A DNA stretch of 42,034 nucleotides from Candidatus Pacearchaeota archaeon. Lineage in GTDB: Archaea; Nanobdellota; Nanobdellia; Pacearchaeales; GW2011-AR1. Made by a program: the position numbers and the translations under genes. Below, piece after piece: positions 1 through 42,034 of this stretch (positions within the stretch are counted from its first letter, which is position 1; each line of letters opens with the position of its first letter). The notes under the pieces are model-generated. The model was given only the letters and a program-made list of their open reading frames with translations. It was not told the origin of the DNA and did not search any database. Where the stretch lies: the NCBI GenBank assembly GCA_017609695.1, contig JAFCDM010000016.1, positions 1 through 42,034 on the forward strand, in the 5' to 3' direction.

Positions 1-100
1 AATCCTTATCCTTATATATTATTCTTATCTTAATTTAAAGAAAAAATAGATTATTTTAAAGTGTATAAATTTTTATAAACTCTTATCTTTATAAAAAATC

Positions 101-1081
101 ATGTGTGAATTAATATCCTGGATAGAAAAACAGGGACAAATATTTTTTTTAACTTCTGCAGAGGTTCATTCAAGATTTGGAAGAATACAATTAAAAGGAT
201 GTCAAGGTAATGATTTTCTTGGGCATGGGGCTATAAGACAATACCATGGTATTGTTAAGGGAAAAAATTATGAGAATAAGAATTTTTGGGATGGAAAACT
301 TCCTTCTGAAATAAAACAGGCTTGGAATTTTGGAAGCTTTGATGGGATGTTAAAATATTTGCAAAGAGATGATTTAGAATATCTTGTTCAAAATGCTCCT
401 AAAGATTTTGCTTCTTGGTGTTTAACTAAAAAAGCTGATGTTAGTATGAAAAAAGATGCTGATTCTTTTACAACGATGTTTAGATATGCTGTTAAGGGGG
501 ATTTTCAAAGAATGATAAGTGATAAAAATCCAGATATTAGACTGTTTGGATATGCAATTGACCATAGTCTTGGTTTGATGCCAAGTGATGGAAATTGGAG
601 AAATGAATTGCTTGGACTAGCTTATCTACAAGCTTTTGACGTGATGAAACAAAATATTGATTTTGATGTTAGAATCTTTGGGTATGGGGGGAGTATGGAT
701 TTTAAGGGTATGGAAAGAGATGGAGATTGGAGGAATCAGATATTTAAGTATTATGAAGCATTTCAAAACAAGGGAGAAATGGATATTGAAAAAATGAGAA
801 GAGATAAAAACCCTCATATTCGGAGTTTTGTATTATCCTCTGCTCTTGATTTTAAAGCAATGCAAAAAGATGAAGAACCTTATATTAGGATGTTTGGATA
901 TGCTGCTGAAAACACTCTTGGAAAAATGGGAAAAGACAGGGATTGGAGAAATAGATTGTTTGGATTAGGTTATCTACAAGATTTTAATGCAATGGCAAGA
1001 GATGAGCATCCTTTTATTAAAATGATTGGATTAGCTTCCACTTATAATTTTAATGAGGCAATAAGACCCAAAATAAAGTAA
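101..1081 (+). CDS. HEAT/PBS-lyase-like repeat protein (function unknown)
   Basis: 326-aa ORF with at least four internal repeats carrying D(K/E).P.I(R/K).FGYA and D(G/R)DWRN..FG..YLQ.F motifs. Family assignment is by eye only. Confidence 0.6.
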   Translation: MCELISWIEKQGQIFFLTSAEVHSRFGRIQLKGCQGNDFLGHGAIRQYHGIVKGKNYENKNFWDGKLPSEIKQAWNFGSFDGMLKYLQRDDLEYLVQNAPKDFASWCLTKKADVSMKKDADSFTTMFRYAVKGDFQRMISDKNPDIRLFGYAIDHSLGLMPSDGNWRNELLGLAYLQAFDVMKQNIDFDVRIFGYGGSMDFKGMERDGDWRNQIFKYYEAFQNKGEMDIEKMRRDKNPHIRSFVLSSALDFKAMQKDEEPYIRMFGYAAENTLGKMGKDRDWRNRLFGLGYLQDFNAMARDEHPFIKMIGLASTYNFNEAIRPKIK

Positions 1082-1121
1082 AGTCTCAACATTTATAAAT
1101 TATGTTTTGCTTTATTTATGT

Positions 1122-3854
1122 ATGAAAAAGAGAATGAGTATTTTTGTTTTAGTAATTGCTTTATTTGGGATATTTTTTTGTTTAAATTTAGTTAGTTCTG
1201 ATTTTGTTATAGGTGAAGAACCTTATGATTATAATATTAGCCTTATTTATGCCCCTTCTCAGGCAATTAATGGGTGGATTAATATTAGTTTAGATGATGA
1301 GCCTGCTAATTCTTTATTAACTGGTTTTGAGGATTCTATTTTTTTAGAAGAGTTTTTAGAAAAAAATAATGCTGTTTATTCTTGTTTTCCAAATGATTGT
1401 GAATCTACATATTCAAGTTCTGAAGTTGGAGTAGATTTAAAAACATTTTCTCTTGATGCTCTTAAAACAAAAACTTTGGGTATAAAGCTTATTGGAGAAA
1501 TTACTGGAGTTAATACTCTTAGTTTTGACTTTGAAACTAATGCTGGGAAATCTTGTTTGCATCCTGTTCAAATAGATGTTTTAGATGATGGATTATTTGA
1601 ATGGAAAGCCGAAGATGTTTCTGAAGATTTTACTTGTATTTTAAGCAATAATTATGGTTGTTGGGATGAAAATGATTGTGAGGGGGAAAAATCCCTTATA
1701 ACAGATTCTTTATATTGTGAAACAATAAGCTTACTCCCTCCATTAAAAACATTTGAAATTGGTGCAGAAGTTTTAGAAGTTTCTGGAAAAGGGGGAAATG
1801 TTGATTTTAAAATGGAATTAGATTCTTATAATTGTATTGCTAATGCTCAATCAAGTGGAGAAATTAAATGTTCTATTACCTTTGATGAGCCTTTAGAAAA
1901 TTCCATAGATGCACAAGTTTGTATTAGTGTTAAAGATTCTTCTGATAATGGAAAATATGAAATAAAATATGAAGAAGTTAGTCCTTGTGGTTCTGCTGGA
2001 GAAAAATCATATGATTTTCCTATCTTTGTGAATCCTGGAAAATATTCTAGGGTTTTAGATTTTGCATTTAATCAAGACTTAGTTGATGAAAATGGAATTG
2101 ATTTAGGTTCTGAAATTTTTGATTATATTGAAGAAAAATATTCTGGAAATTGTGAGCCAGAATGTATAATTCCTATAAAAATTTATGCAGGAATAAGCCA
2201 AACAGACACTATATCTAACTTAAGACTAGAATATCAAAGTGGAGTAAGTTTAGAAGAAACTAAGATTCATAATATTGAGGAAACTTCTGCATTATTAAGT
2301 TCTGATTTTATTAAATTATATTTAGAAAAAGGTAATTTTTTAACACCTGAAGACTATGGTGATGAAGGATTTTCATTAAAATTAAATGGGGAGAGAGTTT
2401 TTAGTCAGGATATTGAAATTAAACCTATTTCAGAGATAAAAGATATTATACCTCACATCCTTCCTGCATTAGTTGAAGTAACCTTTACTACCTTATTAGA
2501 GGATTCTGGTGCTAATTTAACTTATACTTGGGATTTTGGAGATGGAAGTGAAGAAGAAATTACTGAAATAAACACTATAAAACATACTTATTCTGATGTT
2601 GGAGCTTATGAAATAAATGTAAGAGTTTCAAATGAATTTGGGGAATCAAGTAAAATAGTTTTATTAGAAGTGGTTTCTCCTAAAGATATTATTAATAGCA
2701 CTATAGATGAATATGGAATTAATCTTATTAATATAGAGTCCCAAATAAATGGACTTCCAGAATGGATTACTAAAGAGATTGCAGAGGATATTGATGTAGA
2801 TGATTTAAAACTACAACTTAAACTTCAAAAAAATAAATATGAAGATTGTGGTGGGGGGTGTTCCTCTAAAGAATATGTAAATATCATGTCTTCACTATTA
2901 GAATTAAAAATCCCTTATCAGGTTAATACAAGTCATAAGATTGTTCCTATGGAGTTTTATCCAGATAAATCACAATTAGATTTTGAAATTTTAGAGGAGC
3001 TTGGGGTTGGTATTGCTGGAAATTTAGAAGAAACATATCATTCTGCAATTAATAATTGGATTAGGGAAAGTTTAGATATTTCTTTAGAATCTAAAACTTA
3101 TGCTCTTTATTTTAAAAATTCTCAGATTGAACCCTTATTTTCTTATGTTAAACTTACTCTTAAACCAAAAAAAGATTTAGGGGAAGTTTATTGTGTTATA
3201 AATGAAAATCCTATAAATATAAAATTTAATAATCTCGAAGGTAAGGAAGTTGGGGATGTAGCAGTAGGGATTGTTTTTTCTGAATTAACTGAAAATAAAG
3301 TAATTGAATTTTTATATCCTGGAAAAATTGAAATACAGAACCTCCCAATTTATATTTCTCCTGAATTTAGAGAATTAGAAATAATTTCTGCTAATGGAAT
3401 TTGTAATAATAATGGCAAATGTGAAAAAGATATTGGGGAAAATTCTAAAAATTGTAGGGTGGATTGCAGGCCCCTTGGCTGGACTTTTTTCTTGTTTTTT
3501 ATTTTAATATTTGTGGCTTTTTTTATTTATATCTTTTTGCAAGAATGGTATAAAAGACGTTATAGGGCTCACTTATTTAAGAGTAAAAATCAGTTTTTTA
3601 ATTTGATTAATTTTATGAGTAATTCTGTGAATCAAGGGCTTAAAAGATCTGAGGTTTTTGGTAAATTAAAAAATGTTGGATGGATTAATGAACAATTAGT
3701 TTATTCTTGGAAAAAACTTCATGGGAAAAGAACTGGGATGTGGGAGATTCCTATATTCAAATTTGTTGAAAAAAAACAAATTAAAAAAGAACTTTCAAAA
3801 AGAAGTAATAAACCTAGTTTAGCTGGGTTGTCCTTGAATCCTAAACCAATATGA
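1122..3854 (+). CDS. Large Cys-rich surface protein with PKD domain, N-terminal signal/TM and C-terminal TM anchor
   Basis: ORF opens at TTG 1107; first ATG is 1122 (MKKRMSIFVLVIALFGIFF). PKD-type motif YTWDFGDGSEE...HTYSDVGAYEINVRVSNEFGES. C-terminal TM GWTFFLFFILIFVAFFIYIF followed by a basic tail. Confidence 0.8.
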   Translation: MKKRMSIFVLVIALFGIFFCLNLVSSDFVIGEEPYDYNISLIYAPSQAINGWINISLDDEPANSLLTGFEDSIFLEEFLEKNNAVYSCFPNDCESTYSSSEVGVDLKTFSLDALKTKTLGIKLIGEITGVNTLSFDFETNAGKSCLHPVQIDVLDDGLFEWKAEDVSEDFTCILSNNYGCWDENDCEGEKSLITDSLYCETISLLPPLKTFEIGAEVLEVSGKGGNVDFKMELDSYNCIANAQSSGEIKCSITFDEPLENSIDAQVCISVKDSSDNGKYEIKYEEVSPCGSAGEKSYDFPIFVNPGKYSRVLDFAFNQDLVDENGIDLGSEIFDYIEEKYSGNCEPECIIPIKIYAGISQTDTISNLRLEYQSGVSLEETKIHNIEETSALLSSDFIKLYLEKGNFLTPEDYGDEGFSLKLNGERVFSQDIEIKPISEIKDIIPHILPALVEVTFTTLLEDSGANLTYTWDFGDGSEEEITEINTIKHTYSDVGAYEINVRVSNEFGESSKIVLLEVVSPKDIINSTIDEYGINLINIESQINGLPEWITKEIAEDIDVDDLKLQLKLQKNKYEDCGGGCSSKEYVNIMSSLLELKIPYQVNTSHKIVPMEFYPDKSQLDFEILEELGVGIAGNLEETYHSAINNWIRESLDISLESKTYALYFKNSQIEPLFSYVKLTLKPKKDLGEVYCVINENPINIKFNNLEGKEVGDVAVGIVFSELTENKVIEFLYPGKIEIQNLPIYISPEFRELEIISANGICNNNGKCEKDIGENSKNCRVDCRPLGWTFFLFFILIFVAFFIYIFLQEWYKRRYRAHLFKSKNQFFNLINFMSNSVNQGLKRSEVFGKLKNVGWINEQLVYSWKKLHGKRTGMWEIPIFKFVEKKQIKKELSKRSNKPSLAGLSLNPKPI

Positions 3855-4016
3855 TAAAACACAGAAATCTTAATAAACTATTTTTCGGGTTTAAATATAA
3901 GGAAAGAATTAAATAAAAGGGATTTGAAAAAACTAATAACTATAAAACTTAATGACATAGTAGTTAAAGATTAAGTAATTCATAACTGAAATTTATAGTG
4001 TTTGGTGATTAAAAAA

Positions 4017-4658
4017 ATGGTAATAAAAATATGGAGAAGTTTTACAAAAAGAATTTTTAGTCTTTTTTTTAAAAAAAGAAAGGATATAAGTGTTGGATTT
4101 TATGGGCCACCAAATGGAGGCAAAACAACACTTGCTAATCGGATTTGTAAAGATTGGACTGGGGAAGAGATAGGTAAGGTTAGTAAAATTCCTCATGAAA
4201 CAAGACATATTCAATTTAAAGAAGAAGTTGAAATCAAATATAAAGAAAAAAGCTTAAAATTTAAATTAATTGATACTCCTGGAATTGCTACAAAAATTGA
4301 TTATGAAGATTTTATGAAAATGAAGATGAAGAAAAAAGAAGCTCAAAAAAGAGCAAAAGAAGCTACTCAGGGAATTGTAGAATCTATTAAGTGGCTTGAT
4401 GATATGGATTTAGTTGTAGTGATTCTTGATGCTAGTAAAAATCCTTACTCACAAGTAAACATAACCATTGTTGGAAATTTAGTAGCAAGAAAAATTCCTG
4501 TTTTGGTTGTTGCTAATAAAATAGATTTAAAAAAAGCAGATATTAAAAAAATAGAGGCGGCATTCCCAGAATATGATGTTGTTGGAATCTCTGCGAAAAA
4601 AGGAAAAAATATGAATGATTTTTATGAGTCTATATTAAAGTTGGCAAAGAAAGTTTGA
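4017..4658 (+). CDS. Small P-loop GTPase
   Basis: G1 GPPNGGKTT, G3 DTPG, G4 NKID. Frame opens at TTG 4002; first ATG is 4017. Confidence 0.85.
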   Translation: MVIKIWRSFTKRIFSLFFKKRKDISVGFYGPPNGGKTTLANRICKDWTGEEIGKVSKIPHETRHIQFKEEVEIKYKEKSLKFKLIDTPGIATKIDYEDFMKMKMKKKEAQKRAKEATQGIVESIKWLDDMDLVVVILDASKNPYSQVNITIVGNLVARKIPVLVVANKIDLKKADIKKIEAAFPEYDVVGISAKKGKNMNDFYESILKLAKKV

Positions 4659-4876
4659 TGAAGGATCGACTAATCTTATTAATAAGAAAAGGATGTGGAT
4701 AAATAAACTCATAATGTATAAAACTTAAAGGGGGTAAGTTAAGGATTAAGTGGGCTATTTCATAGCTTAAAAATTTATGAGATTGTAGATCAAAAATATT
4801 AAATAAAGGCTTAAAATCTAAAAGATTAAATTTAAAAATCAAATTTGGTTAGATAAAATATAAAAAAGGTGATAAA

Positions 4877-5266
4877 ATGTCTAAGAAAAAGATAAAAGGG
4901 TTAACATTGCAGTTTTTACCTTATTCTGAAATTGCAAAATTAAATAGTATTGAAAGAATTAAAAAACTGTTGAGGATAATTCTTGATCATAAAGTTGTAG
5001 TTTTGCAAGGAAAACTAAAACCAGAAGAAGAAACAAGATTAATTGAAGATACTATGATTATGATTGGGAATATTAAAGGATTTAAAGGTGTTGAACTTGA
5101 AGTAATTTCTCCAGACACCTCAGATGCTGGTTTTTTTTATAAGATGAAATTTGGTTTAGCAAAAGCATTAACTGGGCAACAAAATGCGCTTACGATTATT
5201 GGGCCTGCAACAATTGTTAAAGAGATGAAAAAGAATCCTAAAAAATTAGAAGTTATGATGAGGTAA
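4877..5266 (+). CDS. DUF2073-like protein (archaeal GTPase-cluster partner)
   Basis: 129-aa ORF with SD GGTGAT 8 nt upstream. Its position between the GTPase and the Zn-ribbon gene matches the conserved archaeal three-gene cluster. Family call is from memory of that cluster. Confidence 0.55.
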   Translation: MSKKKIKGLTLQFLPYSEIAKLNSIERIKKLLRIILDHKVVVLQGKLKPEEETRLIEDTMIMIGNIKGFKGVELEVISPDTSDAGFFYKMKFGLAKALTGQQNALTIIGPATIVKEMKKNPKKLEVMMR

Positions 5267-5392
5267 AATATTTTTAGATAAAATCACCACAAATATTATA
5301 TAGTGTTTGGTTCTTAGTATTTTTGAAAATGCTGATGTCATTTTCAAATAAGCAATTAAATAAAACTCTATTAAAACTGGGGGTAAACTAAA

Positions 5393-5830
5393 GTGGGACA
5401 CGAATGCGTTCATTGTGGAAAAATATATCCAGATGCTTCAGAAGAATTATTAAAAGGATGTAGTTGTGGCGGTAAATTCTTTTATTATATTAAACAAGAA
5501 AAAATAGATGAAATTGAATTAGGGAAATCAAATGAGGTCCAAGAAGTAAAAAAAGAATTAGAAAAGTCTGATAAAGAACAAATTGAAAAAGATATCAGGG
5601 ATATCACAGGATTAAAAGAAGAACCTGAAAAACCAGTAATCCTTGATTTAGAATCTGTGAAGGTAATTCGTCCTGGAAAATTTGAAATTGATGTTGTTAA
5701 TTTATTTAATAAACGAAGGCCTTTAATATATAAATTAGAAGAAGGTAAATATATTATTGATTTAGCTGCTTCTTTAAATATTAATAAAGAAGAAATTAAT
5801 AAAAAAATAAAAAACCCGGAGGAAGATTAA
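5393..5830 (+). CDS. Zn-ribbon protein (DUF2072/COG3364-like)
   Basis: GTG start. N-terminus MGHECVHCGKIY...GCSCGGKFFYY has two Cys pairs. Follows the GTPase/DUF2073 genes. Confidence 0.6.
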   Translation: MGHECVHCGKIYPDASEELLKGCSCGGKFFYYIKQEKIDEIELGKSNEVQEVKKELEKSDKEQIEKDIRDITGLKEEPEKPVILDLESVKVIRPGKFEIDVVNLFNKRRPLIYKLEEGKYIIDLAASLNINKEEINKKIKNPEED

Positions 5831-5831
5831 G

Positions 5832-6107
5832 ATGAAAGGTTATTTGAAACCAATTGTAGAGGTGGGAGAAGGGCAATTTGATTCTGAAAATACTGTAGTA
5901 GTAAGAGACTATAATGGTATAGAACTTTGGGGGCTTTTTAGTAAGCAATTTATTAGAGATGGAAAATTAGAGGTAAATGTTGTTGTTGAACATGATGATA
6001 AAATTTTTGTTTCTGCTCCACAACATGGGTTTAATGATATGAGATCCATTCAAGTAGGAATACATCATATTTGGATTAAAAAACCTGATATAACCTATCT
6101 CAAATAG
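5832..6107 (+). CDS. Hypothetical protein
   Basis: 91-aa ORF. Its ATG lies 1 nt after the upstream stop, with GGAGG 8 nt upstream, suggesting translational coupling. Confidence 0.5.
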   Translation: MKGYLKPIVEVGEGQFDSENTVVVRDYNGIELWGLFSKQFIRDGKLEVNVVVEHDDKIFVSAPQHGFNDMRSIQVGIHHIWIKKPDITYLK

Positions 6108-6335
6108 TATATTTTAAATATATATTTCTGTTTGATATATTAATAATAATCTTGTAAAAGATTGAATAATATAACTTATAATCTAATGGATTAGAAACTA
6201 GGGAGAGTTATATATTGAACTAAACATCACATACCTTAAATGTTAATAAGATTATAAATAAAACCAATATTATATAAAACAAAAAGGTTATTCAAGTTAA
6301 GATTAAGTAAAAGAGTTGTTTTAAGGAGATTGAAT

Positions 6336-7598
6336 ATGAATAAAATTCAAAACATATTAAAAAAACAAATTGAAATAATTAAACCAGATAAAGATACTTT
6401 GGAAAATATTGAAAAAACTGCTTGTGATTTTTGTAAGAATTTGCAGGAAAAATTAAGAAAAAAGAAGATTAAAGCAGAGGTTTTTATTGGGGGGAGTTTA
6501 GCTAAAAATACATTAGTTAAAAAAGACAAATATGATGTAGATATTTTTGTAAGATTTTCTGGAAATTATAAAGATAATGAAATTTCTAAGATATTGGGGG
6601 GAGTTTTAGGAAAAAAAGCTAAAAAAGTTCATGGAAGCCGAGATTATTATCAAATTATTTTAAATTCATTTATTCTTGAAATTGTTCCTGTTTTAAAAAT
6701 TAAAAAACCCCCAGAAGCCCAGAATATAATGGATTTAAGTTATTTTCATGTTAATTACCTTCTTAAAAAAATTAGAGAAAACCCAAGATTAAGTGATGAA
6801 ATATTACTTGCTAAAACTTTTACTTATGCACAAAATTGTTATGGTGCTGAAAGTTATATACATGGTTTTTCTGGTTATTCCTTAGAATTATTAATTAGTT
6901 ATTATGGAAGTTTTTTAAATTTTGTAAAAGCAATATCAAAATCTGGCGACGATAAAATAATTATTGATGATTTTAATTTTTATGAGAATAAAGCAGAAGT
7001 TTTGAATTTATTAAATAAATCTAAAAGACAAGGGCCTATTATTTTGATTGACCCCACATTTAAAGAAAGAAATGCACTTGCGGGGTTAAGTTTAGAAACA
7101 TTTTCAAAATTTAAGAAAATTTGTTTAAATTTTTTAAAAAAACCAGATAGTTCTTTTTTTGAAAAAAAGAATATTGGAGCAGAAATGAAGAAAAAATATG
7201 GTAAAAAATTGATTGTGGTTTCTGTTAAAACAAATAAACAAACTGGAGATATTGCAGGAACAAAGTCTAAGAAGTTTTTTGATTTTTTTGTTTATAATTT
7301 AAAAAGAGAATTTGAAATTAAAAAACAAAAATTTGATTATAATGAAAAAAAGAATATTGCTTATTTTTATTTTGTTTTGGATAAGAAAAAAGATGAAGTT
7401 GTTAAAGGGCCACATATTACCAAAGTTGAGAATCTTGCAGGATTTAAGAAAAAACACAAAAATGCTTTTATCAAAAAACATATTGCTTATGCAAAAGTTA
7501 AGCATAATTTAATTTTTAAAGATTTTTTTAATATGTTTAAAAAGAAATATAAAAAAGTGATTAAAGAGATGTGTGTTGTGAGTGTGGTTGTTGTTTAG
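6336..7598 (+). CDS. cca: Class I (archaeal) CCA-adding tRNA nucleotidyltransferase
   Basis: N-terminus IKPDKDTLENIEK...KAEVFIGGSLAKNTLVKKDKYDVDIFVRF has the typical archaeal Cca layout. AAGGAG SD precedes ATG 6336; the ORF track starts at TTG 6330. Confidence 0.8.
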   Translation: MNKIQNILKKQIEIIKPDKDTLENIEKTACDFCKNLQEKLRKKKIKAEVFIGGSLAKNTLVKKDKYDVDIFVRFSGNYKDNEISKILGGVLGKKAKKVHGSRDYYQIILNSFILEIVPVLKIKKPPEAQNIMDLSYFHVNYLLKKIRENPRLSDEILLAKTFTYAQNCYGAESYIHGFSGYSLELLISYYGSFLNFVKAISKSGDDKIIIDDFNFYENKAEVLNLLNKSKRQGPIILIDPTFKERNALAGLSLETFSKFKKICLNFLKKPDSSFFEKKNIGAEMKKKYGKKLIVVSVKTNKQTGDIAGTKSKKFFDFFVYNLKREFEIKKQKFDYNEKKNIAYFYFVLDKKKDEVVKGPHITKVENLAGFKKKHKNAFIKKHIAYAKVKHNLIFKDFFNMFKKKYKKVIKEMCVVSVVVV

Positions 7599-7609
7599 AA
7601 TTAGGATTC

Positions 7610-8023
7610 TTAAGCATGAATTATTTTTCTATTTTCCCTTCTTTTTTCTCTTTGTTCTAAAAATCTATCTCTAGTTTTTTGCATCATCCAAGGCGTATAA
7701 GTTTTCTCTACTAATTGTTCTATTGCTTTTCTAAGCATACAATACTCTTCATTTGTATAACTAAAATTATGAGTTATCTTATCCCAGGCATTGTTTGTTA
7801 TTAATTCTAATCTTCTTATTTGCTCATCTCCAATAAGAGATTTAAATTTATACCCTGCCCCTAATTTTATATATGAAAACACTCTCTCTAATTCTTCTTT
7901 CATACGATTATTTCTTTTTTTTATCTCAGGTTCAAGAAGACTTTCTTCTTCAGGTTCTAAATCATATAAGGTTGTTTTGCCTTGTTTAGTTTCTCTTAAA
8001 CGATAGTTTTTAGCAGGTTCCAT
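7610..8023 (-). CDS. Hypothetical protein
   Basis: 137-aa ORF with no recognisable motif. Confidence 0.5.
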   Translation of the reverse strand: MEPAKNYRLRETKQGKTTLYDLEPEEESLLEPEIKKRNNRMKEELERVFSYIKLGAGYKFKSLIGDEQIRRLELITNNAWDKITHNFSYTNEEYCMLRKAIEQLVEKTYTPWMMQKTRDRFLEQREKRRENRKIIHA

Positions 8024-8090
8024 TATTTATTCTCCTATTAAATTCTAAAAATAAAAAAATTATGCTTTAAATAGTTTTTTATTTTTAATT

Positions 8091-8867
8091 TTACTTCACA
8101 GCCTGTTCAAATAAGAAAGATAAAGCTGATGTGAAGAATGAAGTGTTAAGCCAGATAGCTAATTCCTCTTCAGGCATATTTTCTTTTGAGATTATAAATA
8201 AAACCTGTTCATTATCTGCAATGTAAAATTTAGCATCTATATCTATTTTTTTTGCTTTAATCTTGAATTTATTGTTTATTTTTTTAATTTCATTTTCTTC
8301 TCCAGAAAGAGCTATTTTTATTTTAATATCTGATTTTCTTAATCTTTCAAAAATAAAAGAGAAAAATCTTGATTTGTTTTTTATTTCATTTACAGAAGTG
8401 CAAATAATAACTTGTTTTTGTGCATTTTCTAAAACCTCTTTGATATGATTATAAATTCCTGCCTTTCCTTTTATTGCTCCTGAAATATCTCTATGTTTTA
8501 CTGGCTCAATTCCTGTATCATAAAGATTTTTTAGTTCAAGATATTCCTTTGTGTTTTTAAGTTCTGAAAGTGTTTTTACTTTTTCATTTGCATTTCTTAA
8601 AGTGTTTGATTTTAATTTTTCTATGATTACTGTTGGTTTAACTGCTATATATTTAACAGGTTTTCCTATTTTTGTTATTGCAAAACCTTGTTTTTCTAAA
8701 CTTTCTAAAACATCATAAGTTCTGCTTCTTGGAACTTCAGATATTTCTGCTATTTCTCCTGCAGAGGCAACTCCTTTTCCAAGCAATGCTAACCAAACTT
8801 TAGTTTCATAAATATTAAGATTAAAATATTCTTTAATTCGTTTTACAAGTTCTATTTTAATTATCAT
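8091..8867 (-). CDS. TrmB-family transcriptional regulator
   Basis: N-terminal wHTH: IYETKVWLALLGKGVASAGEIAEISEVPRSRTYDVLESLEKQGF. Confidence 0.8.
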   Translation of the reverse strand: MIIKIELVKRIKEYFNLNIYETKVWLALLGKGVASAGEIAEISEVPRSRTYDVLESLEKQGFAITKIGKPVKYIAVKPTVIIEKLKSNTLRNANEKVKTLSELKNTKEYLELKNLYDTGIEPVKHRDISGAIKGKAGIYNHIKEVLENAQKQVIICTSVNEIKNKSRFFSFIFERLRKSDIKIKIALSGEENEIKKINNKFKIKAKKIDIDAKFYIADNEQVLFIISKENMPEEELAIWLNTSFFTSALSFLFEQAVK

Positions 8868-8888
8868 TTTATCTTATTATCCTTGAAC

Positions 8889-9368
8889 TTAATGTTTTTT
8901 AGAAGCTACGATTTCATAAACTTTAGATGGATTGAATTGTCTATAAACAGAAAGTTTGATTATAGAACTTCTCTCCCCTGTTAATCCATAATAAACCTTC
9001 TTAACCCCCTCTACTCCCCTTAAATCCCAAAAACAATTATCCACCATTTGAAGTGTTTTAAATCCTTTAAATTCTTCTCCAAATCCGAAATTTTCTTGTG
9101 TAAGTATATCTTGGTAATGTTGAATTATCCCTTGTAAATCATATTCATATCCCCTACATGCTTTTTCTGCAAATCCTTTTAGATTGATATAGTTATGTAA
9201 CACCCTATTTTCACTAATAAAATCCTGTGCTTCTTCATCTTTACCTTCATCTACAAATTTTGTGATTGTACTTAATCCAATTCCTAGTTCTCTACTTAAT
9301 CTAGGTAATTCTAGTGTTTCAAATTCTATAGAATCTAATTCAGATATTTGTGTATTTCCATATTCCAT
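8889..9368 (-). CDS. Hypothetical protein
   Basis: 159-aa ORF, same strand as and 21 nt upstream of the trmB-like gene. Confidence 0.5.
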   Translation of the reverse strand: MEYGNTQISELDSIEFETLELPRLSRELGIGLSTITKFVDEGKDEEAQDFISENRVLHNYINLKGFAEKACRGYEYDLQGIIQHYQDILTQENFGFGEEFKGFKTLQMVDNCFWDLRGVEGVKKVYYGLTGERSSIIKLSVYRQFNPSKVYEIVASKKH

Positions 9369-9476
9369 AAAACTCTTATCAAAACTGCATTTATAAAGCT
9401 TTTGTTTGTTGTTACTATATAATCAGAACAAAATAGGAGGATTTATAAAGGGCTTGAGGTTTTTGATTTTAAGAAA

Positions 9477-9974
9477 ATGAATATCCATAACATAAGTAAA
9501 ATCTGCATAATCTTCTTATTTGGATTTCTTAGTGCTAATGTTTTAGGATTATACCTTGTTTATGGTTCTGAAATCCCTTTTTCATTTAATTCGTTTGATT
9601 ATTTTGGTTCTGATAATGATTCTGCTCCTTTTAATTTTGTTGGAGAAGAGCAGATACACATCTATGATGATAAAATTATAATTGAGGTTTCTGGAGCAAG
9701 TTTAAGTAGATATGCCCCAACTGGAAGTATGAAACCGGTTTTAGATGAGCATAGTAATGGTATAAGAATTAAACCTAATTCAGAAGGGGAAATACATATC
9801 GGAGATATTATAAGTTTTAGAAAAGATAGTTATTTAATTGTTCATAGGGTTGTTGATAAAGGAGAAGATGAACAAGGATTTTATTTTATTACAAAAGGAG
9901 ACAATAATGATATTGTTGATGGAAAAATCAGATTTAAAGATATTGAATATGTTACAATAGGGGTGATTTGGTAA
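9477..9974 (+). CDS. Signal peptidase I, archaeal/Sec11 type (S26B)
   Basis: N-terminal TM, catalytic Ser box PTGSMKPV, IVHRV box and TKGDNN box. Confidence 0.75.
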   Translation: MNIHNISKICIIFLFGFLSANVLGLYLVYGSEIPFSFNSFDYFGSDNDSAPFNFVGEEQIHIYDDKIIIEVSGASLSRYAPTGSMKPVLDEHSNGIRIKPNSEGEIHIGDIISFRKDSYLIVHRVVDKGEDEQGFYFITKGDNNDIVDGKIRFKDIEYVTIGVIW

Positions 9975-9975
9975 G

Positions 9976-10305
9976 ATGGATGAAATAAAAAGTAAACCTG
10001 GATTTGGTGATTTTGGTTGTGAAAATTTTGGTGAAGGAACAAAGTGGGAGAGATTTAAGGGGGCGGTTGTTTGTGTTAGTTATAATGGGCATAGTTATCT
10101 GGGAGTTCTTAAGGAAATAGATAGAAAGCAAAATGCTGTTTATCTTTCTCCTTGTTCAATGGATTCAGGAGATGAATTAGAACAGATTTCTGGACCTACA
10201 ATGCTCCCTTATGAGGGTTCTGTGCCTACTGGTCTAGAAGGAAGTTTAGAAGAGAATATTCGTAGATACAATAAAAATCATACTAAAATGAAAAATGAAA
10301 AATGA
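9976..10305 (+). CDS. Hypothetical protein
   Basis: 109-aa ORF starting 1 nt after the upstream stop. Confidence 0.5.
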   Translation: MDEIKSKPGFGDFGCENFGEGTKWERFKGAVVCVSYNGHSYLGVLKEIDRKQNAVYLSPCSMDSGDELEQISGPTMLPYEGSVPTGLEGSLEENIRRYNKNHTKMKNEK

Positions 10306-10639
10306 ACATGACTTCCCTTGTTTTGGAAGAGATTTAGAAAAGTTTGTTTTATATGGAAATCAAATTCCTGTATATAGAAGTTTTCCTAAAACTTTAGATG
10401 TTGAAGTAGCAAGTGATTTTTCTAAAAATCCATATGTTCAAAAAGCAAGAGAATTGCTTAATAGGTATGATACTGCTGAGGAGATTTTACAAGCAGGAAA
10501 AGAACATTTTAGGGTTTGTGGCGAGTGTTCTCAAAAAATTAGGGAAATAAAAAAGAAATATGAAAATATGAGTGAAGAAAAGCTTGAAGAATTAACTGAT
10601 AAACAAAAAGAAAATTTAAGATATTTTGGAATAATATAG
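10295..10639 (+). CDS. Hypothetical protein
   Basis: 114-aa ORF overlapping the upstream gene by 11 nt. Confidence 0.5.
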   Translation: MKNEHDFPCFGRDLEKFVLYGNQIPVYRSFPKTLDVEVASDFSKNPYVQKARELLNRYDTAEEILQAGKEHFRVCGECSQKIREIKKKYENMSEEKLEELTDKQKENLRYFGII

Positions 10640-10688
10640 TTAGATTATATAAAAACTTAAAACATTAAGGTGATTATAGGATATAAGA

Positions 10689-11444
10689 ATGGAAGTTGTA
10701 GATTGTCATGTTCATTGTGGAAAAGGATATAGTTTTAGGGAATATTTAGAAAAAATAAAAGAAAATAGTTTATCAGTAAAAAGAGCTTTAGTTTTTCCTT
10801 TAGCTTCAGATATTTATCAAAAACAAAAAAAAGATTTTAAAGACGATGAGGAATTTAAAGAAAAAAGAAGAAATGCAAATAAACATATGATCAGTTTAGC
10901 TGATAGTCAAAAAACAGGATTTGAAGTATATCCTTTCAAGTTTGTGTGGAATGATTTTAGTAGGGAAGATTTAGATAGATATTTTGGTGTTAAATGGCAA
11001 AGACGAAAAGGAGATCCAGAATATGAAATTGGTTCTAGAAAATTTCTTAGATTTTTTGATACATTAAAAGAGAGAGATATGCCTGTAGTCTTTGATGATG
11101 AATTTAAAAATACAATGAAATTCCTTAACCGAACTCAAGGTATAAAGATTATTATTCCCCATTTAGGTTTTGGAAATAGAAATTATGATGCTCTTAAAGA
11201 TAGTGGGGTTTGGGAAAGAGAAAATATATATACAGATATTTCAGCTCTGACTCTTGAATCTAATGTTATTAAAGAACATATAGGAAGATATGGGTATGAA
11301 AGAATTTTTTTTGGTTCTGATTATCCTATAAATGATTTAGCTTGGGGGTTGGAGATGGTTTCTCGTTTAAATATAAATCATAAAGAAAAAGAGGCTATTT
11401 TAAGTGGAAATATTTTAAGGTTAATGGATGAAGTTAAAAAATAA
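10689..11444 (+). CDS. Metal-dependent amidohydrolase-family (TIM-barrel) protein
   Basis: N-terminal VDCHVHCG metal-binding motif, IIIPHLGFG, and C-terminal FGSDYP. Confidence 0.7.
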   Translation: MEVVDCHVHCGKGYSFREYLEKIKENSLSVKRALVFPLASDIYQKQKKDFKDDEEFKEKRRNANKHMISLADSQKTGFEVYPFKFVWNDFSREDLDRYFGVKWQRRKGDPEYEIGSRKFLRFFDTLKERDMPVVFDDEFKNTMKFLNRTQGIKIIIPHLGFGNRNYDALKDSGVWERENIYTDISALTLESNVIKEHIGRYGYERIFFGSDYPINDLAWGLEMVSRLNINHKEKEAILSGNILRLMDEVKK

Positions 11445-12363
11445 TCCAACTAAGAATCATTCCAAGATATATCCCAATTGTTATAAAAGGCATGGCTGGA
11501 TAAAATTTTCCTTTTCTTGCAGCGATGAATAATGATAGCAAAGCTATTGTTGATGCAAGAGTTATTATTAGTGCTGGAAGTAATCCATAGAATTTATAAA
11601 AAACTCCTGCTGTAATTATTGGAAAGATTATATCTCCTCCTCCTAATATAGCAAGATTAACTTTTATTTTTGATTTTTTAAATTGTTTTTCCATTGTTTT
11701 TTTGTTTTTATATTTTTGTTTGATTTCCTTGATTTTTCTTCTATCTTTTAAACCAGTATATGGGACAAAAAAACCTCCAAAAATTTTCAATTCATTTATC
11801 TGATATTTAGCCATCTTTTGCATTAATTTTGATTTCCAAACAGCCCAAAAATCATAAAGAGAGATTGCTAATAATAAAATGATTATTCCTAAAACCCCTA
11901 AAAGAGGAACAAAAACAGATGCGATTCCTGGATAAATTAAAAGTTCTGTAAAATTATGAATTAAAAAACTTCTTTTAAATATTTTATAGTAAGCTAAAGG
12001 CAGGGCAATTATTATAAGTATTAAACTAGAATAAAGCATTGTTAAAGAATTATATCCTAGACTTAATTTAGATAAAACAACATTTAAAGTTAATCCAATT
12101 GCAATTATTGTTACAACAAAAAACCAAGCTCTAATAAATTTCTTTGCTTTTATTTTTATTAATACAAAGAATAAAGAGATTGCTATTGTAAAAGAAATTA
12201 ATATCCAAATTGGAGAAGTTTCCTGTTGCATTTCAGGAGGTTCCATTCCAAAAGGGATTTTATTATTTTCATTATTATAAAAACCAATTACAAATAACCC
12301 AATTAACTGAGTTATTACAAACATTGTAATTAAAATAATTGTTATTTGTGTATTGTGTTTCAT
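11434..12363 (-). CDS. Presenilin/signal-peptide-peptidase-like intramembrane aspartyl protease (A22)
   Basis: Polytopic membrane protein with the YD motif (LAISLYDFW), the GxGD motif (LGGGDIIFP) and a PAL motif (LLPALII) in the canonical order. Confidence 0.8.
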   Translation of the reverse strand: MKHNTQITIILITMFVITQLIGLFVIGFYNNENNKIPFGMEPPEMQQETSPIWILISFTIAISLFFVLIKIKAKKFIRAWFFVVTIIAIGLTLNVVLSKLSLGYNSLTMLYSSLILIIIALPLAYYKIFKRSFLIHNFTELLIYPGIASVFVPLLGVLGIIILLLAISLYDFWAVWKSKLMQKMAKYQINELKIFGGFFVPYTGLKDRRKIKEIKQKYKNKKTMEKQFKKSKIKVNLAILGGGDIIFPIITAGVFYKFYGLLPALIITLASTIALLSLFIAARKGKFYPAMPFITIGIYLGMILSWIIF

Positions 12364-12377
12364 GATTGTGTTTCATG
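12352..12377. repeat. Perfect 13-bp tandem duplication (attgtgtttcatg x2) containing the start codon of the presenilin-like gene
   Basis: 12352-12364 is identical to 12365-12377. Each copy carries cat (ATG on the minus strand). The upstream ATG is out of frame. Confidence 0.95.
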
Positions 12378-12381
12378 TCAC

Positions 12382-12463
12382 AGGAAAACTAGTTTTCCTC
12401 CAAGCAACCTTTCTCAGTTTGCAATCCATAAATGGATTGATACTAAAATGTAAAACATTTTAG
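12382..12463. other. Three consecutive perfect hairpins/palindromes in an intergenic region
   Basis: AGGAAAACTAGTTTTCCT (12382-12399); CAATCCAT-AA-ATGGATTG (12422-12439); CTAAAATG-TAAAA-CATTTTAG (12443-12463). Confidence 0.9.
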
Positions 12464-12590
12464 GATGCTAAGAAGTAAACTCAGCTTTTATACCTCTTTA
12501 ATAAATAGAAGAATATGTTTTTAAATGTTAGTGGTTTGAAAAGAAAAATAAAAGATTAATTAGAATTTAGAATCTAAAAGATTTTCCTTT

Positions 12591-12806
12591 TTACTTCTTT
12601 TTTGATTTTGCAAGTTTAATCAATTTTGATTTTTTTGATTTTTTACTTGGGCTTCTGCCTTGTTTTTTTGTTTTTTTGCTAAGGATTTTACTTTTCTTTT
12701 TTGTTTTTTTATTAATAGTTTTACTTTGCTTTTTTTCTTTTTTTACAACCATCTTTTTAATCGGCTTCTTTTTTACTTTAATTTTCACTTTTTTTTTGTT
12801 TACCAT
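12591..12806 (-). CDS. Small lysine-rich basic protein (possible nucleic-acid binding)
   Basis: MVNKKKVKIKVKKKPIKK... is roughly half Lys. The ORF-track extension to 12863 overlaps the structured element and was trimmed to the internal ATG. Confidence 0.5.
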   Translation of the reverse strand: MVNKKKVKIKVKKKPIKKMVVKKEKKQSKTINKKTKKKSKILSKKTKKQGRSPSKKSKKSKLIKLAKSKKK

Positions 12807-12817
12807 TTTAATATGAG

Positions 12818-13035
12818 CTGAGAGGACTCGGGCACAGTGTGAAAGTTCCTCAAATAAAGTCAAATCAACTTATCTATTAATTTTATTTTAAAGGTTATCT
12901 TTTACGCCCTATACATAGCTTAAAAGTGCAGATTTTATTTGATGAGTTATAGCCCGTTCATCAAACTACACGTCGAACACCTATAGAGGCCAACATAGTA
13001 GCATCCTTTCCAGAACAACTGCAATGTCCTCTCAG
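12818..13035 (-). ncRNA. Candidate structured RNA (class unresolved), or a structured leader of the Lys-rich gene
   Basis: ctgagaggac (12818-12827) pairs perfectly with gtcctctcag (13026-13035). There is an internal 8-bp hairpin, tttgatga/tcatcaaa (12938-12965). G+C is visibly higher than in the flanks. On the minus strand, TTTTATATA (13064-13056) sits about 25 nt upstream of the helix. Confidence 0.4.
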
Positions 13036-13127
13036 AAATATGTAAGAATTTAAAGTATATAAAAGCTTCTTTTTTTGTGAAAAGAAAAAACTGAATTTTA
13101 TATTAAGTTTATTAAAAATTTTTATTA

Positions 13128-13404
13128 TCAAACATAAATAAGAATTATCCTATATAAAACATATATCCAACTTATAATCCCGTGAATGATTGCCCATAAA
13201 ATAGAACTATTCTGAGTATAAGATAATATCATTGCAAGAGCAGAACCAAAAACACAAAAACTTCCCCCACTATGTTTCCACTTATCTTTTTTGTTGCATT
13301 TAACTCCTGCCTTAATCGCTTTTTCAATATTATTTACTTTAATCTTAATATCAACATCTCTTGGTTTTTTAATTATCTTTTTTAATTATCTTTTTTGTTG
13401 CCAT
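13128..13404 (-). pseudogene. Small membrane-protein ORF disrupted by a 13-bp tandem duplication
   Basis: ATG at 13404. aattatctttttt appears twice (13371-13383 and 13384-13396). Removing one copy restores an 87-aa ORF (MATKKIIKKPRDVD...ILWAIIHGIISWIYVLYRIILIYV). Confidence 0.6.
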
Positions 13405-13437
13405 ATTAAATTAAATAATAAATGGTTTTTAAATATT

Positions 13438-13469
13438 TTGTAGACAAAAATATAGAAAGATTTAAATAT
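13438..13469 (+). promoter_or_regulatory. 32-bp promoter module (TTGTAGACA box plus BRE/TATA AGAAAGATTTAAATA), copy 1, upstream of fic
   Basis: ttgtagacaaaaatatagaaagatttaaatat is identical to 19421-19452. Confidence 0.7.
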
Positions 13470-13511
13470 GTAGACAACTATTATAATATATGTAGACAAC
13501 TATTATAATAT
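13468..13511. repeat. Perfect 22-bp tandem duplication (atgtagacaactattataatat x2) abutting the fic start
   Basis: 13468-13489 is identical to 13490-13511. Each unit has ATG-TAG and a TTATAATAT TATA-like box. The fic ATG is at 13513. Confidence 0.95.
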
Positions 13512-13512
13512 T

Positions 13513-14451
13513 ATGTACATAGAAAAAAGAAAATATTACGGCAAAACAAAATATTGGCTTTCTCATTCTTTTAGAGAAGGAGGGAAAATACACAAAATAA
13601 GGAAATTATTAGGAATAGATTTATCTCTAGAGATTCTAGAAAATAGAAAAAAGAAAGCTGAGCAACTCATTTTAGAAGAAATTAATAAATATAAAATAAT
13701 AAAAGATCCCTTACAGGATAAAATCTCAAAAGAAGAAATTGGATTTATTAAAAGGCTACAATCAGAAGCAGAGCTTAAGATTATCCATTTATCTGAGGAA
13801 CAGTGGAAAACCTTTTCTGAAATTTTTAGTTATAATACCAATGCCATAGAGGGAAGTGATTTAAGCAAAAAGGAAACAAAAGAAGTTATAGAAAAGGGAG
13901 TTTGGCCTGTTGAAAAATCTAAAGAAGACATAGCAGAAGCATTGGGAGTAAATGGGGCGATAAATTTTATAAGAAAAACAAAGGAAGATATCTCCTCAGA
14001 TTTAATTAAAAAGATTCATTACATTGTCTTTAAAAATTCCAAGAGTTTTGCAGGAGAATTTAGAAAATTAGGACAGGAAGTTGTTGTCAGAACTGGCCAA
14101 GGGATTATTGTTCATGAAGGGGCCCCCTCTTCAAGAGTTTTTACCTTACTTAATGAATTAATTAATTGGTATAATAAACATAAATTAGAATATCCTGGAA
14201 TTCTTTTAGCAGCAGTTGTACATAATCAATTTGAAAATATACATCCATTTGCAGATGGTAATGGGAGAGTTGGAAGAATTTTGCTTAATAATATCCTATT
14301 AAAAAATAATCTCCCTCCTGTAAATATAGATATAAAAAACCAAAGAGAATACTATGAAACCTTACAGGCTTATGAGAAAGAAGGGAATCTAAGACCTACT
14401 ATAGAACTTATTTTAAGAGAATATAAAAACTTGAAAATAATAATAAAATAA
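13513..14451 (+). CDS. fic: Fic/DOC family protein (AMPylase-type)
   Basis: Canonical Fic motif HPFADGNGRVGR, plus the N-terminal TNAIEGS motif. Confidence 0.9.
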   Translation: MYIEKRKYYGKTKYWLSHSFREGGKIHKIRKLLGIDLSLEILENRKKKAEQLILEEINKYKIIKDPLQDKISKEEIGFIKRLQSEAELKIIHLSEEQWKTFSEIFSYNTNAIEGSDLSKKETKEVIEKGVWPVEKSKEDIAEALGVNGAINFIRKTKEDISSDLIKKIHYIVFKNSKSFAGEFRKLGQEVVVRTGQGIIVHEGAPSSRVFTLLNELINWYNKHKLEYPGILLAAVVHNQFENIHPFADGNGRVGRILLNNILLKNNLPPVNIDIKNQREYYETLQAYEKEGNLRPTIELILREYKNLKIIIK

Positions 14452-14456
14452 TCTTT

Positions 14457-14518
14457 TTGTAGACATATTTGTAGACAATTTATTTATTGTAGACAAAGTA
14501 ATCCCCTTAATTGTCTAA
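14457..14518. repeat. Cluster of TTGTAGACA(A/T) boxes downstream of fic (three direct, one partial inverted)
   Basis: Direct boxes at 14457-14466, 14469-14478 and 14487-14496. Inverted ttgtctaa at 14511-14518. Confidence 0.85.
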
Positions 14519-14620
14519 ATGCCTTTGTTGTTACTTAATCTTAAAGTTTAAATTAAAAATAACTTCAAACCTCCTTGAAGTCTTCGCTGGGTTTATAAAG
14601 AATGTTTTTTTATAAAAATT

Positions 14621-17032
14621 ATGAATGAGGATAATAAGAAAATGACAGATGATAAATTTATCTTAATGGGATTAAACGACGAGAAGTCAGAGTATATAGC
14701 TGAGGTTTTAAAAAATAAAACTGCTAAAAAAATTTTAGATTTTTTAGGGGATATAAAAGAAGCAAGTGAAAAAGATATTTCAGATGCATTAAAAATGCCT
14801 ATGAGTACTGCTGAGTATAATTTAAAAAAATTAATTAAAAGTGGGTTTGTTGAAAAAACAAAGAATTTTTTTTGGAGTGTTAAGGGAAAGAAAATACCAA
14901 TGTATAAATTAGCAAAAAAACATATTATAATTAGTCCAAATAAAAAGCCAAATCTAAATTATATTAAAAGTCTTCTTCCAATTTTTATTGTTGCTATAGC
15001 CTTAGTGGCTATAGTAGCAGTATTTATGTTACAAGAGGAACCTATTGTTGATCAAACTGAGTTAAAACAATTTGGTTCTCAAGCAGATTTAAATGGATTT
15101 ATAAAAGAAAATTCAGATTCGAATTCAAATTGGGGTGGGGGAATAGGCATATTATCTAAAGGAATGGCTGAAACTGCAACTTTTTCTGAAAGTGATGGAG
15201 GAACTCCTCAAACTAATTCAGATTATTCAACTACAAATATACAAGTTAAAGGAGTAGATGAAGCTGATATTGTTAAAAATGATGGAGAATATATTTATAC
15301 TATTTCAGGAAACAAAGTTATAATTATAGATGCTTATCCTGTAGAAAACTTGGAAATTTTATCAGAAATCAAATTTGAAAGTAATGTTAATGAGATTTTT
15401 ATTAATGATGATAAATTAGTTGTTTTTGGAGGAGATTATGGAAGGGGAAATAAGGTTTATATTTATGATATTTCAGATAGAGAAAATCCTGAACTAGATA
15501 ATGAAATTGAGTTTGATGGAAATTATGTTAGTTCAAGAATGATTGGGAATTATGTTTATACTATTTCAAATAAGTATATCCAAGATAATAACCCAGAGCC
15601 TCCAATTTATGAGGTTGATGGAGTTAAAACAAAAGTTGCTGCTACTGAGGTTTATTATTGGCACTATCCTGATACAAGTTATGTGTTTACAAGTATTACT
15701 GCAATTAATATTAAAGATGGAGATGTTAATAGTGATGTTTATCTAACTGGAGGAAGTAGAAATATTTATGTTTCTCAAGATAATATTTATTTAACTTATA
15801 CTAAATATGTTAGTCATACAGAATATTCTGAAGAAATAGCTAAACAAGTTTATTTTCCTTTGCTCCCTAAAACTTATGATAAAAAGATTCAAAAGGTTTT
15901 AGATTCTAAAGATGCAGATTGGAAAAAGTTAAATGAAATGAGGGAGATAATAGATGAATATTCAATAGGATTAGATGGAGGAGAATTATCTGAATTTAGT
16001 GAAGAACTTGCAGAAAGATTAGAAAAGTTTGAATTAGAAATCCAGAAAAAACAAGAAAACACAATTGTTCATAAAATCAATGTTGATAAAATGGATATTG
16101 ATTATAAAGGAAATGGAGAAGTTCCAGGGCATATTTTAAATCAGTTTTCAATGGATGAATACAATGGGGATTTTAGAATTGCTACAACAACAGGGAATGG
16201 AAGATTTGGAGGAAATAGTTTAAACCATCTTTATATTTTAAATGAAGATTTAGAGATTATAGGAAAAGTTGAAGATTTAGCTAAAGGTGAAAGTATTTAT
16301 TCTGTTAGATTTATGGGTAAGCGAGCTTATATTGTTACTTTTAAAAAAATAGACCCTTTATTTGTAATAGATGTTGAGAATCCTGAAGAACCAAAAGTTT
16401 TAGGTTATTTGAAAATTACAGGTTATTCTGATTATTTACATCCTTATGATGAAAATCACATAATTGGAATTGGAAAGGAAACTGCTGGAGGGGAGGAAGA
16501 TTTTTCTTGGTATCAAGGTGTTAAAGTTTCATTATTTGATGTTACTGATGTTGAAAATCCAATTGAAAAATCTAAGATTGAAATAGGAGATAGGGGAACA
16601 AATAGTGAGGCATTACATAATCATAAAGCTGTTTTATTTGATAAAGAAAAGAATTTATTAGTTATTCCGATTAGCTTGGCTGAAGTTGATGAAAGTAAGT
16701 ATGATGGAGGAGAAATCCCTGATAATGCCTATGGGAAACAGATTTGGCAAGGAGCTTTTGTTTTAGATATTAGTTTAGATGGGATTGAAGAAAGAGGGAG
16801 AATTACCCATAATAATGAAACTCCTGAAGAAAATGGATATGGGTATAGATATTTTGATTATAATAAAGCAATTCAAAGAAGTTTGTATATAGGGGATGTT
16901 CTATATACTATCTCTCAGAGTATAATAAAAGCAAATGAGCTTGATAGTGTTGATGAGATTAATTCATTAGATTTAGGATATAATGATAATTATAATGATA
17001 ATTATCCAATTGGTATTGAGGAGAGGGTTTAA
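14621..17032 (+). CDS. HTH - TM - extracellular beta-propeller domain protein (COG4880/PF09826-like)
   Basis: N-terminal wHTH (ILDFLGDIKEASEKDISDALKMPMSTAEYNLKKLIKSGFV). One TM (LLPIFIVAIALVAIVAVFML). NIQVKGVDEADIVKNDGEYIYT is typical of the secreted beta-propeller family. Confidence 0.75.
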   Translation: MNEDNKKMTDDKFILMGLNDEKSEYIAEVLKNKTAKKILDFLGDIKEASEKDISDALKMPMSTAEYNLKKLIKSGFVEKTKNFFWSVKGKKIPMYKLAKKHIIISPNKKPNLNYIKSLLPIFIVAIALVAIVAVFMLQEEPIVDQTELKQFGSQADLNGFIKENSDSNSNWGGGIGILSKGMAETATFSESDGGTPQTNSDYSTTNIQVKGVDEADIVKNDGEYIYTISGNKVIIIDAYPVENLEILSEIKFESNVNEIFINDDKLVVFGGDYGRGNKVYIYDISDRENPELDNEIEFDGNYVSSRMIGNYVYTISNKYIQDNNPEPPIYEVDGVKTKVAATEVYYWHYPDTSYVFTSITAINIKDGDVNSDVYLTGGSRNIYVSQDNIYLTYTKYVSHTEYSEEIAKQVYFPLLPKTYDKKIQKVLDSKDADWKKLNEMREIIDEYSIGLDGGELSEFSEELAERLEKFELEIQKKQENTIVHKINVDKMDIDYKGNGEVPGHILNQFSMDEYNGDFRIATTTGNGRFGGNSLNHLYILNEDLEIIGKVEDLAKGESIYSVRFMGKRAYIVTFKKIDPLFVIDVENPEEPKVLGYLKITGYSDYLHPYDENHIIGIGKETAGGEEDFSWYQGVKVSLFDVTDVENPIEKSKIEIGDRGTNSEALHNHKAVLFDKEKNLLVIPISLAEVDESKYDGGEIPDNAYGKQIWQGAFVLDISLDGIEERGRITHNNETPEENGYGYRYFDYNKAIQRSLYIGDVLYTISQSIIKANELDSVDEINSLDLGYNDNYNDNYPIGIEERV

Positions 17033-17259
17033 TTGAAATTGAATTTCTTGTAAGTCCCTTTATTTTTGTGTATGTTACTTGTTATTGTGTAAGGCTATTT
17101 TATTTAACTTTGAGATTTTGCTAGGAATTAAATTAAAAATTTATCTTTTCTTCATTTCTTCAACTTGTTTTTCAATTTCCTTTATATCTTTATCTGATTC
17201 CTTTTTTATTTTTTCTTTAGATTCTTTTTTTACTAATTCATTAATTTCTTTTAAAAAAT

Positions 17260-17537
17260 TATCCTGAGATAACTAATATTCGAGAGCATAATACTAGGGA
17301 TGCAGACATAACATTTAATATTGATTCAAAAAAGTTCGCAATTGAAATTGAAACTGGGAGCCTTTTAAGAAAAAAGAAGCAGTTACTTGAAAAAATCAAT
17401 TTTTTAAAAAGAAGATACAAAAAAGATGGATAATTCTTGTTTCTAATAGGGATTCTTTAAAAGACTACAAGAAATTTGGGTTGTGCACTCAGAGAAAAGA
17501 CATGATAAAAAACCTAGAAAAATTGATAAAAATCTAA
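17260..17537 (+). pseudogene. 5'-truncated and frameshifted PD-(D/E)xK nuclease-like gene remnant
   Basis: Frame 1 reads YPEITNIREHNTRDADITFNIDSKKFAIEIETGS...RRYKKDG*. It continues in another frame as WIILVSNRDSLKDYKKFGLCTQRKDMIKNLEKLIKI*. There is no start codon. It resembles the C-terminal nuclease module of the 36839-37894 protein. Confidence 0.55.
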
Positions 17538-17614
17538 CACCCGACTTTGAGTGGGTGTGAAATCCTTTTGTCGCCGGATTAGGTATTGAAAAAGAGCGGA
17601 AAATGATGCGCTGT

Positions 17615-17634
17615 ATATATGTATATACATATAT
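17615..17634. promoter_or_regulatory. Perfect 20-nt palindrome ATATATGTATATACATATAT, 63 nt upstream of the AlbA_2 gene
   Basis: The sequence is its own reverse complement. Possible operator. Confidence 0.5.
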
Positions 17635-17696
17635 TACTAAGGAGTAATATAAATAAAAAAGGTAATTTTTTATAATGCTAAATATTAAATAATCTA

Positions 17697-19010
17697 ATGA
17701 AAAATAAAATCAACGATTTAATTAAAACAGGTGAAGGATATAATTTAGAATTCAAAGAGAAAATTGGTTCTAACTTAGATAAAGAAATTTGTGCCTTTGC
17801 CAATGCTAATGGTGGAAAAATTATTTTAGGGGTTGAAAATTCAGGGAATGTTATCGGCTTTAAACTTTCTAATTCAAGTGCTTCAAAAATTCAGAGTATT
17901 GCGAGAAATATGGATCCTAATTTCAATGTAGATATTGAAACAATTGAAAACATGGCAGTCATTAATATTGAAGAAGGAAAAAATAAACCATATTCTGTTG
18001 GAGGAAAATTTTATTTAAGGATAGGAGCGAATTCACAACAAATGCAAAGAGATGAAATAAGAGAATTTTTTCAAAAAGAAGGACTGGTCTTATTTGATGA
18101 AAAACCAAATACAAAATTTGATTTAGATAAAGATTTTAACATGACTAGTTTTAAGGAATTTTTAAGGTTGGCAAATATCACGGATAATCAGGACCATAAG
18201 AGCATTTTAAAAAATCTTTCTCTGATGGAGGGAAGAAAAATGAAAAATGCTGGAGTTATATTTTTTTGTAAAAATGTAAGGAAATTCTTTTTACAGGGTG
18301 ATGTGACTTGCGTACTTTATGAAGGAACCTCAAAAACTAATATAATTGACCACAAAATGTTTGAGAAAAATCTCTTGTCTAATTTTGAAAATGCTTATAA
18401 ATATATTTTATCAAAACTGAATACTAATTATATTATTAAACAAAAAAGAACAGAAAAACTTGAACTTCCAAAAGAAGCAATTAGGGAGGCATTAATTAAT
18501 GCCATTGTTCATAGAGATTATTTTTCTGCGGGGCATGTTCAAGTAGATATATTTATTGATAGACTTGAAATAAGTAATCCTGGAGGCTTAGTATCTGGAT
18601 TAAGTGAAGAGGATTTTGGTAAAGTAAGTTTACCTAGAAATCCTCTATTAATGGATTTAATGTTAAGGGCAAATAATGTGGAAAGAGTTGGATCTGGGAT
18701 TAAAAGAATTAAAGATGCAATGAAAGAATATGGTTTAAGGGTAGAATTTATCAAAACCAAATTTTTCAGAGTTGTTTTTAAAAGGAAAACATTAATCCCG
18801 AAAGGTTCGGAGAAAAGTTCGGAGAAAAGTTCGGAGAAAATTATTGAATTAATGGAGAAAAATAACGAAATAACAATCTTAGAATTATCGAAAGAAATTG
18901 TTTTAAGTACAAGAGCCATTGAAAAAAGCATAGCAAAATTAAAAGAAAAAGGGTTAATCAAAAGAGTTGGTTCTGCAAAGGGAGGATATTGGAAGGTCTT
19001 AAAGAATTAA
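17697..19010 (+). CDS. AlbA_2 (Schlafen-like) DNA-binding domain / HATPase_c_4 / C-terminal wHTH protein (RecG-like putative regulator)
   Basis: N-terminus GEGYNLEFKEKIG...ICAFANANGGKIILGV. Central REALINAIVHRDYFSAGHVQVDIF.DRLEISNPGGL. C-terminal wHTH. The 12-nt unit gttcggagaaaa occurs 3 times at 18805-18840, encoding SEKS repeats. Confidence 0.8.
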   Translation: MKNKINDLIKTGEGYNLEFKEKIGSNLDKEICAFANANGGKIILGVENSGNVIGFKLSNSSASKIQSIARNMDPNFNVDIETIENMAVINIEEGKNKPYSVGGKFYLRIGANSQQMQRDEIREFFQKEGLVLFDEKPNTKFDLDKDFNMTSFKEFLRLANITDNQDHKSILKNLSLMEGRKMKNAGVIFFCKNVRKFFLQGDVTCVLYEGTSKTNIIDHKMFEKNLLSNFENAYKYILSKLNTNYIIKQKRTEKLELPKEAIREALINAIVHRDYFSAGHVQVDIFIDRLEISNPGGLVSGLSEEDFGKVSLPRNPLLMDLMLRANNVERVGSGIKRIKDAMKEYGLRVEFIKTKFFRVVFKRKTLIPKGSEKSSEKSSEKIIELMEKNNEITILELSKEIVLSTRAIEKSIAKLKEKGLIKRVGSAKGGYWKVLKN

Positions 19011-19019
19011 TGCACGAAG

Positions 19020-19050
19020 TACTAAACGCTATTTGCGTTTAGTAGTTTTT
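19020..19050 (+). terminator. Hairpin plus T-tract after the AlbA_2 gene
   Basis: tactaaacgc-tattt-gcgtttagta (10-bp stem) followed by gttttt. Confidence 0.6.
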
Positions 19051-19088
19051 AAGATTTATAAGTATTTGTGAGATTATTGGATATAAAA

Positions 19089-19388
19089 ATGGGGCAAAAA
19101 ACTAAACAAACTTATGTAAGAGAACTTCAAGAAATAAAGAGATTATTAAAAAAGGCGTTTAGGGAAAAAAGAAGTATTAAAATTAAATATTATAGCTTAT
19201 CTTCTGAGGAAGTTAGATACAGGGTAGTTGATATTTATCAAATGCACAAAGATTGTATAATCGCTTTTTGCCATTTAAGAGATGATGAAAGGACTTTTGT
19301 TATTGATAGAATTCATCAAGCAAGATTACTGGATGAAAATTATGAGATACCTAAGGATTGGAGTCCTGAGAGCATTATACTAAATTAA
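19089..19388 (+). CDS. Small standalone WYL-domain-like protein
   Basis: IKIKYYSLSSEEVRYRVVDIYQMHKDCIIAFCHLRDDERTFVIDRIHQARLL fits the WYL pattern (R.F.ldRI). ORF opens at GTG 19068; first ATG is 19089. Confidence 0.55.
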   Translation: MGQKTKQTYVRELQEIKRLLKKAFREKRSIKIKYYSLSSEEVRYRVVDIYQMHKDCIIAFCHLRDDERTFVIDRIHQARLLDENYEIPKDWSPESIILN

Positions 19389-19420
19389 AAAGTTCTCTTT
19401 AAATAAATAAAAGTTACGAG

Positions 19421-19452
19421 TTGTAGACAAAAATATAGAAAGATTTAAATAT
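19421..19452 (+). promoter_or_regulatory. 32-bp promoter module, copy 2, upstream of the antitoxin/toxin pair
   Basis: Identical to 13438-13469. Followed by two copies of the 17-nt unit taataaaagcttataaa with a 20-nt period (19452-19468 and 19472-19488), then ATG 19496. Confidence 0.7.
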
Positions 19453-19495
19453 AATAAAAGCTTATAAAAAGTAATAAAAGCTTATAAATTAAAAA

Positions 19496-19738
19496 ATGGC
19501 TCAGAATATTTTTGAAGTAGGAGAAAGAGAAAATAGAGTTCTTGGTATTGTTAAAGCTAAATATGGGCTAAAAAATAAAAATCAGGCTTTCAATTTAGTT
19601 ATTGAAGCTTTTGAACAAGAACTTCTTGAACCAGGAATAAAACCTGAATATTTAGAGAAATTAAAAAAAATTGATAAAGAAAAAGGAATAGTTTTTAAGG
19701 ATATCGAAGAATTAAAAGCTATCTTAGAATCAAAATAA
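19496..19738 (+). CDS. Putative antitoxin (small DNA-binding protein upstream of the RelE-like toxin)
   Basis: 80-aa ORF ending 22 nt before the toxin gene. Assignment is mainly by position. Confidence 0.55.
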   Translation: MAQNIFEVGERENRVLGIVKAKYGLKNKNQAFNLVIEAFEQELLEPGIKPEYLEKLKKIDKEKGIVFKDIEELKAILESK

Positions 19739-19760
19739 TTTCTAGATAAAAAAGAGGAAA

Positions 19761-20030
19761 ATGGATTATGAAATAAAACCAACTCTAAAGAGAACACTTA
19801 ATAAGATTTCTAAGAAAAATTTTCTAATGTATGAAAGAATCTTAAAAAAGATTCAAGAAGTAATTAACTCCAAGATAGACCATTATAAAAATTTAAGGCA
19901 TGATTTAAAGGAATTTAAAGGAGTTCAGGTTGGTTCTTTTGTTCTTGTTTTTAAATTTGTAAAATCAGAAAATAAAATATATTTTGAAGATTTTGATCAT
20001 CATGATAAAATTTATAATAAAAGTTTTTAG
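19761..20030 (+). CDS. RelE/ParE-superfamily toxin
   Basis: 89 aa. KRTLNKISKKN...LKKIQEV...LKEFKGVQVGSFVLVFKF..ENKIYFEDFDHHDKIY matches the RelE/YafQ layout. Confidence 0.65.
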   Translation: MDYEIKPTLKRTLNKISKKNFLMYERILKKIQEVINSKIDHYKNLRHDLKEFKGVQVGSFVLVFKFVKSENKIYFEDFDHHDKIYNKSF

Positions 20031-20076
20031 TAGAAAATAAGAAATAATCTTATTATGAACCTTAAGTTAAGTGCCC

Positions 20077-20115
20077 CGAAAGGGCTGAATCCTTGACCAA
20101 CTAGACGACAGGGGC
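20077..20115 (-). tRNA. tRNA-Glu(UUC)-like 5' half (nt 1-37 only; no 3' half present)
   Basis: Minus strand reads GCCCCTG-TC-GTCT-AGTTGGTCAA-GGAT-T-CAGCC-CTTTCG, then GGGCACTTAACTTAAGG. No GGCTG 3' anticodon-stem strand, T-arm or CAGGGGC acceptor 3' strand follows. Confidence 0.5.
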
Positions 20116-21030
20116 AAATTTATTTAATTTATTCAAATGACGCCGGTTTTTAAAGCTTATTGTTTTAATATATTTATTAATATCAGTTTTATTTCCAATA
20201 TAAGTATCGGCTCCTCTTGTTTTTTGAATATTCCATTTTGAGGTTTTAAAACCCAAAGTTTTCATGGCTTTTTTAAATGTATTTCTTAAATTTTCTATAT
20301 TACAAGTAAACCATATATATGGATAATCTCTTCCAGTTATGGGACAGACAGAACCGTCTGTGTCAATTAACCCCCTTATACAAGCTTTTAAATAATCTTC
20401 AGATTCAAAAATCCAATTAGGTATTTTTACATTATTTTTTTTCTTATTTCCAGAGGGAAGCCCAAAATGTTTAAGGGTAAAAATAACATCTTTATTCCCA
20501 ATTACAATAAATAATTCTCTGTTTGTTTTATGTTTTTTAGAGTACATTTTTACATTAAATAACTTCTCAACCAAAGGTTTAACATAATCCAATAAATATT
20601 CTTTATCTTTTTCACTATCCCCACAAATTCTAAGATAATAATATCCTCCTTTTTTGCACCATATGTTTCCATCTCCTAAAATTATTCCAATTAATTCTGC
20701 AAGCTCTTTTGACGGCTGTTTTATTAATAATTTTGGATTTCTAAAATTTGCTAATTTTCCCCCCTTAACTCTCCCCCAATTCTCTTCTAATATATTAACT
20801 ATATGTTTATCAAAATTGATATCTGATAATTTAGATAATTTATTGTATACTTGTCTGCTAATAGTTCTTTTTTCATTAGCAAGTTCATTAACAAGATAAT
20901 TACTAACCACTCCAATTTCTCTTCCTAATTTTTCCCAAGTAAAACTATTTTTATTTTTGACTAGGAGGATTAGCTTTCTTTGATAACCTTTTTTTAACCT
21001 TATCCTCATAAAATAAAAGAAGAATTGCAA
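20101..21030 (-). CDS. HTH + double-motif LAGLIDADG homing-endonuclease-like protein
   Basis: Motifs LIGIILGDGNI and IRGLIDTDGSV. The last 5 codons (GCC CCT GTC GTC TAG) are the first 15 nt of the tRNA-Glu-like half. Probable start is at MRIRLKKGYQ. Confidence 0.8.
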   Translation of the reverse strand: MQFFFYFMRIRLKKGYQRKLILLVKNKNSFTWEKLGREIGVVSNYLVNELANEKRTISRQVYNKLSKLSDINFDKHIVNILEENWGRVKGGKLANFRNPKLLIKQPSKELAELIGIILGDGNIWCKKGGYYYLRICGDSEKDKEYLLDYVKPLVEKLFNVKMYSKKHKTNRELFIVIGNKDVIFTLKHFGLPSGNKKKNNVKIPNWIFESEDYLKACIRGLIDTDGSVCPITGRDYPYIWFTCNIENLRNTFKKAMKTLGFKTSKWNIQKTRGADTYIGNKTDINKYIKTISFKNRRHLNKLNKFAPVV

Positions 21031-21087
21031 GTTTATAAATTTTATGCTTGGTAACTAGACTATATAATTAAAATTTGGAACAGAATC

Positions 21088-21510
21088 TTACTCAAGTATC
21101 CAAGTTTGGATAATGATAACAGCTATTGCAATAATACTAATGATTCCTTTTATTGCATCAAAAACAGGATTTTGTATTTGGATTTTTAATAAAGGAAGAC
21201 TAAATAAGATAGCAATGAATCCAATTATGGCTGTGGTTAAATGAGTAAAATTATTTGAAGTTAATTTTTTTGAAAGGGATTTTAAGGTTTTGATTCTTGC
21301 TTCAATTATTAATCCTAATCCAATAACCAATAACCATAAAGATTCTATATAATTTCCAATATCTTGGTTTAATATTGTTTTACTGGCAATTCCTAAAAAA
21401 CCAAGTATGCTAACTATAGACAAAGCGATTACAAACTTTTGAGAAACCTTTACTTTTCTCTCAGTTGTTTGCACTTCTTTAACTTGTTTTTTCTTTACCC
21501 CTTTTTTCAT
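21088..21510 (-). CDS. Small membrane protein (3-4 TM)
   Basis: 140-aa ORF with hydrophobic segments FVIALSIVSILGFLGIA, LWLLVIGLGLII, AIIGFIAILFSLPLL and IISIIAIAVIIIQTWIL. Confidence 0.6.
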   Translation of the reverse strand: MKKGVKKKQVKEVQTTERKVKVSQKFVIALSIVSILGFLGIASKTILNQDIGNYIESLWLLVIGLGLIIEARIKTLKSLSKKLTSNNFTHLTTAIIGFIAILFSLPLLKIQIQNPVFDAIKGIISIIAIAVIIIQTWILE

Positions 21511-21547
21511 TAAATAAAAAAGATAATTAGGTTTTTAAATATTTTGA

Positions 21548-21571
21548 AAGATAGTGAATGAGCCCACCAGG
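21548..21571. repeat. Direct copy of the tRNA-Ile 3' end plus trailer (24 nt, perfect)
   Basis: aagatagtgaatgagcccaccagg is identical to 21865-21888, which covers the 3' T-stem strand, the acceptor 3' strand, the discriminator and 11 nt of trailer of the intact tRNA. Confidence 0.9.
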
Positions 21572-21736
21572 TCCTAGACAATTCTTTTAGAATTCTCTGG
21601 AACCATCAAAAATGATAAACATTTTTGTGGCCACAAAAACCATAAAAGTTTTTGATGGCTTCAATTCTCTTTTTGATAACGAATTGAAGTATTTGAACCT
21701 GATACACTGGAACAAATCCAGGCATATCCTCTTTTA

Positions 21737-21758
21737 GGATATGAAATGAGCCCACTGG
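21737..21758. repeat. Degenerate third copy of the tRNA-Ile 3' end plus trailer
   Basis: ggatatgaaatgagcccactgg compared with gatagtgaatgagcccaccagg. A T-arm fragment, gtatttgaacctgatac, lies at about 21700-21716. Confidence 0.7.
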
Positions 21759-21875
21759 CTCAAGCTTTCAATTCTTTATTTATTTTTTTAAGATTGTAAA
21801 TTAAAAACTTTCGGAATTTGATACCTGCGGTTCAAATCTCTATTAGAATAATAACACTATCTAGAAGATAGTGAA

Positions 21876-21951
21876 TGAGCCCACCAGGATTTGAACCTGG
21901 GACCCCTGCCTTATAAGAGCAGTGCTCTAGACCAGACTGAGCTATGGGCTC
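21876..21951 (-). tRNA. tRNA-Ile (anticodon UAU)
   Basis: GAGCCCA/TGGGCTC acceptor stem, GCTC..GAGC D-stem, anticodon arm CTGCT-CTTATAA-GGCAG, T-arm CCAGG-TTCAAAT-CCTGG. 76 nt; no encoded CCA. Confidence 0.9.
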
Positions 21952-22021
21952 ATATAATCTCAATATAATATGTATATTTAAAGTTAATTATTTTTATTAA
22001 TAGATAAATCTTTCTTTAAAA

Positions 22022-22590
22022 ATGATAATTGGGTTAACAGGGAGGATTGCTTCTGGAAAAGGAGAAATTAAAGATTTTTTAGAAAAAAAGGGTTTAAATA
22101 TTGCACTATATCTCAAGTTATTAGGGAAGAAGCCTTAAAAAGGGGGATTGAGATTAAAAGAGAAAATCTTCAGGATTTAGGAAATGAAATTAGAAATATA
22201 GAAGGAACAAATGCTTGGATAAAAAGACTTATTGCGACAATTGATTTAAATGAAAATGTCATTATTGATGGGATAAGAAATCCTGGGGAAGTCGAAGAAT
22301 TAAAAAAAATAAAAAATTTCTTTTTAATTGCTGTTGATGCCCCACAAGAGAAAAGATATGAAAGGGTGAGAATGAGAACAAAACCTAGCGACCCTAAAAC
22401 TTGGGAAGAATTTCTAGAAATAGATAAAAGGGATTTTGGTGAAGCAGATTTAAAAGGACAACAGGTTTGTAAATGTATGGAAATGGCGGATTTTTATATT
22501 TTTAATAATTCCAGCATAAAAATACTCCTAAAAAGAATTGAAGAACTTTACTCTGAAATTTTAAAGAAACAAGAAAATTTTCAACTCTAA
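22022..22590 (+). pseudogene. Dephospho-CoA-kinase-like / nucleotide kinase P-loop protein, interrupted by a -1 frame break in an A7 run
   Basis: MIIGLTGRIASGKGEIKDFLEKK (frame 1, stop at 22136). It continues in the -1 frame as GFKYCTISQVIREEALKRGIEIKRENLQDLGNE...IIDGIRNPGEVEEL...QL*. The break is at gaaaaaaag, 22082-22090. Confidence 0.75.
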
Positions 22591-23214
22591 CTAATTTTTC
22601 ATATATCTCTTTTCCCATCCTGTCATATAATAATCTGGAATAGTAATTTTTTTTATCTTTTTTGTTTTTTTCTTTATATATCTTCTTAAAAATAAACCAA
22701 ATAAAAGTCCAACCCCCATTCCTGCTAAATGAGCGATATTCCCAACATTGCTCGGCATAAAGATTCCTAAAATATCCCCGATAACCCAAAGAATTGCAGC
22801 AATAAACATAGGCAAAATTAAACCAAAAGCCCACACCATCATCAAAGGTTTTATAATTGTTAAACATCCAATAATCCCCATGATTGCTCCACTAGCTCCT
22901 AATGAGGAAGGATAAAAATAAATACTGATTACATTTGCAAGAATTCCACTTGCAAAAAAGATAATTAAAAATCTTTTACTTCCAATTAATTTTTCTAAAG
23001 CAACACCAAAGAAAAATAATGCAAATAAATTATAAAGTAAGTGGGTTGTTCCCCCATGCAAAAAAATAGAACTTATATATCTCCAAAATTCTCCTTGAAA
23101 AACCATCTCATTTAAAACAAAAAACTCTGTAAATCCAGGAATAAAAATCTGTAAAATAAAAATCAAAATTATTAATAAACATAATTTTAATGAATAAAAT
23201 TTAATCTTTTTCAT
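22591..23214 (-). CDS. Rhomboid-family intramembrane serine protease
   Basis: GASGAIMGIIG (catalytic Ser) and AHLAGMGVGLLFG (catalytic His) in a 6-TM protein. Confidence 0.85.
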   Translation of the reverse strand: MKKIKFYSLKLCLLIILIFILQIFIPGFTEFFVLNEMVFQGEFWRYISSIFLHGGTTHLLYNLFALFFFGVALEKLIGSKRFLIIFFASGILANVISIYFYPSSLGASGAIMGIIGCLTIIKPLMMVWAFGLILPMFIAAILWVIGDILGIFMPSNVGNIAHLAGMGVGLLFGLFLRRYIKKKTKKIKKITIPDYYMTGWEKRYMKN

Positions 23215-23264
23215 GAGTGTTTAAAGATAATAATGCTTATTAAGTTTAATGATTTATTTTATTA

Positions 23265-23528
23265 ATGGGAAACTTATTAGATAAAACAGAATTGCCAAGT
23301 GTAGGAGAACTTGAAAGAAGAATTAATTTGATTCCAATTGTATTAAATAATGTTGAAAAACTTCAAGAATATTTAAAAAGCCTTCATAGACCACAACTTG
23401 CTACTTCTTTAGTTTATGTTTCTAATCAATTAAGTTCAGATTTACAAGCCTATGAAGCTGCCTTAGTAGATCCTTCTGATTACAAAGAAGCTGATGAGGT
23501 GGATGTTCCTGAAGAAAAAAACCATTAA
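23265..23528 (+). CDS. Hypothetical protein
   Basis: 87-aa ORF with no motif recognised. Confidence 0.45.
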   Translation: MGNLLDKTELPSVGELERRINLIPIVLNNVEKLQEYLKSLHRPQLATSLVYVSNQLSSDLQAYEAALVDPSDYKEADEVDVPEEKNH

Positions 23529-23736
23529 TTTTAAAAACCCTTTATCATACATTATATGACAATGAAAGTTAAATTTAGGGGGTCGCCCCATCACTAGAAA
23601 ACAAGATTTTTCTAGCTTAGCTTTTAATAATTCTACAAAAAATCTTTTAGATAACAACACTTTTATATACTTAAAATTTCAGGATAGTTTAATCGATAGT
23701 ACAAAAACTTATAAACTAAGGTGTTTTAGATTATTA

Positions 23737-24840
23737 ATGAATAAGAGGGTTAATTTTTTTAAAGGTTACCAGAAAAAATTTATAAATGATTTTAAAAAAC
23801 AATTTAATTTTAGTTGGAATGAATTTGCTAAAAAATTAAAAATAAATTCAAATACCTTAAGTAAATCTTATATGTTTGAACTATGTGATATTCCTTATGA
23901 TATTTTTAAGAAAATTATTAAGATAAGTAATAAAAGTGAAGAAGAGATCCTCAAAAAATACTATGCTAAAATAAAAGAAGAATCCTTAATTATTGGTAGA
24001 AAATGTTTTGGGGAACAAAGAAAAATTTTATATCCGATTAAAATATCTTTTAAAAATAAAAATTTAAAATTAGATACATCACAGATTAATTATAGTAAAT
24101 TTGATATAATCAAGAAAATAAAATTCCCTCGTAAATTAACTCCTGCATTAGCTGAGGAAATAGGAATGCAATTTGGAGATGGGTTCTTATCTGCAAAGAG
24201 ATATGATTATAGATTAAAGGGAAATCCAAAAGATGAAAAAGAATATTATAAAAATTATATAAAACCTTTATTTAAGAAATTATATAATCTAGATTTAAAT
24301 TTAAAAGAATCTTATAAAAGTTTTGGGTTTGAGTTATATTCTCAGGCTTTATGGGAATTTAAAACAAAGGTAATCGGAATAAAGCCTGGAAGAAAAGAAA
24401 AAATATCAATTCCTTCTACTTTAAAAGTTAATGATGAAAAAATTTTATGCTCATTTATAAGGGGTTTATTTGATACTGATGGATCTTTGTGTTTTAAAAC
24501 AAAATATGGATATGAAAGTTATTATCCTGAAATTGGAATTTCTTTAATATCAAAACATTTAATTAAAGAAGTTGGGGAGATATTAAAAATGTTAGGATTT
24601 AATCCTGGAATATATTTTAATAATAAATATGGAAGAATTTCCATATATGGAATAAATGCACTTAAAAAGTATGAAAACCTTATAGGTTGGAGTAGTCAAA
24701 AAAATTTAAAAAGACTAAATGACTGGAAAAAAAGATACCCTCAATTAAACAATATGGCGATTGTAGTTAAGTGGCAGAACACGCGGTTGTGGTCCGTGAG
24801 ACCCGAGTTCGATTCTCGGCTTTCGCTTTTAGGTTATTAA
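23737..24840 (+). CDS. HTH + double-motif LAGLIDADG homing-endonuclease-like protein (paralog of 20101-21030)
   Basis: Motifs LAEEIGMQFGDGFL and IRGLFDTDGSL. The N-terminus FFKGYQKKFI..F.W resembles that of the paralog. The open frame runs through the whole tRNA-His gene, so the true C-terminus is uncertain. Confidence 0.75.
   Translation: MNKRVNFFKGYQKKFINDFKKQFNFSWNEFAKKLKINSNTLSKSYMFELCDIPYDIFKKIIKISNKSEEEILKKYYAKIKEESLIIGRKCFGEQRKILYPIKISFKNKNLKLDTSQINYSKFDIIKKIKFPRKLTPALAEEIGMQFGDGFLSAKRYDYRLKGNPKDEKEYYKNYIKPLFKKLYNLDLNLKESYKSFGFELYSQALWEFKTKVIGIKPGRKEKISIPSTLKVNDEKILCSFIRGLFDTDGSLCFKTKYGYESYYPEIGISLISKHLIKEVGEILKMLGFNPGIYFNNKYGRISIYGINALKKYENLIGWSSQKNLKRLNDWKKRYPQLNNMAIVVKWQNTRLWSVRPEFDSRLSLLGY
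24756..24827 (+). tRNA. tRNA-His (anticodon GUG) with encoded G-1; acceptor stem has two U-U mismatches
   Basis: G-1, acceptor GCGATTG...CTTTCGC, anticodon arm CGCGG-TTGTGGT-CCGTG, T-arm CCGAG-TTCGATT-CTCGG, discriminator T. Pairs 5-68 and 6-67 are U-U. Confidence 0.65.
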
Positions 24841-24855
24841 AAAAAGGAGGATAAA

Positions 24856-25866
24856 ATGAAAGAAAATCAAGGGGAAGTTGAAAGAAGAATACCATCAGGT
24901 TGTTTTGTTAAAGGCTTTAGAGATATTAAAGCTGAAAAAAGAACAGCAATAAAAAATATAATTGAATCTATATTTAAGAGTTATAATTTTCAGTCATTTG
25001 AAACACCTATAATAGAATATGAAGAATTTGTTAAAGGCAATAATCAAAATGATGAAGCTATAAGCGATATATTTAAATTACAAGATAAAGGCAAAAGAAA
25101 ACTTGCTTTAAGGTATGAATTTACTTTTCAATTAAAAAGACTGGCTAAAAATAAAAAACTACCTTTTAAAAGATATCAAATTGGCTCTGTTTTTAGGGAT
25201 GAACCAATAACAAGTGGAAGATTTAGACAATTTACACAATGTGATGTTGATGTTGTAGGCTCCACCATTAAGGATGAAGCAGAAATCTTAAAAATTGTTT
25301 CAGAAATCTTTAATAAACTAAATATTAAATTCATAATTCAGGTTAATAATAGAAAACTCTTAAATGAAATCTTACAAGAATTAAAAATAAATGAAAAAGA
25401 TAAACTTGATGTTATTAAAGAGATTGATAAATTAGATAAACTTTCTGAAAAAGAAATAAGAAAAAACTTAAGAAAATATAATGCTGAAAAGATTTTATCT
25501 GTATTTAAAAAACCAGAAAAATATTTTGAAAAGTATAATGCATATCAAGAGATAAAAGAATTAAAAAAATATTGTAAAATGTTTGGTGTCAAGATTGTTT
25601 TTCAATCTTCTTTAGCCAGAGGGCTTTCATATTATAATGGGACTGTTTTTGAGGTAAAAACAAAAGAAATTAAAGAAACACTTGCTGGAGGGGGCTCTTA
25701 TCTAATAAATGGAATTCAATCAACCGGAATTGCTTTTGGATTAGATAGATTGGAACTTGTTTCAAATTTAGATATAAAAGAAAAAAAAATCTTAATTATT
25801 TCAATTAATCAAGATAAAAAAGCAATTCAAATAGATTTATTATGGAAAACCAAGAAAAGGGCTTGA
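24856..25866 (+). CDS. hisS: Histidine--tRNA ligase, N-terminal 325-aa part (frame broken near 25834)
   Basis: Class II motifs: KRYQIGSVFRDEPITSGRFRQFTQCDVDVVG, RGLSYYNGTVFE, GGGSY, GIAFGLDRL. AGGAGG SD upstream. Confidence 0.85.
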   Translation: MKENQGEVERRIPSGCFVKGFRDIKAEKRTAIKNIIESIFKSYNFQSFETPIIEYEEFVKGNNQNDEAISDIFKLQDKGKRKLALRYEFTFQLKRLAKNKKLPFKRYQIGSVFRDEPITSGRFRQFTQCDVDVVGSTIKDEAEILKIVSEIFNKLNIKFIIQVNNRKLLNEILQELKINEKDKLDVIKEIDKLDKLSEKEIRKNLRKYNAEKILSVFKKPEKYFEKYNAYQEIKELKKYCKMFGVKIVFQSSLARGLSYYNGTVFEVKTKEIKETLAGGGSYLINGIQSTGIAFGLDRLELVSNLDIKEKKILIISINQDKKAIQIDLLWKTKKRA

Positions 25867-26014
25867 TTATGCAAATTCATATAATATCCCTTATGTTATT
25901 TTTATTGGAGATGAAGAAGTTAAGAAAAAGAAAATAAAATTAAAAAATATGAAATCAGGTAAGGAAAAATTAATTAGTGAAAAATCTTTGGAGAAAGAGA
26001 TTAAAAAATTATAA
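25835..26014 (+). CDS. hisS: Histidine--tRNA ligase C-terminal (anticodon-binding domain) fragment in the +1 frame
   Basis: IYYGKPRKGLDYANSYNIPYVIFIGDEEVKKKKIKLKNMKSGKEKLISEKSLEKEIKKL* is a typical HisRS C-terminus. Confidence 0.7.
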   Translation: MYYGKPRKGLDYANSYNIPYVIFIGDEEVKKKKIKLKNMKSGKEKLISEKSLEKEIKKL

Positions 26015-26024
26015 TCTTTAAAAA

Positions 26025-26279
26025 TTAATCTTTGACAGGCACTAAAAAGCCATAGGCCATGTTTGTTCCATAAGGATGTAAGAATACATTCTGGCTATCA
26101 TGGTCTTTTACGATTGCAAATTCTTTTCTTGCACTTATAATTGAATAACTATCTTTAAGAGAACAAATTAAAAAAGGATTGCCCTTCTCTAGAGCCCTAG
26201 AAAATGCTATTTTAAAAGTTTCAGCATCTCCAATTAATTCTTGAAGACTTTGCATACTAAAAGTCCACGCAATTCCCAT
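26025..26279 (-). CDS. Hypothetical protein
   Basis: 84-aa ORF. Confidence 0.45.
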   Translation of the reverse strand: MGIAWTFSMQSLQELIGDAETFKIAFSRALEKGNPFLICSLKDSYSIISARKEFAIVKDHDSQNVFLHPYGTNMAYGFLVPVKD

Positions 26280-26376
26280 AGAATTAATATTTATCTATTG
26301 TTTAAAAAGATTTATCTAATTAAAAGAATATATTGTTTTTTTAAGTTTCAAAAATTAAACTATCCCTGGATTATAA

Positions 26377-26595
26377 TTATCCCCTAATAAATCTGCCATC
26401 CTCATAAAAAACATGACGACTGATTAAACTCCCATTTTTTGGATTAGGATTTTTTGCACAAGCCCTTGTTTCTCCTAAAGAGACAATTGGCCAATATTCT
26501 TCCCCCACTACTAAGTAATCTCCAAGATTTAAGGTTTCCTGACTAGGCCTAATTTCTCCATCTCCATTGCTATTAAATCTTTTATCCATAATCAA
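26377..26595 (-). CDS. Hypothetical protein
   Basis: 72-aa ORF. Confidence 0.4.
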   Translation of the reverse strand: MIMDKRFNSNGDGEIRPSQETLNLGDYLVVGEEYWPIVSLGETRACAKNPNPKNGSLISRHVFYEDGRFIRG

Positions 26596-26645
26596 AAATA
26601 TCAGATAAACAGGTTTATAAATCTAATTATAATTTATGATATATC

Positions 26646-26759
26646 ATGAAAATACCAAACCCTGGAGAAGTTAGAAAACCAAGCAAGACATTAGCAGGGG
26701 TTACTCCAATAGCTGTGATGTGTAAACCTAAAAAATGTAAGCATGGAACTTGTCTTTAA
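26646..26759 (+). other. elp3: elp3 5' fragment ending at a TAA created by a 33-bp tandem duplication
   Basis: MKIPNPGEVRKPSKTLAGVTPIAVMCKPKKCKHGTCL*, in the same frame as the 26853-28058 ORF. Confidence 0.75.
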
Positions 26760-26791
26760 CCTAAAAAATGTAAGCATGGAACTTGTCTTTA
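26726..26791. repeat. Perfect 33-bp tandem duplication inside elp3
   Basis: acctaaaaaatgtaagcatggaacttgtcttta at 26726-26758 is identical to 26759-26791. The junction creates TAA at 26757-26759. Confidence 0.95.
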
Positions 26792-26852
26792 TTGTCCTTC
26801 TTTAAATGTTCCCCAGTCATATACTCCTAAATCCCCCCCTGTTCTAAGAGCT

Positions 26853-28058
26853 TTGAGATTAAAATATAATGCTTATGAACAAATTAAATCAAGATTAAAA
26901 GCATTTAAGTTAATGAATCATCCAACCCAAAAAATAGAATTAATAATTATGGGTGGAAATTTTTTAGAATATCCAATAAGATACCAAGATGATTTTATAA
27001 AAAAATGTTATGATGCTCTAAATAATAAAGTTTCTAAAACTTTAGAGCAAGCTAAAAAATTAAATGAAAAAGCAAAACATAGATGTGTTGCCTTATGTAT
27101 AGAAACTCGCCCAGATACTTGCACAGAAAAAAACATTAAGAGAATTTTGGATTTTGGATGCACAAGAGTTGAATTAGGGGTTCAGGGTTTAGATGATAAA
27201 ATCTACAAATTTGTGAATAGAGGACACAAAGTTAAGGAAGTTATTGAAGCAACTAAAAGATTAAAAGATTCTGGCTTCAAAGTGGGGTATCATATGATGT
27301 TAGGACTTCCTAAATCTAATTTAAAAAAAGATTTGGAAACTTTTAAAGAATTGTTTTCAAACGAAAATTTTAAACCAGACCAATTAAAAATTTATCCTTG
27401 TCAGGTTATTACTGGAGCACAATTAGTTAGATTATATGAAAAAAAGAAATACAAACCTTATACCAAAGAACAGGTTCAAGAATTGATAATTAAAATTATG
27501 AAACTAATTCCAAATTATTGTAGGGTTATGAGAATTATGAGAGAAATCCCCCCAGAACATTTAGTTGCAGGAATCTTAAGAATAGATTTAAGAAAAGATA
27601 TTGAAGAAGAATTAAAAAAACAAAAAACAAAAATAAAAGAGATTAGATTTCGGGAAATTGGGTTTGCAATAAGAGATTTGAAAAAAGGTGGGAAAATAAA
27701 TGATAAATTAGAATTAAAATTAACAAAATATAAAGCAAGTGATGGAGAAGAATATTTTTTAGAAATTGTTAACAAAGAGAATATTTTATTTGGTTTGTGC
27801 AGGTTAAGGATTTGTGAATCTAAAGGATGGATTAGAGAGCTTCATGTTTATGGGCAGTCTCTAAAAATAGGAGAAAAAGCTAAACAAATAGGACAACATT
27901 CTGGGTTGGGAAAACAATTAATAAAAGAAGCTGAAAAAATTGTTAAAGAGAACGGAATTGGGTTTTTGAAAATTATTTCAGGAGTTGGGGTTAGAGAATA
28001 CTATAGAAAATTAGGTTATAAATTAGATAGGCAAGGCTATATGATTAAAAAAAATTAA
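26853..28058 (+). CDS. elp3: Elp3-type radical-SAM / GNAT tRNA modification enzyme (main ORF; true start is at 26646)
   Basis: The upstream in-frame sequence encodes CKHGTCLYCP (radical-SAM Cys box). Then IELIIMGGNF, CIETRPD, RVELGVQ, and a C-terminal GNAT region (QHSGLGKQLIKEAEKI). Confidence 0.85.
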   Translation: MRLKYNAYEQIKSRLKAFKLMNHPTQKIELIIMGGNFLEYPIRYQDDFIKKCYDALNNKVSKTLEQAKKLNEKAKHRCVALCIETRPDTCTEKNIKRILDFGCTRVELGVQGLDDKIYKFVNRGHKVKEVIEATKRLKDSGFKVGYHMMLGLPKSNLKKDLETFKELFSNENFKPDQLKIYPCQVITGAQLVRLYEKKKYKPYTKEQVQELIIKIMKLIPNYCRVMRIMREIPPEHLVAGILRIDLRKDIEEELKKQKTKIKEIRFREIGFAIRDLKKGGKINDKLELKLTKYKASDGEEYFLEIVNKENILFGLCRLRICESKGWIRELHVYGQSLKIGEKAKQIGQHSGLGKQLIKEAEKIVKENGIGFLKIISGVGVREYYRKLGYKLDRQGYMIKKN

Positions 28059-28073
28059 TAAAAAAATAAAAAA

Positions 28074-28532
28074 TTAAAGTTCGAATTCTCCTATTCCAGG
28101 ACAAGTGCTTCCGCCCCCAACAACTCCGACTTCTACTGAAGTTTCTGCTGCAGTGGTTAAAGTAATTGTTGCCGTATCTAAAGGTGAAGCCAAAGGATTT
28201 GTTTTAGAAACAGTATACTCTGTTGTTATAGTCTTTAGTTCTCCATCAACAAGAACTTTTAATTCTGAAGATTCAAAAGTTCCACCTTGGGCACTTCTTT
28301 TTGCTATGAATGTTGTGTTTGTTGTAGGACAATCTGAACAACTAACCTCCACATCTACTCCAATACATGCTGTTTGTTCTTCTACTTTTTCACTTCCTGA
28401 TTCAATTGTGTTCCCAACAACCTGCCAAACAATAACAATTGCTGCAAGAACTAATAGGATAATTAAAACAGTAGTGATAACTTGTGCTTGGGCATGCTTT
28501 GCTTTTCTATTAATCATATTTCCTCCTTTCAT
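28074..28532 (-). CDS. Archaeal type IV pilin-like protein (class III signal peptide)
   Basis: MINRKAKHAQAQVITTVLIILLVLAAIVIVWQVV has a basic N-terminus followed by a hydrophobic helix. The remainder is Thr/Ser/Val-rich. Preferred over the antisense ORF 28105-28569. Confidence 0.65.
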   Translation of the reverse strand: MKGGNMINRKAKHAQAQVITTVLIILLVLAAIVIVWQVVGNTIESGSEKVEEQTACIGVDVEVSCSDCPTTNTTFIAKRSAQGGTFESSELKVLVDGELKTITTEYTVSKTNPLASPLDTATITLTTAAETSVEVGVVGGGSTCPGIGEFEL

Positions 28533-28703
28533 CTCTTTTAAAATTGCTTATTTAATTAAAGATTTTTAAGTTTATAAATACTTTTATTTTTTTGATGCTC
28601 TCTATAACTTATAAAACTTTAAGTTATGCAATTTGTAACTTAAGCTTCTAACTCTATCTAAGGATATTTTATAAGATACTAGTTATTATCAAGATTATAT
28701 TAT

Positions 28704-29906
28704 TCATTTATTAAACATATCTAAAACCTCAAAAAAATCTTTTTGGCTTATTACTTTGTCAACTTCTGAAATCCCTTTTTGTTCGACAAATTTCCAAAAT
28801 CCCTCTGGTTTATATCCTCTTTTTTTAAGAGAAGTTGCAGTCGGAAGCCTTGGGTCATCCCAACCAGCATATTTTCCTTGTTCTATTGCTTGCCTCATTT
28901 TTGTTGTTGACATCTCTAAATCTTTAAAATGTAATCTTCCAATAAAACTAATCCAAGGATATTGCTTTTCCTTACCTAATGCTTTGTAGATTAATTTTTG
29001 TCTTTTTGCATTATCCCTGTGGTCTTTTCCACGAATGATATGGGTTATTTTCATTTCAATATCATCTACTGTTACAGATAAATTCATTAAAGGCCAAACC
29101 TTATACTTATTTCCTTGCAATGGGTGTTTTGTTATGTTTATCCTTGCTAATGGAAAATCTCTCATAGCAGGATTTTTATCTTGTAAATTAGATTTAAATC
29201 TTAAAACTGCTTGTCCTTGTCCATACCCTTTTTTATCTAACATTTTCTTCCATCTTTGTAAGTTTTCTTTTTTATTCAAATTTCTGCAAGGGCAAGGTTT
29301 CTTTTTTAAAGATAATTCTTTAAATTTTTCTGGAGAACATGTGCAGATATATGCAGAATTTTTATTAATTAATTTTTCAGCATATTTATAGTATAAAATC
29401 ATTCTTTTAGATTGAATTACAATTATTGCTTTATTACTTGTCAGCCATTTAGATTCTTTTTGAATCATCTTATATGCGGGTTTATAAATATTGTCTGGAT
29501 TTGTATCTTCTATTCTAACATAAAATTTCCCCCCATATTTTTTAACATAAAGAAGATTTAGTCCAATTGTTAAGATGTGCCCTAAAGTTAAAGGGCCTGA
29601 TGCAGAGGGTGCAAATCTTGTGATTACTTTTGCTTTTTTTGTATTTGGTAATTCTGGTAAACCTTGTCTTGTTTTCCTATGTTTAATCAGTTTTTGTAAA
29701 TCATTAAATTGTTTCTTTTGCTCATCTATTGATAATGTATTAATTTGTTTTAAAACCTGATTAATCTCTGGAATTATTTTTTTAATTCCTGTTTTTTTCA
29801 AACCTTCTTTAAATAAACTATTAAGAATATTTCCAACAACAGCTTTCCCATTATGTTCTATTGCATTTTTTAAGGCATATGCTTTTATTGTTTTTTGGTT
29901 TATCAT
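28704..29906 (-). CDS. gltX: Glutamyl-tRNA synthetase catalytic core (archaeal type) lacking the C-terminal anticodon-binding domain
   Basis: RFAPSASGPLTLGHILT (HIGH region), YVRIEDTNP, EMSTTK (KMSKS position), GWDDPRLPT. The ORF stops about 65 aa after the KMSKS position at TGA 28704-28706. The next gene downstream is the pilin. Confidence 0.8.
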   Translation of the reverse strand: MINQKTIKAYALKNAIEHNGKAVVGNILNSLFKEGLKKTGIKKIIPEINQVLKQINTLSIDEQKKQFNDLQKLIKHRKTRQGLPELPNTKKAKVITRFAPSASGPLTLGHILTIGLNLLYVKKYGGKFYVRIEDTNPDNIYKPAYKMIQKESKWLTSNKAIIVIQSKRMILYYKYAEKLINKNSAYICTCSPEKFKELSLKKKPCPCRNLNKKENLQRWKKMLDKKGYGQGQAVLRFKSNLQDKNPAMRDFPLARINITKHPLQGNKYKVWPLMNLSVTVDDIEMKITHIIRGKDHRDNAKRQKLIYKALGKEKQYPWISFIGRLHFKDLEMSTTKMRQAIEQGKYAGWDDPRLPTATSLKKRGYKPEGFWKFVEQKGISEVDKVISQKDFFEVLDMFNK

Positions 29907-30044
29907 TTTATTCTTATAATCTAATAAATTTTTAAGTTATACCCTGTTTAGCTTAAGCTTTCCTCTGTTCACTCCTCTTTTTATGAGTTATTAATATCTT
30001 ATTTTTTTATTTTGTTATTATATTAAATAATTTATATTAATAAA

Positions 30045-30998
30045 TTATTGCTCATCTTCAAATCCTGTGATTTCTTCAATCATTTCTTGTTTTAACATAT
30101 CACTAAATAATTCCGCGACTTCTTTTGTAATTTGGTCTATTTCTTCTTGTCTTTTTCTATTAAACTCTTGTCCTTCTAATTCTTGTTTCATATCTTCTAT
30201 ATCTTCTTCTAAACTTTCTACAAATTTATCTTTATTTTTTTTAAAATAATCATGTAAAAAAATCCAAATTTCATCTAAATGTGCTTCTTGTTCTAACCAT
30301 AATTTTTTGGAATTACTTAAATGCAATAAAGGTAAAAAACAAGCTAATTTTTCTTCTCTTTCTTCCCCAGCTAATTTTGAATAGCTAACTTTATTCAAAT
30401 GTTTCTCTTGTGTTTTTGTTTTTTTTCTTAAGTTTGTAAGAATTCTTGCATAAAACTCTCTGATCCTGTCTTTTAAATCTATTCTCCTAAATGAGGGGAA
30501 ATCAATTTCTGAAAGTTTTTTAGCTCTTTTAACATTCACTTCCCTCCTAATTCTCCGAGATTCTGTGTCTATTGCCTTACCTAATGCTGTCATTAATTCT
30601 GCCAAAGTTACTCTTTTTGCTCTTGGGAGAGGAGTTTTAGGTATTAAAATCGGGATTTCATCCTCATCTATCTCAATTCTTTCAAGAACTTGTTTTTCCT
30701 GCTCTTTTTTACCAAATAAAATTTCATCTATGCTTTTAATATATTTGTTAAGTAAAAATTCAGATTTAATTCTTAAAAGTAATGATGCAGCAAGTAAAAC
30801 TTTGCTAGAGATATAAAAATCAGTTTCTTCAAGTTCTGCAAGTTTTTCAAAATATTTATCTGTTAATAAAATAATATCCACTCCCCATGGGTCTAATTGT
30901 TCAGTATGGATTAATTCATAAATAATCCCCTGCCAATCTGGTTTTCTACTTGTGACAATGTCATAAAACTGATTTTGACCTATTTTTTCTTCATCCAT
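30045..30998 (-). CDS. scpA: Segregation and condensation protein A (kleisin)
   Basis: LDPWGVDIILLTDKYFEKLAELEETDFYISSKVLLAASLLLRIKSE. The ORF track starts at TTG 31004; ATG is at 30998. Confidence 0.8.
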   Translation of the reverse strand: MDEEKIGQNQFYDIVTSRKPDWQGIIYELIHTEQLDPWGVDIILLTDKYFEKLAELEETDFYISSKVLLAASLLLRIKSEFLLNKYIKSIDEILFGKKEQEKQVLERIEIDEDEIPILIPKTPLPRAKRVTLAELMTALGKAIDTESRRIRREVNVKRAKKLSEIDFPSFRRIDLKDRIREFYARILTNLRKKTKTQEKHLNKVSYSKLAGEEREEKLACFLPLLHLSNSKKLWLEQEAHLDEIWIFLHDYFKKNKDKFVESLEEDIEDMKQELEGQEFNRKRQEEIDQITKEVAELFSDMLKQEMIEEITGFEDEQ

Positions 30999-31343
30999 AT
31001 ACAATTCAGACCTTGAAAGTTTTTAAATGTATTTTATACTAATATCCTATTGTATTTTTAAGTTATAAACAATCAGACTTAAACCTTTTATCTGTATAAC
31101 TTTCTAAGTTTATATATTATTAGAAATATGATAAAAAGAGGAATTTTTCTTATTTAAAACAATAAAATTAGTTGTTCTTTATTAGTTATTAAAGCAAACC
31201 CTAACTTCTAAGTGATATCTTGATACAAAGTATATATTAGGGCTAAATAAAGCTTATAAACAAACTAAAACAAAAGTATATACTTGAAAATTAAGGATAT
31301 TAGAATCCTTAAATTTAGAGAACGTCATTACATAGTTACAACA

Positions 31344-31360
31344 ATAGAAAGATTTAAATA
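31344..31360 (+). promoter_or_regulatory. Orphan consensus BRE/TATA promoter (ATAGAAAGATTTAAATA) with no plus-strand ORF downstream
   Basis: Same 17-mer core as the fic and TA promoter modules. It lies in a 543-bp gap between two minus-strand genes. Confidence 0.5.
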
Positions 31361-31547
31361 GTATACCTCACTATATTTATTATCACCTCTTTTTCCCAGA
31401 AGAGTCAGGACATGCTTTTTTGTGTGACACCGGCTCCTCTTGGGTTTTGATTCCTTAATTTATAATTTACATGTAAATAAAAAGAAGTAAATAAAATAAT
31501 CCTGTCTAAAATCAGGCACTGTTAATTTATTCTTTGTTTTTGTAATC

Positions 31548-31865
31548 TTAAACAACTTGCAGAATTATTTTATTCTTTTCTGGAACAGAAACTAAAATTT
31601 CTTTTCCAGATTCTAATTTTAAACTTTTAATAATATCTTTATTAAAATACATCCCAAGCCTATCTTGAGATAGTTTTATTATTTTTTGTTTTATTTTTAA
31701 AGGAGTTTCTTTTTCTTTTAATTCATTTATAATTTCCATTGTGCTTTCTGGTTCAAAACTATAATAATCACACCCAGGACACTGGAAACTAATTGCAGGA
31801 GTTTTAATATCTTCTATTTCAACTTCAACTTTTCTTAGTTCTGTATTGCAATTTGGACATTTCAT
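31548..31865 (-). CDS. Zn-ribbon (YgiT/MqsA-like) + AbrB/SpoVT-like putative antitoxin
   Basis: MKCPNCNTEL...FQCPGCDYYSFEPE (two Cys pairs). The C-terminus RLGMYFNKDIIKSLKLESGKEILVSVPEKNKIILQVV is AbrB-like. Its ATG overlaps the upstream stop as ATGA (31865-31862). Confidence 0.55.
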   Translation of the reverse strand: MKCPNCNTELRKVEVEIEDIKTPAISFQCPGCDYYSFEPESTMEIINELKEKETPLKIKQKIIKLSQDRLGMYFNKDIIKSLKLESGKEILVSVPEKNKIILQVV

Positions 31866-32071
31866 CTTATATTTTTTGCATTTATTACCCAAATGACATT
31901 ATCATTTAATTCACAAAGTATGTAATATCTATCTGTTTTTATTTCTATTTTATTTTCTATTTTACGAGGATTTTTTGTTTTTAATATTATTTCTATAACC
32001 CGGCTCCAAGGAAATTTTTTTTCATGATTTTCTTTATAATGTTCTGTTTTCCTTATTGCCTTAAAATACAT
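31862..32071 (-). CDS. Small putative toxin (toxin-first TA arrangement)
   Basis: 69-aa ORF translationally coupled (ATGA) to the Zn-ribbon/AbrB gene. Family uncertain. Confidence 0.45.
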   Translation of the reverse strand: MYFKAIRKTEHYKENHEKKFPWSRVIEIILKTKNPRKIENKIEIKTDRYYILCELNDNVIWVINAKNIR

Positions 32072-32123
32072 TCTTTCACCTTATATTTATAGTCTTTTTG
32101 ACTATATAAATCTTTCTTAAGAA

Positions 32124-32349
32124 TTATTGTTTTTCTTCTTTCTTTTCTTCTTTCTTTTCTTCTTCTTTCTTACTAATAAATTCGGTCAAATGACACTTCC
32201 CACAATATAATCTATTTTTCGCTTTCATTAAAAAAACTCCTACCTCTTGGACAAGTTTTTTCCCTAGTAATTTTATCTCCTTCAATCTTATATTTAGTAT
32301 ACTTCTTAGATGTTGGTTTGTTTTTCTTTTGTTTTTTTCCTTCTGCCAT
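32124..32349 (-). pseudogene. rps27ae: Ribosomal protein S27ae with a frame break inside the first zinc knuckle
   Basis: MAEGKKQKKNKPTSKKYTKYKIEGDKITREKTCPR in one frame, then VGVFLMKAKNRLYCGKCHLTEFISKKEEEKKEEKKEEKQ* in the next. The span is 226 nt, which is not a multiple of 3. Both pieces are below the ORF-track cutoff. Confidence 0.7.
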
Positions 32350-32479
32350 TGCTAAGACAACCTCCTGGTTTTCTTGTGCATCAACTTTCCTCTGAGTTTG
32401 CTTTCGCTTTGCTCAAGTTTTAAATTATTGATATACATATTTAATATAAGATTAATTAAATTAGGGTTTTTATATGTTA

Positions 32480-32680
32480 CTATCCAAAACCTCGGACTCT
32501 CAAATAATAATGAGAGGTAATCAATAAAATAGTTATAAAACCAAGAACCCAAGCTAATTTAACAAGAAATTTTTTTCTTTCATGCATCCATTTCTCAGCA
32601 TAATTTATATCTCTTTTAATATTTTCTTCAATTTTTTTCATATCTTTTTCAATATCTTTCATTTCCTTTTTAAAACTCAT
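32480..32680 (-). CDS. Small single-TM protein
   Basis: 66 aa. Charged N-terminus followed by LVKLAWVLGFITILLITSHYY. Confidence 0.45.
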   Translation of the reverse strand: MSFKKEMKDIEKDMKKIEENIKRDINYAEKWMHERKKFLVKLAWVLGFITILLITSHYYLRVRGFG

Positions 32681-32715
32681 AATTTAGTTAAGAATCACTA
32701 TTTTATAAATGTTTT

Positions 32716-33195
32716 TTAAACTTCTTTATTCTCTTCTTTAGCCTGTTCTTCTTCTTTTATTGCTTTTTCCTCTTCTTCTGGTTTTTCTTCAGTAGGTGCT
32801 TCAACAGGTTTTGTTTCAGATTCTTGTTTTATTTGCTCTGGTTTATCTTCTTCTGGGATTTCACCTTTAGCAGGTTTTTCTTCTTCAACTTCTTCAGCAG
32901 ATTTTGATTTTACTTCTTTAATTTCTTTAGCTTCTGCATCTCTTTGTTTTTTAGTTTTAATCTTATTTTTTTCTAAATCGTCTTTAGAATCATAAACATA
33001 AGCTTTAATTTTAAACTCCTTGCTCCCAAAACTTCCTTTGATGCTATAAACATTAATATTTTCTTCTGGTTTTTTAATTTGTTCAGAAAGTTTTTTCCTC
33101 ATTTCCTCAAAATTTGGATTTTGCTCAGATTCTACTAAAGCATTAATTTCATCTCTTTTTAATAATTCATTTCTTGTGTTTTCTATTATTTGCAT
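32716..33195 (-). CDS. rps24e: Ribosomal protein S24e with a long acidic/Lys-rich C-terminal extension
   Basis: MQIIENTRNELLKRDEINALVESEQNPNFEEMRKKLSEQ...VYSIKGSFGSKEFKIKAYVYDS. Operon context with spt4 and rps27ae. Confidence 0.8.
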   Translation of the reverse strand: MQIIENTRNELLKRDEINALVESEQNPNFEEMRKKLSEQIKKPEENINVYSIKGSFGSKEFKIKAYVYDSKDDLEKNKIKTKKQRDAEAKEIKEVKSKSAEEVEEEKPAKGEIPEEDKPEQIKQESETKPVEAPTEEKPEEEEKAIKEEEQAKEENKEV

Positions 33196-33206
33196 TTTAG
33201 TTTTGA

Positions 33207-33392
33207 TTAAGTTCTGATAGCATAAAGCCCTTTCTTATTTATTTTTAATTTTTTTGCTAACTCTGATTTTTCAGTATCAATAATCTCCACTTTTCCCTTG
33301 AAATTATCTGAAGTATCTTTTCTTTGACAAATAGGGCAAAGGTCCCCCTCATATATTCTCTTACAATTCTTACATGCTTTTTCTTTTGCCAT
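33207..33392 (-). CDS. spt4: Transcription elongation factor Spt4 / RpoE''
   Basis: MAKEKACKNCKRIYEGDLCPICQ zinc ribbon. 61 aa. Downstream of rpoE'. Confidence 0.85.
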   Translation of the reverse strand: MAKEKACKNCKRIYEGDLCPICQRKDTSDNFKGKVEIIDTEKSELAKKLKINKKGLYAIRT

Positions 33393-33394
33393 TT

Positions 33395-33574
33395 TTATTT
33401 TTCCTCTTTTAATTTATAATATGCTTCACAAGTTTTACTATCCCTTTGTGAACAGTCCCTAAACTCTGCTAAGTTTCTCCTCATCATCAGTTGGATTAAA
33501 CAGCAATTATTAAACATACATGGAGAGCCATACTCCCTGCTTCTTTCAATGAATGATGGCAATAACTTTCCCAT
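33395..33574 (-). CDS. Unlisted 59-aa Cys-rich ORF between rpoE' and spt4
   Basis: MGKLLPSFIERSREYGSPCMFNNCCLIQLMMRRNLAEFRDCSQRDSKTCEAYYKLKEEK*. Its ATG lies 1 nt after the rpoE' stop, and its stop lies 2 nt before the spt4 ATG. Confidence 0.5.
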   Translation of the reverse strand: MGKLLPSFIERSREYGSPCMFNNCCLIQLMMRRNLAEFRDCSQRDSKTCEAYYKLKEEK

Positions 33575-33575
33575 T

Positions 33576-34202
33576 TTATTTCTTCCCCTTTACTTTATCC
33601 GAGACACCTAATGGTTTCTTAGATACATCTTTCTTTGAATTAGCTGCTTTTTTAATTAAAGTTTTAGCTTTCTTTTTTTCTTCTTTAATCCAATCAAGTT
33701 TTCCTAATCCTGGTTGTCTCATTGTTAATCCAATTTTAGGGTCATCTCCCTTATAAGATAAAGCAACAATTCTTGCTAAACAAGCATCTCCTTTTTTTAA
33801 TATTTTTTTTGAATCTTTACCTAATAATGTTCCAGTAGTTGAGAAAGTTACATAATCATCCATTGTTTGACTTATATGAATCATTCCTTTCATAACTCCT
33901 AAATTCATAAATGCTCCAAAATTAGTTATTTCATTAACAATTGCAAAAACTAACTCTTGTAATTCTGGTTTCCAGACCAATAATTTAAACTTAGAATTAT
34001 AATATGCAGCCCCATCTCCTGGGATTATAATCCCATCTCCTACTTCTAAAACAGAAATTACCCCAATAACTTCTCCAATTTCTTTGTCATGATAATCTGC
34101 ATAAGTGTTCTGAAGTTGTTTTGCAACAGCGTCGCTAGTTTTAAGTCCAAATAACTTTGGTTCTACCCTAACATAATCTTCAACTTCAACTATATAGAAC
34201 AT
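33576..34202 (-). CDS. rpoE1: DNA-directed RNA polymerase subunit E' (Rpb7 homolog) with S1 domain and a Lys-rich tail
   Basis: MFYIVEVEDYVRVEPKLFG... N-terminal Rpb7 fold, followed by an S1-like region (GDACLARIVALSYKGDDPKIGLTMRQPGLG). Confidence 0.85.
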   Translation of the reverse strand: MFYIVEVEDYVRVEPKLFGLKTSDAVAKQLQNTYADYHDKEIGEVIGVISVLEVGDGIIIPGDGAAYYNSKFKLLVWKPELQELVFAIVNEITNFGAFMNLGVMKGMIHISQTMDDYVTFSTTGTLLGKDSKKILKKGDACLARIVALSYKGDDPKIGLTMRQPGLGKLDWIKEEKKKAKTLIKKAANSKKDVSKKPLGVSDKVKGKK

Positions 34203-34278
34203 GTTAAAAATATATGAAAAATTAGATTTATAAAACTTCCCTTTTCAGTTTTTTTCTTTTTTTAAGGATAATCCCTAA

Positions 34279-34476
34279 TTATGAAGGAAATAACCATAAA
34301 TAAATCCCAATTCCTGCTCCAATTACAATCAAAACAAGAATTAGCCATAACCACCATCTTGATTTCTTTTTTGGCTGAGCTAATTGCTCAGTTCCTGGTT
34401 TTTGTATTCCTGGCTTTCCTGTATTCATTGCATTGTGCACAGGTTTATGTGCTGGTTTGTGCATTGCTTGTTCCAT
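34279..34476 (-). CDS. Small single-TM protein
   Basis: GGAGTG SD 8 nt upstream. C-terminal TM WWLWLILVLIVIGAGIGIYLWLF. Preferred over the antisense ORF 34281-34559. Confidence 0.55.
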   Translation of the reverse strand: MEQAMHKPAHKPVHNAMNTGKPGIQKPGTEQLAQPKKKSRWWLWLILVLIVIGAGIGIYLWLFPS

Positions 34477-34596
34477 TTTTCACTCCTTTTTATGTAATTA
34501 ATAGACAAACCCCTTTTATAAAGATTTTTGTTTTTTGTTTGATATTAAAATTATCTTAAACATTAAGTTTATAAGGGTGTAGTATTATCAAAAATC

Positions 34597-35007
34597 ATGA
34601 CACCCAAAATAATTGAGATTGCAAACAGAATCCCCCTCCTATTTGAAACTGAAACGGGGATTTTTAGATTAGTTGAATCTATAGAAATTGGAGAGAAGAT
34701 TAACTTTCATTATATGGAAAAATCTGGAATTCATAGAATAGAAAGAGATATCATTGAATTTGTGAATCATAACCTAGAACTTTTGTTAGAAATTCAAAGT
34801 AGTGCTAGTATAGCAGGGGGGATTGAAACTATGCCTTATATTATTGAAAAATTAAGAGATTATCTTGAAATATCAAATAGTGATTATGTCGGGCTTAAAA
34901 CTTATGGGGGGAGGGCATGTGAATACTTGGCTACAGATGGGAATACTCACTATTTTAAAATGATGCCTAGGGGTTTTAGAAAAATTCCTTTGGATGATAG
35001 AATTTGA
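34597..35007 (+). CDS. Hypothetical protein
   Basis: 136-aa ORF. Confidence 0.5.
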   Translation: MTPKIIEIANRIPLLFETETGIFRLVESIEIGEKINFHYMEKSGIHRIERDIIEFVNHNLELLLEIQSSASIAGGIETMPYIIEKLRDYLEISNSDYVGLKTYGGRACEYLATDGNTHYFKMMPRGFRKIPLDDRI

Positions 35008-35009
35008 TA

Positions 35010-35387
35010 TTATTTAGTCAACATTAACTTCTTCCCTTTATTAATTAGGATAACTCTTCCAAGGATATGTCTCATTTCTCTATCTAAAGTGCAGACAATA
35101 TTTTTTGGATTTTCTTTAGATAAATTGATTATCCCTTCATCAACTGTTTTTCCCTTAGTTTTTACTTTTTTTATTTTATTGAATTCTAATAATTGCAATG
35201 CTAATCCTGATGCAGTTTTATCTTTTCCTTTTTTTGTTTTAATTTTTAATATTTCTAATTCTCTTATAACTGATGAAGGCACAACTAACTCAAATTCTTC
35301 ATTTAATAATTCTTTAATTTTTTCAACATAATCTAATTTATTTTTAGCACAATAAATTAAAAAATTTGTATCTAATATTACTTTCAT
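35010..35387 (-). CDS. PIN-domain protein, Fcf1/Utp24-like
   Basis: MKVILDTNFLIY...LVVPSSVIRELE...VDEGII...IVCTLDREM carries the acidic PIN residues in order. ATG at 35387; the ORF track starts at TTG 35405. Confidence 0.6.
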   Translation of the reverse strand: MKVILDTNFLIYCAKNKLDYVEKIKELLNEEFELVVPSSVIRELEILKIKTKKGKDKTASGLALQLLEFNKIKKVKTKGKTVDEGIINLSKENPKNIVCTLDREMRHILGRVILINKGKKLMLTK

Positions 35388-35437
35388 GATTTTAATAATT
35401 AACAAAGATTTAAATAATCTTCCTTATTTTTTGACTT

Positions 35438-35998
35438 ATGGAAGAGAGGCAGCATATTCTAAAAGTTTTGAAAGAGGTTAAATTTGGATTGGAAAAGAAA
35501 GATTATGTTAAAATTAAACACTTAAGTAATAAAGTTGTTCATCATTCCTCTATTCATCAAGACCCAGATGTTATTGCTATTGCAGTAATAATTTATGCAT
35601 TAAGTAAATTAATTGAAAGAGAGGATTATAAAGAAGAGAAAAATTGGATACCTTTTTATAAAAGTTATCTTGAAAACATAAATGATATGGTTGTTGCTTT
35701 AGAAAAAAAAGATATTAATAGGTTTCGTAGTGAGGTTGATTCAAATAGGAAATTAATTCAAAATCTTTCTGGAAATTTAAAGCATTTTATTGGAGATGTT
35801 TTTAGAAGAGCCAAGATAAATAAAGCATCAAAGATTTATGCTCATGGAATTTCTATGGAAAAAACAGCTAAAATTCTTGGGATTAGTTTATGGGAATTAA
35901 CAGAATATGCAGGCAGGGTAAGATTCAAGGGAGGGAATCTTGCTGTAACATTGCCGATTAAAGATAGAATTAAATATGTTGAGGAAATATTTAGATAA
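35438..35998 (+). CDS. Hypothetical protein with C-terminal HTH-like segment
   Basis: 186-aa ORF. ISMEKTAKILGISLWELTEYAG near the C-terminus. Confidence 0.5.
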   Translation: MEERQHILKVLKEVKFGLEKKDYVKIKHLSNKVVHHSSIHQDPDVIAIAVIIYALSKLIEREDYKEEKNWIPFYKSYLENINDMVVALEKKDINRFRSEVDSNRKLIQNLSGNLKHFIGDVFRRAKINKASKIYAHGISMEKTAKILGISLWELTEYAGRVRFKGGNLAVTLPIKDRIKYVEEIFR

Positions 35999-36104
35999 AA
36001 AAGGAGGAATGATAAAATACTAATATCTTACAAAATATGAATGGGGGCGAGTAGAAGATAAAGTTGCCTCTTGCATAACTTAAAATTTATTAGATTACTA
36101 GAAA

Positions 36105-36770
36105 ATGAAATATATAATATTTGATTCAGGGCCTTTGATTAATTTTTCAATGAATGGGGTTCTTTCTTTATTAAGTAAATTGAAAAAAGAATTCTCTGGA
36201 AAATTTCTAATAACACAAAGTGTAAAAACTGAAATAATGGACTATCCAGAAAGAGTAAAAAGATTTGAATTAGGGGCTTTACGATTAAAATCTTTATTTA
36301 ATAAAAAAGTTATAGAACTACCTAATTTAAGTCCTGCACAAAAACAAGAATTAAAAAAAGAATCACAAGAAATTATGAATCTTGCTAACTCTACATTTCA
36401 AACTAAAAGTAAAAATCTTAATTTAATTCACGAAGGAGAAGCCACAATTTTAGCTCTTGCCTCTATTTTAAAACAACCGAATGTTATTGCAGTTGATGAA
36501 AGAACAACAAGAATGCTATGTGAAAATCCTGAGAATTTAAGAAAACTACTTCAGAAAAAACTTAAATCTCCTGTTACATCAAATAAAAAAAATTATTCTT
36601 TTTTTAAAAAATTTAAAATAATCCGTTCAACTGAACTTGTTTATATGGCTCACAAAAAGAATCTTTTTGATTTAAAAGACCCAAAAGCATTTCAAGCCAT
36701 GCTTTATGCAATGAAATACAAAGGGTGTTCTATTTCTGAAGAAGAGATTAAACAAATAGCAAAGATGTGA
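36105..36770 (+). CDS. PIN-like nucleic-acid-binding protein (DUF3368/COG2405-like)
   Basis: MKYIIFDSGPLINF...ITQSVKTEI...HEGEATILALA...IAVDERTTR. Confidence 0.5.
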   Translation: MKYIIFDSGPLINFSMNGVLSLLSKLKKEFSGKFLITQSVKTEIMDYPERVKRFELGALRLKSLFNKKVIELPNLSPAQKQELKKESQEIMNLANSTFQTKSKNLNLIHEGEATILALASILKQPNVIAVDERTTRMLCENPENLRKLLQKKLKSPVTSNKKNYSFFKKFKIIRSTELVYMAHKKNLFDLKDPKAFQAMLYAMKYKGCSISEEEIKQIAKM

Positions 36771-36838
36771 AAACTTATCCTAATTTGGGGGTATGGTTTA
36801 ATAGAAAAATTTAAATATAGGCGTATCTTATTACAACT

Positions 36839-37894
36839 ATGAATTCTAAACAATTAGAATCAAGAAAAAGGGTAATTGAATATATAAAGAAAAATCCTAA
36901 GGCCACTTATAAAAAAATAAGAGAAGACCTTAAAACCCACCCTGAAAGAATATTTGAAAAAGGTATGGCTCAAGCTTATAAAGAAGCAGGAATTAAACCA
37001 CCAAGAACATTTGATAGAAAAACAAGGAAAGAGAGACAAAAAATAATAATAGACTTTATAAAGAAAAATCCTAAGGCCGGAGGGCATACCATCTCAAAAG
37101 AGGTTAAAATAAATATTAGTCGTGTTTTTAAAAATATTAAAGAAGCCTACAAAAAAGCAGGAATTGAGTATTCAAGAAAGAAGTCTTATGATAGACCCCC
37201 TGAAGAAAAAAGAAAAAAGATAATAGAATTAATTAGGAAAAATCCTTATCTAACTGTCCCAGAACTTACAATAAAATCAAGAGCTCATCCTTATCGGTTA
37301 TTTAAGAGTTTTGATGAAATTTATAAAAAAGCGGGAGTTAAAAAGATAAGTGAAGGAGAAAAAATAAAAAATAGAAAGAGAAAGGATGTAATTAATTTTA
37401 TAAGGAGAAATATTCTAGCAACTCAAAGAGAAATAAATAAAGTTTGTAATACCCATGTGCAGACAATTTTTAAAAAAGGGATATTTGAAGCCTATTGTGA
37501 GGCTGACATTAAATATCCTTTTGAAAGATTAAAATTTTATGGAACCGCTTTAAAAAAAATAAAGAAAAGGGCTAAAGATTTTGAAAATAAAATTGCCGTA
37601 ATATTATCTGGATATGGGAAGGTTAATCAACTGGTAAAAACAAAAAGGGGGATTGCAGATATAATTTTAGAGAGAAAAAATAAAAAAATAATAGTAGAAA
37701 TTAAGGATTACCAAAATAAAGATATTTCAATTTCTCAGGTAAAACAATTAAATAAATATATGGAAGATTGTAATACTGATATAGGTTTATTGATATGTCA
37801 TAGAAAACCAATAAAGGATAAGTTTTTAATAGGTAAAAATAAGATATTTATACTAGAGAAGCAAGAATTAAATAAAATTCCAGAAATTTGTTAA
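36839..37894 (+). CDS. Four tandem HTH-like repeats fused to a C-terminal PD-(D/E)xK nuclease-like domain
   Basis: Repeats: I.(Y/F)I(K/R)KNP..T...I......HP.R.FK....AYK.AGI, four times. C-terminus RGIADIILERKNKKIIVEIKDYQNKDIS. TATA 36810-36817 is spaced for a leaderless start. The stop abuts tRNA-Trp. Confidence 0.7.
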   Translation: MNSKQLESRKRVIEYIKKNPKATYKKIREDLKTHPERIFEKGMAQAYKEAGIKPPRTFDRKTRKERQKIIIDFIKKNPKAGGHTISKEVKINISRVFKNIKEAYKKAGIEYSRKKSYDRPPEEKRKKIIELIRKNPYLTVPELTIKSRAHPYRLFKSFDEIYKKAGVKKISEGEKIKNRKRKDVINFIRRNILATQREINKVCNTHVQTIFKKGIFEAYCEADIKYPFERLKFYGTALKKIKKRAKDFENKIAVILSGYGKVNQLVKTKRGIADIILERKNKKIIVEIKDYQNKDISISQVKQLNKYMEDCNTDIGLLICHRKPIKDKFLIGKNKIFILEKQELNKIPEIC

Positions 37895-37968
37895 GGGTTC
37901 GTAGTTCAACGGTTTTAGAATAGTCGCCTCCAGAGCGATTGATGAGGGTTCGACTCCCTCCGAGCCCA
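37895..37968 (+). tRNA. tRNA-Trp (anticodon CCA)
   Basis: GGGTTCG/CGAGCCC acceptor stem, anticodon arm GTCGC-CTCCAGA-GCGAT, T-arm GAGGG-TTCGACT-CCCTC. 74 nt. Confidence 0.9.
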
Positions 37969-38011
37969 TTTTTATATAAAAAATTATAAACTTTTATTTT
38001 TTTAACATCTT

Positions 38012-38386
38012 ATGAGAAAAGTTATTTATGCTGCAACTCCTTTTCGTATGAAAGATTTAAAAGAAAGAATATGTGATTTTATTCAAGAAAGGGGGCATTT
38101 TCCATTACATCCTTTTAACGCTCTCCCAATGTCAAGATATCGTTATAGTAATTTTACAAGGGAGGAAATAATGAGGGTTTGTTATGGGTTGGTAGAATTA
38201 AGTGATGAATTGTGGATTTTTGGATTAGGTTCTGGTTCTTTTGATGAATGGTTGAAAGCAAAGGATATAGAAATTCCAAGAAAATCTTTTGTTAAGGTTT
38301 TTGACCCAAAATGGGAAGAGTATTCTCAAAAAGTAAAATATAAATCAAGGTATCCGGGGCTATTAAAAGAAATTCTCACCCCATAA
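38012..38386 (+). CDS. Hypothetical protein (possibly nucleoside 2-deoxyribosyltransferase-like/DUF4406)
   Basis: 124-aa ORF. KVIYAATPF...ELSDELWIFG pattern. Weak by-eye similarity only. Confidence 0.4.
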   Translation: MRKVIYAATPFRMKDLKERICDFIQERGHFPLHPFNALPMSRYRYSNFTREEIMRVCYGLVELSDELWIFGLGSGSFDEWLKAKDIEIPRKSFVKVFDPKWEEYSQKVKYKSRYPGLLKEILTP

Positions 38387-38414
38387 CAATATTTATAAAT
38401 TCGTATTTCTTAAT

Positions 38415-38837
38415 ATGATTATGATAACAAAAAAAGCTTCAACACATCCAAAATCTACTAAGGGAATCCATAAAAGTAAAACACAGACTCGGTCTGATTT
38501 TGAACAAACTCTTTTAGATAATTTTATTAATCTACAAAAAGTTTTAACAAATCTTTCTATTAAATTTGATTCTCTTTCTGATCAAATTTCTAAACTTCTG
38601 GAACTATTTGAAATTTCAGCAAAAAGTTTTGCAGAAAAATCAGAAACAGATTTAGATATGTCTAAAACAGATGAAAAATCTATTGAAAAATTAGATTCTT
38701 TGCTTGACCAAAATAAGACTATTGCAAGGGGAATTATGTTAATGGAAGAAAGGATAAGAAATAAGAATCAAACCTCTTCATTACAAGAATCTAGATTAAA
38801 AAGAGGATTTAACACTAAACCTCTTCCAAAATTTTAA
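38415..38837 (+). CDS. Hypothetical coiled-coil protein
   Basis: 140-aa ORF. Confidence 0.5.
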   Translation: MIMITKKASTHPKSTKGIHKSKTQTRSDFEQTLLDNFINLQKVLTNLSIKFDSLSDQISKLLELFEISAKSFAEKSETDLDMSKTDEKSIEKLDSLLDQNKTIARGIMLMEERIRNKNQTSSLQESRLKRGFNTKPLPKF

Positions 38838-38863
38838 TTTTTATTATTTTGCTTAGATAAAAA

Positions 38864-39631
38864 ATGGGTTTAAAACAAATAAAAAGAAATAAAAGAATCT
38901 TTTTTCTAAAACAATTTACAGTAGAAATATTGAATAACTCAATTAGAGAAAAAGAACTTAAAAAGAAAATACAAATAGAAAAATTAAAACAAAAGTTTGT
39001 TGACAAGCCAGCACCTATAAAAATGACAAAAAGTTCTGTCCTTAATTTAGCAGATTACACTCCGAGTGTTAATGCAAAGGAAGATTTTAAAGAGATTTCT
39101 GGGGCTAAGAAAATTATTTCAAAAACAAGACTGACTAAAAATCCTTCAAGAATTTTAAATAGAGAACAAATTAATTATAGGATGAGGATTCCAAAAAAAA
39201 GACATATCCAAAGAATAAGAAAATTGCTTATGCCTAGAAAAAATAGAGAAATAAATAATAAATTGCCTCCAAAAACTAAATTATTAACTGACATAATGCC
39301 TGAAGCACAGAAAAGACCTGAGAATTTTGTTTTAGATGAAGTAGATTACTTATTAAAAGACCCTTCAATACAATCAATTGAATGTCCTGGGCCTGGAAAA
39401 AATCTCTTAGTTAAAAGATATAATCAAACAAATATAACAAAAACTATTTTAAATCAAGAAGAGATAACCCATCTTATTAATGTTTTTTCAAAACAAGCAA
39501 AAATTCCTGTTGTTGGGGGGATTTTAAAGGCAGCAGTAGGAGATTTAGTAATGTCTGCGATACTATCAGAATTTGTTGGTTCTAGATTTATAATAAATAA
39601 AATAAGTGCTTATTCTATGATTAAGGGTTGA
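38864..39631 (+). CDS. Protein resembling only the N-terminal domain of FlaI/PilB-type (T2SSE) secretion ATPases
   Basis: VDYLLKDPSIQSIECPGPGKNLLVKRYNQTNITKTILNQEEITHLINVFSKQAKIPVVGGILKAAVGDLVMSAILSEFVGSRFIINK. The ORF ends where the Walker A domain would begin, and a hairpin terminator follows. Confidence 0.45.
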   Translation: MGLKQIKRNKRIFFLKQFTVEILNNSIREKELKKKIQIEKLKQKFVDKPAPIKMTKSSVLNLADYTPSVNAKEDFKEISGAKKIISKTRLTKNPSRILNREQINYRMRIPKKRHIQRIRKLLMPRKNREINNKLPPKTKLLTDIMPEAQKRPENFVLDEVDYLLKDPSIQSIECPGPGKNLLVKRYNQTNITKTILNQEEITHLINVFSKQAKIPVVGGILKAAVGDLVMSAILSEFVGSRFIINKISAYSMIKG

Positions 39632-39641
39632 ATAAAAAGAG

Positions 39642-39675
39642 GGGAGAAGTAAAACTTCTCCCAATCCCCTTTTTG
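39642..39675 (+). terminator. Hairpin GGGAGAAG-TAAAA-CTTCTCCC followed by a T-tract
   Basis: 8-bp perfect stem at 39642-39662, then aatcccctttttg. Confidence 0.6.
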
Positions 39676-39841
39676 TAATTTTGAAAAGATTTTCCTTTTT
39701 TAAATGATTTAGGTGATTTAATGTTTATTTTACAAATCTGTTTTTCTAAACCCTATATTTTAAATCCTATTTTGGAAAGTATATATGGGGGATTTCGGGG
39801 CAAATAGAAAACCTTAAATCCTTGTTTTTATTTTATATTTT

Positions 39842-40132
39842 ATGCCAGATAAGAAAATTAATGTGATTACTAAATCCAAAATTAATAAGTATAGAAAATT
39901 AACTACAGAAGCTCTTGCTTTAGCTAAAAAAAATATAGCTAAGGGTAAGGAAAAACAAGCAAAAGAAATAATCTTAATGGTTGGATGTTATTTATCTGAT
40001 TCAATTCATTTTAAAGAAAAAGAGAATTTGGTTAATGCTTATGGTTGTTTAAATTATGCTCATGGCTGGCTAGATTGTGGTGCTCGCTTGAAAATATTTA
40101 ATGTTAAAGATAATAGGTTGTTTACAGTTTGA
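39842..40132 (+). CDS. DUF357-family protein
   Basis: CYLSDSIHFKEKENLVNAYGCLNYAHGWLDCGARL matches the YAHGWLD signature recalled for DUF357. Confidence 0.6.
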   Translation: MPDKKINVITKSKINKYRKLTTEALALAKKNIAKGKEKQAKEIILMVGCYLSDSIHFKEKENLVNAYGCLNYAHGWLDCGARLKIFNVKDNRLFTV

Positions 40133-40567
40133 TTAAGAATTTATGCTATGAACAATAGGAAGAACAATACAATTAAGAACACTATAAAAGGCTTTATCTT
40201 CATTTTTTGTTTGTAAATCTGCGGTTATGTGATAATCTCCATTACCATTTTCAAAAATAGTTAAATGCCCTAAATGTTCTTTATAAGTATTTCTCTTCTC
40301 TCTTAAATTTCCTAAGGATTCATCTTTCCAAAACCCTTTTTCTTTAATTCTTTTTATTTTATCAGTAAAATCTTCTCCAATTTTCTCAACTAAAATATCT
40401 AAGGTTTGATTATCTACTGAAAAATTAAATTTTACTCCAAAAATTTCATCAGAATTTTCAGAAAGTCTTTGAACTTGCCCTCTTTGATATCTTTTAGTAT
40501 CTAAATTATCTACTTTTGGATTTAGATGTTTTATCATCCTTCCTGCAAAATATTTTCCATCAATCAT
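40133..40567 (-). CDS. Hypothetical protein
   Basis: 144-aa ORF. Confidence 0.5.
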   Translation of the reverse strand: MIDGKYFAGRMIKHLNPKVDNLDTKRYQRGQVQRLSENSDEIFGVKFNFSVDNQTLDILVEKIGEDFTDKIKRIKEKGFWKDESLGNLREKRNTYKEHLGHLTIFENGNGDYHITADLQTKNEDKAFYSVLNCIVLPIVHSINS

Positions 40568-40656
40568 GTTTTTATATACAAAAACCCTTTAAAAACTATT
40601 ATTATACCCTAATACATATATCTAAAAACAGGAAAAAGATAATTTTAAATAAACAC

Positions 40657-40794
40657 AACCCTTTTTAGAAAAAAGGATTGAACCAAAAATTAACTTTTTA
40701 TGCAGAAAGTTAAATCAAAAGCTAAACCCTTTTTAGAAAAAAGGATTGAACCAAAAAGCTAAACCCTTTTTAGAAAAAAGGATTGAACCAAACC
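40657..40794. repeat. Three copies of a 33-nt hairpin-containing repeat (aaccctttttagaaaaaaggattgaaccaaaaa)
   Basis: Copies at 40657-40689, 40725-40757 and 40762-40794 (the last matches 31 of 33). Copies 2 and 3 are part of a 37-nt tandem unit. The core contains CCTTTTT-AG-AAAAAGG. Confidence 0.9.
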
Positions 40795-40851
40795 ATGATT
40801 TAAAATGAAAATAACCCTTTTAAAAAGGCTTAACCTAAACCAAGATTTAAA

Positions 40852-41061
40852 ATGAAAATAATAATGTTTTTACTGCTATTCCTTTTTGTTGGTGGGCTTT
40901 TCATAATCTCCAATCAAAACCTAAAATTAAATAATCCAGAGAATATTAATTTATTTTTTACAGAATATAAGGTATGGTTAAATGACTTAGTAGATAATAG
41001 TAAAACAGTTAGTGGTTTTCTTATAAAAATGGAATGGTTGCCTGAGGTAGAGAAGGTTTAG
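40852..41061 (+). CDS. Small N-terminal-TM protein
   Basis: MKIIMFLLLFLFVGGLFIIS... The start segment gatttaaaatgaaaata (40844-40860) is duplicated at 40797-40813. Confidence 0.5.
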   Translation: MKIIMFLLLFLFVGGLFIISNQNLKLNNPENINLFFTEYKVWLNDLVDNSKTVSGFLIKMEWLPEVEKV

Positions 41062-41183
41062 AGGGGAGATTATTTTTTCAATTTCCTTTTTATAGCTTCT
41101 AGAGAAATTGTTTTTCCTTGTTTTATTTCTTTTTTAGATTGCTCTATATTTCTTTTTGTCTCTTGAGAAAATTCCATCTTCAA

Positions 41184-41828
41184 TCAGAACCCTTCTCCAT
41201 TATTTTCTATAATTTGTTCGATTGCAATAGGCTGTTCGTAATTTGGAGTTTCATTTCTATTAGGAGTTAATGCATAAATTCCAGCCATTGTTGCTATTGA
41301 TGTTCCAACTAAAAGTGCGGCAAGTCCTTTTTTTACTGAAGATCTTTGTTTTTTAATTAAACTTGGATAAGATTTTCTTTCACATTTCTTTAATCCTGTT
41401 AAATCCCTGAAAACATCAACAGCATATCCCATTGGTCCCCCAGTAATTGCTGAAAAAGCCATTACAGCTCCAGTTCCTATAGTAATTTTTTTAATATCAG
41501 TTTCTCCAGAGGCAAGATAAATTAGAGGAGCAAAAACAAGATTCATAGTAGCAGTAAATGCTATGTCGTGACTATATTGGACTAATTCTTTTGTTCTATC
41601 ATTTATTTTAAATAATTTTTTTGAGAGGTCTCTACCTCTTGCAAAAACAAAACCCACACCTAAATAAGCTATTCCAGATGCTATTAATCTAGCATTTATG
41701 GAAATTCCATCAGACATTCTTGTAATAAGTGTCTCAGTCCCACTATAAATTGGATTAGATGCTGTAAGCAATGCTGTGGTATCCACTAGGTGATATTTCA
41801 ATCCTTCTCTGACTTTTCTAAAATTCAT
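41184..41828 (-). CDS. Membrane protein, AlaE (L-alanine exporter)-like
   Basis: HLVDTTALLTASNPIYS and GGPMGYAVDVFRDLTG resemble the N- and C-terminal conserved segments of AlaE. By-eye similarity only. Confidence 0.45.
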   Translation of the reverse strand: MNFRKVREGLKYHLVDTTALLTASNPIYSGTETLITRMSDGISINARLIASGIAYLGVGFVFARGRDLSKKLFKINDRTKELVQYSHDIAFTATMNLVFAPLIYLASGETDIKKITIGTGAVMAFSAITGGPMGYAVDVFRDLTGLKKCERKSYPSLIKKQRSSVKKGLAALLVGTSIATMAGIYALTPNRNETPNYEQPIAIEQIIENNGEGF

Positions 41829-41921
41829 TTTAATATTACTCAGAATTAACCTGAGATTTTCACCTCTATTTTTCTAAAAAAACCTTATTTATAAATCTTC
41901 TCTTTTTAAACTACCTTCAAA

Positions 41922-41996
41922 AGCCCCAACTGAGATTCGAACTCAGGACCTCAACATTACCAATGTTGCGCTCTACCAAAACTGAGCTATTGGGGC
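41922..41996 (-). tRNA. tRNA-Thr (anticodon GGU)
   Basis: GCCCCAA/TTGGGGC acceptor stem, anticodon arm CAACA-TTGGTAA-TGTTG, T-arm CTGAG-TTCGAAT-CTCAG. 75 nt. Confidence 0.9.
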
Positions 41997-42034
41997 ATTA
42001 TATTTATTGATTCTTTGATTATATAAATTTTTAT

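Follow-up and report, generated by a model that had tools for sequence, protein, structure and literature searches.

How do two LAGLIDADG nuclease genes come to read into the 5′ ends of two tRNA genes, and are they responsible for the abnormal state of those tRNAs? The question is raised by a 42,034-nucleotide contig of a Candidatus Pacearchaeota archaeon (the window, meaning the whole stretch analysed), in which one such tRNA, tRNA-Glu, is truncated and the other, tRNA-His, carries U5·U68 and U6·U67 mismatches in its acceptor stem. A preliminary description had noted both abnormalities, and proposed a free-standing homing endonuclease family that inserts at, or travels with, tRNA 5′ ends and may damage or replace the 5′ acceptor strand.

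Two paralogous nuclease genes enter tRNA genes in the same codon phase

ORF A, of the tRNA-Glu-linked clade, lies on the minus strand at 20101..21009 (302 aa). The mechanically called frame (21030..20101, minus strand) opens with a TTG at 21030, but the true start is likely the ATG at 21009, in agreement with P0001. Its 3′ end reads AAA TTT GCC CCT GTC GTC TAG, in which GCC corresponds to nt 1–3 of a tRNA-Glu(UUC)-like sequence whose nt 1–15 form the final four codons and the TAG stop of the ORF. ORF B, of the tRNA-His-linked clade, lies on the plus strand at 23737..24840 and reads AAT ATG GCG ATT GTA GTT AAG, where GCG is nt 1–3 of tRNA-His(GUG) (24756..24828, plus strand; Rfam tRNA, 52.9 bits). 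The encoded G-1 of this tRNA is the G of an ATG codon of ORF B (24756), and the ORF enters the tRNA at nt 1 (24757). Because nt 13–15 are AAG rather than TAG, the frame remains open through the whole of tRNA-His, and tRNA-gene sequence supplies the final ~28 codons. Both ORFs therefore read into tRNA nt 1 in the same codon phase, as originally described.

The two ORFs are also, on sequence evidence, the double-motif LAGLIDADG paralogues they were taken to be: they share 28% identity over ~330 aa (BLASTP, E 4e-20) and both match Pfam LAGLIDADG_3 above threshold. ORF A contains both catalytic motifs, GDG and DTDG, and its AF2 model (pLDDT 92.9) has I-Tsp061I, PI-PfuI and I-DmoI as top structural matches, with WhiA and the bI3 maturase also among the matches.

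The tRNA overlap recurs throughout a DPANN nuclease family

Homologue searches returned 423 + 160 matches at 40–83% identity across DPANN phyla. The GDG motif is present in 88/88 members and DTDG in 85/88; short-form members measure ~205–235 aa, and long-form members have an additional N-terminal helical domain of ~75 aa. C-termini of the APVV*/SPVV*/MAVVV type occur across roughly 280 homologues among those listed. Protein clades follow the partner tRNA (Glu, Gln, Asp or His) with one apparent switch, some genomes hold multiple copies at different tRNAs (L027/L046 and L006/L060), and one copy (L010) is pseudogenised. Relatives keep a stable synteny, tRNA-Ile...ORF A-tRNA-Glu and ORF B-tRNA-His-HisRS. 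No family member was found in viral contigs, and no recombinase domain in the ORFs or their neighbouring genes.

In 77 of the 78 assessable homologous loci, the ORF 3′ end meets or contains the start of a tRNA on the same strand (64/80 under a strict acceptor/T-arm rule, 77/78 when ARAGORN calls and by-eye readings of multi-intron tRNAs are counted as well). The ORF stop coincides with tRNA nt 13–15 in 35 loci by the strict rule, or ~39 with by-eye readings included, and falls at nt 8–10 in 9 loci. The overlap is not due to chance, since it recurs in almost every homologous locus examined. The window ORFs belong to a widespread LAGLIDADG nuclease family of DPANN archaea that is lodged inside tRNA genes, and this survey bears out the proposal of a family living at tRNA 5′ ends.

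A second tRNA 5′ fragment precedes the nuclease gene

New here is a further copy of tRNA nt 1–~25/26, in many cases decayed, which lies ~35–40 nt upstream of most long-form ORFs and is followed by a TATA-like box. Read 5′ to 3′, the locus consists of a tRNA 5′ fragment, a promoter, the nuclease gene and a complete tRNA. The fragment is the resident tRNA's own 5′ part (acceptor 5′ strand and D-arm), later decaying; the TATA-like box lies ~22–26 nt ahead of the ATG; the gene encodes a monomeric two-motif LAGLIDADG endonuclease; and nt 1–12 of the complete tRNA form the last four ORF codons, with U13-A14-G15 usually the stop.

The upstream copies span through the 3′ D-stem strand of the intron-less tRNA version, and their ends cluster 33–40 nt before the ATG. 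Five loci have exact copies, of 27, 22, 22, 19 and 17 nt, compared with an average of ~6 nt in shuffled controls, and the copy reaches p<0.01 in 22/79 loci. Remnants are visible in ~30 of 39 ATG-anchored loci and a TATA-like box in 28/39 long-form loci; most short-form members have no detectable upstream copy. In L046 the D-stems of the two copies differ while each is internally near-consistent (copy 1 pairs at 3/4 positions), which implies that the copies come from different functional alleles. D-region introns, which fold into bulge-helix structures, are present in 25/49 of the ORF-linked tRNAs and in 3/49 of the other tRNAs at the same loci. Near-identity of the upstream copy (copy 1) and the downstream one (copy 2), at least 18 of 23 nt, is seen only where copy 2 has the D-region intron (6/11 versus 0/9).

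Both window copies are decayed. The putative remnant of the resident tRNA-Glu, TATAGTCTAGTTACCAAGCAT (21044..21064, minus strand), aligns with nt 8–25 of a complete ORF-less tRNA-Glu (TAGTGTAGTGGCCAAGCAT) in the related strain L208 and ends exactly at nt 25; remnants at other loci are equally far from the ATG. A TATA-like box, TTTATAAA (21032..21039, minus strand), ends 22 nt upstream of the ORF A ATG. The putative tRNA-His remnant, GGATAGTTTAATCGATAGTACA (23682..23703, plus strand; roughly nt 4–25), is recognised by position and from homologues: a related D-arm-like block (TRGTTTAAWCGGSAGTAC + AAAA + TTTATAAA) is kept upstream of the ORF B homologues in L206, L207 and L209. Here the TATA-like box, TTATAAA (23709..23715, plus strand), ends 21 nt upstream of the ORF B ATG. 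Taken alone, the Glu remnant is an 8-nt exact match (p ~0.1) and the His remnant is not significant (p=0.9), so we credit both, as probable remnants, solely because of where they lie and how they compare with L208, L210, L211 and the homologues.

From the junction positions, the best reading of the target site would be the D-arm/anticodon-arm junction, at ~nt 25–27. The idea of insertion at tRNA 5′ ends thus holds for adjacency and not for the insertion point itself, whereas replacement of the tRNA 5′ part is upheld by the displaced copies seen in many loci.

Empty sites and the state of the two tRNAs

Sites without the ORF, which the preliminary description had called for as a comparison, exist for both tRNAs. 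L208 is 98.5% identical to window positions 21088-27619; at the place taken up in the window by the remnant, ORF A and the half, it has its complete tRNA-Glu and no ORF. The two sequences cease to be homologous at the neighbouring gene's stop rather than at the element borders, so that the strains differ by a larger replacement and not by clean insertion or excision. L210 and L211 lack ORF B but keep the rhomboid...tRNA-His...HisRS synteny, together with the upstream element and TATA box that precede the His remnant in the window; in both genomes these stand directly before an intact tRNA-His. The presumed original promoter of the resident tRNA-His, TTTTATATAC (23661..23670, plus strand), now lies upstream of the remnant, and its counterpart TTTTTATAC lies ~25–30 nt upstream of tRNA-His in L210/L211.

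These genomes also bear on the supposed damage. Four ORF-bearing genomes keep the U·U mismatches of tRNA-His, while the remaining pairs of the stem covary. The ORF-less L211 has an identical acceptor stem (GCGATTG/CTTTCGC), and U6·U67 is retained in L209 and L210. Such a distribution marks U5·U68 and U6·U67 as a lineage trait, not one caused by the ORF, and the suggestion that ORF B damaged its tRNA falls, on an observation that the preliminary description had itself named as refuting it. ORF B and its tRNA-His would represent a standard, old insertion.

The tRNA-Glu downstream of ORF A (20073..20115, minus strand, by direct reading) begins with nt 1 at position 20115, not 20116, and reads GCCCCTG TC GTCT AGTTGGTCAA GGAT T CAGCC CTTTCGG GGC until ~20073, where tRNA similarity ends. 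It holds the acceptor 5′ strand, the D-arm, the 5′ strand of the anticodon stem and the loop CUUUCGG plus three bases, and lacks the variable region, T-arm and 3′ acceptor strand. Neither ARAGORN nor Rfam calls it, no T-arm or 3′ acceptor strand able to pair with it occurs anywhere in the 42-kb window, and the contig has no second tRNA-Glu. A candidate TATA box, TTTAAAAA (20147..20154, minus strand; codons F-K-N at the ORF A 3′ end), lies at −39 to −32 relative to nt 1, a placement that archaeal promoter geometry would suggest for the downstream tRNA. The half is atypical of the nuclease family: the closest relatives (71–78% identity) and nearly all others have a complete tRNA at the equivalent position, contrary to the view of it as a family pattern. 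We suppose that ORF A was a standard insertion whose tRNA-Glu later lost everything past ~nt 41. A strain-variable accessory region adjoins the truncated gene, and the truncation is most likely a secondary rearrangement, with a working tRNA-Glu(UUC) elsewhere in the genome.

Discussion

We consider it probable, with some reserve, that both ORFs encode the nucleases of small homing-type elements, each lodged within a tRNA gene and supplying it with a replacement 5′ segment. The nuclease would recognise the uninterrupted cognate tRNA gene near the D-arm/anticodon-stem junction and cut it, and repair off the element-bearing allele would copy in the promoter, the ORF and the replacement segment. 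Since the element would bring this segment with it, the host tRNA would stay functional without an intron or intein around the nuclease gene. The rebuilt tRNA could escape re-cutting through a short BHB-type D-loop intron, common in relatives, or through a D-arm unlike that of the resident allele. D-loop introns are absent from both window tRNAs, so that immunity there would rest on base differences. Expression of the tRNA might use a promoter embedded in the ORF 3′ end or excision from the ORF transcript. The sequence would fit either segment as the one carried, the downstream 5′ segment with insertion at nt ~26 or the upstream one with insertion at nt 1.

The fidelity of clades to their tRNAs and the 40–80% identity across phyla are also what long vertical inheritance would give, which argues against homing. 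The ORFs could accordingly be viewed as domesticated LAGLIDADG-fold DNA- or RNA-binding factors that serve the expression, processing or maintenance of the neighbouring tRNA, the overlap reflecting genome compaction and the upstream block being a relic of one ancient event. The breadth and conservation of the family, its stable synteny and its absence from viral contigs agree with such a role, for which WhiA and LAGLIDADG maturases, both types being among the structural matches, provide a model. We nevertheless think it unlikely: both catalytic aspartates are essentially invariant in the family, unlike in WhiA; a 98.5%-identical strain lacks the ORF, as do syntenic relatives with good tRNAs; several copies per genome occupy different tRNAs; the exact 22–27-nt duplicates look recent; and L010 has a pseudogenised copy. 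Still less probable is a reading of the Glu half as a functional split tRNA gene like those of Nanoarchaeum, with a 3′ half elsewhere whose leader would pair with GGCACUUAACUUAAGG for trans-splicing. Similarity does stop just past the anticodon loop, near the 37/38 split site, ORF A is intact, the contig has no other tRNA-Glu, and N. equitans has Glu and His among its canonical split tRNAs (bioRxiv 10.64898/2026.05.13.725050). Set against this, no 3′ half was found in the window, a metagenome scan for the trailer complement gave chance matches only among the matches listed, and the trailer is AT-rich, not a GC-rich pairing segment. The sister strain and closest relatives have complete genes, tRNA-Glu is detectable in 208/208 complete Nanobdellota genomes, and a contig mis-join or recent deletion beside the variable island accounts equally well for the half.

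Two further explanations seem to us highly improbable. On the model of ORF-bearing archaeal rRNA introns, the upstream fragment would serve as the real 5′ exon, and the whole stretch as far as the downstream D-arm, with the ORF in it, would be removed as a ~1-kb BHB intron. BHB introns are the classic archaeal sites of LAGLIDADG genes, I-Tsp061I and I-DmoI are the best structural matches, and either copy could form the same exon-intron pairing where an intact upstream copy and a D-loop intron coexist. Yet at many loci, the two window ones among them, the upstream copy has lost its acceptor strand or cannot pair with the 3′ acceptor strand, with a complete tRNA downstream; it reaches nt 25/26 and not the intron position at ~nt 21/22; and the window tRNAs have no intron at all. 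We give similarly little credence to the view, put forward for the Caldiarchaeum tRNA-Thr locus, that a site-specific recombinase made the repeat as an att duplication. Direct repeats of tRNA segments around an insert are a hallmark of such integration (PMC3293823), and a nearby tRNA-Ile in the window has att-like 3′-end repeats, but the insert is only ~1 kb, the sole gene between the repeats is a LAGLIDADG nuclease, and no recombinase domain was found in it or next door.

For tRNA-lodged nuclease elements, our preferred reading, the closest precedent is tRNA-Thr(GGU) of Caldiarchaeum subterraneum, where a 5′ fragment (nt 1–27) is followed by a 1868-bp insert with an 813-bp ORF and then by the complete tRNA, which has gained an extra intron at 24/25 in the D-arm region (Sugahara et al. 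2012, PLoS One, PMC3293823). The ORF was classed as a putative recombinase by SVMProt, and the event was interpreted as pNOB8-type integration (PMC3293823). Shared with our loci are the 5′ fragment, a single-ORF insert directly upstream of the complete tRNA on the same strand, the D-arm-region intron, and strain-level presence or absence, a likeness drawn from the published description. Caldiarchaeum differs in being a single locus, in another phylum and at tRNA-Thr, with a 1.9-kb insert that includes a repeated 545-bp region and an ORF that does not overlap the tRNA.

I-DmoI, I-Tsp061I and I-PorI, of rRNA BHB introns, resemble the present family in their monomeric two-motif fold, catalytic aspartates and conserved stable-RNA target gene. 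Such intron-encoded genes sit within a spliced intron, whereas our ORFs have no flanking splice sites, become harmless through a duplicated 5′ part of the target gene and encode the extra N-terminal helical domain. A nuclease gene adjoining its target is likewise found with the free-standing phage endonucleases mobE/I-TevIII, F-CphI (with the psbA intron) and SegB, which acts in the tRNA gene region of the T4 tRNA cluster; in collaborative homing, a separate ORF-less intron breaks the recognition site and protects the donor (PMC2790892, PMC2988022, PMC13096335). Those enzymes are of the GIY-YIG or HNH type, in phage genomes with group I introns and targets without a duplicated part, and for our family we only infer protection by the D-loop intron. 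SSV- and pNOB8-type elements also insert within tRNAs, carry a replacement segment and have a partial tRNA repeat at their opposite border, but they use tyrosine recombinases, usually replace the 3′ tRNA part and span tens of kb. In the present element, ~1 kb long, a LAGLIDADG nuclease gene is the only gene, and it is the 5′ tRNA part that is replaced. The split tRNAs of Nanoarchaeum equitans, from a related phylum, also affect Glu and His, and the window has a tRNA-Glu 5′ portion ending near the anticodon loop; our locus differs in that neither a 3′ half nor a GC-rich complementary trailer was found and relatives have intact genes. The Caldiarchaeum authors suggested a link between their insertion, intron gain and the dispersal of pieces of tRNA (PMC3293823). 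The element family described here may explain how archaeal tRNA genes acquire introns and become fragmented.

Two LAGLIDADG ORFs enter tRNA genes in the same phase

The window has a GC content of 27% and the contig is archaeal, the homologues of its genes bearing the names Nanoarchaeota, Pacearchaeota or Woesearchaeota. ARAGORN and Rfam resolved four tRNAs, among them tRNA-Ile(UAU) (21875-21952, minus strand) and tRNA-His(GUG) (24756-24828, plus strand). ORF A (21030/21009..20101, minus strand) ends in AAA TTT GCC CCT GTC GTC TAG, and from this GCC, at 20115, the minus strand reads as the acceptor strand, D-arm and 5' strand of the anticodon stem of a tRNA-Glu(UUC)-like gene, followed by the loop CUUUCGG, three further bases and then unrelated AT-rich sequence. 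This 'Glu half' was called by neither tRNA finder. ORF B (23737..24840, plus strand) reads AAT ATG GCG ATT GTA GTT AAG, where the G of ATG is G-1 of tRNA-His and GCG its nt 1-3. Both ORFs therefore enter their tRNA in the same phase, and the ORF B frame stays open across the whole of tRNA-His because nt 13-15 are AAG. The two proteins are 28% identical (E 4e-20) and both match Pfam LAGLIDADG_3 (PF14528; 35.6 and 29.1 bits, cut-off 22.5), confirming the in-phase junctions and the paralogy proposed in the preliminary description.

Gene callers run ORF B-type genes across the whole tRNA-His gene and beyond (24757-24840 in the window, and many database proteins), and databases therefore hold proteins of 370-460 aa with tRNA-encoded tails, e.g. 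..QWLEREPVALETGVRF...

The family is tied to a small set of tRNA genes

Database searches returned 423 relatives of ORF A and 160 of ORF B (40-83% identity), almost all from DPANN archaea, whose C-termini are translated tRNA 5' ends: APVV*/APIV* is GCC CCN GTN GTN TAG of tRNA-Glu, SPVV* is AGC CCN GTN GTN TAG of tRNA-Gln, and ..NMAVVV(QWLER..PVA..) is tRNA-His with its GUG anticodon included. A genome scan queried with an alignment (a single-protein query matched nothing) gave 80 genomic loci, three of them from CPR bacteria. A same-strand tRNA lies at the ORF end in 64 of the 80 by a strict acceptor/T-arm rule, and in 77 of the 78 assessable loci when ARAGORN calls and multi-intron tRNAs read by eye are added, two loci running off their contig; it is absent in L039 only. 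The tRNA adjacency of other family copies, and with it the earlier proposal that the family travels with tRNA 5' ends, is thus borne out. Under the strict rule, 35 loci have their stop codon at tRNA nt 13-15 (about 39 when loci read by eye are included), and nine have it at nt 8-10.

Partner tRNAs are Glu, Gln and Asp; the ORF B clade pairs with His, and CPR members mostly with Ser. In a neighbour-joining tree the protein clades follow the partner tRNA, one Glu(CUC) clade being nested within the Gln-linked proteins, and some genomes hold multiple family copies. A search of relatives for short LAGLIDADG genes concealed between tRNA-Gln and the tRNA-Glu that follows it found none. Viral relatives in IMG/VR were limited to distant, generic LAGLIDADG matches, and we rejected a viral origin on this basis.

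The CPR contigs (Saccharibacteria, Daviesbacteria and Zambryskibacteria; L074, L076, L078) carry family members of 30-34% identity directly upstream of tRNA genes, namely Ser in L074 and L078 and Arg then Ser in L076, where an upstream tRNA 5' remnant lies 36 nt before the ATG (p=0.003). These members represent either cross-domain transfer or contamination of the metagenome-assembled genomes.

A second copy of the tRNA 5' part lies upstream of the ORF

When the beginning of each partner tRNA was compared with the 160-200 nt preceding its ORF, a further copy of the tRNA's 5' portion came to light. Uninterrupted identity spans 27 nt (L005), 22 nt (L021, L041), 19 nt (L056) and 17 nt (L075), against an average of about 6 nt in shuffled controls; the copy is significant at p<0.01 in 22 of 79 loci, and its ends cluster tightly 33-40 nt before the ATG. 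It corresponds to an intron-less version of the tRNA, taking in the D-stem's 3' strand and stopping at nt 25/26 (...GGCCTA GCAT A in L041, ...GGTCAA TCAT in L005, ...GGCCAA GGAT in L004), and is followed by an A/T-rich, TATA-like box. In an ATG-anchored alignment, about 30 of 39 long-form loci, whose proteins have the extra N-terminal helical domain, retain the D-arm remnant (GTAGTnTAGTGGTCAA), and 28 have a TATA-like hexamer at -38..-18. The layout is thus [tRNA nt 1-~26][TATA][ORF][complete tRNA]. In L046 the D-stems differ between the copies, GTAC..GTAG (three of four positions pair) vs GTCT..AGAT; since each is internally near-consistent, they derive from different functional alleles.

Both window ORFs conform to the layout. 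Upstream of ORF A the remnant TATAGTCTAGTTACCAAGCAT (21064-21044, minus strand) is followed by TTTATAAA and the ATG at 21009, and upstream of ORF B the remnant GGATAGTTTAATCGATAGTACA (23682-23703, plus strand) is followed by TTATAAA and the ATG at 23737. The window remnants are too decayed to be individually significant and were validated by comparison with empty and filled loci.

Empty and filled sites in related genomes

For ORF A, the informative relative is L208, a 7.2-kb sister-strain contig that matches window 21088-27619 at 98.5% identity and has an ORF B of 100% identity. Homology ends past the stop codon of a membrane-protein gene (21088). From there on, a spacer leads to a complete, ORF-less tRNA-Glu(UUC) in L208; in the window, a diverged spacer is followed by the remnant, ORF A and then the Glu half. 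The two contigs do not part at clean breakpoints. The window remnant matches nt 8-25 of the L208 tRNA-Glu at 16 of 19 nt, stopping exactly at nt 25, and the D-arm of the ORF-linked Glu copy belongs to another type, GTCT...GGTCAAGGAT. As to ORF B, the order rhomboid, small ORF, tRNA-His, HisRS is preserved without it in L210 and L211 (HisRS 75% and 73% identical), where a conserved upstream element and a TTTTTATAC box sit directly before tRNA-His; the window shares this element (23555-23630) and box (23661-23670), but there they stand ahead of the upstream remnant.

These comparisons place the probable insertion point after nt ~25 of the resident tRNA, and show presence/absence variation of the ORFs at both strain and genus level. 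Polymorphism at one homologous site, a signature of homing, was found for ORF A (L208) and ORF B (L210, L211), supplying the empty sites that the preliminary description had proposed to look for. Its suggestion that the 5' acceptor strand may be replaced is supported too, the family replacing the tRNA 5' segment, with a displaced 5' copy upstream of the ORF. The anatomy is well supported across the loci compared; homing, the target site and intron-based immunity are what we infer from it.

Several further features were observed near the two loci. The element at 23555-23630 (plus strand) is conserved in ORF-bearing (L205-L207, L209) and ORF-less (L210, L211) loci. It contains a possible micro-ORF (23562-23597, MKVKFRGSPHH*), whose motif G-x-[YFS]-P-H(-H) is largely conserved with length differences mostly in multiples of 3, and a GGGGG...CCCC hairpin, along with flanks able to pair (AAAGCTAA / TTAGCTTT); the element may specify a leader peptide or a small RNA. 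The window HisRS gene (24856-25866) has a 35-nt frameshifting deletion relative to the 98%-identical L208 gene (397 aa) (window 25830-26060), so that its ORF stops at 336 aa and the end of the anticodon-binding domain continues in another frame; the gene is either split or a pseudogene, or else the assembly is in error here. Lastly, two downstream repeats of the tRNA-Ile(UAU) 3' end, CCTGGTGGGCTCATTCACTATCTT, were observed (21545-21900, minus strand), one at a distance of about 320 nt and a partial one, the third copy, at about 130 nt. These repeats look like att-type sequences left by elements integrating at the tRNA-Ile 3' end; they lie ~0.5-0.9 kb from ORF A and would represent a second, different type of tRNA-targeted insertion.

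The proteins retain the fold and motifs of monomeric LAGLIDADG endonucleases

Both LAGLIDADG motifs end in the catalytic acidic residue in ORF A (..IILGDGN.. and ..LIDTDGS..) and in ORF B (..MQFGDGF.. and ..LFDTDGS..). All 88 of the family members compared carry GDG, and 85 of 88 carry DTDG; one exception is a frameshifted copy. A sequence profile matches PDB 2DCH and 7QSU (E 2e-5). The AlphaFold (AF2) model of ORF A (pLDDT 92.9) has an N-terminal helical domain of about 75 residues, a disordered linker and a core for which Foldseek ranks I-Tsp061I, PI-PfuI and I-DmoI first (target-normalised TM ~0.7), with the Tli VMA intein endonuclease also among the best structural matches; the sequence profile recovered the same structural relatives. 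With two motifs, a profile match and a pseudo-dimeric alpha-beta-beta-alpha-beta-beta-alpha fold, the proteins have the characteristics of monomeric double-motif LAGLIDADG enzymes and, judging from motifs and model, look like active nucleases.

Partner tRNAs are enriched in D-loop introns

Many partner tRNAs, for example those of L005 and L041, carry a short insertion directly after the D-loop GGYCAA, at about nt 21/22, which folds as a helix with a flanking 3-nt bulge, as BHB-type introns would. Counting only tRNAs with an intact anticodon arm, we found a D-region insertion in 25 of 49 ORF-linked tRNAs vs 3 of 49 other tRNAs from the same loci, and for Glu and Gln only in 18 of 40 vs 0 of 9. 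The two tRNA copies are near-identical (at least 18 of 23 nt) only where the downstream copy has an intron (6/11 vs 0/9, one-sided p ~0.01). Neither window tRNA has a D-loop intron. Some partner tRNAs (in L054, L057, L067, L022 and L034) carry two to three introns, in the T-loop, the D-loop and the canonical site, and ARAGORN misses such multi-intron tRNAs or mis-names them, e.g. as 'Tyr', 'Leu' or 'SeC'.

We postulate that the intron, or else D-arm substitutions, would shield the rebuilt tRNA gene from the nuclease. Such a scheme fits these counts and would parallel the 'collaborative homing' of phages, which involves free-standing endonucleases and ORF-less introns (PMC2790892, PMC2988022).

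The abnormal tRNAs of the window are not typical products of the family

The preliminary description had suggested that the ORFs may damage the adjacent tRNAs, a reading that fails for tRNA-His. The tRNA-His mismatches U5·U68 and U6·U67 are kept in the window and in L205, L206 and L207, with pair 4:69, the T-stem and the anticodon stem covarying; the ORF-less tRNA-His of L211 has an acceptor stem identical to the window's, and L209 and L210 keep U6·U67. The mismatches are not damage by the element. An acceptor-stem intron of tRNA-His was also rejected: no 5' exon (GGCGAAAG) was found upstream of ORF B, and the U·U pairs are conserved.

The Glu half is atypical. The closest relatives of ORF A (L081-L084, 71-78% identity) share the tRNA-Ile...ORF...tRNA-Glu synteny with complete tRNAs, as do essentially all other loci in having complete tRNAs, and intact tRNA-Glu(UUC) is present in the sister strain (L208). 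The Glu half abuts a strain-variable accessory region with a toxin-antitoxin-like pair, a WYL protein, a Schlafen/AlbA_2 ATPase and a Fic protein, and is probably the result of a secondary truncation or rearrangement. An assembly join at this point is unlikely. A true split gene, whose 3' half would be preceded by the complement of GGCACUUAACUUAAGG, is quite unlikely. Glu belongs to the split tRNA set of N. equitans (Glu, His, Lys, iMet), and tRNA-Glu was detected in all 208 complete Nanobdellota genomes (preprint, bioRxiv 10.64898/2026.05.13.725050). No tRNA-Glu 3' half, T-arm or 3' acceptor strand was found in the window by acceptor-pattern, T-loop-pattern or combined T-arm/acceptor scans. 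The trailer complement (TTAAGTTAAGTGCC) gave at least 120 chance matches in metagenome contigs, none beside a tRNA 3' half among the matches listed. An integrase-mediated island at the Glu half was rejected, as window 1-20000 holds no recombinase and no tRNA-Glu is rebuilt where core genes resume, by ~7.6 kb.

The cluster directly downstream of the Glu half (17697-20030) is defence-like and accessory, encoding a Schlafen/AlbA_2-HATPase_c_4-HTH protein, a WYL-domain protein, a DUF2683 protein and a small RelE-like ORF, with a Fic/DOC protein (13513-14451) nearby; all of these genes are absent from the 680 nt after tRNA-Glu in L208.

Discussion

The elements differ from several known classes of tRNA-associated or LAGLIDADG-encoding DNA. 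In an ORF-bearing BHB intron, splice sites bound the ORF; here it lies between a tRNA fragment and nt 1 of a complete tRNA, and the 3' acceptor strand often has no pairing partner in the upstream fragment, which ends at nt ~25/26. An integrase-type tRNA integrative element would encode a tyrosine or serine recombinase within the insert; no recombinase domain was found in the ORFs or neighbouring genes. WhiA-like domesticated LAGLIDADG regulators have lost the catalytic acidic residues and are conserved single-copy host genes; in the present family the catalytic aspartates are conserved and the gene is variably present, with multiple copies in some genomes. A group I intron was rejected on the lack of an Rfam match in the window, the archaeal group I introns so far described all lying in rRNA (PMC6125680).

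No description of the family or its layout in DPANN was found in the literature searched. The closest precedent, likened by its published layout, is the tRNA-Thr locus of Caldiarchaeum (Sugahara et al. 2012, PMC3293823), where a tRNA-Thr with a gained intron at 24/25 is preceded, at a distance of 1.8 kb, by a 5' fragment of tRNA-Thr (nt 1-27). The insert between them has an 813-bp ORF immediately ahead of the tRNA; its authors took the ORF for a putative recombinase and interpreted the event as integration of the pNOB8 type (PMC3293823). The ORF, 'b' of C. subterraneum clone JFF014_A09, has six or seven paralogues. The present data extend this type of layout to hundreds of loci and identify the gene in the DPANN loci as a LAGLIDADG endonuclease.

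The origin of the non-canonical introns, orphan fragments and split halves of archaeal tRNAs is a long-standing question. Mobile elements have been suspected in tRNA-gene disruption, and we know of no agent that has been identified. The present LAGLIDADG elements could be a general engine of such disruption in Archaea, though we regard this as a doubtful generalization. The nuclease would cut uninterrupted tRNA genes, and spread of the element would be coupled to that of a short D-loop BHB intron which immunizes the rebuilt tRNA, a form of collaborative homing in which the intron is spliced by protein. Intron gain, orphan tRNA fragments and, in the end, split tRNA genes would arise from displaced 5' fragments and from occasional faulty repair. 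The Glu half of the window, like the Nanoarchaeum splits of Glu and His, would be such an end-product.

ORF extension by gene callers, along with intron-rich tRNAs missed by tRNA finders, means that DPANN and CPR annotations are systematically affected. The family offers a candidate agent of tRNA-gene disruption that is widespread and testable, LAGLIDADG nucleases with intact catalytic motifs, each clade tied to one tRNA species. It achieves 'harmless insertion' in an unusual manner, not by hiding in an intron or intein but by bringing along a spare copy of the target gene's 5' part. Its co-occurrence with D-loop introns provides an experimental handle on introns protecting tRNA genes from mobile DNA, and the predicted enzymes would be new tRNA-gene-specific meganucleases.

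Follow-up and report, generated by a model that had tools for sequence, protein, structure and literature searches.

In a Candidatus Pacearchaeota archaeon, the gene for tRNA-Ile(UAU) is followed by two tandem units of non-coding DNA, 129 and 188 bp long, whose ends are marked by direct copies of the 3′ end of that tRNA. The tRNA-Ile unit is one member of a family of hairpin units that recurs beside many tRNAs of this DPANN group. It is quite possible, and tentatively favoured here, that these are miniature attL/attR-flanked integrative units that carry no integrase and are mobilised in trans. This reading is favoured because the repeats are exact and non-random, the architecture recurs, empty sites exist in related genomes, and tRNA-linked integrases are present. 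Both the integrase origin of the units and their mobility are what we infer from these observations.

The window, that is, the whole stretch of DNA analysed (42,034 nt), is the entire contig C62 of a genome of 828 kb with 27% GC and 74% completeness. A 24-mer, AAGATAGTGAATGAGCCCACCAGG, occurs exactly at just two sites in the window, referred to as the proximal copy (P) and the distal copy (D). In the tRNA sense, it consists of the T-stem 3′ strand (CCTGG, 5 nt), the acceptor 3′ strand (TGGGCTC, 7 nt), the discriminator A (1 nt), and the trailer TTCACTATCTT (11 nt). In other words, the repeat is a tRNA 3′ segment (24/24 nt) and one of its copies lies inside an intact tRNA. The 24-mer had no match in 100 shuffled sequences, where none is expected by chance, and a search across the 828-kb genome returned no copy beyond the two in the window. 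A middle copy is degenerate, with 71% identity over 24 nt, and retains ATGAGCCCAC exactly. All three copies are direct repeats downstream of tRNA-Ile with start-to-start spacings of 129 and 188 nt, and together they fit within 341 bp. In an Rfam scan of positions 21400-22050, only the tRNA scored, even at E<=10. A preliminary description of this DNA had read the composition of the 24-mer in the same way and had placed its two perfect copies correctly; the composition agrees with the tRNA called here, and the genome-wide search that it proposed has now been carried out. The degenerate third copy that it reported is also present, at 21736-21759 rather than at 21737-21758.

Table 1. Positions of the tRNA-Ile(UAU) gene, the copies of its 3′ end, the parts of the two units, and the next features downstream in the window
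Feature	Position	Strand	Remarks
tRNA-Ile(UAU)	21876..21951	-	intact, intron-less; ARAGORN; Rfam RF00005, 69.8 bits
Proximal copy P	21865..21888	-	exact 24-mer; last 13 nt of the tRNA + 11 nt of trailer
Trailer hairpin	21855..21873	-	CACTATCT-TCT-AGATAGTG
Body of unit 1 (proximal)	21760..21864	-	degenerate insert; decayed hp1-like hairpin; CTTGAG motif before the middle copy
Middle copy	21736..21759	-	degenerate copy of the tRNA 3′ end (GCCAG TGGGCTC A + TTTCATATCCT)
Hairpin right after the middle copy	21723..21743	-	CATATCCT-AAAAG-AGGATATG; counterpart of the hairpin in the tRNA trailer
Anticodon-arm-like hairpin, then copy of T-stem 5′ strand and T-loop	21691..21722	-	CCTGG ATTTGTT CCAG, then TCAGGTTCAAAT
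Module hairpin hp1	21659..21689	+	CTTCAATTC TCTTTTTGATAAC GAATTGAAG
hp3	21603..21658	+	56-nt palindrome including the lineage-wide 21-mer CAAAAACCATAAAAGTTTTTG (21635-21655)
Module end with hp2	21572..21602	+	TCCT + hp2 hairpin (AGACAATTC TTTTA GAATTCTCT) + GGAA; abuts the distal copy
Distal copy D	21548..21571	-	24/24 nt identical to P
Membrane ORF (140 aa)	21088..21510	-	next downstream, outside repeats and units; 143 aa in L156
LAGLIDADG ORF	20101-21030		
tRNA-Glu(UUC)	20072..20115	-	lacks 30 internal nt in this contig

The repeats enclose 317 bp of non-coding DNA, in which no ORF of more than 49 aa and no integrase gene was found. The segment is thus CIME-like, being flanked by att-type repeats and containing no recombinase. 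The better preserved of the two units is the distal one (21572-21735). In the tRNA sense, it begins with the CATATCCT/AGGATATG hairpin, which is followed by the anticodon-arm-like hairpin, TCAGG TTCAAAT, and an A. It continues with hp1, the 56-nt palindrome hp3, TTCC, hp2, and AGGA, and closes with the 24-mer. TCAGG TTCAAAT is the T-stem 5′ strand and T-loop of tRNA-Ile itself, and the TCAGGTTCAAAT copy is identical to the corresponding part of the tRNA at 11/11 positions. The stretch comprising hp1, an optional hp3 palindrome, hp2, and then AGGA is referred to as module M, and it carries T5-T6 runs on both strands. Parts of M have close matches in relatives: hp1 (21660-21688 in the window) shows 96.6% identity over 29 nt to an hp1 that follows the tRNA-Gly of G016, and 73 nt around the hp3 21-mer (21592-21664) are 97% identical in G008. 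The proximal unit is a decayed version of the plan of the distal unit.

A further structural element is the trailer hairpin after the tRNA. Its first arm lies within copy P and its second arm in the insert, and the second arm is missing after the distal copy. The same layout was observed after tRNA-Leu, tRNA-Lys, and tRNA-Gln of the same genome. The stretch between the copies folds far better than shuffled sequence, both as RNA in the tRNA sense (z = -6.7) and as DNA on the plus strand (z = -6.2). A cruder hairpin test had a control rate of 59% in this AT-rich DNA, which is too high to be informative.

The arrangement is also found outside the window. Two independent JGI metagenome contigs from other samples (L156 and L159), both 99.5% identical to the window, carry both 24-mers 317 nt apart, and L156 differs from the window in the repeat region by one SNP, at 21603. 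All three near-identical assemblies are therefore in the filled state.

At least five other tRNAs of the same genome are followed, within the 600 nt downstream that were scanned for tRNA tails, by their own 3′ end copied in direct orientation, and the order of parts is the same. (A genome-wide 12-mer scan with one mismatch was too noisy.) These are tRNA-Leu(UAA) on C18, with a 30-nt perfect repeat and the copy at +111; tRNA-Lys(CUU) on C34, with a 23-nt perfect repeat and the copy at +114; tRNA-Gln(CUG) on C33 and tRNA-Ile(GAU) on C70, with degenerate repeats and copies at +124 and +74, respectively; and tRNA-Tyr on C67, with several degenerate copies (+272). The central hairpins of the Leu unit (CAACAAAAAGC/GCTTTTTGTG) and the Lys unit (CAACAAATTGC/GCAATTTGTG) differ by compensatory changes.

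Relatives display the same plan. In G011, two units lie between tRNA-Ile(UAU) and tRNA-Glu, and their repeats match G011's own tRNA. Units were also found at Lys(CUU) of G011, at Gly(GCC) of G016, where the repeat is 66 nt long, and at Phe of G016, as well as in metagenome contigs at Lys(UUU), Lys(CUU), Leu(UAA), Leu(CAA), Gly(GCC), and Gln(UUG). In a census that is a sample of the relatives and not exhaustive, 12 tRNA cases from relatives and metagenome contigs have the copy at an offset of 80-141 nt after the tRNA, and in 11 of the 12 the 13-nt tail of the copy has 0-1 mismatch to its own tRNA. The copies follow their tRNAs even where the tRNAs have diverged. In the tRNA-Lys(UUU) lineages L111 and L142, the tails differ at 7/13 positions, and each copy matches its own tRNA at 13/13.

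The 21-mer of hp3 provides a wider view of M. Exact matches to it are present in 19 contigs from representative genomes of GTDB and in 66 metagenome contigs, and the hairpin adjacent to this invariant 21-mer keeps its structure while its sequence varies. By comparison, the hp2-type motif (AAAAATC..GATTTTTTAGGA) is too variable for a pattern search, which gave 4 matches across the 49 genomes of the genus, two of them unrelated. The order of the parts of M varies as well. Direct repeats of at least 12 nt enclose 22 of the 67 metagenome copies of the 21-mer, and a tRNA called by ARAGORN lies no more than 350 nt from 14 of the 67. The repeats around M correspond to various gene ends. Some are tRNA 3′ ends (Lys-UUU, Lys-CUU, Leu-UAA in tandem, Gly-GCC, Gln-UUG, and Arg-CCU, the last with an adjacent fragment whose acceptor strand is not identical to that of its tRNA), and others are tRNA 5′ ends (Ala and Ser). 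One is the end of a protein gene, namely its last 12 codons plus the stop codon. Intergenic repeats of 53 or 40 nt occur at one orthologous locus in two genomes, perfect within each genome and with many differences between the two. Overall, the flanking repeats are 13, 15-17, 22-24, 30, 40, 49, 53, 55, or 66 nt long, and next to them lie short copies of the repeat end in inverted orientation. A large number of M copies are not flanked by any repeat. Relative to the tRNA, M can lie in either orientation, and in every case the T-loop 7-mer is directly adjacent to the hp1 end of M.

Evidence that the units come and go is provided by presence and absence among relatives together with differing orientation. 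Empty tRNA-Ile(UAU) sites, which the preliminary description had suggested looking for, were found in G019 (L013), where tRNA-Glu(UUC) follows tRNA-Ile after 143 nt, and in G009 (L195), where it follows after 68 nt. No copy of the tRNA-Ile tail was found in these two genomes or in G016, G021, G015, or G007. In G020, two contig ends that overlap by 56 nt give tRNA-Ile, about 127 nt, and tRNA-Glu; this join is inferred from the overlap, and the case is only suggestive. The ancestral downstream neighbour of tRNA-Ile is tRNA-Glu. The orientation of M is opposite at the same tRNA in different genomes, at Lys-CUU in G000 as compared with G011 and at Leu-UAA in G000 as compared with L126, which indicates independent insertions.

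Enzymes that target tRNA genes are present in the genome and in the genus. The genome encodes tyrosine integrases 3′ of tRNA-Ser(UGA) (C77, at 60 nt), 3′ of tRNA-Gly(UCC) (C94), and on C80, and on C75 a 1-kb fic cassette lies between two copies of the tRNA-Ser(UGA) 3′ end. Within the genus, 19 of the 49 genomes have an integrase of the C80 type. At 17 of the 29 loci of this family, the integrase sits 75-170 nt after a tRNA, which in G009 and G057 is tRNA-Glu(UUC). Three complete integrase-bearing elements (6.6, 13.4, and 12.1 kb) have distal repeats that consist of the T-stem 3′ strand, the acceptor 3′ strand, and the discriminator. Thus, these elements and the 24-mer of the window have the left boundary of the repeat in common.

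How might the units have been installed? On the favoured reading, a small DNA carrying a tRNA 3′ end would recombine into the T-arm/3′ end of a tRNA gene, the gene would remain intact, and the displaced 3′ end would be left on the far side. Mobilisation in trans may be due to one of the genome's tRNA-targeting tyrosine integrases; the candidates sit by tRNA-Ser, by tRNA-Gly, and on C80, and their action on tRNA-Ile is a conjecture. An integrated unit, read in the tRNA sense, would then consist of a hairpin that completes the trailer, a tRNA-like stretch (the anticodon-arm-like hairpin plus the host's own T-stem 5′ strand and T-loop), module M, and a new copy of the tRNA 3′ end that runs from the T-stem 3′ strand through the acceptor 3′ strand and the discriminator to the first trailer bases. 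A single crossover between the tRNA and a circle containing the T-stem 5′ strand/T-loop, M, the tRNA 3′ end, and a spacer would reproduce the observed order, namely tRNA, 3′ end, spacer, T-stem 5′ strand/T-loop, M, and 3′ end. Tandem arrays could be built by repeated events or by unequal exchange.

Several observations stand against such integrative units. Besides the missing integrase and the lack of any ORF longer than 49 aa between the repeats, the arms of the three complete elements bear TTTGTCCA/GGGAC motifs and no M hairpins, while the units do not have those motifs; the sole overlap between element arms and units is a linker resembling GTCCCATT. M also lies between long perfect repeats at non-tRNA sites and at tRNA 5′ ends, which makes an element-borne att for each locus an awkward explanation. 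Many M copies are repeat-less, and neither the hp3 core 21-mer nor hp1 has an exact match in the viral contigs of IMG/VR. The three near-identical assemblies include no variant in which a unit is excised or the site is empty. Finally, P and D are identical while the middle copy has diverged, a pattern not expected from simple serial integration at the tRNA.

No description of such units was found in the literature searched. It is conceivable, if doubtful, that M, in which a CCCATT-type linker joins a variable hairpin to the invariant hairpin CAAAAACCATAAAAGTTTTTG and hp1 may be present or absent, represents a previously undescribed class of DPANN element (Pacearchaeota/Woesearchaeota-like). 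Such an element would be installed at the ends of tRNA and protein genes with a perfect duplication of 13-66 nt of the gene terminus, by a mechanism other than a classical integrase att system or any known transposase, and the duplicates would be kept identical to the live gene and co-evolve with it.

The perfect repeats at non-tRNA sites, the repeat-less M copies, and the co-variation of copies with their tRNAs keep two rival explanations alive. The first is that M is a small non-autonomous transposon-like element. Repair of widely staggered cuts near gene ends would produce target-site duplications of 13-66 nt, with a preference for the T-loop region of tRNAs, and the three copies in the window would be target duplications instead of att sites. 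Long target duplications of variable length have a precedent in insertion sequences of the IS1634/IS1549 type. The flanking repeats, which are always locus-specific, usually perfect, and variable in length, are consistent with this explanation. So are the presence of M in both orientations at tRNA 3′ and 5′ ends, protein-gene 3′ ends, and intergenic sites, and the constant contact of its hp1 end with the T-loop 7-mer. However, terminal inverted repeats were not found, many M copies have no flanking repeats, and no transposase candidate in the genus is linked to M. In the orientation seen in the window, moreover, the repeats enclose a copy of the host's own T-stem 5′ strand and T-loop, which pure target duplication leaves unexplained. 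A recent burst is also not indicated because M copies within one genome differ in their hairpin sequences. On balance, a transposon-like origin appears unlikely, though it deserves to be taken seriously.

Several named systems were considered for M and rejected. It does not behave as a MITE, since no inverted repeat joins the unit ends and the flanking repeats, at 13-66 nt, are not of fixed length. Y1 genes, as in REP/RAYT palindromes, occur in 20 of the 49 genomes, and their ends are GC-rich and unrelated to M; no Y1 transposase was found in the M-carrying genomes G000, G011, G016, and G023. Casposon or Cas1 insertion was set aside because Cas1 is present in 1 of the 49 genomes and the repeats vary in length, as opposed to a fixed length of about 14-15 bp. 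TnpB, present in 6 of the 49, has no link to M as a possible mobiliser. A viral origin was rejected on the IMG/VR result given above. The motifs ATTCTCTGGAAC/ATACACTGGAAC resemble archaeal ORB boxes, but the modules are multi-copy and tRNA-linked in many genomes, and no orc1/cdc6 was found among the neighbouring ORFs scanned, so a replication origin was rejected as well.

The second rival is that M is a vertically inherited functional module of gene ends, such as an oligo-T/hairpin terminator working in both directions or a structure to which a protein binds. The duplicated ends would then result from template switching or slippage at hairpins and would be kept identical by gene conversion. 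An invariant 21-mer next to a hairpin of conserved structure, T5-T6 runs on both strands, and the strong folding of the stretch between the copies all suit a function of this kind. M is also kept after tRNA-Lys(UUU) in several lineages, and the partial copies there track their own tRNA, as in L111 and L142. The orthologous intergenic repeats, perfect within a genome and diverged between genomes, point in the same direction, and the short inverted copies of the repeat end beside the repeats are a signature of template switching. Nevertheless, the differences among relatives in presence and orientation show gain or loss and not pure vertical descent, and a function is not needed to explain tandem arrays. 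The module reading must be regarded as distinctly unlikely as a whole.

The partial copies could also be imagined as exons of a split tRNA or of a tRNA with an intron in the T-loop, or as alternative 3′ halves that are joined as RNA. A T-stem 5′ strand plus T-loop, an insert, and then a T-stem 3′ strand plus acceptor 3′ strand does resemble a T-arm with an intron, and tRNA introns do occur in relatives. Yet no part is missing from the adjacent tRNA, which scores 69.8 bits; the units have no acceptor 5′ strand and no D-arm; and no bulge-helix-bulge was seen at the junctions, either by eye or in the minimum-free-energy fold. Furthermore, the module elsewhere is antisense to the tRNA or lies 5′ of the T-loop. 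The region thus does not look like an archaeal tRNA-intron or split-tRNA gene, and this explanation is very improbable.

The preliminary description had regarded the three copies as att-like scars at the edge of an accessory region, left between tRNA-Ile and that region by an element either now degraded or mobilised in trans. Part of this account holds. The duplication is of the insertion type and relatives possess the empty site, but the non-coding DNA that the copies enclose amounts to only 317 bp. The genes that follow the distal copy downstream are, in order, the membrane ORF, the LAGLIDADG ORF, and tRNA-Glu, and beyond tRNA-Glu are a TA pair and WYL, AlbA_2, beta-propeller, and fic genes. 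The accessory block is therefore indeed downstream of tRNA-Ile, although most of it is past tRNA-Glu, which separates the copies from the TA, WYL, AlbA_2, and fic genes; the copies do not bound the island. Nor are the units random remnants of a large degraded element; they are discrete, alike in size, and built on a common hairpin module at many tRNAs.

A comparison with the sister contigs points to tRNA-Glu. In L156, tRNA-Glu is intact, with 30 more nt than in the window. L159 diverges from the window below 21088: about 45 nt after its membrane ORF comes a different allele of tRNA-Glu, and after this the N-terminal part of a tyrosine integrase homologous to G000 C80:49-1218 (PF00589, 36.7 bits), and the LAGLIDADG ORF is absent. 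Because tRNA-Glu is followed directly by a tyrosine integrase in this sister strain, it is a more likely anchor of the accessory island than the tRNA-Ile copies. The idea that the copies are attL/attR scars of one large degraded island with the LAGLIDADG, TA, WYL, AlbA_2, and fic genes draws on the position of these genes on the downstream side of tRNA-Ile. It is already contradicted and scarcely credible: all three copies fall within 341 bp with none past the island, no further tRNA-Ile or tRNA-Glu 3′-end copy was found in the window, tRNA-Glu stands between the copies and most of the island, and the sister strain has its integrase after tRNA-Glu and lacks the LAGLIDADG ORF. An assembly artefact, such as a mis-joined repeat or a strain bubble, can be given practically no weight in spite of other lesions in the window contig (tRNA-Glu lacks 30 nt, and a kinase gene is frameshifted by 1 nt), because the same arrangement recurs in two independent contigs, and analogous structures are found in many assemblies from different assemblers.

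These results bear on how partial tRNA copies are interpreted. Such copies are usually taken for scars that large integrated viruses or plasmids have left, and island boundaries are drawn from them. This practice fails in the present lineage, where most copies bound hairpin units of about 0.13 kb, so islands would be mis-delimited, as happened in the preliminary description. If the units are mobile, they would be, to our knowledge, among the smallest tRNA-targeting elements, and they would offer a handle on T-arm recognition by DPANN integrases or by unknown enzymes. If, on the other hand, they are functional modules kept identical by conversion, they would be a new example of a gene and its own fragment evolving in concert.

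How do the units compare with known systems? Bacterial REP/BIME palindromes are likewise short conserved hairpins, modular, and intergenic at gene ends in either orientation. REPs, however, are not flanked by duplications of gene ends and are tied to RAYT transposases. Insertion sequences of the IS1634/IS1549 type are autonomous, 1.5-2 kb long, and equipped with a DDE transposase and terminal inverted repeats. The units resemble them in the unusually long flanking duplications of variable length but have neither a transposase ORF nor terminal inverted repeats.

CIMEs (known from Streptococcus thermophilus) are att-flanked derivatives of integrative elements that have no integrase; they are kilobases long and derive from a known ICE. 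At about 0.13-0.19 kb, the units are far smaller, and M is missing from the arms of those elements of the genus that carry an integrase. The two nevertheless have in common the att-type repeats, the lack of an own recombinase, tandem accretion at the 3′ end of a tRNA or other gene, and an integrase acting in trans, which is presumed in the present case.

Elements integrated in archaeal tRNA genes employ tyrosine integrases and leave partial tRNA copies as attR, and such copies are well known in archaea, both from a catalogue of Thermococcaceae (PMC9897764) and from a model of the process (PMC3293823). Unlike these elements, the units described here measure 129-188 bp, consist of non-coding conserved hairpins with no integrase inside, and are similar in size at many tRNAs. 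They resemble them in the direct repeat of the tRNA 3′ end, one copy of which completes an intact tRNA, and in the empty sites of relatives, and genuine examples of such elements in the same genus have a repeat that likewise starts at the T-stem 3′ strand.

Partial copies of tRNA 3' ends were found beyond the window. On C67, another contig of the same genome, at least four partial copies of the tRNA-Tyr 3' end follow tRNA-Tyr (C67:1-473), and these include a tandem pair (...AAGATGAGGGATATATTAATATTTG). Tyrosine integrase genes and a fic gene located on other contigs of this genome are listed in the table below. The integrase domain encoded on C52 is possibly split by an intein or an insertion.

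Tyrosine integrase and fic genes on other contigs of the genome
Feature	Location	State	Context
tyrosine integrase	C77:546-1851	split into 96- and 285-aa ORFs	60 nt after tRNA-Ser(UGA)
fic gene	C75:1-1030		between two direct copies of the tRNA-Ser(UGA) 3' end, GGGCGGGGGCGTTT
tyrosine integrase	C80:49-1218	intact, 389 aa	
tyrosine integrase	C94:7100-8250	frameshifted	~125 nt downstream of tRNA-Gly(UCC)
tyrosine integrase	C52	704-aa open frame, integrase domain in two pieces	

The region downstream of tRNA-Ile varies among near-identical strains, represented by two independent metagenome contigs, L156 and L159. The membrane ORF carries a 9-nt indel at window position 21205 relative to L156, and encodes 140 aa in the window and 143 aa in L156. 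The LAGLIDADG ORF (20101-21030) varies between strains, and no LAGLIDADG gene is present in L159. In this contig (L159:1-700, reverse), ~45 nt separate the membrane ORF from a tRNA-Glu gene of another allele, which is followed by the N-terminus of a tyrosine integrase. The tRNA-Glu(UUC) of the window (20072-20115) is missing 30 internal nt, and the gene is complete in L156.

The CoaE-like kinase gene (22022-22590) contains a frameshift at position 22089. Comparison of the contigs showed that L156 carries an additional G and that its kinase gene is intact at 189 aa; L159 has the broken form found in the window. From these sequences, the frameshift looks like a sequence error or a strain variant rather than programmed frameshifting.

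The tRNA-Ile of the window has no intron. Introns near position 37/38 were present in tRNA genes of two related genomes: one of 87 nt in tRNA-Ile(UAU) of G009 (L166/L195, G009:C50) and one of 68 nt in tRNA-Lys(UUU) of G012 (L174/L193, G012:C40).

Elsewhere in the window, a GC-richer non-coding stretch on the minus strand (~12830-13045), closed by GAGAGGAC...GTCCTCTC, looks like a structured RNA. It is possibly RNase P or SRP RNA; the stretch had no Rfam match at gathering thresholds.

Relatives of the hairpin module lie in other genomes. The exact 21-mer that forms the invariant hp3 core occurs in contig L063 (CAZJZJ010000035.1), whose bin is labelled 'uncultured Methanosarcinales archaeon'. 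All other carriers are Pacearchaeota/Woesearchaeota-type MAGs, and L063 may be mis-binned. The related genome G008 has a long-form module (L004, G008:C2:34080-34200) that shares 97% identity with window 21592-21664 over 73 nt. This module abuts a tRNA-3'-like fragment, CCTGCTGGCTGTG. A tRNA-Ser(GCU) lies nearby, but the fragment differs from it in sequence, and two genes, one HATPase-like and one STAS-like, lie between the two. In G002, at least six copies of a longer repeat element, which spans ~200 nt or more, are spread over six contigs (L040-L045). A variant core, AGAAAAACCATAAAAGTTTTTCT, lies within this element and is flanked by further hairpins.

Follow-up and report, generated by a model that had tools for sequence, protein, structure and literature searches.

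The window, a stretch of 42,034 nucleotides from a Candidatus Pacearchaeota archaeon (contig JAFCDM010000016.1 of assembly GCA_017609695.1), encodes a glutamyl-tRNA synthetase (GluRS) of 400 amino acids that ends where the anticodon-binding part of archaeal GluRS begins. The gene is intact, unique in its genome and under strong purifying selection, and a large part of one family of DPANN archaea of the Pacearchaeota type shares the loss as a fixed trait. The protein probably is the only GluRS of the cell, that is, a minimised archaeal ND-GluRS in which the YqeY domain, the Rossmann/CP core and the stem-contact (SC) fold remain, while both β-barrels have been permanently lost. The locus is neither a pseudogene nor an assembly error, and the gene is neither one part of a split pair nor an additional copy of the GluQRS kind. 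The features of the locus, in coordinates of the window, are as follows.

28704..29906, minus strand: gltX, short form, complete; archaeal-type GluRS, both β-barrel anticodon-binding domains absent.
29652..29906, minus strand: YqeY-type N-terminal helical domain, residues 1-85, aligned to 3AII residues 8-85.
28917..29630, minus strand: Rossmann catalytic fold with CP insertion, residues 93-330, assigned by Pfam PF00749 and by mapping onto residues of the Methanothermobacter thermautotrophicus (M.th) enzyme.
28707..28916, minus strand: KMSKS-equivalent loop (EMSTT) and stem-contact fold, residues 331-400, ending ...LDMFNK.
28533..28703: AT-rich spacer of 171 nt after the gltX stop, without a coding remnant of the barrel domains.
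28074..28532, minus strand: downstream neighbour of gltX, 152 aa, with an N-terminal hydrophobic pilin-like helix/segment.

The preliminary description had read this ORF as a GluRS consisting of the archaeal N-terminal extension and the catalytic domain only, and this reading held up in its particulars. The 400-aa frame starts with ATG and stops with TGA (28704-28706), followed by ATA ATA TAA exactly as described; the archaeal N-terminal extension is present, as are the HIGH region GPLTLGH (TLGH, residues 107-110), the loop EMSTTK (331-336) and the segment GWDDPRLPT (348-356). The C-terminus lies 64 residues past EMSTTK, in agreement with the estimate of about 65 residues after the motifs. Likewise, neither the 171-nt gap, in which no relic of a barrel was found, nor the pilin-like gene beyond it supplies the missing C-domain. 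In 67 of 76 orthologous loci, gltX is followed on its own strand by this neighbour, which has a weak match to DUF4330; the median gap is 70 nt. As a partner or a substitute tRNA-binding domain, the small membrane protein is not plausible, and we regard it as a syntenic neighbour only.

Among the Pfam models, the window GluRS matched tRNA-synt_1c (PF00749) alone, over residues 93-390 (E 6e-64, 216 bits versus a cut-off of 23.4), and gave no match to the barrel domains PF03950 and PF20974. The archaeal GluRS profile NF003169 was matched at positions 6-398 of 567 with 428 bits, under its cut-off of 516 bits, and TIGR00463 at positions 4-390 of 560. The absence of the anticodon-binding domain noted beforehand is confirmed. 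An alignment to archaeal ND-GluRS, here the M.th enzyme (3AII), paired window residues 7-392 with 3AII chain residues 8-390 (E 2.6e-91, 41% identity). The M.th protein is composed of a YqeY domain (1-85), the Rossmann fold (86-170 and 288-331) with its CP domain (171-287), the stem-contact fold (354-399), a proximal barrel (400-408 and 500-552) and a distal barrel (409-499), and R403, D462, Q530 and R533 are its proposed anticodon contacts (PMC2978374). The LDMFNK end of the window protein falls at about position 399 of 3AII, immediately ahead of the proximal barrel; the protein thus comprises the stem-contact fold to its last residue and nothing beyond, and both barrels and all proposed anticodon contacts are absent. 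An AlphaFold2 model (72 orthologs) reached a mean pLDDT of 94.5 and a pTM of 0.83, with no segment below 50 and with values of 81-96 for the helical N-domain and the C-terminal helices. Its top structural match was 3AII (E 1.4e-31, RMSD 1.8 Å over 315 columns), and the structure of Deinococcus radiodurans GlnRS (2HZ7) was also among the top fold matches. Of two checks proposed in the preliminary description, structure prediction gave a confident fold resembling the catalytic half of 3AII, and alignment to archaeal GluRS placed the end at the boundary between SC fold and proximal barrel.

What is left of the protein is well conserved. The YqeY domain, which is N-terminal in all archaeal GluRSs, was modelled with four helices (4-17, 24-34, 38-55 and 60-73) and carries the conserved motif AYALKNA..H.GKA, of which A9-A15 and G20 are invariant or nearly so in 72 orthologs. 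Invariant in the same set are the glutamate-binding residues R97, D282 and R292 (R100, D282 and R292 of the M.th enzyme), D281, and the four zinc cysteines C188, C190, C205 and C207 of a Cys4-type site in the CP domain. The HIGH signature reads TLGH in the window copy and a few relatives, H107 being kept in at least 90% of the orthologs. The KMSKS loop reads EMSTT in the window GluRS and LSTSG in the M.th enzyme; since the latter is active, a non-canonical loop is a trait of the subtype.

The end point itself is a shared character. A contig search returned 200 DNA stretches encoding relatives, and at 77 of the 78 best species-level loci with an extractable ORF the frame ends, within a few residues, at FNK or FNR, usually after 398-412 amino acids; the remaining locus encodes a 472-aa form. 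That the orthologs of the lineage might all have this length, as had been considered beforehand, was therefore found to be the case at 77 loci as far as length is concerned. Short-form genes terminate with TAA (50), TGA (13) or TAG (12), and at 75 short-form loci, that of the window among them, a residual-barrel profile detected no barrel relic in the 330 nt behind the stop, whichever frame was read. Recoding and a recent nonsense mutation are excluded by the use of all three stop codons together with the lack of a relic, and read-through of the window TGA would reach TAA after two codons. The dN/dS ratios of 0.04-0.15 for close pairs of short-form genes complete this picture. The truncation proposed as one option in the preliminary description is therefore real in an evolutionary sense, as an old, fixed and selected loss in dozens of genera, but not in the sense of a decaying copy.

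Classification of 144 scorable genomes of the window's order by GluRS form yielded three groups (families are designated f1, f2 and so on, f1 being that of the window). The full-length form occurs in 67 genomes (f3, f5, f6, f8, f9, part of f4 and 17 genera of f1), an intermediate form of about 470-500 aa in 14 genomes (f1, f2, f4 and f7), and the short form in 62 genomes, 31 of them at least 90% complete, which belong to about 37 genera of f1 only. The intermediate form has had the distal barrel (M.th 409-499) precisely deleted from its interior: it keeps the equivalents of M.th residues 400-408 and 500-552, the latter being the last ~55 residues, and ends with FWFxHK. The U35 contacts that full-length relatives conserve in the motifs NRYFF (R403) and QFER (Q530, R533) are replaced in the intermediate forms, namely R403 by K, V or G, Q530 by Y or F, and R533 by K, N or G. 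These replacements suggest that canonical anticodon reading decayed first and that loss of the last barrel followed. In a maximum likelihood tree of the shared 400 residues, the short and most intermediate forms constitute one clade (SH-aLRT 100), sister to the order's full-length forms. Five short forms are nested within an intermediate subclade (support 95-99), from which it follows that the final barrel was lost at least twice, and the intermediate form of f2 arose independently inside the full-length clade. Judged from these sequences, barrel loss within the order looks stepwise. Outside the order, about 196 high-quality genomes belonging to the class yielded no truncated GluRS; where the score was low, the gene was divergent but of full length, or it was interrupted by the end of a contig or by the origin of a circular one.

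Besides a truncation, the preliminary description had considered a split gene with the C-domain encoded elsewhere and a GluQRS-like paralog, and neither survived the genome-wide searches. The window assembly, a MAG of 828 kb in 119 contigs that is 74% complete, contains one PF00749 match. With NF003169, which detects bacterial GluRS and GlnRS in 14 of 14 control genomes, a GlxRS gene was found in 149 of 151 genomes of the order (all at least 80% complete), one per genome, a few of these genes being found in two pieces. No second GluRS and no GlnRS was detected in the window genome with PF00749 or in the genomes of the order with NF003169, including the second full-length gltX for which a search had been proposed. 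As to a detached C-domain, the barrel models PF03950 and PF20974 gave nothing at E<=10 in the window assembly. A profile (A2) derived from the C-terminal domains that the order's own full-length and intermediate enzymes carry recovered all full-length and intermediate forms among 41 relatives (E 1e-13 to 1e-82) and no C-domain in any short-form genome of the genus. Extended to 121 genomes of the family (at least 88% complete), it scored full-length and intermediate forms at 1e-13 to 1e-58 and left 69 genomes without a C-domain at E<=0.1, 39 of which have a completeness of at least 90% with contamination not above 5%. Its extra matches were a 108-aa barrel-like ORF in G057, a genome with a full-length GluRS, and two insignificant ones. 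The split gene can thus be discarded, since a profile that detects all barrel-bearing forms finds the C-domain encoded nowhere in the window genome or in short-form relatives. The GluQRS-like paralog is contradicted by the protein being the sole GlxRS of its genome, and by the scores: 428 bits with the archaeal GluRS profile versus 98.4 bits at best (cut-off 256) and 96.1 bits (cut-off 276.7) with the two GluQRS models TIGR03838 and NF004314. GatE is encoded by 40 of the 41 relatives, among them the window genome (contig C91), which also carries genes for tRNA-Gln(UUG) and tRNA-Gln(CUG). With GatE, two tRNA-Gln genes and no GlnRS, the cell still needs Glu-tRNA-Gln, and the window GluRS is the only candidate for making it.

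How an enzyme of this kind might work can be sketched from its parts. The short GluRS is predicted to glutamylate tRNA-Glu as well as tRNA-Gln and would select these substrates without reading the anticodon. The acceptor arm and end would be bound by the catalytic/CP/SC-fold part, as in GlnRS and GluRS complexes; further recognition could come from features of the D-arm and elbow that tRNA-Glu and tRNA-Gln have in common, such as a D-loop reading GGYCAAG and a variable loop of 4 nt, and binding energy could be contributed by the YqeY domain and a strongly basic surface. Both tRNA features are indeed common to the tRNA-Glu and tRNA-Gln of the clade, and the D-loop sets the two apart from the other tRNAs of the genome. 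By analogy, they are plausible identity elements; in bacteria, tRNA-Glu identity involves an 'augmented D-helix'. For the YqeY domain, the precedent is D. radiodurans GlnRS, where it acts as an affinity enhancer for tRNA and is reported to work only in cis (PMC1865053). The net charge of the catalytic region is +5 in full-length (n=6), +11 in intermediate (n=7) and +19 in short forms (n=73), and the window GluRS reaches +31 in this region and +45 overall. The rising basicity fits electrostatic compensation, a weak argument given that there are only six full-length sequences, the closest of which (G028) is already at +17. On this basis we lean towards the view that organisms of at least about 37 genera of one family translate with an anticodon-blind sole GluRS and no replacement partner, Glu/Gln identity residing in the acceptor stem, D-arm and elbow and GatDE sorting Glu from Gln afterwards.

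Several observations sit less comfortably with this view. tRNA-Glu(UUC) is nearly identical, with no consistent difference, among nine short-form, one intermediate and five full-length genomes, so that no co-evolution of tRNA-Glu with barrel loss is visible. The unchanged tRNA agrees with an ancestral ND-GluRS for which elements outside the anticodon already mattered most; it also is the weakest point of the idea that identity has moved. Catalysis by GlnRS is coupled to binding of the anticodon, and activation of glutamate by a GluRS normally requires tRNA; in light of this coupling, activity without the barrels is not self-evident. Going by the sequence, the deviation of both class I signatures in the window copy (TLGH, EMSTT) would likewise count against the minimised housekeeping enzyme as the best explanation, and so does a MAG that at 74% completeness has no intact tRNA-Glu. 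What the window does contain of this tRNA is a fragment at 20077-20115 (minus strand) that follows the tRNA-Glu(UUC) of the relatives over positions 1-37; directly after G37, the canonical intron position, the two diverge. Neither the 3' half nor an intact tRNA-Glu was found in the 828-kb assembly with ARAGORN, the Rfam tRNA model or fuzzy matching, and a pattern match at 21808-21838 turned out to be no tRNA. In the preliminary description, a tRNA-Glu half 8.6 kb from gltX had been mentioned as co-occurring with the short gene. The fragment as such is real, but a functional link to gltX is unsupported: tRNA-Glu adjoins tRNA-Ile(UAU) in relatives, as the fragment does in the window, and its distance to gltX is ordinary synteny.

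The coupling of catalysis to tRNA binding also speaks for an alternative in which the short GluRS is the housekeeping enzyme but a non-homologous partner supplies tRNA recognition, be it a GatDE transamidosome-like complex, EF-1α or an unrecognised tRNA-binding protein. The nearly universal presence of GatE among the relatives would suit such an arrangement, archaeal ND-GluRS and GatDE reportedly act on the same tRNA, and our sequence searches rule out barrel homologs only. On the other hand, no candidate partner was found, the only conserved neighbour being the pilin-like membrane protein; GatDE reads tRNA-Gln and not tRNA-Glu, which means that it would be of no help with the main substrate; and YqeY is reported to act only in cis (PMC1865053). 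We consider this arrangement unlikely, with a greater claim to attention than the two that follow.

According to the second alternative, the protein is a catalytic-domain-only paralog with another job, such as a GluQRS-like modification or some other glutamyl transfer, and Glu-tRNA is obtained otherwise. Its architecture is that of bacterial GluQRS, the HIGH and KMSKS signatures of the window copy are degenerate, and DPANN archaea rely on their hosts for many functions. However, with a single GlxRS gene in 149 of the 151 genomes there is no other enzyme that could make Glu-tRNA, and the organisms keep ribosome, tRNAs, further aaRS genes and GatE. Moreover, the short forms are orthologous to, and nested among, the full-length housekeeping GluRSs of sister genera, and the GluQRS models stay at or below 98 bits with cut-offs of at least 250. 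To our knowledge, queuosine is absent from archaea, and we know of no import of charged tRNA in these organisms. Taken together, these points make a non-translational role very improbable. An artefact or dying gene (nonsense mutation, assembly error or a split gene with its C-terminal part on an unassembled contig), for which the 74% completeness and 119 contigs of the MAG might speak, is refuted for practical purposes by the end point common to 77 of 78 species and the short form in 62 of 144 genomes of the order, by three stop codons in use without a relic downstream, by dN/dS values of 0.04-0.15, and by 39 genomes of at least 90% completeness without a barrel domain.

GluRS and GlnRS are textbook anticodon-reading synthetases in which reading is coupled to catalysis. 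The only natural relatives lacking the barrels or an anticodon-binding domain that we know of are non-aminoacylating paralogs such as GluQRS, and full-text literature searches retrieved no description of an archaeal GluRS without an anticodon-binding domain. By its sequence, the window protein would be classified as a predicted ND-GluRS-like GlxRS-A that fails the C-terminal feature by which the family is defined. If the minimised housekeeping GluRS is what we think it is, the 'operational' half of the tRNA is by itself enough to maintain Glu/Gln identity, and the lineage represents a natural experiment on the dispensability of anticodon recognition for a class I synthetase. Evolutionary intermediates would even have been preserved, from full length via loss of the distal barrel with degenerate U35 contacts to loss of both barrels on at least two occasions. 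Genome reduction in DPANN symbionts would then reach the core of the decoding machinery, and a ready-made minimal GlxRS scaffold with natural intermediates would be available for studies of domain communication and for the engineering of orthogonal pairs. There is a practical side as well: short-form genes score under curated GluRS cut-offs and could for this reason be called partial or pseudogenes, and such miscalls would distort completeness estimates and metabolic calls for the clade.

Among known systems, archaeal ND-GluRS as represented by the M.th enzyme (3AII) comes closest. It shares with the window GluRS the YqeY domain, the Rossmann/CP core, the zinc site, the Arg/Asp/Arg network, the SC fold and a non-canonical KMSKS loop, and presumably the same role in providing Glu-tRNA-Glu and, for GatDE, Glu-tRNA-Gln. 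Unlike 3AII, the window protein lacks the equivalents of M.th residues 400-552, has TLGH in place of HIGH and stays below the family cut-off (428 versus 516 bits). D. radiodurans GlnRS (2HZ7) is likewise a GlxRS-family enzyme with a YqeY domain that raises tRNA affinity in cis; there, however, this domain is C-terminal and sits atop intact barrels, whereas it is N-terminal in the window GluRS and the barrels are gone. GluQRS/YadB is comparable in being a GluRS-family protein cut down to the catalytic domain, without an anticodon-binding domain. It differs in its bacterial-type origin, in occurring beside a normal GluRS and in modifying queuosine in tRNA-Asp with no aminoacylation, while the window protein is archaeal-type, has kept its YqeY domain and SC fold and is the single GlxRS of its genome. 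Finally, the split aaRS genes of Nanoarchaeum equitans, for example that of AlaRS, also concern a DPANN archaeon in which an aaRS ORF stops at a domain boundary; in N. equitans, the other half is encoded elsewhere in the genome, whereas the genomes searched here encode none.

The short, 400-residue GluRS of the window is extremely basic, with a net charge of +45 that places it at the top of the range among 73 short-form orthologs, and the gene is followed on the same strand by a gene for a small pilin-like protein. The features of this region are as follows.

28704-29906, minus strand: gltX, archaeal-type GluRS lacking both anticodon-binding beta-barrels
28074-28532, minus strand: small pilin-like protein with an N-terminal hydrophobic helix, about 150 aa
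24756-24828: tRNA-His
20077-20115, minus strand: tRNA-Glu(UUC) 5' fragment, positions 1-37

Across the orthologous loci (L034-L113), the pilin-like gene follows gltX in the same orientation at 67 of 76, with a median gap of 70 nt, and is occasionally doubled in tandem; a tRNA-His gene lies 0.6-3 kb downstream, mostly within 1 kb, at 22 of 80.

The tRNA-Glu fragment breaks off exactly after G37. Neither its 3' half nor an intact tRNA-Glu gene was found in the 828-kb assembly with ARAGORN, the Rfam tRNA model or a fuzzy search, the total of tRNA genes detected there being 23-30. A sequence at 21808-21838 on the plus strand (CTTTCGG...GGTTCAAATC), 37 nt away from tRNA-Ile(UAU), resembles an anticodon loop plus T-arm. 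It was rejected as a tRNA, as it cannot fold as one, and is either a chance likeness or a remnant of a disrupted tRNA-Glu/tRNA-Ile region.

GatE, a subunit of the GatDE amidotransferase that acts on Glu-tRNA-Gln, was matched in relatives and in the window's genome, here at contig C91:2425-3840. In most genomes of the order, only positions of about 1-265 and 399-620 of the 622-position GatE profile were matched, with open frames of 470-510 aa; several genomes carry a stop codon between the two matched parts. Judged from these sequences, an internal insertion domain seems to be missing from most GatE proteins of the order, full-length GatE of about 620 aa being confined to G004 and G032.

Among related genomes, G057 has a free-standing 108-aa open frame (C14:16931-17215) that was hit by the GluRS C-domain profile with an E-value of 2e-24 over positions 84-175, which represent the proximal barrel. 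Since the full-length GluRS gene of G057 lies 3.3 kb away, this frame has the appearance of a detached paralog of the barrel, carried by a genome without need for one. In G044 (contig C1), G063 (C1), G083 (C13) and G098 (C20), the GluRS match is in two pieces or lies within an open frame of unusual length (621-832 aa). This points to inserted elements, whether inteins or others, within the catalytic domain in these few genomes of the order.
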